The notes beneath the pieces were generated by a model, which worked only from the letters and a program-made list of their open reading frames with translations, ran no database searches and was not told the DNA's origin. Position numbers and translations under genes: made by a program. Positions 1 to 64,000 of a stretch of 64,000 bases of DNA are shown here, one piece after another. Origin of the DNA: Bugula neritina (Eukaryota > Animalia > Bryozoa); the NCBI GenBank assembly GCA_964035545.1, contig OZ037770.1, positions 3,938,662 through 4,002,661 of the forward strand, given 5' to 3'. Numbering within the stretch: the stretch's first letter is position 1; each line of letters begins with the position of its first letter.

Positions 1-34
1 GAGAGATCACTCAGATCATCATCATTTAACCCAC
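1..34 (-). CDS. Gene A acidic linker exon, partial (CGLNDDDLSDLS)
   Basis: Homologous to 41964-41997, acceptor ctgtag at 35-40. Confidence 0.7.
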
Positions 35-591
35 CTACAGTCACATGATTAGACAGATTATTTTCAAAATTTGAAACCATAAACTACATATCTTGCTTAG
101 ACAGGAGAAGAAGCAATTAATTTCAAAAATCACAATTAGATATGATTTGTAGGGAAATGTAGGGCAAAATTTGCAAAGCCTATAATTTTAACAATACTGC
201 TGGTATAAAAAGTAAGTCCTGTCTAAAAAGTTTACCATTTGAATTGTTCTGCTCTCTTCGAATTTTGAGCTCAGAAAGAAACTTTTTCAATTGATTTGTT
301 TCTGCTTCAGATAAAGTCTCACCTGATCAAAACAGACATAATTAGTAACATTAAGACTAGATGGGAGGCATTAGAAGAATATGAGACACAATCGAAAGCT
401 CATGTATCAAGTTTACACTTTACAAGTAGGCGTAGAAGTTCATTAACGCAGCTGGGTAGTTTGCTAATGTTCATCTGTTATTGAAATTCATTATTGCTTG
501 GAAAAATAGTAGATATGCTTTGATAGTGTAACAAAATATTTAAAAACTTTTGGGCAAAGCAATCAAAAGTGAATCATAGTTGTAAACATAC

Positions 592-2602
592 ATGGATGAA
601 TTAGAGCACTGGGTATCTCTTCATCGATACACAATATCTTTGAAGATCCATGACACTTCTTGACATTTGGTAGCAGTTGGTTTTTTAGAGAACGGAGACA
701 CCATTTAGGATGCAAAAGCCTTTTAGGGCAAGAAACCCCCAGTAGCATGCAGTGAGCACAGAGGCAGGCAGTAACTGGTCGACTAGCAGTCCAAGTTTCC
801 ATCACATGTCGAAGAATGTTGTTTGTGGCTGAGATGAGTTTCTCCCACATCCTTGAAATGTGAGGAGCATCGGATGACACATAGAGTAAGACTCTTCTAG
901 AATCATAATCATGTGTCAGCTGTGTGTATGTCTCATCTTGATAGACAGTAGCTCCATTTCTCTTCACCCTCATTGTAGCAAACTCTTTAGAAAACAATTC
1001 TAGCAAACCAACTGTCATTTGGTGGTAGACATGCTGCGGTAAAGCTAGGCCCTTAAACTTTATCTCAGTGTGAAAGACCATATCCTTTGGTGAAGTGTAT
1101 GACACACCGTGATGTTCCTTAGCAAACTGAGGGATGATGAAGTACGGTTCACGGACATCATTTTCCAGGGGGCCATATAACAAACGAAATGTTCTAAGCA
1201 AGCAAACAGCAGTTTCAACATCATGGGAGCTTTTGAATAATGTTTCCTTTGCGATCAAATTTGTTAGAAGAGATTTCATCATCAAGCCTGTTGTTTTGAA
1301 GCAATTCACAGACTCTTCAAACTCTTCTGCTTCAATTCTCAACCCTTCTTCGGAAATGCATGATTGGAATTGATCAACTCTTTTCTGCCAGATCTCTGGG
1401 TCATGATGATACAAGACACATAGTAGTTTGGTGACTTCTGTGATCTTGTGAAATATGTATGGTTTAAGTGCATCAATATTTTTATACCAGAGAACTTTAC
1501 CGCAGTCGTGCATGTATGTGAGAATGGTATCTCGCTGATGTGGTTCAACCTCAAAGCCTTCTTTTGTCAATTCTGACAGAATAAATGAAAAAGAGCTGAA
1601 AGCTCCGCTTAAAGACAAAACCTTCTCATTCACTTCTTCCCAGATCAGTGGCAAAAGCTTAACAAAGGGCTGACTACTTAGAAGAAGCGAGCTCTTTATC
1701 ATTTCAAACTCAACATACTTGTCATCCTTTCCAATCCCATAAACATCTTCACTGGCAAAAACCTTTCCATTTGATGAATTGAAATGCTGTATTTTCGCAA
1801 AATCTCCATCTGAACTTTTCTCTTCATCAAGAACGTTTTTGCACAGCTGTTCAGACACGCTAAGAAAGTTTTCTTTAAGCTGTTGGAACTGCTGACTCTG
1901 AAACTTATCCTTGTGTGTGAAGACAAGCTTAGGTGGGCCAAGAGATGGATGGGCGAGATAGAGGTGAGACATGAAGTCAAAGGCCAACTTTCTGACAGCC
2001 TCTTTCTTTGTAAACTTATTTGAAATCTGGTCATACTGCTCCATGTTGACCACAATTACTGGTACACAATTCTGTCTCATTGTTAAATGGTATGTGATAT
2101 GGTAAACTTCTTGGCCTCCCATATCTATGAGACGAAGTGTTGTACCATCCACCTCCACCTCTTCCACATTAAACACCTTTGTGGTCTCATCATGCTCTGC
2201 ATTCGAACTTCTGTCAGTCAGAACTCTGTTCTTGTCAGTGTTCTGTAATGTTCTGATTAAACTGGTTTTACCTGCCATGGTGTTCCCCAACACCACTATG
2301 GTAGCAAATGGCAGATTTCTACCAGCACCCTTAGCTAAATCTGTGTAGTATTGTCGCACAGCTTCTAATCCTCTTTTACAGACTTCTAGTGGAGGAGATG
2401 TAAGAGCATTGCAACCAAATATATTCAGTGTCTGGAGACGTGTTAGCTGTAGTATCTCAGGGTTCAAGGATGTCATGAACTTAAATTATTGTAGGATATA
2501 TCCAGTGTGTGCAGATTACTCAATGCACACACTGAAGATGGCAGACTGGTAAAGTTATTGTAAGATATGTCTAGTGTCTGTAGCTTTTGTAGATTCTGTA
2601 TC
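592..2602 (-). CDS. Gene A LRR-ROC-COR exon (ROC-COR ORF 563-2476 intact downstream of the frameshift)
   Basis: GNTMAGKTS, IDMGGQ, THKD and CLCAHC motifs. Same splice sites as gene B. Confidence 0.88.
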
Positions 2603-2997
2603 CTAATAATATATTATATTCATATTATCAGCACATACTAGAGGTAAGTGAGATCTAATTATAGCTGTCATAAATCTACAATGATAGTGAAGCAATTATA
2701 CACAGAATGTACACGTATGAAGTGGCAATGGCTACAGAGACCTTTTTATATATAAAACCCTTTAAAGTAGTATAGGATATAATTGTAATTCTAGAATTTT
2801 CATTTCTGAATTATCAAGTGTTATTTTTGATATTCTGAATTATTTACATCACTACAACTACAATAAATTGGTAAAAGATATTAAAGAAGTATTTTACTGT
2901 CACAATTCATAATGCTTCCATAAACATTGTTATTTTATATAACATGTAGTTGAGTATAACTGCTTACACTGATATTTTATTAGACATGTATAATATA

Positions 2998-3000
<3 letters not shown>

Positions 3001-3062
<62 letters not shown>
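3001..3062. repeat. (TA)n microsatellite
   Basis: Direct reading. Confidence 0.98.
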
Positions 3063-3068
<6 letters not shown>

Positions 3069-3347
3069 AGTTTGACTGGCTTGAGTTTACACATCTTTTA
3101 AATATGCTTTAGTAAAACTATAAGTTTTACTATAGCGAAGGTGTGGGCCATGGTACTCTGTTCTGTGCTGATGAGGGGACAAACCCCGAAACAGCTGCTG
3201 TCCACAGATTGAGATATTACGCTCTCATTTAATGCTCAGCAATGACATTAAATGATTGAGCACTCTCACCATGGTCACAAACTCAAGCTGCTTGCATTTT
3301 GCAATGCTCGCGACTCCTAGGTGACCCCTAGAGTCACTTGAGCACTC
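3063..3347 (+). mobile_element. Retrozyme-like / Penelope-associated hammerhead repeat, single unit, preceded by (TA)n
   Basis: Near-identical to 4971-5253, absent from the equivalent intron of copy B, contains a hammerhead and several hairpins. Confidence 0.75.
3163..3207 (+). ncRNA. Type I hammerhead ribozyme, copy 1 (intact core)
   Basis: CTGTG-CTGATGA-GGGG(ACAAA)CCCC-GAAA-CAG(CTG)CTG-TC^CACAG. Stem I CTGTG/CACAG, GUC cleavage triplet ending at 3202. Confidence 0.9.
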
Positions 3348-3897
3348 ACGTCACAATTCATAATGCTTCCATAAACAATGTTGTTTTATATAACATGTAT
3401 TTGAGTATAACTGCTTAGACTGATATTTTATTAGATATGTGTAGTATATATTATAAATATGTACTATATATAACACAGTTATAATCAAACTATAGAGAGG
3501 CAAAGTTATTATGTACGGGTCTGCATGAAGTATTACAGAAAGTATGCCAGGGAAAAACACAATACTCTTCTCTATATTCTACTAAAAAATGTTAAGAAAT
3601 ACACTTTTTGGACAGAAAGTTCAAGTTTTGATCAACTTTGTTATATGATGAACTACAAGTTCAGGGTACCATTGCCCTATCTTGCAGGGATATTACGTGT
3701 GCATTCTTTGAAAGATAGTTTTGTAATTTATAAAGGAAAGCGAATTATTGAACATATTATAGATATGAACAACTTGTTATGTATATACCATTCCTAGCTT
3801 TACAGAGGAGAGGTATGAACACCATAATGTAGTTCAACTGTGTTGACTATTCTGCAGAAAATTGTTTCCAATGGTAAGTCTATTGTGACACACAAAC

Positions 3898-4035
3898 CTT
3901 TCAGGTAGATTAGATAAATTACAGTTCACCATATCTAACTCCTCAAGTGATGTGAGTGATGACACAACTTCTGGTACTGTGTTGAGAGGATTCCTTTTTA
4001 TGTCTAGTTTCTCTAACTGAGTCAGCTGACATAGA
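3898..4035 (-). CDS. Gene A LRR cassette exon A-L1 (LDIKRN / LDMVNC)
   Basis: 138 nt, tacag|T...AG|gtttgt. Confidence 0.9.
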
Positions 4036-4725
4036 CTGTAATATAAAGCGTATGATATATACATTGCATATTATAGAATTGAAAAAAACATTGCATTTAA
4101 CATATTTTTCAATAACACAATGACATAACCTAATTATACTTGGTAAGGAACTGCATGTTTTACGATTTCAAGTATTAAATGTTTCAAACAATACAAAAAC
4201 TGTGACAAACAAACCTCTTAGGTAGAGTAGATGAAACTATATAAACTATATATATATTTATATATATATGTGTGTATTATATATAATACAGTTATAATCA
4301 AACTAGATAGAGAAAAAGCTATCATTTATATGAGTCTGCATGACGTATTACAGAAAGTATGCCAGGGAAGAACATAATACTATTCTCTATACGCTAACAA
4401 ACAATGCTAAGAAACTCACTTTAATAGTTTTTTGAACTGAAAGTTCAAGTTTTGATCAACTTTGGTATATGATGAACAACGAGTTTAGGGTACCATTTTA
4501 CTATCTTGCATGGATATTACGTGTGCATTTCTTATAAAAGACAGTTTTGTAATTTATAAAGGAAATCGAATTATTGAACGTATTATAGATATGAAAAACT
4601 TGTTATGTATACACCAATTCTAGCTTTACAGAGAAGAAGTATGAACACCGTAACGTAGTTTAACTGTGTTGACTATTTTGCTGAAAATTTTTTTTAATGG
4701 TAAGTCTATATTGTGACACACAAAC

Positions 4726-4863
4726 CTCTCAGGTAGATTAGATAATTCACAGTCCATCATATCCAACTTTTTAAGGGATGTGAGTGATGACACAACTTCT
4801 GGTACTCTTTTGAGAAGATTCTTTGACATTTTTAGTTCTTCTAACTGAGTCAGCTGACACAGG
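4726..4863 (-). CDS. Gene A LRR cassette exon A-L2 (LKMSKN / LDMMDC)
   Basis: 138 nt, open, canonical splice sites. Confidence 0.9.
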
Positions 4864-4898
4864 CTGTAATATAAAGTGTGTGACATATGACATATATA

Positions 4899-4901
<3 letters not shown>

Positions 4902-4970
<69 letters not shown>
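4902..4970. repeat. (TA)n microsatellite
   Basis: Direct reading. Confidence 0.98.
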
Positions 4971-4975
<5 letters not shown>

Positions 4976-5069
4976 AGTTTGACTGGCTTGAGTTTACACA
5001 CCTTTTAAATATGCTTTAGTAAAACTATAAGTTTTACTATAGCGAAGGTGTGGGCCATGGTACTCTGTT

Positions 5070-5114
5070 CTGTGCTGATGAGGGGACAAATCCCGAAACA
5101 GCTGCTGTCCACAG
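5070..5114 (+). ncRNA. Type I hammerhead ribozyme, copy 2
   Basis: Same fold, stem II GGGG/TCCC (one G-U pair). Cleavage after 5109. Confidence 0.88.
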
Positions 5115-5340
5115 ATTGAGATATTACGCTCTCATTTATTGCTCAGCAATGACATTAAATGATTGAGCACTCTCACCATGGTCACAAACTCAAGCTGCTA
5201 GCATTTTGCAATGCTCGTGACTCCTAGGTGACCCCTAGAGTCACTTGAGCACTCTGGCTTGAGTTTACACACCTTTTAAATATGCTTTAGTAAAACTATA
5301 AGTTTTACTATAGCGAAGGTGTGGGCCATGGTACTCTGTT

Positions 5341-5385
5341 CTGTGCTGATGAGGGGACAAATCCCGAAAAAGCTGCTGTCCACAG
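5341..5385 (+). ncRNA. Type I hammerhead ribozyme, copy 3 (C>A mismatch in stem III)
   Basis: Core CTGATGA/GAAA/GTC retained, but GAAA-AAG instead of GAAA-CAG. Cleavage site after 5380. Confidence 0.75.
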
Positions 5386-5388
5386 ATT

Positions 5389-5812
<424 letters not shown>

Positions 5813-6318
5813 AGCCAATAATTCAATGCTTAGTAACTATACTAGTAAATTAGAAATGACTGCCTACTATAATATATTAAATTTTTATAAACTAAAAATA
5901 TAATATTATAATATAATGGCATTCTTTAAAATTATGGTATTCCCAAGATATTACAAACCATTACATGCGTATAACTTTCAAAAGATAATGTTATATTTTA
6001 AATTATACAATGACTTACAATAATCCTATTTAGTAATACCACTTTGTAAGCATATAAAGTTGTGAATACTAATAAACTAGAACTTATTGCTTACTATTAA
6101 TTACATTTGTATAGCACAACAATATATAATGGCATATAACTTTGAAATTGTGTTATTCCCACGATATTATAAACCATTGCATATATACGTGTAACTTCAA
6201 AATATTGCATTTCATACTTTTTAATTATACAATGGCACACCATAATAACACTTGGTAAGCATATAAAGTTGACAAATATTGAAGGTTTAAAACAATACAA
6301 AAATTCAGGCACACAAAC

Positions 6319-6456
6319 CTCTCAGGTAGAATAGATAATTTGCAGCTCCACATAACCAACTCTTTAAGTGATGTGAGTGATGACACAACTTCTGGTACTG
6401 TGTAGAGAGGATTCCCTTGTATGTATAGTTTCCCTAAATGAGTCAGCTGACACAGA
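6319..6456 (-). CDS. Gene A LRR cassette exon A-L3 (LYIQGN / LVMWSC)
   Basis: 138 nt, open, canonical splice sites (not in the ORF track). Confidence 0.9.
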
Positions 6457-6967
6457 CTGTAATATAAAATTTTTTAATATATGTTATAGTCACTAGTCCA
6501 CTTGTATTTTGTTATAGTTTGACATGTATACAGAGTATAATTACAAAGTTGCTGTAACTTATACCACATGATTGTGAAGGACAAGATAACTACTATATCA
6601 ATTCAATTATTTAACTCAAATACTAGACCACTTATAGGTGCAAATATAATAATTTGTTAAAATAGAGTACAAGTATTCAATACTCAGTAAATACTAATAA
6701 ACTAGAAATGACTGCTTACTATATATAAACTAATCTTTTGTAAACTAAGAATATAATATTATAATATAATGGCATACTTTAAAACTATTGGATTTCCATG
6801 ATATTTATACAAACCATTACATGCACATAACTTTCAAAAAATAATTTTATATTTTCAATTATATAATGACTTACAATGATACAACTTAGTAATACTACTT
6901 TGTGTGAACAAATAAAGTTGTAAAATATAGAATGTTCCAAACAACACAAAAGTTGTGACAAACAAAC

Positions 6968-7105
6968 CTCTCAGGTAGATTAGATAAGTTGCAGTTCAAC
7001 ATATCCAACTCCTTAAGTGATGTGAGTGATGACACAACTTCTGGTACTGTGTTGAGAGGATTCCATTTTATGTCTAGTTTCTCTAACTGAGTCAGCTGAC
7101 ACAGA
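6968..7105 (-). CDS. Gene A LRR cassette exon A-L4 (LDIKWN / LDMLNC)
   Basis: 138 nt, open, canonical splice sites (not in the ORF track). Confidence 0.9.
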
Positions 7106-7638
7106 CTGTAATATAAAGTGTGTGATATATGTCACAGTCACTAGTTCACTTGTAGTGTGTTATAGTTTGACATATATACAGAGTATAATTACAGATTTGC
7201 TATAACTTATACCACATGAATGTGAGGGACAAAGTAACTAATATATCAATTTATTTTGCTATAATGATTTTATTTAATTTAACTACTTGACTCTTTGACC
7301 ACTTATAGGTGCAAATATAATAATTTATTAAAATAGAGTACAAGTATTCAATACTCAGTAAATACTAGTCAACTAGAAATGGCTGCTTATTACTATATAA
7401 AATAATTTTTTGTAAAATAAGAATATAATAATATAATATAATGGCATACTTTAAAACTATGGGATTTTTATGATATTACAAATCATTACATGCATATAAC
7501 TTTCAAAAAATAATTTTATATTTTCAATTATATAATGACTTACAATGATACAACTTAGTAATACTACTTGGTGTGAACAAATAAAGTTGTAAAATATAGA
7601 ATGTTCCAGACGAAACAAAAGTATTGTGACACACAAAC

Positions 7639-7776
7639 CTCTCAGGTAGAGTAGATAATTTACATATCCACATATACAACACTTTAAGTGATGTGAGTGA
7701 TGACACAACTTCTGGTACTGTGTAGAAAGGATTGTGTCCTATGTCTAGTTTTTCTAACTGAGTCAGCTGACATAGA
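7639..7776 (-). CDS. Gene A LRR cassette exon A-L5 (LDIGHN / LYMWIC)
   Basis: 138 nt, open, canonical splice sites. Confidence 0.9.
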
Positions 7777-8315
7777 CTGTAATATAAAGTTTTTAATATA
7801 TGTTATAGTCACTAGTCCACTTGTAGTGTGTTATAGTTTGACATAAATACAGAGTATAATTACAGAGTTGCTATAACTTATACCACATGAATGTGAGGGA
7901 CAAGGTAACTAATATATCAATTTATTTTGCTATAAAAATTTTATTTAATTTAACTACTTGACTCTTTGACCACTTATAGGTGCAAATATAATAATTTATT
8001 AAAATAGAGTACAAGTATTCAATACTCAGTAAATACTAGTAAACTAGAAATGGCTGCTTACTATATAAATCAAATTTTTGTAAAATTAGAATTTAATATT
8101 ATAATATTATAATATAATAGCATACTATAAAACTGTGGAATTTCCATGATACTACAAACCATTACATGCATATAACTTTAAAATAAATAATTTTATATTT
8201 TAAATTATATAATGACTTACCATAATGCAACTTCGTAATACTATACTTTGTGTAAGCATATACAGTTGTGAAATATCGAATGTTTCAAACAATACAAAAA
8301 CTATGACAAACAAAC

Positions 8316-8453
8316 CTCTCAGGTAGAGTAGATAAAAAACAGCTCTTCATATTCAACTCTTTAAGTAATGTGAGTGATGACACAAATTCTGGTACTGTGT
8401 TGAGAAGATTATCTCCTATGTATAGTTTCTCTAACTTAGTCAGCTGACGCAGA
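8316..8453 (-). CDS. Gene A LRR cassette exon A-L6 (LYIGDN / LNMKSC)
   Basis: 138 nt, open, canonical splice sites (not in the ORF track). Confidence 0.9.
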
Positions 8454-9157
8454 CTGTAATATAAAGTGTGTAATATATGTAGTCTACTGTATCATATAAT
8501 GGCATATTCTGTATTTAGCTATAATGTAAATTATGTAGCAAACAATTTTGTTGAGACAGGGTACAGCAAAAAAATGCTTATATTATGTCATGTTATACGT
8601 GTAATGGGTGCCCTGTGTAGAATTGAGTGATTAGATGTATATGTATAAAGACATCCTGTAAGTTTAATAGATAAGGGGTACATCTACAATGTAATGCTAG
8701 TATATAGTATGATTTATAATAATAAATGGTTTACTTTGTTATAGCTAATCTGACACAAATTAGCATGTATTTAATATTCCGAAAATATTTTATTTTTAAG
8801 TATATATGGCTACATATAATATGCTTATATATATTATGAGTTGATAATATAAACCTTCTGTATAATCCTACATGTATACATGTACTACAGATAGTCTGTT
8901 GCTTTCGTATTTAACTACATAAAACATGTTTTAATTTATGATGGCATGTGTAACACTACAGTTTCCCACTGTCTAGTTTCTACAACTCGTTCAGCTGGTA
9001 GAGATACAATGTTATACATATTACTATAGCTTTATATAGTGCATGATTACATCTTGAGTAAGAATATACTTCAGCATTGACTCAGACACATCGTGTGTGA
9101 TAATTACCACAACTAAACTCATTTAACATTTACACAGCTATCATAATAGACACTCAC

Positions 9158-9389
9158 TTGTCTAGACTTGCTCTGTCAGTCAGGTTAGAAACACGTAGAC
9201 GCAGGGCTTCACCAGCAATCTCTCCAATGTTGTTTGGAATATTCCCTTTCAGTTTAAGATCTGTGATATCATAACTCCCAACTTCATGTTTCACCTCAGC
9301 AGTAGCATATGACTTGGTATTAGCAGACTGTACATCTAACCAGTCTACAGGAGGCTGTCCAGAATGTCTGAACCAGATTGTCATATTCT
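9158..9389 (-). CDS. Gene A N-terminal exon
   Basis: ORF 9154-9384. ttacag|AG and AA|gtgagt. Homologous to 47940-48171. Confidence 0.8.
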
Positions 9390-9951
9390 CTGTAACATCA
9401 TACAGTGACAGTGTAATTATTGCACAGCGCTAGCAGGTGATGTCTGTCATTCTGAAACCTGTCACATATAACTATTATTTGCTGTGTGTCAGACACTATA
9501 GCTATATGCAGACATGTCTGGCTACTTTAGGTTTACGAAAGTAAAATCTGCAAATTTAAAATGATCTCTAATTCCCTGAAAACAACTGCTTTGCGTAGAA
9601 TCTTTGAAATTATGCTGCTTCAGTTTCAATAAAGATATTTTTAAATGATGTTAACATATATTCAAAATTATATAAATATATTAAAACATTTTAAAATTAT
9701 ATGAATTTAAAGCAGCCAAAACGTCCGCTGAATTATTATTTCATATCAATGCATGCACAAAAAAGGTACGAATAGCAACATCAAGTTGAAACTTTCTAAA
9801 TCTGACACTGAATACTTCCTACCCTATGAGTCACACAGCCATGAATGCTAAGTATAGTCTAAATACAAATAGTAACACCTAGTAGATAACTTTGGTTGGA
9901 AGCAAAACTTGTAACTTGGCTTTTCATCAGAAAGTTATCAAAATAACTCAC

Positions 9952-9964
9952 CATCTGTTGCCAT
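9952..9964 (-). CDS. Gene A first coding segment (MATD)
   Basis: ACCATGG and G|gtgagt, identical to copy B. Confidence 0.7.
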
Positions 9965-10149
9965 GGTTACTAAAGTTTTTACTGCTGATTCATTTCAATT
10001 CTGTAAATCTGAAGGTTGGTAGCTCCACCTGTACAACAGGTATAAAATAAAGAGTATTATATAAATCATTGCTACATATAATATACCAATGTAGATGCCG
10101 ATTTCTATGAGGAGTAGATGTATAATCAGTCAAAATAAATAAACTTAGG

Positions 10150-10435
10150 TAAACTATATAGGTATATTTTGATATGTAGGTATTTTCGTATGTAGGTATT
10201 TAGGTATGTAAGAAGTTAGGTATGTAATAGGTCTATAGGTATGTATGTATTTATGTATGTATGTATGTATTTATGTTTGTATGTATTCATGTATGTAGGT
10301 ATTTAGGTGTGTAGGTATTTAGGTATGCAGGTATGTGGGTATTTAGGAATGTATGTATTTAGGTATATGCATATATTTAGGTATGTAGGTATTTAGGTAA
10401 GTAGGTATGCAGGTATCTGGGTGGGTATGTAGGTC
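10150..10435. repeat. Low-complexity TAGG/TATG repeat (also ~49170-49435)
   Basis: Direct reading. Confidence 0.85.
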
Positions 10436-10809
10436 TGCAAACTCTTACTGACACAGTATACAGCTGTCTACTCGGTCACCTGAGTTGTAGGAGGGAAGTA
10501 GGTAACTCATCTGGCTGGACTGTGTGACAACAGATATGACTTTGAATCAATACTCTGTATCTCTCTGTCTCACTGCAATATGAATAATTTACAAATTGTA
10601 CTGAAATCTTAAAATGAGTATAATAGAGATTTATATAATCTAGTCCTCTATAATTACTTTATATAATATTATATACTAAACAAGCTTGAAAAAATTTGCT
10701 GACCTAAAAAATGATATAAATTGGCTGTGATATTATTTGTAGCTGCCATTATTGTGCACTTTAAATAATGAACTATTTTATAGTCAACAGTTAGTTATAT
10801 ACCTATTCT

Positions 10810-13800
10810 AATAATTTGGTGGATTTCGGACAATTAAGTAGAAAACATAACTCTTTGTATTATAGAAAAGAGAGTGTCTTGAAATGTGAAGTAATAACTT
10901 TATTGATAGCCATCTGTAAGAGTTGTATATATCCAGCGAGCTCCAGCTGTAGAATGACTCTAAAAACTGCGAGCTTGCACACTTATATACTTAGGAAACA
11001 ATTCTTCCAGAAGATGCTACCAATCTTCGTCCAAAAATAAGTCATGTCAAGTGTGCCGGAGTCTCCGATAGGATGCTGACACTCCGACATGACCAACATT
11101 GGTCACGTCGGACAAGTCGGAGCTTCCACATGCCTGTTCTCAGACGAAGACCGGTTTACAGCATACAAAATTTAAATTGAAAAAAAAAGTATAAAAATAT
11201 TGTTGCAGTTAGGCTAAATAATAGTAAAGTTAAAGACAACTCCAAAACTTTCCCGACTCAACCTCCATCGAAAAGTATCTTTTTTGATAACTAGCAAAAA
11301 TGACACACAGTGAAATGAAATGTAACAATAAAATATAATAAAATAACTAAAGTATATACATGTCAAAAAGCAAAGAAATGAAGTCACACATAAATGTATA
11401 ATAAAATAAAACCAAATACACAAGCTACCACCAGATTAAATAACAAATTAGGTGAGAATATTGTTCATACATATATACAATAGTACATAGTATTGTCGCC
11501 TCTCTCCATCGGCCGTATAAGCTGAGACACTTTGTCTACATGGGGGGCTACATCTGCTGCCAGATACTTTTGATATTTTTTGACTTCTTCCCCTGGGTTG
11601 TTGTTGTTTGCTCGGGTACCGGACTGCCGTTCATCTGAGACAGAGTAAAGGTTGCCCGGCAGGCTGAAAACTCAAGAGCAAAAGCTACCTGTTTGTGGGG
11701 TTCCCCACGTGTGGCAAGATTAGGTTGCAGAACTCGAAGAATATATGGCTTCATCAACCACAAACACCTTGCCCATGTGGCAACAGGCTATGTGCTGGTG
11801 GGCAGTATATATTTCTGTTGGTAGGAATACTCACCACATGGTGAAATGCTGAGGGATCACGTGCAGTCTAAGTCTGCGGTGGATGGAAAACCTCCTCCTA
11901 CACTACTCACAACACATTTAGCAAATACGGAATTGTGCCTCGCTGGTTGGCTAGTGCTTCTGCATGGTGAGAGTCCTGGGTAGCCACAATAGCTACAATA
12001 CTTGACTGTTCACCTCTTCAGCATCAGGTTCCTCAGTGCTAATTATCTCACCGCCCAGCATGGTCTGTTCCTCTCCCGCAAACCGTTGCAGGTCTACTGG
12101 GTCAGGGACTGGCTTATCTGGGACGACGGGAGAGGCTGTAACTATCTGGGGAGACTCCTTTGAGCTGCTATTTCCATACATAGTTCTTGCAAGATTGGTG
12201 AGAGTCAATACAACTCTGACTGGCCTCCTCGCAAGTTATATTGGACTCTAAGACAGACAGCGGAGGCCGATTGTTGCCGATTGTTGCCGATCCCATTGTC
12301 ATAGAAATTTGGCATTTGTTTGTTTTGAGTTTTCATACACAGGTAGCTCAGGCATACCTAGGAAAGGCATCAACTCCGCCTCCTGATCTACAAGGTAACC
12401 ATATTGAAACTCTTCTTCCAGTTCTACCTTAGCGTTTTCACAATCCACTAGCTCAGTTTCAATCCAACTGAGTAATGTAAGTCGTGCTAGACTCTGGAGA
12501 TAGAAGATCTAGCGTTGAAGAAATACCTGGTTGACTAGAGCTAGTGGTTTCTGGCAGAGCAATTCCCATGATGTAGCAATAATTATCTGGAAAAACATGA
12601 CTGTTTGTTGTGGAGTCTTGAGTTGAAATGACCAAACCATGTGTCATCAGGATTTTATCTGACAACTCTGTGGTCACGTGACCTGTCACCCAGTTCACCA
12701 AACATCGCAGGGACAACTTTGATGATTGAAATTCCTTTGAATGTTGAAGCATATACCCATACTGGGTGTATACCTCTCCCATTTCGTTGGCCTGTGTCGA
12801 AGACTACAAATACTGATGAAGTTTGTTGTTCTGCGAGTTGCACAGGTGGAATGATCCTGCCCTTGCCCACCTCAAAGGTAGGAACGTCCTCTACCTCCAG
12901 AGTCACCGGGGCCAGCCCCAGAGCTAGCTGGGCTGAGGTTTTGATTAAGGGGCGGTTCCAATCCACGGTCTAGTCTAGGGATGTGGATTTCCCATTCCTA
13001 AGGTTGAGCTATCCTCCATCTCGTGATGGGCCAATGAGCTGGCTCCTGTTGTGGAGGTGCTTGTCCTGCAGCGTCGGGGCTTATCAAGAATTGCCCAGAG
13101 CAATCCACTCAATAATTGTGGCTGGGCAAAACCTCCATCACACAATAGGGTCCAACGAACTTGGGTCGAGGTTTAGCAAACTGGCTGTGATGCCTACGAT
13201 AACTGATCATCTAAACCCAGGCACCTACTTGAGAGACATGTCGCTTATGGTAGGATAACGCCTTCTCATGGTGGCACATCGGCCACATTAGCTATAGGAG
13301 CTACATCTGCTGCTCGCGATGACCTGCTGCTTTTTGACTTTTTTCTCTGTGTCGTTGTGATCTAATCAGGTACTGGAATGCTGCTCACCAGAGACAGCAC
13401 GAGCCATAGAGGCTGGGTAGCCACTGATTGGGTGGCAGTGGCTGGGGTGTTCTTCTCTTGGTCACCTCAATTTTTGACCGGTAAGCCAGAAACCCCAGAG
13501 CAAGAGCTACCTGTTTGTGGAGCTCCCCATCTGGCAAGATCAGGTCTCGGAACACAGGGAGTATGGCCTATAGACCAAACATCTTGCCCGTGTGGTAATG
13601 GGCTATGTGCTAGTGGGGCAGTATATAATCCAGTTGGCACGAATACTCACCACACCGACAATCGATTTTGGTGAAATGTTGGGGGGCATGCATTTTCAGC
13701 CCCCAGTGAGTGGAAAACCTCCGCCCACACTAGTGACTTTTGACATTGCCCTACTCACCACACGTTCAGTCAATCCGGAGTCGTGTCGCACTGGTTCTCC

Positions 13801-16800
13801 AGTGCTGCTGCGAACTGGACAGCCTGAGTAGCTTCAAGACCTGACTGTACTCCTCTTTGCCATCAGGTTGGTCAGTGCTAGCTGTCCTACCACCTAGGAT
13901 TGTCTGTTTCTTTCCCGCAAACTGTTGCAGGTCTATGGGGTGGAGGACATACTCATCTGCAATAGCAGGGAGGCTGTAACCATCTGGGAAAAACCTTTTG
14001 AGCTGTTATTAGCCATGCAAGGGTTCTGGAGAAGGTAAGATTAAATACAACTCCATCCTGCATCTTCACAATTCACATTTGACTTTAAGAGAGAAGGCAG
14101 AGACCGATTGAGGCCAATCTCATTGCTGCAGAAATTTAGCATTTGTTTGTATGGTGCCCTCGTATACACAGGTAGCTCAGCCATACCTAGAAGAGTTGTC
14201 AATTCCACCTCCTAATCTAGAAGCTAATCATGAAGAGACTCTTTTTTGAGTTCTACCAGAGCATCCTCGCAATCCACCAACTCGGTTTCAATTCAACTGA
14301 TTGTTCACTGATTACTGTAAGTCGTGCTAGATTCCAAAGATAGAGGATCTAGCCCAAAAGAAATACCTGGCTGACTAGAGCTGGTGGTTTTTTGAGTAAA
14401 TCTCATGCCGTGGCAATAGTCATCAAAAAATACAAGTCTGTTCATTGTGGAGTCTTGAGTTGAAATGACCGAACCGTGTGTTATCAGGTGTTCGTCTGAC
14501 AACCCTGCAGTCGCGTGGCCCGTCACCGTATTCACCAAATATTGTAGAGACAACTCTGATTATTGGAGTCTCTTTGAACTTTGACGCTGTTCTTTGGTCA
14601 CTCCACGGAAATTCCCTTTTATTCCAGGATTATTTCCAATATGGGATTTGAATTATTTACCTGTACTGGGTGTACAACTCCTCCCTGGTAGCATCTCCAG
14701 GTGCCAAACATGGTAGTCAGCCAGATACCCAGCGATCTCCTATTTCATTGGCATCTGTCCAGGCCTACAGGTAGTGATGAAGCTCGTTGTGCGGATTCCA
14801 CAGGTGGAGTGGTTCTGCCCTTGCCTACCCCAAGGGTAGAGACGGCCTCTATCCTGGAGTCTTTGGGGCAAGCCCCAGAGCTGACTAGGCCGGGGTTTAA
14901 ATTAAGGTGCGATTCTAACCCATAGTCTGGCTTAGGGAGCTAGGATCTAGATCTCCCATTTTTTGAGTTGAGCTATTCCGTCATTTTATAATAAGCCGAC
15001 GAGTTGACTCTAGTAGTGGAAGTCCCTACCCCGCAGCGTTGGGGCTGGCCCAGTATGGCTTCAGTCGCAGCTCACTTTGGACTGATATTTTTCCAGAGCG
15101 CTCCACTAAATAAATGTGGTTGGGCAAGACAACCAGCACACAGTAAGGTCAAACGAACTTGAGCTGAAGCTTGTCTGACTGTCCACAACACCTAGGATAA
15201 CTGATCAATCAAACCTCGTTCCCTACTCGTTTTGAAGTCACCAACCTGTTACGGAGGAGAAGTCTTCCAAGCCTCCTATTGGCACCTTCTATTGTTTCTC
15301 TTGCCAAACTTCATGGGCTGTACTTATCCTCTTTATCAGTTTCTCCATATACGCATGTAGTAAGTACTTGAGCACTGGAACATGGTATATCAGGTGCGCC
15401 GGAAACCTGGTTTCTCTGGCAAGCATCAAAAAGTTCAGGGGCTTCTGTGTGCTAAAGTGGGGCATGCTGCGGTAGGCCCGCATGATTTGTGGCAGCACCA
15501 CATTCCATCCTTTTGACTCCTGCTTAAGTTTAGGCTCCTGAGGGCATCACGCAACATCCTGTTGTTGAGTTCCACAATTTTGTTCACTTGCAGATGATAT
15601 GAAGTTTTTCAGCTCTAGTTCACCCCCTATATCTGGCAGAGGTAACCCATTAGTTGGGATTGAAACAGGGTACCCTGGTCTGTATGAATCTTTTCTGGTA
15701 ACTTGAAATAACAAATCACATGTAGGTCCAGAGCCTGAGCCATTGTGGGGGCTGACGTGTCTGGAATAGCCTGTGCGTTTGCCCACTGGCTGAAGTGGTC
15801 TGTGAGAACCAGTACCCAGGTGTTATCTCTGTCAGAAAACAGCATAGGACCGACTAAGTTTACCCCCAATTTTTGCCACGGTCGACAGGTATACAGCTGT
15901 GTTAACTAGTGTAGCCAACTGAGAACCTGCTCCATGAGTCATTGAAAAGTTGCCGGGCAACCAATTATCCACATGACAGTACTCTCTAGTTTCACAGCAT
16001 TCCAATCATGGGCAATGCATGCTGCCTGTTGCTTAGGGTCAGAACAGAGGGGTACTTGCCAGCATCCACTCAGCAAATCAAAGTACTCAAGTATTTGGTT
16101 CCTGCAAGGTATCAAAAACTCATCTATCCGATAGAGGGGATTAAAATCCTAGATGGTGACACGGTTGAGGCTGCGGTAGTTTAGGCAGAACCTCTAACTG
16201 CCACCCTTCTTTTTGACTAAAGCTACTGGTGAGCTCTACGCAGTATGGGCTGACTAAATCAGGTCCCAGTCAAAGAGGTTTAATACCTGTCGACTCACCT
16301 CCTTCTCCCTGCACTGTCATTGAGTTGGCTGTTTTATGAGCACACTGTTGGCTGCCAAGGAAATCTTGTGTCAGATGATTTTGGTCAACCCTGTGTCATT
16401 GCCTCTACAGCTGAATATGCTACTGTACTCCAGGAGTAGTTCAGCTGGTTCTTGGCACTTCGAGCAATTCTTACAGCTTCCACAGGGTCGTTCATACAGG
16501 TAAGCAACATACTCCGGGGATTGCTCCCTGTCTGGTCCCTGGGCGCTGGTCACTTTCTCCGACGCCATCCCCACATAGGCTTCTTGGATAAAGTAGTACC
16601 TCCCCACAAGGGCACTAGTCAGCAGTTCGATTGACTTTGTGAAAGGGTTGATGCATTGCCCGAGAAGCTCCTCCACAACAGTCTAGCCGATTCAGGTTGT
16701 TTGTCAGTTGAATCATCCTATACATCCCTTCCACCACTTCAAGCTTCGTAATCATCCTCCAGTTGACCGTTATGGTACCGTGCAGTCTTGTACTACCCGA

Positions 16801-18690
16801 GCTCTGCTCACCAAGGGCCTGCCAAATTTGTTGACAAAGATAAGTTTAGAAATCCATGTGACACTGGTGTTTTATTAGGAATGGAATGCCCAAGATGGCA
16901 TCCTCCTTCAAGTAATTGAAGATGAAGGTCTTGTAGATCACCCGATCATAGACTGGTGTAGGTAGTGTAATGATGCCGTAGAACGGAATGCCTGACCAGC
17001 CCACCTATGTCATTATGTCCACCTACATATGGCTCAATGCTAGTCCTCTCTCAAGCGCCAAGAGTGTCAAAGAGATGCCGACTCAAGATTTTTATGGTGG
17101 ACCTAGTATCCAGTAGGAAGGCTGCAGCTTTACCTGCAATATTATAAAGTAGGAAGTAGCTGCCACCGTACGGCTGAGTGCTCCTGAAGCAGTCAGTGTC
17201 TGGCAGAGACACTTCTTGAGTCCTTACGGCGGGCCTACTTTTCGACTTCACGACATTGGAGGCTTTTCGAGGTTTAGAGCGTAGCTTGGAGTCCTTTTCC
17301 GCAACTTTGTCGGGTAACTCCCAGAACCGGTTGCTGAGTGGCTAGGCAGAAGGTTCCGGTAGACTTTGCGGTCTTCTAGATCTTTCTAGTGCGTGCCATC
17401 CTAAGTCAAGAGACTCAATCTCAGTATTTAGTGACCAGACAGGAAGTTTGTGCAGACCTATCAGCCCCCGATATCTTTGAGGTGTCTGCCATTTGGCGTC
17501 GACAGGCTCCATTGGCATCCTTCTAAATGAGGCTGACTCTGGACCCACAGTTGGCGGAAGTTACCGCAGGTATCCGGTGTTTAGAAGCACCTTCTTTCAC
17601 TGTTGGGCATTCTCACTGCATGTGTCCATTTGTCCCACACACCCAACAAGTAAGTGGGGTGGTTCCATGACCAGGGCAAATGCCGATCAGCTTGAGTCTG
17701 TAGGCCCTTCATCGTATTCATCATCATAAGGAATTTTGTAGGGCCGGCGACACCGTGGTATCAGCCACGACTTGAAGTGCTGGCGTGGTGGGTTGGACCG
17801 CCTCCTGTCCTGTTTCTTTAGTTTGGTTAGCAGTTAGTCTTTCCACTTGGTAATAGGCTTTTTCCATCTCTACCGCTACTTCAATAGAGTCGACCTTAGA
17901 TGCCAGTAAGTAGCGCTGCAGTCCTGCATAATTCAGTGTCCTTAAAATCAACTCATACCCCATGCTCTGGGCTATTTCTTTTCTGTTTGGCTGTGAGCTA
18001 TCAATGACAACTTCTTTATCTGGTAAACATAATCCTGAAAGAATATCCTACGGTCTTTCCTGAGACTCTGGAGTTTTTCTTCAGCGTCCCGAGCGTTCAT
18101 ACCAAATCAAGTCCCTAAGCCCGAAAGATGTACGTGACCCACGCCGGGATCTAGGCTATAATACTTGGGCTTGTTCGTTAAGCGGGTCCGGAGCTAGAGA
18201 GGTCACTATTTGGCAATTGCTGCAACATCCTCAAAATCATTAATGAAGTGCTTAAGACGCTATCTTCAAAAGAGAGAAGAGGGTATTTTTAAATGTGTAG
18301 AAATAATTTTATTTAGATATCAGTTTCCAAGAGTTGTTTTTGTCTGGCGAGCTCCGGCCATTGAATGGCTTTACACTGCGAGATCGTCTCTCTATATACT
18401 CTGAAAACATTTCTTCCAGAAGGCTCTATCGACCTTCGACCGAAAATTGATCATGTAGGAGTCTCCAATCGGATGCCCGACACTACGACATGACTAAAAT
18501 TGGTCCTGTCGGACGTGGCGCAGCTCCGACTCAATTGTCCAACACTCTGACATGCCTGATCTCAGACAAAGACCCTTTTTAGCATAAAAAATCAAAAAGA
18601 AAAACAAAGAATATGCCCAATCTTGGACAAAGGCCATTTCTTTTAGCATAAAAAATATAAGAGAAGAAAAAAAGAATATCATTGCGCTAG
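10810..18690 (-). mobile_element. Decayed Ty3/Gypsy LTR-retrotransposon complex (gag-like, protease, partial RT, integrase, duplicated 3' region), copy A
   Basis: Protease-like AFLLDTRST (17051-17251), integrase-like NLVGP...LVLTDHFSQWA...PEKIHTDQG (15627-15869), RT N-terminal remnants (15900-16400), gag-like GLQRYLLA...AYYQ (17724-17963). Many stops and frameshifts. Boundaries approximate. Confidence 0.85.
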
Positions 18691-18699
18691 GTTAAATAA

Positions 18700-19110
18700 T
18701 AGCACAGTAATATACTGAAATATTGTAATAAGTTGTAATATACTGATCCATACTGTAATATACTGATACATACTTTAATACACTGTAACATACTGTAACA
18801 GACTGTAATATACTAAAAAATACTGCAATGCAACATAATACACTGCAATATACGACAATATAATGTAGTACACTGCAACAAATTGTCAGACATTGTAATA
18901 TCCTGCTTAATTTTTTGTAAGAACTGTGAGACACGGCAATACAATGTAATAAACTGTAATATATAGTGTAATACACTATAATAAACTGTAATAAACAGTA
19001 ATAAACTGTAATATACTGAAATATACTGAAATATACTGAAATATACTGAAATATACACTAATACATTGTTATACACTGCAATACACTGTAATATACTGTA
19101 ATACACTTTA
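18700..19110. repeat. Degenerate AATATACTG/AATACACTG tandem low-complexity array (also ~59450-59765)
   Basis: Direct reading. Confidence 0.8.
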
Positions 19111-19453
19111 CTAGACAACTCCAAAACTCCTCAAACTACACACTTCTAATCATATTCCCCAAAACCATTAGAATCAGTGGCTCTGCCCGCTAAGTTGCGC
19201 ATGATGCATTTATAGATGTTTATATAAACATAAACATATAAAATAAATAAACAGATACTTGTAGTCTGTATCCCCCTACTTTGTAGTACTGATTAGAGAC
19301 TTACCTAGTTTTACTATTTCTACTCTCAATATATATTTACTGCTGAGAAGAGATGATTACTAGAGGAGGGTTTAGAGTGATGACAGTGAGACAGTGAGGG
19401 GAAGATTCCTACACAACTAATAAAATACCTGTATCCTCTAGTCACCCGAACCA

Positions 19454-19582
19454 GTGTAAGCTAGACTATTAGTGTAAGGTAGAATATTAGTGTAAGCTAG
19501 ACTATTAGTGTAAGCTAGACTATTAGTGTAAGCTAGACTATTAGTGAAAGGTAGACTATTAGTGTAAGGTAGACTATTAGTG
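19454..19582. repeat. 18-bp minisatellite GTGTAAGCTAGACTATTA, ~7 units (only ~3 units in copy B, 60110-60165)
   Basis: Direct reading. Confidence 0.9.
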
Positions 19583-19991
19583 CTAAATATTTATGGTGAT
19601 TGTCAGCCAAGTCAGGAGTTGAATAAAGAACTTAGATAAATTAAAGCGCATACCCAGAGATCCAACAGTTGAAGTCTGAACCATCAAGTTACACATATTT
19701 TTTTACATTCAAGCACATACAATCAACTATGAAAATAATATTTATCTCTGTGAGAAGCAAATCATAAAAACAAAAGCAGTAAAAACAAGTAATGGATGAG
19801 CCAAGTAATATAGCATCTTATTATATGACTATAGCACAGCCATAATCATGTAAAAAAACTCACACGAGTTTATAGTCACCATCAATGTAGGAAAACTCCT
19901 GATCGAAGAGCTTTTGCAAAAAACGGGCTAAATGCTTATTTGGATGGGCACTGGAGCAATTACTACTGAATGCACTTCCTAACATCACTAA

Positions 19992-20067
19992 TGCCCTTTG
20001 ATGGGTTCAAACCCATGACCTTCGTGCTTACTAGGCAAACGCTCTAACCCCTAGACCATGCAGAGCC
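19992..20067 (-). mobile_element. tRNA-derived (Thr-AGT-like) SINE head or tRNA pseudogene; second copy at ~60578-60653
   Basis: Reverse strand GGCTCTGCATGGTCTAGGGGTTAGAGCG...CTAGTAA...GGGTTTGAACCCAT has A box, anticodon-like loop and B box, with poor stem pairing. Confidence 0.65.
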
Positions 20068-21099
20068 ATCTTCATATAGTTGACTTATAAATTGATTTAT
20101 GCAAATACAATCTCATTAAATTAAGTATCTCATTTGGTCGACACTTAGATTAAACGGGTTGTTAAACACAAATTTCATGTTTTTCCTATTGCAAGAAATC
20201 TATCCACCATTCTCAGTAATATAAAGCTATTTTGTTGGCAGATAAAATAAACCATATGCTTGACACAGAAAATCCTAAAGAAGCTGCGAATTTAAATGAG
20301 AATCAGCTAGAAATACTAATGGATGGTGTTCTTTAAATCAACTTATACTAATTATTAAGAAATGACTAAAATAGATTATAAAGAACATGTTACAGGTACA
20401 AAAGTAATGAAAACCATAACATAAAAACAACCTAAACTCCGGCTATAACAATAGCCTCAAAACTAAACTTTAGCAAACATACAAAACACTCATGAAGATT
20501 GGAACAAACCTTGAGCTCATTTAGTTTGCTTTTTCATACAAGTTTCTTCAAACATTCTATTTTGCTAAAAAAATAGATGTTGACCAATAACAGACTGTAT
20601 TGTATTGAGACAAGCAATGTAGCTATTGCATACCTAAACATAACTCAAACCAACCAGGAATACTACACAAAAACCTGTAACAAAATACAATAACTACACC
20701 TAGCTTAAACAGAAGTGATGGAACTTCTATAGCTGTATATATACCTAAACAGCTTCATTTCTTTTATGACCCAAATCCAATTTGACACATGCTAGAGTCT
20801 ATCCATAATAGCAGAGTTTCTAGAGGCCAAGTCCAAGAAATCACTAGTGCACTAAAAATTTATTATAATGTTTAATTCATATTACACACTATTGTTGTAG
20901 ATTTATGCTAATTTTGTCGTATTATTCATTGCATGAAACTGAGTGAGTTACTTAGCCAAAGCAATAACATGAGTGCAGTGACTCTTAGTTTTATTGTTTA
21001 TATACAAAAACAAGTCTGGTGCAATAGAAAGATCGAGCATGTAACTTCTCACAGGAAATAGTAAAAACTAGCTATACATATACTGTAGGTAAATCTAAC

Positions 21100-22600
21100 T
21101 GTGTCTTGGCTGGTAGGTAAAGTGGTTTTGTCCAGTGTCATACAGCTCCTCATCGGCTGCATTGGGCATTGCACCCACTTATATACCCATTTGCACTAGG
21201 AACTCTGCCCGACAATTTTGCCACTTTAGGTTGTTTGCCAGCTAAATTTTTCTGATTTGTCTTGCACAACTGCCAACTGGGAGACCCCTCTGTAGTTGAC
21301 TCTGCAGAGCAACGTACCTCGGCAGCGCCCGGGCAATGTGCTGTGAAGGTCTGCTAAATTTTTTACATGCTTACTTGTGTGAGTGCATTTGACACTAGTG
21401 TTCCTCAAGCAATAGCATGTCTAGAATGGTATCTTATATTAACTGATCGACATTGCCCAGTGCATCACCCGATCATGGACCCTTCCAGGTCGTAAAAATG
21501 TGGCGTAGCAAAAAATGCATGATCTGTCCATCAATGTACTATGTTCACCATCATGCAATTCAAGACCTTCCTTTTCTTTGGATGTAAAAAAATGCCCCCC
21601 CCCCCTCCATGAGGGCATTTTCACCAAACATGATTTTCAGCACACGGTACATGCAAGAGGAAATCATACAAGTGTGGTTAACTACTGATCGGCTCAGCCT
21701 AGTCATAGCTCTGGTGTGTTTTTTTGTTTTTACCGCATACTCCTCACTTCTTCCAGTAATATGGAAAACTTGGTTAAGGTCGGTGAGGCTGCGGTAGTGG
21801 CTGCCATCAAAAAAATTGGCTGGGTAGCTGGACCAGTCTTCCTCTATGCTAGCTCCATCTCTTGAGCACTTCCATCAGCCTTATGAGAGTCTCTGCTGCA
21901 AACTTAGGCCCTTAATCTGTTCAGAGCGACCTCGGTCGCCTATATTTCACCAATGAGGAAATGTCACTGCTGGCCACGATTATTACACAATTGTCAAAAC
22001 GCTTTAAAAGCTAGAGTCAGTCGAGTTTCAAAATCTAAGTTACCATTGACAACCTGGATGAGCTTTTGTACCGTGTTGGCATCATCGTGTAAGGATGTCT
22101 TAGGCTCTCGCCGTAGTCCCTGCAATCAGGCCTTTACATCACGTGTGGTCAGCTCGAATCGGGAGCGGATGGTTTCAAAAATTATAGTTAACATCAATAC
22201 CCACTCTGAAGAACATGATCTGGTCAAGCATGCAGAATGGCAGTTGAAGCAGCTCTACTGGTGCTCACCACTTGGTGATGGTGGCTATCTCTTGGAACTC
22301 CTTTACCGACTGTTCAACATTGCATTCTTCATCGAAGATCAGCGAGTGGGACCTGCTACCAAGTGGTGCCTGTCCGGTTGCCCAATTGTTTTTGGAGAGC
22401 TAAATCACAGCCTTCATTGTGAAGCTAATCCACCATCCAGTTCTGCCTCTTGTACTAATCTCACTGGATTATTCTTATCAGAAAAGTGCCAGCTTTGTCT
22501 GCTTAAAACAGCACTTCACAACTATGTTGGATTATTCAAGAAAAAGCTCATCTCAAAATGTATCTACAATTGGTGTGCTTAAATGATCTCCCTGCCCATG
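21100..22600 (-). mobile_element. Second decayed Gypsy-type gag/protease relic (inverted copy at ~62640-64000 on +)
   Basis: Minus-strand translation IFETIRSRFELTTRDVKA*LQGLRREPKTSL resembles the gag-like segment at ~18000-18120. Many stops. Confidence 0.55.
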
Positions 22601-23378
22601 CTCCACTAAACTTGATAGTTTTATATTTTCTAGAGCGGAATTAAATCAGGGACTAATGAAATGGTTATCATCATTTATAAATTTAGTGACAAGTACATTT
22701 GTAAGGTTTGAAATGTACAATATGTTATGATACTTAATACTAAGTTTGGAGCAGATGTAAATATCCCTTGGTAGTTGGTAGAAGTGTCCTCACTGACTGC
22801 ATTGCGCTTTTAACCCACTCATATATGAGGCTGCCCGAAATGGCTTTACCACAATCGCATGTCTAAGAGCCTCGGTCTCGAGTCAGCCAGCTCAGCACTC
22901 GAATTTCGAATTTTCATTCCGGAATTGGACAGCGCAATGAATGAAATAAGCAAAACAAAATATCATGCACGTGCATCGAAACAAAATGCAAAAGATACAT
23001 GAAGCTATTAATACCGTGAAAATAATAGTATGAGTACAATTTGGTTACAGAAAAATTTCACACAATAATCTTAAACATAATATTTACACAATTTGACCAC
23101 ACTATACAATTTGAGGTACGGAAGAAAATTGCTTGAATTTTGATGTATATTGGCTTAAAAATTTTGATGAAAAACTGTAAAAAGTGATGTATTTAGGTTA
23201 CTCTATTGCAAAAACACCCAGTGAAAGTTCCGCAAACAACCAGCAATCACATAAACAACATATGTCCTTGTTTATGACTTTAGTTGCTGCCAAAGTTACA
23301 ATTTACATCAAATTCACGTAGTTTTTTAAGGAAGCAGTCCATGCCCAACACTTGAGCTGACCAGTTAAAGATTCAAAT

Positions 23379-23732
23379 ACTAAGCCTAGGGCCACACTGT
23401 GCGTATTTTCGCATGCGAAAATTGAAATCACAAATAGCAAAGGTGTCAAATGTAGCGTCAGTAATGCGTGATAAATAAAGCTTTCATTTTTAAATCGCAC
23501 TCGCTTTCAATAAAACGCAATTTACTTGACTATAGCACTAAAATGAAGAAGTTGGGCTCGCTGAATAACTACCAGCCAATTAGGTGATAACGACAGAGAC
23601 GATTCACACTTGCGTTGAGAATGCTGAGCGACAAGTGCGAATGTTTTCTCAACGTGTACAGTGGACACCTTTGCTACTTGTGATTTCAATTTTCGCATGC
23701 GAAAATACGCACCGTGTGGCCCTAGGCTTAGT
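23379..23732. mobile_element. MITE with ~80-bp TIRs (ACTAAGCCTAGGGCCACAC...); inverted copy at 61507-61860
   Basis: 23379-23455 is the reverse complement of ~23655-23732. Each arm has an internal palindrome ATTTTCGCATGCGAAAAT. Confidence 0.85.
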
Positions 23733-23837
23733 TAATGAAAAATTATAGTAATATAGTGAAAAAGTACAATATATTCAAAGAATCGCCGAAGTATGTTTAC
23801 TTTTTTGCTTTTGAAAATTATTTATATTTATCTACCT

Positions 23838-24017
<180 letters not shown>

Positions 24018-27000
24018 TTTTTTTTTTCATATTAGTAATGATCAATCATATATGATAAGGATAATTATTAAATATTGTAAGTGGTGCAAATTCAATAAGG
24101 CTATATAATATAGTCAGGAATATAATAAGTTGCCACCGAAAGCAGATTTCTTTCCCAATTTGTTAGTTTACTATAATAGTTTATTCATTATTTGTTATAT
24201 TAGTATTTTACTGCCTTGAAAAATTGTCTGCATGTTCATTATTTTATACAACAATTGTTATTGCTATAAAAATATCAATTGACATCTTAGTTATGATAAG
24301 AATAAACAACAAGATGCTATCGAATTAAAAACTAAAAGTGAAAACATTCCACTATATATTTATTGCTGTAGCTCACTCATTGCATTACGCAAATAAATTT
24401 TTCATCAACCTAATGGAAATAGTTATATTGACAGAAACCACCACCACAAGTTAATGCTAACTGCAAGCACAAATTATTCTATACCGGCATCCATTCACAT
24501 AATGGCAGTCATGGAAATGCAGTGTACATGACATTTGTTCAGTTACCTATATTCCTATATAGCAGCTGACATGGTATAACAGTTAGACATATACCAATGA
24601 CTGATAGCCCTGCAATGGTACCGATTATCTATATATATAATAATCTGCATAGGCATTAGGCCTAATGTAAACAAAGATTTTAGATAAGATGATACAGTAG
24701 CAAAGCTACCGGTAATAATGGCTAACGTAATAATAGCACGGGTAATAATGGCAGGCATAATAATGGCAGAAATGAAAAAATAAGTAGATGTATGACACAC
24801 TTATGTTTAAGTTAGACAAACTAAAAGCTCCAATCACAAAGCAAATCTCAAACCTAAATGCCCCCATCTCAATCTCAAACTTTTACCTACTCTTTCAATT
24901 GTTACCTAAGCAATGTTTATTTTTGCAATGTGTATTTTTACATGTGCAATTTTACTGGACACCATGAACACCAAAGCTAAGCATAGTGTTATAATCATTA
25001 GTTATACATACTAATGCCCCTATACAAGTGTCACATCAAAATACCATAAGCAATCAAGTTCCTAATGATACCAATATACATATTTATAATTATGAATACA
25101 TGTAAATGATTAAGGTCGAAATATTATTACCAAGTATTTATATTTAACTTGTATAAGATAATTATATTTCGTATTACTATAACTTCAAGTAGTATCATTC
25201 ATGTAATGATCTAAACTATTGCTACTGGTATCTACCTCCAAATCAACATCGCCAGGCAGGTATAATTGGTTGTTGAGACTAACTTGTTATAGAGGCATGC
25301 TCTACTCTCGTGATTCTTATCTCTTATGGTCAATATGTTAATAAAACTCTTGTTTGTCTAAAGCATTGAACACTGCATAGTGGTTTAAGACACTTACTCA
25401 TAACTGGGTTAAATACTGTGCCTTTAATCTAACTGATAACAGTAGAAAGCTGCACGTTACATTGTATGCTATTAGACGCTGTCTAAATTTAACTGATTTA
25501 CCATATTTACCCTGACCTCTATGCTTGTAGAAAGCACCCAGCTTATTACTATAGCGGGTCTAGTGCAGAATTGTGTGTTTTTATTCATCATGTTTTCACC
25601 TCTGACTTTTGATTTACATTTGTACTTTAAATGATGAATTAAGCTTTGTTAGAATTTTTTGGTTGCAAAAATCAATCCAATTTATAGATTATAGTGGATG
25701 TAGGTACAGTACAATGGGGAAATAGAGAAAAGCCTGTGTACTCTAAATTGGAAATGTAACAATAAAAGTTACGTTTTTGCAAAAGTTTTAACTTCCGCTC
25801 CAAACCAATATCTTTGAAGAAACTGTGAGAACTTAACCAATCTAATTTTCTGCACCACAGCACCTAAATGTCATAGTAAGCATTTTATTTAAATCTTCAA
25901 ATGTAATAAGTAAATATAAATTATTCAGCAAAGTGTTGGCAGTAAACGAAATGAATTTATGTTTTTGAAATGTTATTTTAAACTCAACACTTTAACCTAA
26001 TGAAGCATAACCTTGAAAGTTTGGAAGTCTAGATGTTAGCTCTACTTATTTTGTTTAAATTAATAGCTAATACGCTAGTTAGTAATTACGTATAGTTGCC
26101 ATGAAGTGCATTAATTAATGCAACGTTGTTGTAAATTCATCTAAATTTGTTTGACGAAATAAATTGTAACTCCAGCTTTGTTTTCCGCTCATCTGCACCA
26201 AAATTTTGCTTTGAAAAAGTTCAATATTCTCAGCCAACAGTTTACAAAAAACGTGTTGTTTAAATTTTTATAGCATAAATAATACAAGTATTGTTTTGAG
26301 AAAACGTATTGTCTTGAGCAGCAAAGTTGCAATATGGAATATCTTCAGAAACTGTTTTAAATTTTTGTCCTAGAAAAACCTTACCTTCAATTATTTAAAG
26401 GTTTTATTACAGGGCAATATAAGTTTTTGCTTATCTCAATAAGTAATAAACTAGTTGGTGATATAGAATTGCTATGCTATAAAATTGATTAACCTCATTA
26501 TAAAATGTCAAAACAGCACTTAAAATCTTACATGCTCTCACATACTGATATGCTTATTTTATGAGCACAATAAATATAGGCTGACTGAGTGAATAAGCAT
26601 AATTATATGCACTAATAACTTGCTGTTACTCATTATTAGTTATTTCTGTGCTGATAACACGATGAGAAGGTTTCTATGTTATAGGAAGAACTATGAGATA
26701 TATGCACTTTGAGTTTTAAAGCCATGGAGCGATTTCATGCTTTCGAATGCGGCCATGCAGTTTTCTATAATATAAGCTCTATAATATTATCTTATTAACT
26801 GATATAAAAAAAACCCAACTATAGATACAAAGCGTTTTGAAACATGAATTATCGAGCAAATATATCAGCAAAGGCTGCCTAATAACAATAACTTTACAAC
26901 TTTGTCACCATTATTTCTCAAAACAATGACATAATATTAATAAAGTTTAATCTTATTTCAGTGTTTAAACGTCCAAATATAGCAAAGTAAATAATAATTG

Positions 27001-29577
27001 TTGAAATAAACTTCCAGCTTTGTTGAATTTAATGTTATATAAGAGTCACTTGAATTGTTCAGCACAAAAACAAAGTATAATTGCCAGTATTGCAACTCAA
27101 AAACAACGATGAATTAAGCAAAGCGACAGGGAGTTTGCAAATAATGCAGTCTATTCAATAAAAAACTGTACGTACTATAATAGGCAGTAGCAAAACTGAC
27201 TGCTACTAACGTATTTATGTTTGTAAGATTGAGGTATTGGAACGCACTGACAATAACTTACAAAGAAACTTACGCTAATGGCAAAGATATTCTCTCAAAA
27301 AATTAAATTGTTAATTTGAGACTCTAATTATACTGGTTACATAAACATATAAACAACAATATATATTCTATAAGTTTTAAGTTATATTATGCATGAGTAA
27401 AAGTTCAGAATAATGCTCTTTTGTATGTAAAAAAATCAATACTTACGGAATTTTTTTGAAACTGAAACAAATTTTCTATAAGTTAACGTTAAAATTTAAA
27501 ACAACCAAATGAGTTCTACAAAAGTTAGTTTTGATTAGTTAAATTTCTTTGACCTTGACAAGTATTCTCCTATCGCTTTAGTAATACTTTTTTACTAAAA
27601 TAGGCTTTTACCATATAAATAACATAATGACAAATATCCACTTATGAGAAGTGTTCCCATATACAGAATTACAGAAGCATGTTTTAATCAATGTTGTTTT
27701 CTGATTTTTGAGTAAAATACACCACATGTGTGTTACAAATTGAAACAAAAGTCTTACCAGCCTCTTTAGTCTTTGTCCATATTGTTGAGTTTGACTGGAA
27801 CTGGAATTCAGAAATGACGACTTGTTACCTCCCAGCGAGGTGTGATTGAGATGTGACCAGCTGCTGAGCGGTGAAGATAATGATTGGTTGTTGAGACCAA
27901 CTGGTCATAGAGACATGCTTTACCCTCGTGATTCTTATCTCTGCTAGTCAATATGTCAATTAACCTCTTGTTTGTTTGAAGGCTCTATCACTGTGAGAAA
28001 CCGGTGGTGCAGTGTTTGCCCATAGCTTATTGGCACTTATATCGGCTATTGAAAAGTAATATTTGAGTGTTATCAATGATCGCTCATATTAATAACTAAT
28101 AAACTAGTTAGTAATAGTTGCTATGAAGTCTTTTATTAACTTATTGTAAGTTCAAACTGACATTCAACAAGTTACCAAACATAAACTGATATGCGACCTC
28201 TACAAGAGCAGTGAGAATAATATAAACACTTAAGATGACTATAGACTGCACTTGCATTTAGCCTGCAATCTAACAACTTCATTATCAAAAATTAGGATGT
28301 CCAGATTGTTGTTTAAGTACACAAGTTTATAAAATGTGGCCTAATAACTTATATCATCTGGAGACTATATAGCAGTGAAACACAAATTAGTAATAATTGC
28401 TATAACAGACTGGAACCATTCATTCTATCATTATATGTTATAGTCATGAACCTAACTGTTTGGATAAATATTGTAAGCATATTGCTAATAGTTAGATGTT
28501 AGATGTAATTGGTTAATTCACTGCTGATGACATAATAAGAAGAAGAATCATGACTGCTAAACCCTCAAAATTGTACCCGTGGAATGAAGCTTGTTTTCAA
28601 ATAATTAGGCCAGTTTTCTATCACCCACATTTAATTAGCACTACCATCCTTCACTTCATGCAAACAATATTATGATCAATAAAATTCAATTAAAATGTAC
28701 AACAAAGTTAATGAAAAATATGTACAAGTATAGTAATCTAGAGAGAATTTTGCAAATTTGCTCAATCGTGTCAGCCTATTTAATTTTGTTGTCATATCGC
28801 AGTGTTAAGTTTTCAATTAGAATTTTGTTTGAAATTAAGCACCACTGCTTCTTCCTCTTGGTTAATGGCAATGCCGAGTGATTGTTGTTATACAAAATAT
28901 GGGCCAATTAGAAACATGTACCAATTCCACCATGAACCATGCAGTCATAGTGTGCAAATTCAGCTGCAAATTACACCTCATCCTCTTACATAAATTGTTT
29001 ATTTGAAGCTTTTTGTAAACTGTTGTTCAAAAGTTCCAAACTTCAAGTTACAAAGTACAAGTACATAAAGTGACTATATATTAGCTATTATTGTATAAAT
29101 ACAGAATCCTATATTTTTGCTGTCTGTATCTACATGCTTTCACTGCTCTGCATGTATGTGTACAGCCTTGAAGTTTACCTATAAGCAATTAATATTTTAG
29201 TAGAAGTAGATGCAATGTTTTATTACTTGGGTTCTGATAAAATGATGCCTGTGGTTCAGTGTAATTTTCTGCACTTGTGTTTGTAAGACTTCTAGGAACT
29301 TTCTATAATATTTTGACTGTAGAAACAATTATTGCTATAAACTCTTTAGAGTCTTACAGAAAACAAAATATAATGTGTCAGCAGTACCAGTAGTTAGTGT
29401 AACCTATGAGAAGAATTAGCCTTTGCCATGCATAGCAGAAAAAATACAGTGCCTGATCAATATTGTTGTCAAAGTATGGACCAAATTATTAAATAATCTT
29501 CAAACACAAAGCTGAGTGCTAGCAATGTTTGTCTATAACATAAATATGTAATAAACTAATAGTTGCTATGAGTATAT

Positions 29578-29904
29578 TGTGATGGATTTTAGTAGTGCAA
29601 TTATTATTGTATTAATCGAAAAGGTGCACTCTATATGGTTTATTATATTGTGAGTTCGACCCTGTCGGATTGTAGCTATGGACAGCAGTGGCACCACTAG
29701 TAACCACCAATCAGGACAGTCACACTAATTATTAGCAGGTGGAGCTAGCTACTCGTAGTTGCAGTGCGCTGATTATGTAGGCAGTAAATAACCTTCTTGT
29801 ATTTGTGTAAATAATAAAGTTATCTTAGTGTAAACAACCTGGTGCAGTGGCTTTGTCTAAGTAGACCCACACATAATAATAGTGAACTGGCAAAATTCAC
29901 TACA
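29578..29904 (+). mobile_element. Putative solo LTR (TGT...ACA, 4-bp TSD ATAT)
   Basis: Imperfect terminal IR TGTGATGGATTTT / AAAATTCACTACA, flanking ATAT on both sides, internal AATAAA. Confidence 0.6.
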
Positions 29905-30875
29905 ATATTTGCTAACCTATTATAAAATTTAAGTGACACTTAGCTGGCTTCTACTTGTGTACTGATATGCTATATTCATGTAAATAATATTCCTATAATA
30001 TACTATGAATACCTAATTATAACCAGAGTCATTTCAAAAATTTAAACCCACACTCAAACACAAATTTAAAAAGAAAAAAATTTGAAAATTTAGCCCATTC
30101 ACATTTTTACTGAACCTTGAAACATTAAAGCGATTTTGAACAAGAATTGTCCCTATTAACTTTTTTCATCTTGATTATAGAAGTAGAACACGCTGTAATA
30201 AGAATTGGCAACATACCTTGACTAGTAGTAGCACTGAGCTATGAGTGACTAAGTGGGATGTTTGTATATATGCATTGTTGTTTGAACTCTGATTTAGTCC
30301 TGAAATAATGCTCTGAGTCACCTCCAGCTTGGTGCTGCTTCTAGTATCCTTGACCGAATAATTTAGCTAACAACTATAGTAAATAGCTGTTCAATTTTAT
30401 TGGCTTAAGCTTCCAAAGCCTAGAATTTGGCTGTTGGTCAATAAACTTCAAGACGTAGGTACAACTTATAAATTTAGACTTTAAATAGTTAGTATTTAGG
30501 CTCCATAAAAGGTGCACAGATATTTTGTATTAGTTAGCAAATATCATGTGATCCTATTGTCAGATCAGAAAATGCATAGTGTTTTGTATTATGCAGAGTA
30601 GATACTGCACATTAATGTAATTCATTTACAGAGAATAATATGCTGGTAGTGATTATAGTATAGTCAACAATTTGAGTAGGCTATGAATGGTAAATAATTT
30701 ACCAAGTAAATGTAACCTGATATAGTGGTGGTAAACTATAATTTAGTTCCTAGAAAGTCAGTTCTTGGAAAATATGCTATTCTTGAAACTGTAAATAATT
30801 GTAGATGTATATAGGGCTTTCCTCCTTTTTATATGTTTGACTCTTACTTCTGTATTTCACAAGTTATACCTTTAA

Positions 30876-31643
30876 AGGATTGCTCAATCTTAGTTTATTA
30901 CAATCACATTATAATTATGAACTATAATCTAATGTGTATGCAAACAATTGTGACTTTGCAAAGGGATATGTGCCTAGAAACAGCTTTTGAAAATTTCAAT
31001 TTTGAGGAAGGTAAATTTTCAGCCATGAAAAAGAATAGCCTAATACGTGACGTGTGAACGCCAGTAACTATGCTGCACGTGCTAACTATAACGCTAGTAT
31101 TCAAGGTTGCTGAGCACAACATCAACCAATAACGCTCAAGCAGTTACAGCGAGCTATATAGGTCAGATTTGGTGTGCCCGTAATATTGCACAATCTGACC
31201 TAGTTTAGATCAATCGCAGGCATTCATCCTAAAGAATGCCTGTTTTTGCATTGGTTTTTTTCTAATGTTTACAAGCAAAATGTGGCCTAATGTTATCACA
31301 TACATGTTATTTAAAATGTCAAAAAACTATAGATTGAGATAATTCACATTTGCACTTCTATAAATATACAAAATACGAGCTGAAAGATCACATCTCACAG
31401 TTATATTTCTATAGTTATTCATTTGTACAGTCGCGTGACCAGCAGGAATGCTGGCGCTGTTACGTCACATTTCCCAGCTCATTTCAAAATCCGCGTTTTG
31501 GCTGTTACCAATCTACACCCTCAACTTCAACTAACTTTTTCTACCTTTGGTCAAATGCTTTTTGTCAATGCATGCTTAGAAAAACACAATATTATGTGTG
31601 TTTGACCTAAATGGCCATTTATTAGGCAAGATAGAGCAATCCT
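30876..31643. mobile_element. Kolobok-like non-autonomous DNA transposon (TTAA TSD, AGGATTGCTC TIR)
   Basis: TTAA|AGGATTGCTCAATCTT ... AAGATAGAGCAATCCT|TTAA. Confidence 0.75.
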
Positions 31644-32329
31644 TTAAGATATTCCAACTTGCTGAATTATGGTTGCCGTTGGTGCTGAGGCTTGCCTGCT
31701 TCCTTGAAACTTTCAGTGAGATGACTGCTGTGACAGGTTGAAGTAACTATAAATTATTATTATATCTATTCCGTCACGGTATGTAGACTACACTGTATAT
31801 CTACAAAATTCAAGAAATAATGTTGAATACATATTCTGAAAGCAATGGACTTGAAACTTGAAGTACAGCTGAAATTGAAATATGCAAATGAGCTAAGCGT
31901 CATGACACTACATGGAAATTGTTTCAAACATTATTATACTAAACGTATGATTTACAGCGCTTTGAATAATGCAAATTTTATATGCTTAGTAATATGGTAT
32001 TATACCAGTAGTTGTGGTATAGGGACAATTTCACATACATGTTTTGTTCACGTGTTGGGATTTGTAAAATTTTAACCTCATCTTACATGAACATTAATTG
32101 GTAAACAAACATGAATAAAACTGGGACGTATATGATTATTCAATCATATTAACATATAGATGACATTTAACGTTAATTATATACTTGATGAATTATACAG
32201 ATTTGATATGGCCTGGTGTTTACTTCACCTATAGAGCCTAATGCCCACAGAGTCAACACGTGAACAACAACTAGCACATATTATTATATATATATTATAA
32301 TCTTATTATAAAACATATATTCCAGAATA

Positions 32330-33186
32330 TGAGTCATGGTAGAAATGATGCTGGTATAACTTATAATCCCTAAAGATCTTTATATGGTCAAAGTCAAGAA
32401 ATTCTCATCAACAACTCCTTTCCTATTACATTTTTTCAAACTGAAAGCTGCGGGCCAACCAGCAGCTTACTTGGTTGATCAACCTCAGAAATCCAAAACA
32501 ACCCGACTATAAAAGGCAGCTCAGAAGCAGCAACAGCATTTCGACGATCAGAGGAGCATTCGATGATAAGAGGAGCGGTCAACGATCAGAAAAGCCGTTA
32601 ATGGCTCGAAGGAGTCACAGTGTGTTTGGTTTTGTGTGAAATAATTTAGAACATATTTAACTGAATTAAATCTAATCAATTTCGGACTGAGAAGTTCCAT
32701 TGTAAGTAACTTGATTTATTTTTCTTGTGATGTACTAATTTTATTTATGGTTTGTTTTATCACTATATAACTTGTACTTGTGAATTGAAAATCTACTTTG
32801 AAGTCGCATAAATTACATTTGAAGGAATATTGTTGACATTAGGAATTTATTGAGTTACATAGGTTGTTTGAGGAAACTGTCTTGGAATTGTTTGATCTTT
32901 TAAGTTACACCAAATTTATGTTTAACAGGCTTATCAATTTTTGTCGCCAGTATATTATACGCAGCGGGATTTCAAAGGGTCGCTAGAATATACACATATA
33001 TATATTTGTTTTATTTCTTTTGGGTTTGGTTATTATAATAATTTTTCTTGTCTTATAATTTTGTTTCCATATTATTATCAAATAGATATTTTAAAACGCA
33101 TGCAAAATCCATAGTTTTGTTCATTTCCGGAGAGGCAGGCCCTAAATTTGTCTCACGAAATTTATAACCTGAGTGCTACCATTACA
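32330..33186 (+). mobile_element. Putative solo LTR
   Basis: TG...CA with IR ATGGTAG/CTACCAT, near-TSD GAATA/CAATA, TATAAAAG at ~32508 followed by short ACGATCAGAGGAGC-like repeats. Confidence 0.45.
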
Positions 33187-33938
33187 CAATAACACATAGA
33201 ACCACACATATTGTTTATACATAATTAATATTGCCAAACCAAACCATTAATAAACATTTGTCGAGTGGAGATAATTTATATATTTTATTCTGCAGTTATT
33301 GGATTGCAGACACTAATTTCAAAGCAAAATTATTCAAGTAATATCTAATTGTTAATTGTCTCCCCTTGAATCAATTATCAAAGCGAAAAGTTATTTTCAT
33401 TCAAGTAATAAATATAAATATACAGATATTTCAATAAGTTTATAAATTATTAAATATTATTAAAGTTATTGTATTATTATTATATTATTATATTATTTTC
33501 GTTCGACACTATAAATAGTTCTTTAACAGTTTCTTAAAAAGTTGAACTGAGTAAAACTTTTAAAAAATATATATATCTCTTTGAATTTGCTAAAATTTGT
33601 TTCTGTTAGTTTATTGCCTCTGTTAACAAGCAATAAATAGTTGCTGATAATCACTATGGGACTTCTTATGAATTATATGATGATATAATGTAGCCCTTGA
33701 CAACTGTTTACTATAACTTATATCACATCACTTCATAATATAATACTAACGATAGCTATGGGCAAATTTGGTTTAGTATTACCAAACTATACAAGTACAA
33801 GCTTGCTTAAAACATTCAAACAGCATTAGCTATTATAGACATTAAATATATTATATATAGGTATATATTATAATTTATAAGACAAATTGTTTTACAAGTA
33901 GACAGCAAAAGTTTAGCCTAAATAGATTAATTGTTGAA

Positions 33939-34928
33939 CTAATTAGTGTCTACCGGTCGAACTACTCTGTGAGCGCAAGTAGGTCTTCTTAAAATACGTT
34001 TTACATGGTTAAAATAATTTGGATGAAAATAAATAAACATAAAAATGTTCTCAACACCATACATTGAAAGCAAAAGTTGAACTGCTGTTTCTACAGCAAT
34101 GATAGTTGATGTGGATAAAAATTTAACGCTATGACAAATCAGAATTATAATAACAAACAAGAGGTTTACTTGGTAAACTATGAAACACCAAATAATATAT
34201 TTACTGGCCGATATAATAAGTTTATCTTCAGACAAATTTCTTTGGGTCATTATTTTCAATTCTTTCCATGCTTTGACAAGCATTGCTGATATTATTTGCG
34301 AGAGAATGATATTTTGAATTCCAAATGAAATATACACTACATAGTATTCTAGAGTTTTAGGCACCATTTGAGTTGCCAGGGGTGTCCAGCAAAACTTTAT
34401 TTCTGGTATCATGATATGTGCAAGTGAGCTCGGCAATCCTAAGAAATATATCAGTACTGATACAGACTTTATATTTCTTACAAAGAAGTGTGTGCTATAC
34501 TCGTATGGCTTACGCACTCCAATATACTTCTCAAAGCTTGAAACGAAAAATGCCAAGAATCTGAGACAAGCCGCAAATCCTATTGCTGCTAGTGCAAGCT
34601 TTGACATCCAATAACTTGTTGGTCTAGGAAGCTGTAAAATAGCTTCTCTGGTCTTACAATTGTAAAATGCAATACTTAAAATGCTGTATAAAACATCAGA
34701 GACACCTAAGTTCATCAGAATCCAAAAGTAGTTGGCTTTAATCTCTTTTATCTGAGATAGTACAAGGAGATGCAGAATGTTGATTATTATGGATAGGCAG
34801 TTTACCCCATCCACAATCTTCCCAAATGAGTCGTAGCATTGACTAGTGTCATTGTAACAGGGTAATATTTCTGTATGCGACAAACTGTAGTTTTCCATAG
34901 TCATAAATATAACTGATTTGACACGCAT
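33939..34928 (-). CDS. Intronless orphan class-A-like 7TM GPCR, 329 aa
   Basis: Seven hydrophobic segments. TM1 N (IINILHL), TM2 NLGVSD, DRY-like SFEKYIGVRKP, TM7 ENIFMFIY, N-terminal N-glycosylation sequons. Confidence 0.85.
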   Translation of the reverse strand: MRVKSVIFMTMENYSLSHTEILPCYNDTSQCYDSFGKIVDGVNCLSIIINILHLLVLSQIKEIKANYFWILMNLGVSDVLYSILSIAFYNCKTREAILQLPRPTSYWMSKLALAAIGFAACLRFLAFFVSSFEKYIGVRKPYEYSTHFFVRNIKSVSVLIYFLGLPSSLAHIMIPEIKFCWTPLATQMVPKTLEYYVVYISFGIQNIILSQIISAMLVKAWKELKIMTQRNLSEDKLIISASKYIIWCFIVYQVNLLFVIIILICHSVKFLSTSTIIAVETAVQLLLSMYGVENIFMFIYFHPNYFNHVKRILRRPTCAHRVVRPVDTN

Positions 34929-35247
34929 AAGTGTCTACGTTGTTGGGAATCCTATACTACCCATGAACAGGGTAGAGCAGAGATAGGGGAGGTGAGGAGT
35001 ATTTTATTGGATTTACATGGTTAGGAATGTCTTTGTCTTCAGATGTAAATATATCACTTGTTTTGTCTTTTGCCTTTTCTTGTTTCTGTAAGTAAAATAC
35101 GAAGGTTTACCACTTAAGGAAAAACTGTATGACATGTTCAGATGTAAAATGTGTTTAGTGATGTACCTGCATGCATCAATGTATTACTGAGACTTTCACT
35201 TCATGCAGTTTCAGTCAGTTGCATATGGCTATCGTTTATATAATATG

Positions 35248-35605
<358 letters not shown>

Positions 35606-35926
35606 CACTATATGTATAATACATATATGTATTATACAGGCAGATACATGCATCTAGATATATACATTATATTATAAAATGACAACACTAATGTTGCCTT
35701 TACTTTTACATATAGTATGCTAAGAAAACCAATTTTTTTTATTATTTATATAGGCAGGGTGCATGGCCTCATTTATATAATGTGTTTCCATTTCTATGAA
35801 AACACTATAAATCATAAGAGAGCAGATGTTTATATCTTGTCAGTAATCAGTGGCGAACATACAGTTCAATCACTGAAAGTCATAATGATGATATAAAAGG
35901 TTTTGTCAATAAATTGCAACTGCAGT

Positions 35927-36338
<412 letters not shown>

Positions 36339-38076
36339 ATTGCTAACCGAGCTATAGTCTCTTGGAACCTAATTTTATAATAGCTAATTCCATTCTATAA
36401 TATATTGTCACCATTTCTGTTGCAGGTATTTGTACATGCATGGAGGTTGTTGGGGGGGGGGGTATACTACCCACAGCCACTAGAGTGTTACTGGTGGTGC
36501 AAATCAATTTAGGTGTGGGTGCTTATAAATAAACAGATCGTACATACCTCTATCATTGGCACAACTTTCATGTGAGTTTAAATATAAAAAGAAGAACTTT
36601 ACTAGACTGGGCGACGAGCAGCTGACACATCTATGTAGTAAATAAAAATCCCAATTGTTTTTTTGCAAGTGACTATACTGAGCAGGCGCTCTTTCATAGC
36701 CGTGACACATTTTTCATGAATTTTTGAGAGTCTTCAAGTCATAATTTTTTTTTGTATTCCAGCCTTTTATGACATATATTGTCATCATGCAAGTATACTT
36801 TTGATCTTGAATTGGGTAATCAGTTTTATATTCAACATGTTATATGTTTTATATAAAATGTAAATAAACAAAAGACAGTAAAATAAAACATAATTGTTAA
36901 AATAAAACTGTAGCAAAGTGCAGTAAATCTACAAAAACGACAAAATAGCTTTGCTTGCTATAAGCATTATTGTTTAAACAATTTCCTGTTACATATATTA
37001 TAATAAGCCTTTGTAGTCTACATGAATGCTAGACAAGCTATATTTGCTGTTATCAAAGTGTCAGAAATAAACATCTTTGGCTTTATATGTTGGCTGGTTA
37101 ATGTAGTAGTTCAGTTATTCTGTTTAGAGTACACAAGTTTGTTTTTTATAGGAAGTAAAACCATTTCCTTCTGCATTACACAGTAGTTATATAATATTTT
37201 TTTACACTGGTACTATATTTTACTGCTTCCAGTCCTTTTAGTTACAAAAGACTCCTTTTGCCCGACAAGTACTTCAAAAATATTCTATAAATAATTACAT
37301 ACTTGTTTTGTAATGCTATGTATAAAACTAGAAGTTGTTTTGCACATTCTATTGCAATATTTTGGTACTTTATTAGCCTGCTTGAGAGATGAATAACTTG
37401 CAGATGTACATAAATAAAATTTGACAGATTTTATAATTGATATTTTTAGATTATGAACTTATTATTTTAGTCACAGGTTACTGAAGTTTGATTTTAACAT
37501 GCCAATTGGAAATATTATACAAGCAAACGTCAGCTGTTATTTTTAGATTATGGATTGATTATTGCAGTCACTAAGTACTGAAGTTAAATTTTAAAAAACC
37601 CTGAAAACCATATAAAAGCAAACATTTTAACATAATATATTTGAATAAAATTTATTGATAAAATATGAAGAGGAAACTTTGATATACTAGCAAACTAATT
37701 GATATAATAATATTGATAACATGGCAGTTAGAACATGTGCTTGAGACTTAACCTAGTCAGAACTTAGTGTCACATCAAAGTAGAAAGAATAATAAACTTG
37801 GCTAAATAAGAGGAGTGATATAAGTAGGGGTTGTTAGTGTTTAAAAAGTCAGAAAATCAACTGTTACAATATATTGATAATAAATATTATAACCTAACAT
37901 TCTATATACTGTAGGTATAATTAAAATATAGTAGTTAAAAACCTATGCTAGATAATATACGGCTGTCAAGTAATAGTAAACAAGTCACACAGACTCACTC
38001 TTATATGTTTGGAGTCAAGAATCCTAAATAGTTAAATAATGCTTTGTGTAGCTTCAAATAGGAGTTATGTACTGAG

Positions 38077-38226
38077 TTAGGGGTTGTCCTTTCTGTTAAA
38101 CCCATCGAAGCCAGGAAAAAGGTAAAGTCTTTTACCATAAGGAAGAGTATTCCAGATTACAATCAAATTTCTGTTTCTCTCTGAATCTTCATCTGCATAG
38201 AGTTTCTTCACTAGTTTAGTCTGTAC
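38077..38226 (-). CDS. Caspase terminal exon (VQTKLVK...NTLPYGKRLYLFPGFDGFNRKDNP*)
   Basis: tacag|GTA acceptor, caspase C-terminal TL.K.LYLFPG motif, TAA at 38077-38079. Confidence 0.88.
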   Translation of the reverse strand, partial: VQTKLVKKLYADEDSERNRNLIVIWNTLPYGKRLYLFPGFDGFNRKDNP

Positions 38227-41200
38227 CTGTAGAGTAAGTAATGACTAGTAAGATTGTTTATCAATTCACTGTTATAGCTGAGCCAAGATGTAAATATTGT
38301 ATCCTACTTGTAACAAATATGAACAGCAAACACTTTGGGAATTGTCTACCACCGTCTTATCATATAGCATATAGCAGTACAGTGGCACTAGTTATTAGCA
38401 AACTACAAGAACATATATTGACAAGGAAAAGAAACTATAGAGCTAAAGAAATTGTAAGAACAAAAGCTACTAGTTAAACTAGAGAAAACTAGGAATGACG
38501 TTCTGTTACTAAAAATAGTAGATATCTTTTTTCAAAGGATAAAAGAGTTCCAACATAAAAATGGACAAAATGATATGATGAGAAATCATATTTTAATTTC
38601 TTAAATAAAATTGAAATATCAAAAAAGTTTGTGATTTTTAAACTCACATGCTGAAAGAGAGTGTAGAGATTACGGTGACAGGCATGTTTGTAGATTGAAG
38701 ATACTAGAGCTCTAATCATGGGAGATCCATACTCAGGATGTCTCTTTGATGCTAAAATAAAATTGAATGCAGTCAAAATACAGGTCAAGATAGACCAACT
38801 CTAACACGTTTTAGTTTTAGTGGAACATAAAATTTTTAATCTCAAGTTTCTGGAAAATACTATCCTCATTTTGATGCTGCAATAAAAGTATATGTAGCTC
38901 AAATTATGGTGTAGCCAGAGCAAGTTTAATTTTTTTTATTGCTGTTTAGTTTTTAGCATTAGCAAGCAATATGGCTAGTACACGGAAAAGCTTACATAAC
39001 ATGGTCAAATTAACTTTAGGAAACAAACTTTTAGATTGACAAAAACTAAAGCTGCGCACACTTATCACACTAATGAATAACTGTCTCCTGCTATACTTAC
39101 AGCAGACGTTACTCTTCAGAACAAGAAGATCATCTATATCCCGTACAGTTCTACACTCTTCTATTCTAGGTTCTGGTGGTGAGACTGGTCTACTGGGTCT
39201 TATTATACTGGGTGTTTCAGGATATACAATATCATCATTAGCTTCAAAATGTGTAGAAGAGACAGCTTCAGTTTCTTCTTCTTGAGCTGCTGCAAGACCT
39301 GATCTCTCTGGATTCGCATCAATGTCTGCTGCAAAACAAACATTACAAATATCTTAACTGTGTGAGCTAAACAATCTCGAGACACCCAGTTGCTCAAGCA
39401 TCAAAACTGTGAATCAAGTTAAACTGCATGTTGATTAGATGAATAGTCTCTGACAGAAAGTCTTCACTAGTTTAACCATTGAACTAAAAGTTCCAGTTTT
39501 TACCACAAAACAACTACCTCCACTGCTGGCTTCCAGGATGACAACTTTAGGTTTTCTCTTCATTCTATCGAAATACAAAGGAGTGAGTAAATCACACAGG
39601 TCAGTGAGGTTGACCTTCTTTAGGTCAGTTCCATAGATGCAGTTTTCTTCCCCACCATGAGTCATGACAACCAGTATATGACATCCCAAGTCTTTGTGTG
39701 TTTCTTTTTTCACCTCAGTCTTTACAGTAGACAGCATTTCCTACAAATTTGAAAATATATGTATATAACTAATGGTGTAAATTCACTTCATTTTAAGTTG
39801 GTAAATGACTGCTATTATAGATTTATGCAATGCAAACAAAAAGCTGTCTCATCTACCTATCAAAAGACCAAACAGTGAACCAAAATCAACAAGCCCTCGA
39901 AATTTTAATGCAGCTTTAGAAAAATTCTAAAAACAATAAGAAAAACATAATTTAGTGAATGTAAAAGACAAATTTTATTTTGTTAAAACATTTTACAGTC
40001 TTCAAAAATATTTGATAAAAGAACAAAAAGACATTATATATAAAAATCTACTTTCACCATAATAACATACCTCTGCTGTCAGGTCTGTCTGTGTCTCAAC
40101 ATCAAATTTGAGAGATTTCAACATGACAGACATGTTCTCAACATCAGCATCTGAACCTTCCCTGCATAAGTCTGGTCTTTCAACAAAGTTCTTGTTGTTT
40201 ATTATCAGAGCTTTTCCTCTCTCTCTAGTCATACTGAACACCTGGATACAAGTTTATTTAGAATATCACATACAGTAGTGACACACATGAGCCAAAGTCA
40301 AGAGTATAACAAAGATAGTGGCAAGCTTTTAAAATAAATAGTAATGGTGTGGTGGATTTGCATAATACAATAATGTAAGAATTATTTTCCCTCTATTTGG
40401 GCAATACTAATAGTAATGGTGTGGTGGATTTGCACAATACAATAATGTAAAAATTTGGGGAATACTAAAGGATACATTCATATGGGAAAGGTCACGGCAG
40501 ATCATCCAATGAGGAGGACTTGAAGGCGAGCTCTTGGCAAGTGAGAGTTAGGTTGTTGTGAGCGAGGGCTCGTATTGAATGGACGCATTGTATGGCTATT
40601 GTACTAATGTAGTTTAGAGTGATGTTTCGTATTGTGTTTAATTTGAATAATAAAAGCTAATATCCGGCTACTACCACGAGTGATTGATTAACTAGAAGTG
40701 AATACTAACTGCACACAATAAGACCCACGCACTATAATTGCAAAATTATAACAATAGGTAATTTAGATCTCAAGATGCCATATATGATGGTTCCAATTTC
40801 TAGGTCTGCCAAACAGCAGTAAAACACTCTCTTAATTGCAAAATCAATTTTTATTTTTACGTTAAGTTTTAAGTTTGTTTTTTTTAGGTAATGTGAACTA
40901 ATCAAACTCTTGTTTAAGACACCAGTTGTCATTTTTTCCAACAAAACATGTAAGTAGTCAATGTAAGTATGCTGGTTATTTTTACAAAAGTCATTCAAGA
41001 TATTATTGAAGTTACAAAATACGAGTTATTACACTGCATGATTCTACGTTATTGAAAATAGCTTATACTTAACGTTATGTTTTTACAAACCAAGTATGTA
41101 TTGGAAGGCTGTAGAATTAAATAAAGACAATTTATGGCTATAGTATAATTTGTTTGCATATAACACTTTACTGGAACTAAAATAGACCATAGTTTTTTTA

Positions 41201-44200
41201 TGTAAACAAAATTTTTAAAACCGAACCATCTGCAAAACATTCACTTAGCTTACAGATACAATTGATTGCAATAGAAAATTATAGTAAATTCAACTTCAAG
41301 CTTAAAGGTCACAAAAGAAATCATGCTATAAAGTGTTTGCCCCACTAGGATTACTCTATGGCCGTAGGAGTTACTGGGAAATCCTAATCCTTCATTCCAA
41401 GCAATTCTTTTGGCCTCGATTTACAGCTCCTTCAGTCTGCAGCTTCTCTTAGCCTTTGACATCTCTAGAAGTACTGCTACTACTACTCTTTACAAAAGGT
41501 CAAAAGAACCCAAAAGAATTGCCCCCTCCCTATTGGAATTCAAATGGCAGAAGTCCAGCTTTCAAGCATGCAAGGCAGGATAAACATTACACCACAAGGA
41601 CTAATGAGTAATCTCCACACAACAGATGCCTCCTAACCATGACAACCAATTGAACTCAAACTAATAAAAGCAGAGCAGAAACTATTATGGCTAAACCAAA
41701 AAAGATAGGTATAGTAAAATAATATACTTTGAAGATTTGCATTGAACAACTGAACATGACAATCTAGTAAAAGGAGTTTTTAGAAACTGAAATACTCTAC
41801 TTGGTAGAGAAATGAGAACTGCTATAACTTATGTTCAGCAGGTGATAAATTCACCTTGTCAGTGTTTGAGAAGAGTTGTTTTATCTTTGGGTTGGTTGTT
41901 GGCTTTAGTTCAAGTTGTATTAACTTCATGCCTTTTTCAGGTTGCAGATTGTCATCATCATCAGAGAGATCACTCAGACCATCATCATTTAATTCATCTA
42001 CAGTCACATGATTAAACAGATTGTTTTCAAAATTTGAAACCATAAACTACACATCTTGCTTATACAAGAGAAGAAGCAATTAAGTTCCGAGATCACAATT
42101 AGATATGATTTGTAGGAAAATATAGGGCAAACTTTGCAAAGCCTATAATTTTACCAATACTGCGGGTATAAAAAGTTAGTTATGTCTAAAAAGTTTACCA
42201 TTTGATTTGTTCTGCTCTCTTCGAATTTTGAGCTCAGAAAGAAACTTCTTCAATTGATTTGTTTCTGCTTCAGACAAAGTCTCACCTGAGCAAAACAGAT
42301 TGAATTAGTAACATTAAAACTAGATGAGAGCTATTACAAAATATGAGACATAATCAAAAGCTCATGTATCAAGTTTACACTTTATAAGTTAGCTTAGAAG
42401 TTCATTAAAGTAGCTGTGAAGTTTGCTAATGTCCATCTAGCTGTTATTAAAATTCATCAATGCCTGGAAAACTATTTAAAAACATTTGGGAAAAGCAATC
42501 AAAAGTGAATCATAGTTGTAAACATACATGGATGAATTAGAGCACTGGGTATCTCTTCATCGTTACACAATATTTTTGAAGATCCATGACACTTCTTGAC
42601 ATTTGGTGGCAGTTGGTTTTTTAGAGAACGGAAACACCATTTAGGATGCAAAAGCTTTTTAGGGCAAGAAACCCCCAGTAGCATGCAGTGAGCACAGATG
42701 CAGGCAGTGACTGGTCGACTAGCAGTCCAAGTTTCCATCACATGTTTGAGAATGTTGTTTGTGGCTGATATGACTTTCTCCCACATCCTGGAAATGTGAG
42801 GAGCATCGGATGACACGTGGAGTGAGACTCTTCTAGATTCATAGTCATGTGTCAGCTGTGTGTATGTTTCATCTTGATAGACAGTAGCTCCATTTCTCTT
42901 CACCTTCATTGTGGCAAACTCTTTAGAAAACAGTTCTAGCAAACCAACTGTCATTTGATGGTAGACATGCTGCGGTAAAGCCAGGCCCTTGAACTTTATC
43001 TCAGTGTGAAGGACCATATCCTTTGGTGAAGTGTATGACACACCGGTATGTTCCTTAGCAAACTGAGGGATGATGAAGTACGGTTCATGGACATCATTTT
43101 CCAGAGGGCCATACAACAAACGGAATGTTCTAAGCAAGCGAACAGCAGTTTCAACATCATGGAAGTTTTTGAATAATGTTTCCTTTGCAATCAAATATGT
43201 TAGAAGAGATTTCATCATCAAGCCCGTTGTTTTGAAGCAATTCACAGACTCTTCAAACTCTTCTGTTTCAATTCTCAACCCTTCTTCGGAAATGCATGAT
43301 TGGAAGTGATCAACTCTTTTCTGCCAGATCTCTGGGTCATGATGATACAAGACACATAGTAGTTTGGTAACTTCTGTGATCTTGTGAAATATGTATGGTT
43401 TGAGTGCTTCAATATTTTTATACCAGAGAACTTTGCCGCAGTCATGCATGTATGTGAGAATTGTATCTAGCTGATGTGGCTCAACCTCAAAGCCTTCTTT
43501 TGTCAATTCCAACAGAATCAACCAGAAAGAGCTAAATGCTCCGGTCAAAGACAAAACTTTCTCATTCACTTCTTCCCAGATCAGTGGCAAAAGCTTAACA
43601 AAGTGCTGACTACTTAGAAGAAGCGAGCTCTTTATCATTTCAAACTCAACATACTTTTCATCCTTTCCAATCTCATAAACATCTTCACTGGCAAAAACCT
43701 TTCCATTTGACGAATTGAAATGCTGTATTTTCGAGAAATTTCCATCTGAACTTTTCTCTTCATTGAGAACTTCTTTGCAAAGCTGTTCAGATATGCTAAG
43801 AAAGCTTTCTTTAAGCTGTTGAAACTGTTCACTCTGAAACTTATCCTTGTGTGTGAAGACAAGCTTAGGTGGGCCAAGAGACGGATGGGCTAGATAGAGG
43901 TGAGACATGAAGTCAAAGGCCAGCTTTCTGACAGCCTCTTTCTTTGTAAACTCATTTGAAATCTGATCATACTGCTCCATGTTGACAACAATTACCGGTA
44001 CACAATTCTGTCTCAGTGTTAAATGGTATGTGATATGGTAAACTTCTTGGCCTCCCATATCTATGAGACGAAGTGTTGTACCATCCACTTCTATCTCCTC
44101 CACCTTAAACACTTTTGTTGTCTCATCATACTCTGCATTCGAACTTCTGTCAGTCAGAACTCTCCTCCTGTCAGTGCTCTGTAATGTTTGAATTAGACTG

Positions 44201-47200
44201 GTTTTACCTGCCATGGTGTTCCCCAACACCACTATTGTAGCAAATGGCAGGTTCCTACCAGCACCCTTAACCAAATCTGTGTAGTATTGTCGCACAGCAT
44301 CTAATCCTTTAATACAGACTTCTAGTGGAGGAGATGTAAGAGCATTGCATTCATATGTTCGCAGTGTATGGAGACGTGTTAGCTGTAGTATCTCAAGGTT
44401 CAAGGATGTCATGGATTTGTTTTTGGATATATTCAGTGTGTGCAGATTACCCAATGCACACACTGAAGATGGTAGACTGGTGAATTTATTGGAAGATATG
44501 TGTAGTATCTGTAACTTTTTTAGATTCTGTATCCTAATAATATATTACATTCATATTATCAGCACATATTAGAGGTTAGTGAGATCTAATTATAGCTGTC
44601 ATAAATCTACAATGATAGTAAAGCAATTATACACAGAATGTAGACGTGTGAAGTGGCAATGGCTACAGTGACCTTATTATATAAAAACCTTTAAAGTAGT
44701 ATGGGATATAATTGTAATTCTAGAATTTTTATTTATTGATATTCTCACAATTATCAAGTGTTATTTTTGATATTCCAAATCATTTACAACACTACAACTA
44801 CAAATAATTGGTAAACGATATTAAAGAAGTATTTTACTGGCACAATTCATAAGGCTTCCATAAACAATGTTATTTTATATAACATGTAGTCAAGTATAAC
44901 TGCTTACACTGATATTTTATTAGATATAAATATGTACTATATATAATACAGTTAAAATCAAACTATATAAAGGCGAAGTTATTATGTATGAGTTTGCATG
45001 AAGTATTACAGAAAGTATGCCAGGGAAAAACACGATACTCAGCATTACACTTTAACAAACAATGCTAAGAAATACACATTAATAGTTGTTGAATAGAAAG
45101 TTCAATTTTTATCAACTTTGCTATATGATGAACAACAAGTTTAGGGTACCATTTTACTATCTTGCAGGGATATTACGTGTGCATTCTTTAAAAGATAGTT
45201 TTGTAATTTGAAAATGAAAGCGAATTATTGAACGTATTATAGATATGAACAACTTGTTATGTATACACCATTTCGAGCTTTACAGAAGAGAGGTATGAAC
45301 ACCATAATGTAGTTTAACTGTTTTGACTATTTTGCTAAAATTGTTTCCAATGGTAAGTCTATTGTGACACACAAACCTTTCGGGTAGATTAGATAAATTA
45401 CAGTTCACCATATCTAACTCCTCAAGTGATGTGAGTGATGACACAACTTCTGGTACTGTGTTGAGAGGATTCCTTTTTATGTCTAGTTTCTCTAACTGAG
45501 TCAGCTGACATAGACTGTAATATAAAGCTTATGATATATACATTTCATATTATAGAATTGAAAAAAACATTGCATTTCACATATTCTTCAATCATACAAT
45601 AACATACCATAATACTACTTGGTAAGCATATAAAGATATCAAATATAGAATGTTTCAAACAATACAAAAATATTGTGACACAAACCTCTCAAGTAGAGTA
45701 GATAATTTACATATCACCATATCCAACTCTTTAAGTGATGTGAGTGATGACACAACTTCTGGTACTGTGTTGAGAGGATTCCCTCCTATGTCTAGTTTCT
45801 CTAACTGAGTCAGCTGACACAGACTGTAATATAAAGTGTATGATATATATGTAGTCTGCATTACTATAATATTTTATACTATACTCACATTTTGTTTTCA
45901 ACCAGATAAAACTATATACAACTCAACTACCAAGCAACTTATTGCAGCATAGTACATGCAGAGCATGAGATGTTAACAGTTTATTATAATAGTGTAAAAG
46001 TATTCAATTATTATATATACCCAGTGTGTGAATACTAATCAACTATACAACTGCTTACTATTATTTATATTTTTATAGCAAAAGAATATATAATGGCATA
46101 TACCTTAAATTCTGTTATTTACACCGTATTACAGACCATATTTCATATGGAATTCAAAAAAATTGCATTTCACATATTTTTCAATTATATAATGACATGC
46201 CCTAATTATACTTGGTAAGAAAGTCTTTTATGATTTCAAGTATTAAATGTTTCAAACAATACAAAAACTGGGACAAACAAACCTCTCAGGTAGAGTAGAC
46301 AATTTACAGTTCCACATATTCAACTCTTTAAGTGATGTGAGTGATGACACAACTTCTGGTACTGTATTGAGAGCATTCCATCTTATGTCTAGTTTCTCTA
46401 ACTGAGTCAGCTGGCACAGACTGTAATATAAAGTGTATGATATATATGTAGTCTGCATTACTATAATATTTTATACTATATTCACATTTTGTTTTCAACC
46501 CAGTAAAATTATATACAACTTAACTACCAAGCAACTTATTGCAGCATAGTACATGCAAAGCATGAAGAAATATCAGTTCATTATAATAATGTGAAAGTAT
46601 TAAATTATTATACTCAGTGAATACTAATAAACTAAAAATAACTGCTGACTATTCACTAAATTTTATAGCGCAAGAATATATAATGGCCTATCTTAAACTT
46701 ATGTTATTTCCACCATATATACAAACTACTACATATATATAAATTCCTTTAAAAAAGTACATTTCATGTTGCAGAGCATGAGAAGTTAACAATTTATTAT
46801 AATAGTATACAAGTATTCAATTATTATATATACTCAGTGCATGAATACTAATCAACTCTACAACGGCTTACTATTATTTACATTTTATAGCACAAGAGTA
46901 TATAATGACATACCTTAGAACTGAGTTATTTTCACAATATTACAGACCATATTTCATATTGAATTCAAAGAAATTGCATTTCACATATTTTTCAATTATA
47001 TAATGACATGCGCTTATTATACTTGGTAAGAAATTATTTTACGATTTCAAGTAATAAATGTTTGAAACAATAAGAAACTGTGACAAACAAACCTTTCAGG
47101 TAGAGTAGATAATTTACAGCTCCTCATATTCAACTCTTTAAGTGATGTGAGTGATAACACAATTTCTGGTACTGTGTTGAGAGGATTCCAGCCTATGTCT

Positions 47201-48979
47201 AGTTTATCTAACTGAGTCAGCTGACGCAGACTGTAATATAAAGTGTGTAACATATGTAGTCTACTGTATCATATATTGACATATTCTGTACTCAGCTATA
47301 ATGTAAATTTTGTAGTAAACAATTTTGTTGAGACAGGGTAAGCAGCAAAAAAATCCTATTATGTCATGTTATAGGTGTAATGGATGCCCTGTGTAGAATT
47401 GAGTGATTAGATGTACAATATATGTATAAAGACATCCTGTAAGTTTAATAGATAAGGGCTACATCTACAATGTATTGCTAATATATAGTATGATTTATAA
47501 TAATGAATGGTTTAATTTGTTATAGCTAATCTGACACAAATTAGCATGTATTTAATACTTCGAAAATCTTTTATTTTTTAGTATATGGCTACATATAATA
47601 TGCTTATAATATATTATGTATTGCAGACAAAAACCTTCTGTATAATCCTACATGTATACATGTACTGCAATAATATTTCACTCCTGTATCCAACTACATA
47701 AAAATGTTTTAATTTATGATAGCGTGTGTAACACTACAGACAGTTTCCCACTGTCTAGTTTCTACAACTCGTTTAGCTGGGAGAGATACAATGTTATACA
47801 TATTACTATAGCTTTATATAGTGCATGATTACATCTTGAGTAAGAATATACTTCAGTATTGACTCAGACACATCGTGGGTGATACTTACTACAACTAAAC
47901 TCATTTACCATTTACACAGCTATCATAATAGACACTTACTTGTCTAGACTTGCTCTGTCATTCAGGTCAGAAACACGTAGACGCAGGGCTTTACCAGCAA
48001 TCTCTCCAATGTTGTTTGGAATTCTCCCTTCCAGTTTCAAATCTGTGATATCATAACTCTCAACTTCACGTTTCACTTCAGCAGTAGTATACGACTTGTT
48101 ATTAAGTCTCCATACATCTGACCAGCTTACAGGAGGCTGTCCAGAATGTCTGAACCAGATTCTCATATTCTCTGTAACATCATACAATGACAGTGTAATT
48201 ATTACACAGCGCTAGCAGGTGATGCCTGTCATTCTGAAACCTGTCACATATATCTATTATTTGCTGTGTGTCGGACACTATAGCTATATGTAGACATGTC
48301 TGGCTACTTTAGGTTTACGAAAGTAAAATCTGCAAATTTAAAATGATCTCTAATTCCCTGAAAACAACTGCTCTGTGTAAAATCTTTGAAATTATGCTGC
48401 TTCGGTTTCAATAAAGACCCTTTTAAATAATGTTGACATATATTCTACATTGTATAAATATATAAAGACATTTTAAAATCGATGAATTTAAAGCAGACAA
48501 AAACACGCTGAATTATCATTTCACATCCACGCATGCACAAAAAAGGTACGAATAGCAACATCAAGTTAAAACTTTCTATATCTGACACTGCATACTTTCT
48601 ACCCTATGAGTCACACAGCCAATGTTTACAGGATAATTCTAGAAACACATGGACTAGTATATAGTTAGAACACTTTCTGATAGTGAGATATATAGAACTG
48701 ATTATTTGAATGTTACTCATATTTTTACTATAGAAACAAGCAAACCATAGAAAAGTTTTTGAAAACTCTTGTCTCAATAGGTAAAACTTTTACTAGTCTT
48801 GCTAAAATGAGATTCATACCCATGCAGAGCTGGTTTTGTTCAAACCTATATTCAAATAAATGCTAAGTATTGTCTAAATACAAATAGTAACAACCAGTAG
48901 ATAACTTTGGTTGAAAGCAAAACTTGTAACTTGGCTTTTCAACAAAAATTTATTAAAACAACTCACCATCTGTTGCCAT
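38077..48979 (-). CDS. Gene B: complete spliced LRR-ROC-COR-(pseudo)caspase protein, ~1273 aa. Coding exons in transcript order: 48967-48979, 47940-48171, 47093-47230, 46283-46420, 45686-45823, 45377-45514, 42528-44533, 41855-41997, 40071-40241, 39518-39740, 39101-39328, 38648-38751, 38077-38226
   Basis: All introns are GT-AG with matching phases (1,2,2,2,2,2,1,0,0,1,1,0). Summed length is 3822 nt with no internal stop. Start is in Kozak context ACCATGG (MATD|ENM...). Recognisable LRR, ROC (GNTMAGKT, DMGGQ, THKD), COR and caspase motifs. Confidence 0.8.
38648..38751 (-). CDS. Caspase exon 4 (SKRHPEYGSPMIRALVSSIYKHACHRNLYTLFQH)
   Basis: S.R....GS..I..L p10 motif. ttttag|CA and CAT|gtgagt. Confidence 0.88.
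39101..39328 (-). CDS. Caspase exon 3: intersubunit linker and start of p10 (ADIDANPE...DIDDLLVLKSNVC)
   Basis: Open 228-nt phase-1/1 exon, NAGNAG acceptor (tttgCAGCAG), donor T|gtaagt. DDLLVLKS resembles p10 aDfLvayS. Confidence 0.8.
39518..39740 (-). CDS. Caspase exon 2 with catalytic His (VMTHG) and degenerate catalytic motif KPKVVILEASSG
   Basis: MTHG...IYGTD and KPK...EASSG align to caspase SHG/QACxG. tgtag|GAA and GGAG|gtagtt. 223 nt. Confidence 0.92.
40071..40241 (-). CDS. Caspase exon 1 (VFSMTRERGKALIINNKNF...REGSDADV...LTAE)
   Basis: Classic caspase p20 N-terminal motifs (RG.ALIINN.NF, R.GS..D). tccag|GTG and GAG|gtatgt. 171 nt. Confidence 0.92.
41855..41997 (-). CDS. Gene B acidic linker exon between COR and caspase (YELNDDGLSDLSDDDD...SNTDK)
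   Basis: Phase-1 acceptor ctgtag|AT matches the COR donor, and phase-0 donor AAG|gtgaat matches caspase exon 1. Conserved in copy A (1-34). Confidence 0.75.
42528..44533 (-). CDS. Gene B large exon: 3 LRRs + LRR cap (LTSPPLEVC) + ROC GTPase + COR domain
   Basis: ORF 42499-44463. P-loop GNTMAGKTS, IDMGGQEVYH (Roco WDFxGQ-like), VFTHKD (G4), COR with terminal CICAHC. Acceptor tattag|G at 44533, donor CCAT|gtatgt at 42528. 2006 nt. Confidence 0.93.
45377..45514 (-). CDS. Gene B LRR cassette exon B-L1 (LDIKRN / LDMVNC)
   Basis: 138 nt, tacag|T...AG|gtttgt, two 23-aa LRRs. Confidence 0.9.
45686..45823 (-). CDS. Gene B LRR cassette exon B-L2 (LDIGGN / LDMVIC)
   Basis: 138 nt, same splice signals, open frame. 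Confidence 0.9.
46283..46420 (-). CDS. Gene B LRR cassette exon B-L3 (LDIRWN / LNMWNC)
   Basis: 138 nt, same splice signals, open frame. Confidence 0.9.
47093..47230 (-). CDS. Gene B LRR cassette exon B-L4 (LDIGWN / LNMRSC)
   Basis: 138 nt, same splice signals, open frame. Confidence 0.9.
47940..48171 (-). CDS. Gene B N-terminal exon (ENMRIWFRHSGQPPV...RASLD)
   Basis: ttacag|AG acceptor, AA|gtaagt phase-2 donor compatible with the LRR exons. ORF conserved in copy A. Confidence 0.8.
48967..48979 (-). CDS. Gene B first coding segment (ATG GCA ACA GAT G)
   Basis: ACCATGG Kozak context, G|gtgagt donor, identical in copy A. The exon extends to an acceptor at ~49043. Confidence 0.7.
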
Positions 48980-49809
48980 GGTTACTAAAGTTTTTACTGC
49001 TGATTTATTTCAATTCTGTAAATCTGAAGGTTGGTAGCTCCACCTGTACAACAGGTATAAAATAAAAAGTATTATATAAATCATTGCTACATAGAATAAA
49101 CCAATGTACATGCCGATTTCTATAAGGAGTAGATGTATATTCAGTCAAGAAAAATAAACTTAAGTAAACCATAGGTATTTACTTATGTATGTATTTATGT
49201 ATGTAGGTATTTAGGTGTGTACGAAGTTAGGAATGTAATACGTCTATAGGTATGTATGTATTTATGTATGTATGTATTCATGTATGTAGGTATTTAGGTG
49301 TGTAGGTATTTAAGTATGCAGCTATGTGGGTATTTAGGAATGTATGTATTTAAGTATATGTATATATATTTAGGTGTGTATGTATTTAGGTATGTAGGTA
49401 TTTAGGTATGTAGGTATCTGGGTGGGTATGTAAGTCTGCAAACTCTTACTGACACAGTATACAGCTGCCTACTCGGTCACCTTAATTGTAGGAGGGAACT
49501 AGGTAACTCATCTGGCTGGACTGTGTGACAGCAGATATGACTTTGAATCAATACTCTGTATTTCTCTGTCTCACTGCAATATGAATAATTTACAAATTGT
49601 ACTGAAGTCTTAAAATGAGTGTAATAGAGATTTATATAATCTAGTCCTCTATAATTAGTTCATATAATATTTTATGCTTAACTAACTTGAAAATTTGCTG
49701 ACCTAAAAAAATGATACATTGGCTGTGATATTACTTGTAGCTGCCATTATTATGCACTTTAAATAATAAACTATGTAATAGTCAACAGTTAGTTATATAC
49801 CTATTCTAT

Positions 49810-52800
49810 TAATTTGGTGGATTTCGGAATATTAAGTAGAAAACATAACTCCTTGTATTATAGAGAAGAGAGTGTCTTGAAATGTGAAGAAATAACTTTA
49901 ATGCAAATAGCCATTTGTAAGAGTTGTATATATCCAGCAAGCTCCAGCTGTAGAATGACTCTAAACACTGCGAGCTTGCATACTTATAAACTCAGGAAAC
50001 AATCCTTCCAGAAAATTCTACCAATCTTCAAACAAAAACAGGTCATGTCAAGTGTGCCGGAGTCTCCGATAGGATAGGATGACGACACTTCGACATGACC
50101 AATATCGGTCACGTCGGACAAGTCGGAGCTTCGACATGCCTGGTCTCAGACAAAGACCGGTTTACAGCATACGAAATTAAAGTTGAGAAAAAAGAAAAAA
50201 ATATTGTTGCAGTTAGGCTAAATAATAGTAAAGTTAAAGACAACTCCAAAACTTTCCCGACTCAACCTCCATCGAAAAGTATCTTTTTTGATAACTAGCA
50301 AAAATGACACGCAGTGAAATGAAATGTAACAAGAAAATATAATAAAATAATTAAAGTATATGCATGTCAAAAAGCAAAGATTACCTAGGAAAGGCATCAA
50401 CTCTACCTCCTGATCTACAAGGTAACCATAAAGAGACTCTTCTTTCAGTTCTACCTTAGCATTCTCACAATCCACCAGCTCAGTTTCAATCCAACTGAGT
50501 AATGTAAGCCATGCTAGACTCTAGAGATAGAGCATCTAGCCTTGAAGAAATAACTGGCTGACTAGAGCTAGTGGTTTCTGGCAGAGCAACTTCTATGACG
50601 TGGCAATTATTATCTGGAAAAACATGACTGTTTGTTGTAGAGTCTTGAGTTGAAATGACCGAACCACGTGTCATCAGGTTTTTATCTGACAACTCTGCGG
50701 TCACGTGACCTGTCACCCAGTTCACTAAATATCGCAGGGACAACATGACGATTGGAATTTCTTTGAATGTCGACACTGTTCTTTGGCTACTTCATGGGAA
50801 TTTCCTCCTATTCCAGGGTTATTCCCAGTATAAGACTTGAAGCATATACCCATACTGGGTGTACAACTCTCCCATTTTGTTGGCCTCTGTCGAGGACTAC
50901 AAATACTGATGAAGTTTGTTGTTCTGCGAGTTGCACAGGTCTGGCCCTGCCCACCCCAAAAGTAGGAACGTCCTCTACCTCCAGAATCACCGGGGCCAGC
51001 CCCAGAGCTAGCTGGGCTGAGGTTTGGATTAGGGACGGCTCCAATCCACGGTCTGGTCTAGGGATGAGGATTTCCCAGTCTCAAGGTTTAGCTATCCTCC
51101 ATCTCGTGATGGGCCAATGGGCTGGCTCCTGTTGTGGAGGTGCTTGTCCTGCAGCGTCGGGGCTTTTCAAGATTTGCCCAAAGCAAGCCACTCAACAATT
51201 GTGGCTGGGCAAAACTTCCACCACACAATAAGGTCCAACGAACTTGGGTCAAGGTTTAGCAAACTGGCCGTGATGCCTACGATAACTGATCATCCAAACC
51301 CAGGCACCTACCTGAGAGACATGTCACTTATGGTAGGATGACGCCTCTTCATGGTGGCACATCTGCCACATTAGCTAAGACACATCGTCTCTTTGGGGGC
51401 TACATCTGCTGCCCGCGATGACCTGCTGCTTTTTGACTTTTTCCTCTGTGTTGTCGTGATCTAATCAGGTACTAGAATGCTGCTCATCGGAGACAGCACG
51501 ACCCATAAAGGCTGGGTAGCCACTGATCGGGTGGCAGTGGCAGGGGTGTTCTCCTCTTGGTCACCTCAATTTTCGACCGGTAAGCCAGAAACCCCAGAGC
51601 AAGAGCTAGCTGTTTGCGGAGCTCCCCATGTGGCAAGATCAGGTCTCGGAACGCAGGGAGTATGACCTATAGACCAAACATCTTGCCCGTGTGGCAATGG
51701 GCTATGTGCTGGTGAGGCAGTATATAATCCTGTTGGTACGAATACTCACCACACCAACAATAGATATTGGTGAAATGTTGAGGGGCATGCACTTTCAGCC
51801 CCCAGTGAGTTCAAAACCTCCGCTCACACTAGTGACTTTTGACATTGCCTACTCATCACACGTTCAGTCATTCCGGGGCCGTGTCTCACTGGTTGTCCAG
51901 TGCTGCTGCGAGGTGGACAGCCTGAGTAGCTTCAAGACCTGACTGTAATCCTCTTTGCCATCAGGTTGGTCAGTGCTAGCTCTCCCACCACCTAGGATTG
52001 TCTGTTCCTTTCCCGCACACTGTTGCAGGTCTACGGAGTGGAGGACATACTCATCTGCCATGACAGGGGGCTGTAATCATCTGGGGAAAACCTTTTGAGC
52101 TGTTATTAGCCATGGGAGGGTTCTGGAGAAGGTAAGATTAAATACGACTCCATCCTGCATCTTCACAATTCATATTTGACTCTAAGAGAGAAGGCAGAGA
52201 CCGATTAAGGCCAATCTCATTGTTGCAGAAATTTAGCATTTGTTTGTATGGTGCCCTCATACACACAGGTAGCTCAGTCATACCTAGAAAAGTTGTTAAT
52301 CTCACATCCTAATTTAGAAGGTAATCATGAAGAGGCTCCTCTTTGAGTTCTACCAGAGCATCCTCACAATCCACCAACTCGGTTTCAATTCAACTGATTG
52401 TTCACTGATTACTGTAAGTCGTGCTAGATTCCAAAGATAGAGGATCTAGCTCAAAAGAAATACTTGGCTGAATAGAGCTAGTGGTTTTTTGAGTAGATCT
52501 CATGCCGTGGCAATAGTCATTAAAAAAACAAGTCTGTTCAATGTGAAGTCTTGAGTTGAAATGCCCAAACCGTGTGTTATCAGGTGTTCATCTGACAGCC
52601 CTGCAGTCGCGTGGCTTGTCACCGAATTCACCAAATATTGTAGGCACGACTCTGATCATTGGAGTTTCTTTAAACTTTGACGCTGTTCTTTGGTCACTCC
52701 ATAGGAATTCCATCTCATTCAAGGATTATTTCTAGTATGGAACACAAAGCATTTACACGTATTGGGTGTACAACTCTCACCTGGTAACATCTCTAACATC

Positions 52801-55800
52801 TCCCTCTCATTCTAGGACTATTTACCTGTACTGGGTGTACAACTCCTCCCTGGTAGCATCTCCAGGTGCCCAACATGGTAGTCAGCCAGATACCCTGCAA
52901 TCTCCTATTTTATTGGCATCTGTCCAGGCCTACGGATAGTGATGAAGCTTGTTGTTGTGCGGATTCCACAGGTGGAGTGGTCCTGCCCTCGCCTACCCCA
53001 AGGGTAGAGACGTCCTCTATCCTAGAGCCTTTGGGGCAAGCCCCAGAGCTGACTAGGCCGGGGTTTAGATTAAGGTGCGATTTTAACCCGTAGTCTGGCC
53101 TAGAGAGCTAGGATCTAGATCTCCCATTTCTTGGGTTGAGCTATTCCGTCATCTTATAATAAGCCGACAATTTGACTCTAATGGTGGAAGTGCCTGTCCT
53201 GTAGCGTTGGGGCTGGCCCAGTATGGCTTCGGCCGCAGCTCACTTTGGACTGATATTTTTCCAAAGCGCTCCACTCAATAAATGTGGTTGGGCAAGACAA
53301 CCAGCACACAGTAAGGTCAAACGAACTTGAGCTGTAGCTTATCTGACTGTCCACAACACCTAGGATAACTGATCAATCAAACCTCGTTCCCTACTTGTTA
53401 TGAAGTCACCCACCTGTTACGGAGGAGAAGTCCTCCAAGCCTCCTATTGGCACCTTCTATTATTTCTCTTGCCAAACTTCATGGGCTGTACTTATCTTCT
53501 CTATCAGTTTCTCCATATACGCATGTAGTGGGTACTCGAGCACTGGAACATGGTATATTAGGTGCGCGGGAACCCTGGTCTCTCTGGCAAGCATCAAAAG
53601 GTTCAGGAGCTTCTGCGTGCTAAAGTGGGGCATGATGCGGTAGGTCCGCATGATTTGTGGCAGCACCGCATTCCATCCTTTTGACTCCTGCTTAAGTTTA
53701 GGCTCCTGAGGGCATCACGCGACATCCTGTTGTTGAGTTCCACAATTCTGTTCACTTGCAGATGATATGAAGTTTTTCAGCTCTAGTTCACCCCCTATAT
53801 CTGGCAGAGTTAACCCATTAGTTGGGACTGAAACAGGGTACCCTGGTCTGTATGAATCTTTTCTGGTAACCTGAAATAACAAAACACATGTAGGTCTAGA
53901 GCCTGCGCCATTGTGGGGGCTGACGTGTCTGGAATAGCTTGTGCGTCTGCCCACTGCCTGAAGTGGTCTGTGAGAACCAGTACCCAGGTGTTATCTCTGT
54001 CAGAAAACAGCATAGGACCAACTAAGTTTACCCCCAATTTTTGCCACGGTCGACAGGCATACAGCTGCGTTAACTAATGTAGCCAACTGAGGAACTGCTC
54101 CATGAGTCATTGGAAAGTTGCCTGGGCAGCCAATTATCTACATGACAGTACTCTCCAGTTTCACAGCCTTTCAATCATGGGCGACGCATGCTGCCTGTTG
54201 CTTAGGGTCAGAACAGAGGGGTACTTGCCAGCACTCACTCAGCAAATCAAAGTACTTAAGTATTTGGTTCCTGCAAGGTATCCAAGAACTCATCTATCCA
54301 ATAGAGGGGGTTAAAATCCTGGATGGTGACACTGTTGAGGCTGCGATAGTTTACGCAGAAGCTCTAACTGCCACCCTTCTTTTTGACTAAGGCTACTGGT
54401 GAGCTCTACGCAGTATGGGCTGACTTAATCAGGTCCCGGTCAAAGAGGTTTAGTACCTGTTGATTCAACTCCTTCTCCCTGCACTGTCGTTGAGTTGGCT
54501 GTTTTATGAGCACAATGTTGGCTGCCAAGGAAATCTTGTGGCAGATGATTTTGGTCAACCCTGTGTCATTGCCTCCACAGTTGAATATGCTACTGTACTC
54601 CAGGAGTAGTTCAGCCGGTTCTTGGCACTCCGAGCAATTCCTACAGCTTCAACAGGGTCAGTCATACAGGTAAGCAACACACTCCGGGGATTGCTCCCTG
54701 TCTGGTCCCTGGGCGCTGGTCACTTTCTCCGATGCCAGCCCCACATGGGCTTTTTGGAAAAAGTAGTACCTCCCCACAACGGCACTAGTCAGCAGTTTGA
54801 TTGGCTTTGTGAAAGGGTTGATGCATTGCCCGCGAAGCTCCCCGACATCAGTCTCGCCGATTCAGGTTGTTTGTCAATTGAATCTTCCTATACATCCCTT
54901 CCACCACTTCAAGCTTCGTAATCATCCTCCAGTTGACCGTTATGGTACCGTGCAGTCCTGTACTACCCGAGTTCTGCTCACCAAGGGCCTGCCAAATTTG
55001 TTGACAAAGAAATGTTTAGAAATCTATGTGACACTGGTGTTTTTTCAAGAATGGAATGCCCAAGATGGCATCCTCCTTTAAGTAATTGAAAATGAAGGTC
55101 TTGTAGATCACCCGATCATAGACTAGTGTAGGTAGTGTAATGATGCCGTAGAACGGAATGCCCGACCAGCCCACCTATGTCACTATGTCCACCTACATAT
55201 GGCTCAATGCTAGCTCTCTCTCAAATGCCAAGCGTGTCAAAGAGATGCCGACTCAACATTTTTATGGTGGACCTAGTATCCAGTAGTAAGGCTGCAGCTT
55301 TACCTGCAATCTTATGGAGTAGGAAGTAGCTGCCACCGTACGGCTGAGTACTTCTCTGAAGCAGTCAGTGTCTGGCAGAGACACTTCTTGAGTCCTTACG
55401 CCGGGCCTCCTCTTCGACTTCACGACATCGGAGGCTTTCCGAGGTTTAGAGCGTAGCTTGGAGTCCTTTTCGGCAACTTTGTCGGGTAACTCCGAGAACC
55501 GGTTGCTGAGTGGCTAGGCAGAAGGTTTCGGTAGACTTTGCGGTCTTTTAGATCTTTCTAGTGCGTGCCATCTTAAGTCAAGAGACTCAATCCCAATGTT
55601 GAGTGACCAGACAAGAAGTTTGTGCAGACCTCTCAGCCCCCGAGATCTTTGAGGTGTCTGCCATTTGGCGTCGACAGGCTCCATTGGCATCCTTCTAAAC
55701 GAGGCTGACTCTGGACCCACAGTTGGCGGAAGTTATCGCAGGTATCCGGTGTTTAGAAGCACCTTCTTTCACCGTTGGGCATTCTCACTGCATGTGTACA

Positions 55801-58800
55801 TTTGTACCACACTCCCAACAAGTGAGTGGTGGCGACCTGATGGGGTCATTCCATGACCAGGGCAAATGCCGATCAGCTTGAGTCTGTAGGCCCTTCATCG
55901 TATTCATCGACATGAGGATTTTGTAGGGCTGTGGTATCAGCCACGACTTGAAGTGCTGGCGTGGTGGGTTGGACTGCCTCCTGTCCTGTTTCTTTAGTTT
56001 GGTTAGCAGTTAGTCTTTCCACTTGATAATAGGCTTTTTCCATCTCTACCGCTACTTCAATAGAGTCGACGTTAGATGCCAGTAAGTAGCGCTTCAGTCC
56101 TGCATAATTAGGTGCCCTTAAAATCAACTCATACCCCATGCTCTGAGCTATTTCTTTTTTGTTTGGCTGTGAGCTATCAATGACAACTTTTTTATCTGGT
56201 AAATGAATCCTGAAAGGATATCCTACGGTCTCTCCTGAGACTCTGGAGTTTTTCTCCAGCGTCTCGAGCGTTCATACCAAATCAAGTCACAGTTAGTTTA
56301 AGGTCATACTTTTCATTTTCTGGCTCTTTGCCAGGTGCTTTATGTTCTATATGAACAATGTTCCACTGATAGCTCAAACAGGTTGAATGTCACAGGAACA
56401 AAAAAAATATGAAAAGATAAAGAAACTTATGTTCTCCAATATACTTTTTTATTTTTTTCAAAAGCCAACTCGTGTTTAAGTTATAGCTTCTTGAAAAACA
56501 TAGTTCCCCTTCCACATTCTTTTTCAATTTATACGCTCCTGACTTGTTATTGTGTCTCAATATGCCTTGTATTTGAGTGCTCGTTAGTCTCGCTTCACTA
56601 ACTTTGCCTATACTTCACAAGTGCCAGTGCTGCTGGCTCAAAAGCTAAATGTTATAAACTGTCAGCTAAAACCCAATCTTGTATTCCTAGGTTGGTTGGC
56701 CTAAATAAAACAATAGTCAAATCATGATTTCATGTTTTAAAAATTTACTCTATTCTAACCTGCTGCCTAGCTAGTTCTATTTTTGATAAATAATTACAAA
56801 ATTTGTGATACATTTTTTTGGCAACCATGTGATTTATAAAATGCAGTAAGGGTACTCATAATATTATATTATTATCATTATAATATATTATATAGTATTA
56901 TGTGTGTTTTTATTATACTGCATAATATCTATTTTATTATTGTTGTTGTGCAAACAAGTGCAATTAACCTAGTTTTCAAAATGTACCTCTAAATTATCAG
57001 AATATCAGTTTAGATATTTTCATGCTTTGTAAGGTAAACCTAAAAAAAGAGGCTGTATTCCCAAAGTAAAGGGTGTTGAACTATGAACTATATTAGATTA
57101 GCCACTCTGCTACCAAGTGCATCAGTATAATATTATATGAATAGCTCTGATGCTTTGTCTCCGGTGGCTGGCTGCGATATGATAACTTGGCCAACTTCCA
57201 AGAGTTTAAAATTGGCGCAATTATTCAAAAGGTTACATACTGCACAGAGCTAGCAGTGGTAGTAACCTTACTATTGACAGTACTTATTACAACTGCCAGC
57301 ATATAAGCTGCATTGTAGAATGCCGTTGGGGTAGGCTAGTAAAACCAAATTCTGCTCTCTAATATACCTTAGACACAATGCAGCAACATAATTGTTCGTT
57401 TCAAATTACATTGCCACCCTTACATGAGCTGTGGGCTTCATAAAGATTCATATGATTAGAGATTTATGCTATAGGCTAGCTATGATGAAAATAACACACC
57501 AATGTCAAAGTTAACTTCAAGTATGTTGTTTTCCAGAAACTCAGTAGCCTAATGTCCATTTATCTCTCGCATACAAATACTTATGTAATAGCATACAGTA
57601 TAAGTTTTATTTTAGAGCACATCTGCAAACTCTATAATAAGAGCTTGCTTTACCAGTCCATTTCAGACCTGTTTTTGTAGCTAGTAATACGCAAGCTACT
57701 TATTTTTAAACTTTTGGGTTATTTGTTCAAAACCATTAGCTTTGCTAGTAACCCGAAACTATTGCAACAGTTGACTGCTATCAACATGAATTGACAGCCT
57801 AATAATTATAACCCGTTTGCGCGCGAAATATTCATGTAATGATAGTTACTCATATAGTGCCCGTCTCATTACCGATGACTGCGTGGTCCAGAGGTTAGAG
57901 GCGTCAGCGACGAGTTGGTTGGTCATAGTTCAACCCTGTTGCAATTTTTTTTGTCAACTTATGCAAATCCTACGCATGTATAATAAATATGGCTATAATT
58001 GTAAAGTTTTTTTTTAACTTTTGTTCAACAGTGAGACAACATACATGCATAATTATTAGATACTGAACATTGGACTAAACCTTAAATTGATCTTATAGAA
58101 TACAATGTACTTAAAATAATCATATGTGAATTAGAGAAACTGAAAGTACACCTGCTGCGCTATAGACAGACCTTTACTGACAAGACTGCAAAGTGAAGTG
58201 ATTTAGCTGAAATTAACTCTGCCAAACAAACAAAGAATTATGTTGTGCTGAGGCATTTTCAATATATTATTGTAACATAGTGAGATGATTCAGCTAAGTG
58301 CTAATGTAAAACAGGGAACATTATATTGGCAGAAATCCAATAGATTGCCAATTTGTGCGAGAGGGTACTATATGTTATTGTGATAGCGCAGAGCGGCAAA
58401 CGTACTCGGAATGTTATAATTAGTCACAGGAGCGTAGCTAGAACCACCATATGAAGAATTTAGAAAATTGCAGTGAAACTTGCAAAATGGTGTATGTTTT
58501 GACCAAATTGTGAAGAGCATAAACAGAATTTCAAAAAACAAAAAAAGTATATTAGAGAAAACATATCAAGGAATGTCAAGTTTAATTTTTAGACTTTATA
58601 AAATGAATCCCCTGTGCTACAGCAGTGGAACATGGAGGGTGTAAAATTTTACTTATTATGCAACAACTTTCTCAGAAAATTTTTTATTGAAAAATTAAAA
58701 AAGCATAAGAAAGAGGAATGCAAGAGCTATCTTTTCATGTAAAATTTGTTAATGTGAGACAAAAACTGTTTGAGCTATCCCCTGGAAACCGTTTATATAT

Positions 58801-59440
58801 AACATAAAGCAGTGCCTGAATCTGGAAAGTAATGACCTTAAACTAACTGTGAGTCCCTAAGGCCCGAAAGATGTACGTGACCCACGCCGAGATCTAGGCT
58901 ATAATACTTGGGCTTGTCCGTTAAGTGGGTTCGGAGCTAGAGAGGTCACTATTTGGCAATTTCTGCAACATCCTTGAAATCATTAATTAACTGCTTAAGA
59001 CGCTCTCTTTAAAAGAGAGAAGAGGGTATCTTGAAATGTGTAGGAAGAATTTTATTTAGATAGCAGCTTCCAAGAGTTGTTTTTGTCTGGCGAGCTCCGG
59101 CAGTTGAATGGCTCTACACTGCAAGATCGTCTCTCTATATACCCTGTAATTATTTCTTCCAGAAGACTCTATCGACCTTCGACCGAAAATTGATCATGTC
59201 GGAGTCTCCAATCGGATGCCCGACACTACGACATGACTAAAATTGGTCCTGTCGGACGTGGCGCAGCTCCAACTCAATTGTCCAACACTCTGACATGCCT
59301 GATCTCAGACAAAGACCCTTTTTTAGCATAAAAAAATTAAAAAGAAAAACAAAGAATATGCCCAATCTCGGACAAAGACCGTCTTTTTAGCATAAAAAAA
59401 CATAAGAGAACAAAAAAAGAATATCGTTGCGCTAGGTTAA
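49810..59440 (-). mobile_element. Decayed Gypsy complex, copy B (interrupted by a DNA transposon at 56288-58851)
   Basis: Colinear homology to 10810-18690. Integrase fragment at 53810-54037. Confidence 0.85.
56288..58851. mobile_element. Non-autonomous DNA transposon, 2564 bp, 20-bp perfect TIR CACAGTTAGTTTAAGGTCAT, 3-bp TSD AGT (CMC/Chapaev-like)
   Basis: Empty site in copy A (ATCAAGTCCCT at ~18106). TSD at 56285-56287 and 58852-58854. Imperfect IR extends ~100 bp. No transposase ORF seen. Confidence 0.9.
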
Positions 59441-62400
59441 ATGATAGTTCAGTAATATACTGAAATATTGTAATAAGTTGTAATATACTGATCCATACTG
59501 TAATATACTGATACATACTTTAATACACTGTAACATACTTTAATATCCTAAAAAATACTGCAATACAAGATAATACACTGCAATATATGACAATTCAATG
59601 TAGTACACTGTAACAAATTGTCAGACAATGTAATATCCTGCTTAATTTTCTGTAAGAAATTGTAAGACACGACAATAAAATGTAATAAACTGTAATATAT
59701 AGCGTAATCACACTGTAATAAACTGTAATAAACTGTAATATACTGAAATATACTGTAATACATTCTACTAGACCACTCCAAAGCTCGCCAAACTACGCAC
59801 TCCTAATCATATTTCCCTGAACCATTAGACTCAGTGGCTCTGCCCGCTCAGTTACGCATGATGCATTTATAGATTTTTATATAAACATAAACATAGACAA
59901 TAAATGAACAGAGACTTGTAGTCTGTATCCCTACTTTGTAGTACTGATTAGAGATTTACCTAGTTTTACTATTTCTACTCTCAATATATATTTACTGCCG
60001 AGAAGAGATGATTACTAGAAGAGGATTTATAGAATTATGACAGTAAGACAATGAGGGGAGTATTCCTACACAACTACCAGAATACCTGTGTTCTCCAGTC
60101 ACCTGAACCAGTGTAACCTAGACTATTAGTGTAAGCTAGACTATTAGTGCAAGGTAGAATATTAGAGCTAATTATTTATGGTGATTATCAGCCAAGTCAG
60201 GAGTTGAATAAAGAACTTAGATAAATTAAAGCGCGCATACCCAGAGATCCAACAGTTGAAGTCTGAACCATCAGGTTACACATATTTTTTTACATTCAAG
60301 CGCATACAATCAACTATAAAAATAATATTTATCTCTGTGAGAAGCAAATCATAAAAACAAAAGCAGTCAAAACAAGTAATGGATGAGCCAAGTAATATAG
60401 CATTTTATTATACGACTATAGCGGAGCCATAATCATATAAAAAAACTCACACGAGTTTATAGTCACCATCACTGTGGGAAAACTCCTGATGGAAGAGCTT
60501 TTGTTAAAAACGGCTAAATGCCTATTTGGATGGGCACATGAGCAATTACTACTCGATGCACTTCCTAACATCACTAATGGCCTTTGTTGGGCTCAAACCC
60601 ATGACCTTTGTGCTTACTAGGCAAACGCTCTAACCCCTAGACCATGCAGAGCCATCGTCATATAGTTGACTTATAAATTGATTTATGCAAATACAATCTC
60701 ATTAAATTAAACTTGTATCTCATTTGGCCGACATTTAGATTAAACGGGTTGTTAAACACATATTTCATATTTTTTTGCTGTTGAAAAAAATCTATCTACC
60801 ATTCTCAGTAATATGAAGCTATTTTGTTGGCAGGTAAAATAAATTATATGCTTGAAACAGAAAATCCTAAGGAAGCTGCGAATTTAAATGAGAATGAACT
60901 AGAAATACTTATGGGTGGTTTTCATTGAATCAACTTGTACTAAAAATTAACAGATCACTAAAATAAATTATATAGAACTGTTACAAATACAAAAGTACTG
61001 AAAATTATTACATGAAAACAACTTAAACTCTGGCTATAACAATAGCCTCAAAACTAAACTTCAGCAAACATACAAAACACCCATAAAGCTAAAAACACAC
61101 CTTGAGCTAATTTAGTTTGCTTTTTCATATAAGTTTCTTCAAACATTCTATTTTGCTACACAAATAGATGTTGAACAATAACATACTGTATTGTATTGAG
61201 ACAAGCAATGTAGCTAGAGCATACCTAAACATAACTCAAACCAACCAGGAGTACTACACAACAACCTGTAACAAAGTACATCAACTACACCTAGCTTAAA
61301 CAGCAGTGATGGAACTTCTATAGCTGTAGTGTATCCATAATAGCAGAGTTTCTAGAGGCCAAGTCTAAGAAATCACTAGTGCACTAAGAATTTTTTATAA
61401 TAGGTAGATAAACATAAATAATTTTCAAAAGCAAAAAAGTAAACATACTTCGGCGATTCTTTGAATATATTGTACTTTTTCACTATGTTACTCTAATTTT
61501 TCATCAACTAAACCTAAGGCCACACGGTGCGTATTTTCAAATGCGAAAATTGAAATCACAAGTAGCAAAGGTGTCCACTGTACGCGTTGAGAAAACATTT
61601 GCACTTGTCGCTCAGCATTCTCAACGCAAGTGCGAATCGTCTCTGTCGTCGTCACCTAATTGGCTGGTAGTTATTCAGCGAGCCCAACTTCTTCATTTTA
61701 GTGCTACATTCCAATAAATTGCGTTTTATTAAAAGCGAGTGAGATTTAAAAATGAAAGCTTTATTTATCCCACATCACTGACGCTACAGTGGACACCTTT
61801 GCTACTTGTGCTTTCAATTTTTGCATGCGAAAATACGCCCTGTGTGGCCCTAGGCTTAGTATTTGAATCTGCAACTAGTCAGCTCAAGTGTTGGGCATGG
61901 ACTGCTTACTTAAGAGAGTACATGGATTTGATGTTAATTGTAATTTTGGCAGCAACTAAAATCATAAACAAGGCCATATATTGTTTATGTGATTGCTGGT
62001 TGTTTGCGGAACTTTCACTGGGTGTTTTTGCAATGGTGTAACCTAAACACACCACTTTTTACAGTTTTTCTTTAAGATTTTTAGCCCAATATACATCAAA
62101 ATTTAAGCAATTTTCTTCTGTACCTCAAATTACATAGTGTGGTCAAATTGTGTAAATATTCCGTTTAAGATTATTGTGTGAACTTTTTCTGTAACCAAAT
62201 TGTACTCATACTATTATTTTCACGGTATTAATAGCTTCATGTATCTTTTGCATTTTGTTTCGATGCACTTGCATGATATTTTATTTTGCTTATTTCATTC
62301 ATTTTGCTGTCCGATTCCGGACTGAAAATTTGAGATTCGAGTGCTGAGCTGGCTGACTCGAGACCGAGGCTCTTAGACATGCGATTGTGATAAAGCCATT

Positions 62401-64000
62401 TTGGGCAGCCTCATATATGAGTGAGTTAAAAGCCCAATGCAGTCAGTGAGGACACTTCTACCAACTACCAAGGGATATTTACATCTGCTCCAAACTTAGT
62501 ATTGAGTATCATAACATATTGTATATTTCAAACCTTACAAATAAAATTGTCACCAAATTTATAACTGATGATAACCATTTCATAAGTCCTTGATTTAATT
62601 CCGCTCTAAAAAATATAAAACTATCAAGTTTAGAGGAGCATGGGCAGGGAGATTATTTAAGCTAACCTTGTAGATACATTTTGAGATGAGCTTTCTCTTG
62701 AATAATCCGACATAGTTGTGGAATGCTGTTTCAGGCAAACAAAGCTGACGATTTCCTGGTAAGAGGAAGGTAAAGAATAATCCAGTGATATTAGTACAAG
62801 AGGCAGAACTGGATGGTGAATTAGCTTCACAATGAAGGCTGTGATTCAGCTCTCCAAAAACAATTAGGCAACTGGACAGGCACCACTTGGTAGCAGGTCC
62901 CACTCGCTGGTTTTCGATGAAGAATGCAATGTTGAACAGTCGGTAAAGGAGTTCCAAGAGATAGCCACCATCACCAAGTGGCGAGCACCAATAGCGCTCC
63001 TTCAACTGCCATTCTGCATGCTTGACCAGATCATGTTCTCCAGAGTGGGTATTGATGTTAACTATATTTTTTGAAACCATCTGCTCTCGATTCGAGCTGA
63101 CCACACATGATATAAAAGCCTGGTTACAGGGACTACGGCGAAAGCCTAAGACATCCTTACAGGATTATGCCAACACGGTACAGAAGCTCATCTAGGTTGC
63201 CTATGGTAACTTAGATTTTGAAACTCGACTGACTCTAGCCTTTAAAGCGTTTTGACAATTGCTCAATAATCGTGGCCAGTAGTGACATTTCCTCGTTGGT
63301 GAAATATAGGCGACCGAGGTCGCTCTGAACAGATTAAAGGCCTACTTTTGCAGCGGAGACTCTCATAGGGCTGATGGAAGTGCTCAAGAGATAGAGCTAG
63401 CATGGAGAAGAACTGCTCCAGCTACCCAGCCAAATTTTTTGGTGGCAGCCACGACCGCAGCCTCGCCGACCCTAACCAAATTTTCCATGTTACTGAAAGA
63501 AGTGAGGAGTATGCGGTAAAAACAAAAAAACACACCAGAACTACGACTAGGCTGAGCCGATCAGTAGATAACCACACTTGTATGATTTCTTCTCGCATGT
63601 ACCGTGTGCTGAAAGTCATGTTTGGTGAAAATGCCCTCAAGGAGGGGAGGCATTTTTTTTACATCCCAAGAACGGGAAGGTCTTGAATTGCATTGATGGA
63701 CAGAACATGCATTTTCTGCTACGCCACATTTTTACGACCTGGAAGGGTCCATGTTCAAGTGATGCACTGGGCAATGTCAATCAGCTAATATAAGATACCA
63801 TTCTAGACATGCTATTGCTTGAGGAGCACCAGTGTCAAATGCACTCACAGAAGTAAGCGACAATGATGGCTTGAAAAGGGTATTCTCATGTAAAAAGTTT
63901 AGCAGACCCTCACAGCACATTGCTCGGGCGCTCCCAAGGTACGTTGCTCTGCAGAGTCAACTACAGAGAAGTCTCCCAGTTGGCAGTTGTGCAAGACAAA

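Follow-up and report, generated by a model that had tools for sequence, protein, structure and literature searches.

The window, a stretch of 64,000 nucleotides from Bugula neritina analysed at its full length, carries one member of an expanded family of single-chain LRR-ROC-COR-caspase genes in a cheilostome bryozoan. The fusion of LRR, ROC-COR, and caspase is real, and the architecture, a ROCO with a new effector, is apparently undescribed. Judging from its sequence, the window copy is most likely a pseudo-caspase and not itself a protease. It belongs to a subgroup in which serine stands in place of the catalytic cysteine, and the caspase exons and the GTPase of this subgroup are under purifying selection in pairwise dN/dS comparisons.

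Gene structure and the single chain

The gene occupies positions 48979-38077 of the minus strand and comprises 14 coding exons with 1302 codons and a stop (Table 1). All 13 introns are GT-AG, the phases match at every joint, and the exons contain no internal stops; the first AATAAA past the stop of exon 14 lies at 37656, and an Rfam search gave no match. Every search, profile match, and structure model was run on single exons, not on the joined protein.

Table 1. Exons of the LRR-ROC-COR-caspase gene and its tandem paralogue in the window
Feature	Position	Strand	Content
Exon 1, coding part	48967..48979	-	ATG, MATD; phase-1 donor; start codon inferred from sequence
Exon 2	47940..48171	-	Conserved N-terminal domain, ~77 aa; R-x-W-x-R-H-x-G motif
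Exon 3	47093..47230	-	LRR cassette, 138 nt, phase 2-2, two 23-aa LRRs
Exon 4	46283..46420	-	LRR cassette, 138 nt; Pfam LRR_4 E 4.4e-6
Exon 5	45686..45823	-	LRR cassette, 138 nt
Exon 6	45377..45514	-	LRR cassette, 138 nt
Exon 7	42528..44533	-	Last LRRs, ROC GTPase, COR-A/COR-B, CxHC...C motif; phase-1 donor at 42528
Exon 8	42199..42285	-	87 nt, symmetric phase 1-1; predicted helix after COR
Exon 9	41855..41997	-	Acidic linker; phase-0 donor
Exon 10	40071..40241	-	Start of caspase large subunit; Arg of R-x-G-S (S1 pocket); Pfam C14 E 2.6e-10
Exon 11	39518..39740	-	Caspase core; His kept (MTHGG), EASSG at 39533-39519; Pfam C14 E 4.3e-8
Exon 12	39101..39328	-	Acidic, Pro-rich intersubunit linker under weak constraint; beginning of small subunit
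Exon 13	38648..38751	-	Caspase small subunit, S-K-R-H-P, S1 Arg kept; Pfam C14 match weak
Exon 14	38077..38226	-	End of small subunit; stop TAA 38079-38077
Tandem paralogue	1..9964	-	Six LRR cassette exons (four in the window gene); linker cut by window edge

An earlier note on this DNA had proposed that the ROC-COR exon ends at a donor (CCAT-gtatgt, 42528; the hyphen marks the exon boundary) and is spliced in frame to a caspase. The donor is confirmed: COR ends at a CC(A/T)T-GTA donor in both window copies and in 10 of 10 loci fetched, and the read-through tails beyond it are 2-50 residues long and unconserved among the loci compared. The linker exon that the note placed after ROC-COR also stands. 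The direct joint 42528>41997 does not, as the 87-nt exon 8 lies between the two; the transcript probably follows 42528>42285 and 42199>41997, and the direct joint would skip exon 8 in frame. The tandem copy carries exon 8 at 96% identity, and four other loci (L001, L005, L012, and L014) have it too; its dN/dS against L001 is 0.12, and in full-length proteins of Watersipora and Bugula it aligns to the helix that follows 'PC'.

The phase-0 donor of the linker leads into the caspase exon at 40241 as the note had it, reading TDK-VFSMTRERGKALIINN (the TDK-VFSM junction). Its AAG-GT is kept in seven of seven loci, and the boundaries of the linker-caspase intron are the same in all seven. In two paralogous loci this intron is only 80 and 93 nt long, leaving little space for a promoter. 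Nor does the caspase have a prodomain or start exon of its own, again as first read: a stop precedes the exon-10 acceptor by three codons, with no in-frame ATG, and Pfam gave no CARD, DED, or DD match in exons 2, 8, and 9. There is no AATAAA or ATTAAA between the stop at 42499 and the linker exon; the first such signal, at 41993, lies inside exon 9.

LRR, ROC-COR, and caspase are collinear in the W. subatra proteins XP_067947674.1, XP_067948342.1, XP_067935178.1, XP_067941065.1, XP_067934863.1, and XP_067932893.1, and in B. neritina KAF6038145.1, where they are collinear with the window exons; these full-length database entries are gene predictions, not transcript proof. For exon 13, seven full-length proteins give collinear matches, with E from 1e-5 to 1e-13. 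Contigs from three putative RNA runs (at most two samples) cover exons, with zero coverage in several intron bins, and they join the linker to exon 10 (40222/41952 and 40243/41937 in X1 and X3; 40220/41852 in X2) as well as the caspase exons to one another. These contigs are mostly 85-95% alike and so represent paralogues or other individuals, and no single one spans the whole gene. At this paralogue level the expected linker-to-caspase joint is found, but the joints from COR to exon 8 to exon 9 are absent among the matches listed.

The single chain first proposed is borne out by the conserved splice sites, by collinear proteins in two bryozoan genera, and by the linker-caspase RNA joints. If there were instead two genes, an MFHAS1-like LRR-ROC-COR stopping at 42499 and an independent caspase, this would agree with an open reading frame that does run nine codons beyond the donor to a stop, and with the lack of COR-to-linker RNA joints among the matches listed. 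However, the donor is kept in 10 of 10 loci while the tails behind it are random, no poly(A) signal separates that stop from the linker exon, database proteins of both genera are single chains, and putative RNA contigs join linker to caspase, so that two genes are hardly credible here.

Domains of the protein and the lost nucleophile

The domain encoded by exon 2 matches the N-termini of P0193 (pairwise E 5e-9), P0195, and P0224 and is common to Watersipora and Bugula family members; it has no match in Pfam or Atlas. The window has ten LRR cassettes, not independent of one another; across them, the exposed columns of the concave face show pN 0.32 and pS 0.30, compared with 0.07 and 0.10 elsewhere. 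LRR variation is concentrated on the concave face, with pN/pS about 1 there and positive selection not proven.

Exon 7 scores 33.5 bits against Pfam Roc (cutoff 27; E=5.7e-8), and its Pfam COR-A/B matches fall below cutoff. The ROC motifs are intact (G1 GNTMAGKT, switch-I Thr, G3 DMGG, G4 THKD), and GxxxxGKT, the switch-I Thr, DxGG, and THxD are near-invariant across 52 homologues. No NACHT or NB-ARC ATPase was matched in Pfam; a Ras-like ROC is present instead. AlphaFold run on a single sequence gave a pLDDT of 34, too low to be of use. An alignment-based model of exon 7 reached a pLDDT of 91.5, and its best structural matches are LRRK1, C. tepidum Roco, and LRRK2, with E down to 8e-24 over 640-740 columns; it also matches the isolated COR crystal structure 3dpt (E 7e-11). 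By comparison of both its sequence and its predicted structure, the protein is a ROCO. Pairwise dN/dS of ROC-COR is 0.18-0.25.

Beyond COR, Pfam Peptidase_C14 positions 1-49, 50-128, and 173-206 correspond to exons 10, 11, and 13 (the last weakly), and exon 10 matches caspase-3/6/7 in the PDB; the blocks of the caspase large and small subunits are present in order. Exon 14 searched alone had no PDB match. The catalytic His is kept (MTHGG aligns to the SHG of CED-3) alongside both S1 arginines, and the nucleophile alone is lost. The QACxG site reads EASSG, with Ser for the catalytic Cys (codon AGC at 39527-39525; TGC or TGT in paralogues), while the Glu is a subfamily trait, paralogues having EACSG, EVCSG, or ETCSG. 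In the PDB, exon 11 is closest to a CED-3 chain that reads QASRG at this site, which we take to be the standard Cys-to-Ser inactivating mutant.

An assembly error as the source of the Ser is ruled out by the presence of EASSG in independent JGI assemblies, from which at least five other such sequences come. The motif is found in L012 (P0199), L014 (P0200), P0207, P0208, and P0209 and in the fragments P0204 and P0210, some of which may be alleles. P0211, which had been grouped in a cluster with EASSG, is a bacterial methyltransferase and unrelated. The Cys is kept in 9 of 9 Watersipora members checked, in 9 of 9 loci first fetched, and in most Bugula-type paralogues.

This retention bears on whether the window copy could be an active Roco-gated protease using a Ser-His dyad. 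The His and the pocket are kept, and proteases with Ser-His dyads exist in other clans. Changing Cys to Ser is, however, the standard way of inactivating caspases, a change of the kind seen in the CED-3 QASRG chain, and the constancy of the Cys in Watersipora and in most Bugula-type paralogues also argues against the dyad, making it very unlikely. The sensor-switch-effector reading of the earlier note therefore holds for the Cys-bearing paralogues but fails for the window copy as an active effector, because the nucleophile is replaced by Ser. As a matter of annotation, the window copy should not be labelled an active caspase. The Trp of its last strand (V-I-W-N-T-L) presumably sits at the position of the bulky Phe of caspase-9, which disfavours constitutive dimers; by this analogy it would fit a need for an outside dimeriser.

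Selection and history of the serine-bearing copies

Three Ser copies (window, L012, and L014) are separated by dS 0.16-0.32. Across the caspase exons, dN/dS is 0.35 between the window and L012 (Fisher p 1e-3), 0.18 between the window and L014 (p 2e-10), and 0.25 between L012 and L014 (p 1.5e-6). For exon 11 alone the three pairs give pN/pS of 0.23 and 0.29 (p<0.001) and 0.50 (n.s.). L014 has a complete exon series from ROC-COR to caspase with open frames. The tandem duplication in the window, in which 1-23839 mirrors 41964-64000 at about 85-93%, yields a second copy with a dN/dS of 0.23; its counterpart of exon 1 lies near 9952-9964, its ROC-COR exon at 2602-592, apparently frameshifted near 2480, and its exon 8 at 321-235.

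Six full EASSG rows fall on one side of a branch whose support is weak (63/85). The trees of exons 7, 10, and 11 disagree: L001 is near in exons 7 and 10 and has a distant, Cys-bearing exon 11. This discordance points to recombination or conversion at the level of exons. Gene conversion could spread the Ser and lower pairwise dN/dS even if a dead enzyme were not selected for; this is the chief caveat on the pairwise selection result. The closest relatives come from JGI samples and from proteins under the names Bugula neritina and Watersipora subatra. Unusual members of the family include P0205, with EAGCG, and P0224, without a P-loop motif.

It is conceivable that the Ser arose once and multiplied through tandem duplication and conversion of exons, the copies being redundant, slowly decaying by-products of birth-and-death turnover. 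The discordant trees would agree with this, as would the apparent frameshift in the adjoining tandem copy, the odd members just named, and the fact that the putative RNA contigs do not establish expression of the window copy itself. However, in three Ser copies at these distances every caspase exon retains an open frame and canonical splice sites, and purifying selection is significant across the caspase exons and for exon 11 alone in two of the three pairs; we consider a by-product unlikely.

The dead domain might otherwise serve as a decoy or bait whose pocket traps caspase inhibitors or which is cut by microbial proteases, with ROC-COR reporting to partners (integrated-decoy logic). Such a use would suit a pocket that keeps its His and both S1 arginines and lacks the nucleophile alone, a variable LRR face, and an exposed intersubunit linker (exon 12) that evolves fast, with dN/dS of 0.58-0.85. 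The caspase core, in contrast, is conserved and not diversifying (dN/dS 0.18-0.35), and a decoy appears quite unlikely.

Proposed function and relation to known systems

Dimerisation activates initiator caspases, whose activity can be tuned by dead paralogues such as cFLIP-L. The proposal that we favour, and hold to be about evenly balanced, is that the window copy, with its dead caspase, acts as a sensor or regulator, pairing via COR with an active Roco-caspase that it activates or damps. The variable LRR cassettes would bind ligand, and the nucleotide cycle of ROC-COR would switch the chain between monomer and dimer. COR pairing would then set the dead caspase domain against that of a Cys-bearing paralogue, which it may tune by heterodimer activation or by damping, as cFLIP-L does caspase-8. 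The Cys-bearing members would be Roco-gated proteases, and the family as a whole a Roco-gated set of cell-death or immune receptors with active and regulatory members. ROC-COR modules dimerise mainly via COR's C-terminal half, and nucleotide drives a monomer-dimer cycle (PMC6337361). In bacterial Roco and in the LRRK2 model, GTP favours monomers (PMC6337361), a point against the proposal in that its switch may run in either direction.

An animal counterpart in domain order is MFHAS1/MASL1, which has the same LRR-ROC-COR order and whose name RefSeq gives to the Watersipora relatives ('MFHAS1 homolog'). The oligomer state of MASL1 is likewise nucleotide-dependent, but MFHAS1 consists of LRR and ROC-COR alone (PMC6337361), whereas the bryozoan protein adds a linker and a complete caspase fold after COR and belongs to an expanded family. 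LRRK1/LRRK2 and C. tepidum Roco are the top structural matches over LRR-ROC-COR, and as in LRRK the enzyme domain is C-terminal to COR; the bryozoan effector, however, has a caspase fold in place of kinase/WD40, and identity is 13-15%. Brown algal LRR-ROCO candidate immune receptors also have phase-2 symmetric LRR exons, paralogue copy-number change, and concave-face variation, but their LRR exons are 72 nt with one repeat, compared with 138 nt and two repeats in the bryozoan; they carry no other domain, and a caspase is unmentioned in that paper (PMC11378527). The ROCOs with CARD, death, or TIR domains in Trichoplax and Aplysia (PMC4104024, PMC9334734) are further invertebrate ROCO modules tied to innate-immune or death signalling domains. 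While those adaptor domains could recruit an effector, the bryozoan chain itself contains the caspase domain.

The logic of sensor, nucleotide switch, and caspase is shared with the NLR inflammasome and the Apaf-1-CED-4 apoptosome, although here the switch is a small-GTPase ROC-COR, not a STAND ATPase, and the caspase is fused, not recruited. The pair cFLIP-L/caspase-8 offers an analogy of a dead caspase paralogue beside active ones. Unlike cFLIP-L, the window protein has no tandem DEDs (no Pfam match) and keeps the His, and its proposed platform would be ROC-COR, not FADD/DED filaments. The window protein is not MFHAS1 proper, an NLR, an active caspase, or cFLIP.

The earlier note knew of no characterised animal example, and a full-text literature search, with most subscription papers outside its coverage, likewise found no described family with this architecture and no description of a ROC-COR-caspase fusion. 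A word-limited search for long non-bryozoan proteins whose caspase is similar yielded only Watersipora ROCO-caspases and proteins of unrelated architecture, and comparison of the caspase exons with metagenome contigs found no related loci. At this limited search sensitivity, the known range is two bryozoan genera. The family lies hidden in databases under the names 'MFHAS1 homolog', 'CASP8', or 'uncharacterized'.

How the nucleotide cycling of ROC-COR governs a downstream enzyme is the question posed by LRRK2. Because dimerisation switches caspases, a natural fusion to one reads this control out directly; the natural dead copies are ready partners for testing heterodimer control. More broadly, and tentatively, it is possible that bryozoans use Roco-gated single-chain caspase receptors in place of or beside NLR-type platforms, with Cys members and selectively kept Ser members pairing via COR, sensing spread over many LRR variants, and the death output set by the dimer partners. 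Such a system would amount to a cFLIP-like and paired-receptor logic that evolved independently on the basis of a G-protein dimer switch and, if true, would give a colonial phylum an innate-immune or cell-death receptor of a design new among animals.

Reading frame of the tandem copy

In the tandem copy, the ROC-COR exon carries 4 nt more than its counterparts in the main LRR-ROC-COR-caspase gene and in L001, a paralogous locus from another assembly. The excess lies at about position 2480 on the minus strand, so that the frame is broken within the last LRR, reflecting either a pseudogene allele or an assembly error. A dN/dS of 0.23 is still seen for the codons downstream of this break.

Intronic and other features

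Three minimal hammerhead-ribozyme-like cores were observed against 0.08 expected by chance, two of them spaced 271 nt apart. They lie in introns of the tandem copy and are adjoined by (TA)n tracts; none matched Rfam at gathering score. Cores and tracts together have the look of retrozyme-like insertions. On visual inspection, an intronless ORF without a Pfam match resembles a 7-transmembrane receptor. The GC-richer blocks, duplicated along with the tandem unit, are probably a decayed mobile element lying upstream of the main and tandem genes alike.

Additional features of the window
Feature	Position	Strand	Remarks
Hammerhead-like core	3168-3191	+	CTGATGAG...GAAA
Hammerhead-like core	5075-5098	+	CTGATGAG...GAAA
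Hammerhead-like core	5346-5369	+	CTGATGAG...GAAA
Hydrophobic ORF	33939-34928	-	329 aa, intronless
GC-richer blocks	11500-18100 and 50400-56300		about 44-52% GC; direct repeats inside

Variation among family members

The B. neritina protein KAF6038145.1 (P0224) has the LRR-ROC/COR-like-caspase layout of the main copy; its caspase retains His and Cys (QSCSG), and none of the GxxxxGKT, DxGG and THxD motifs is present. From these motifs, it would be the mirror case of the main copy, a predicted live protease with a degenerate GTPase. Relatives P0205 and P0212 have Gly where Cys belongs (EAGCG) and THC for THG, while L001 (4998-5210) has the active-site variant EACSE with a deletion of 3 residues. 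L001 is 89% identical to the window in exon 7 (ROC-COR), and 95% and 63% identical in caspase exons 10 and 11, respectively, a contrast that points to exon-level mosaicism among paralogues.
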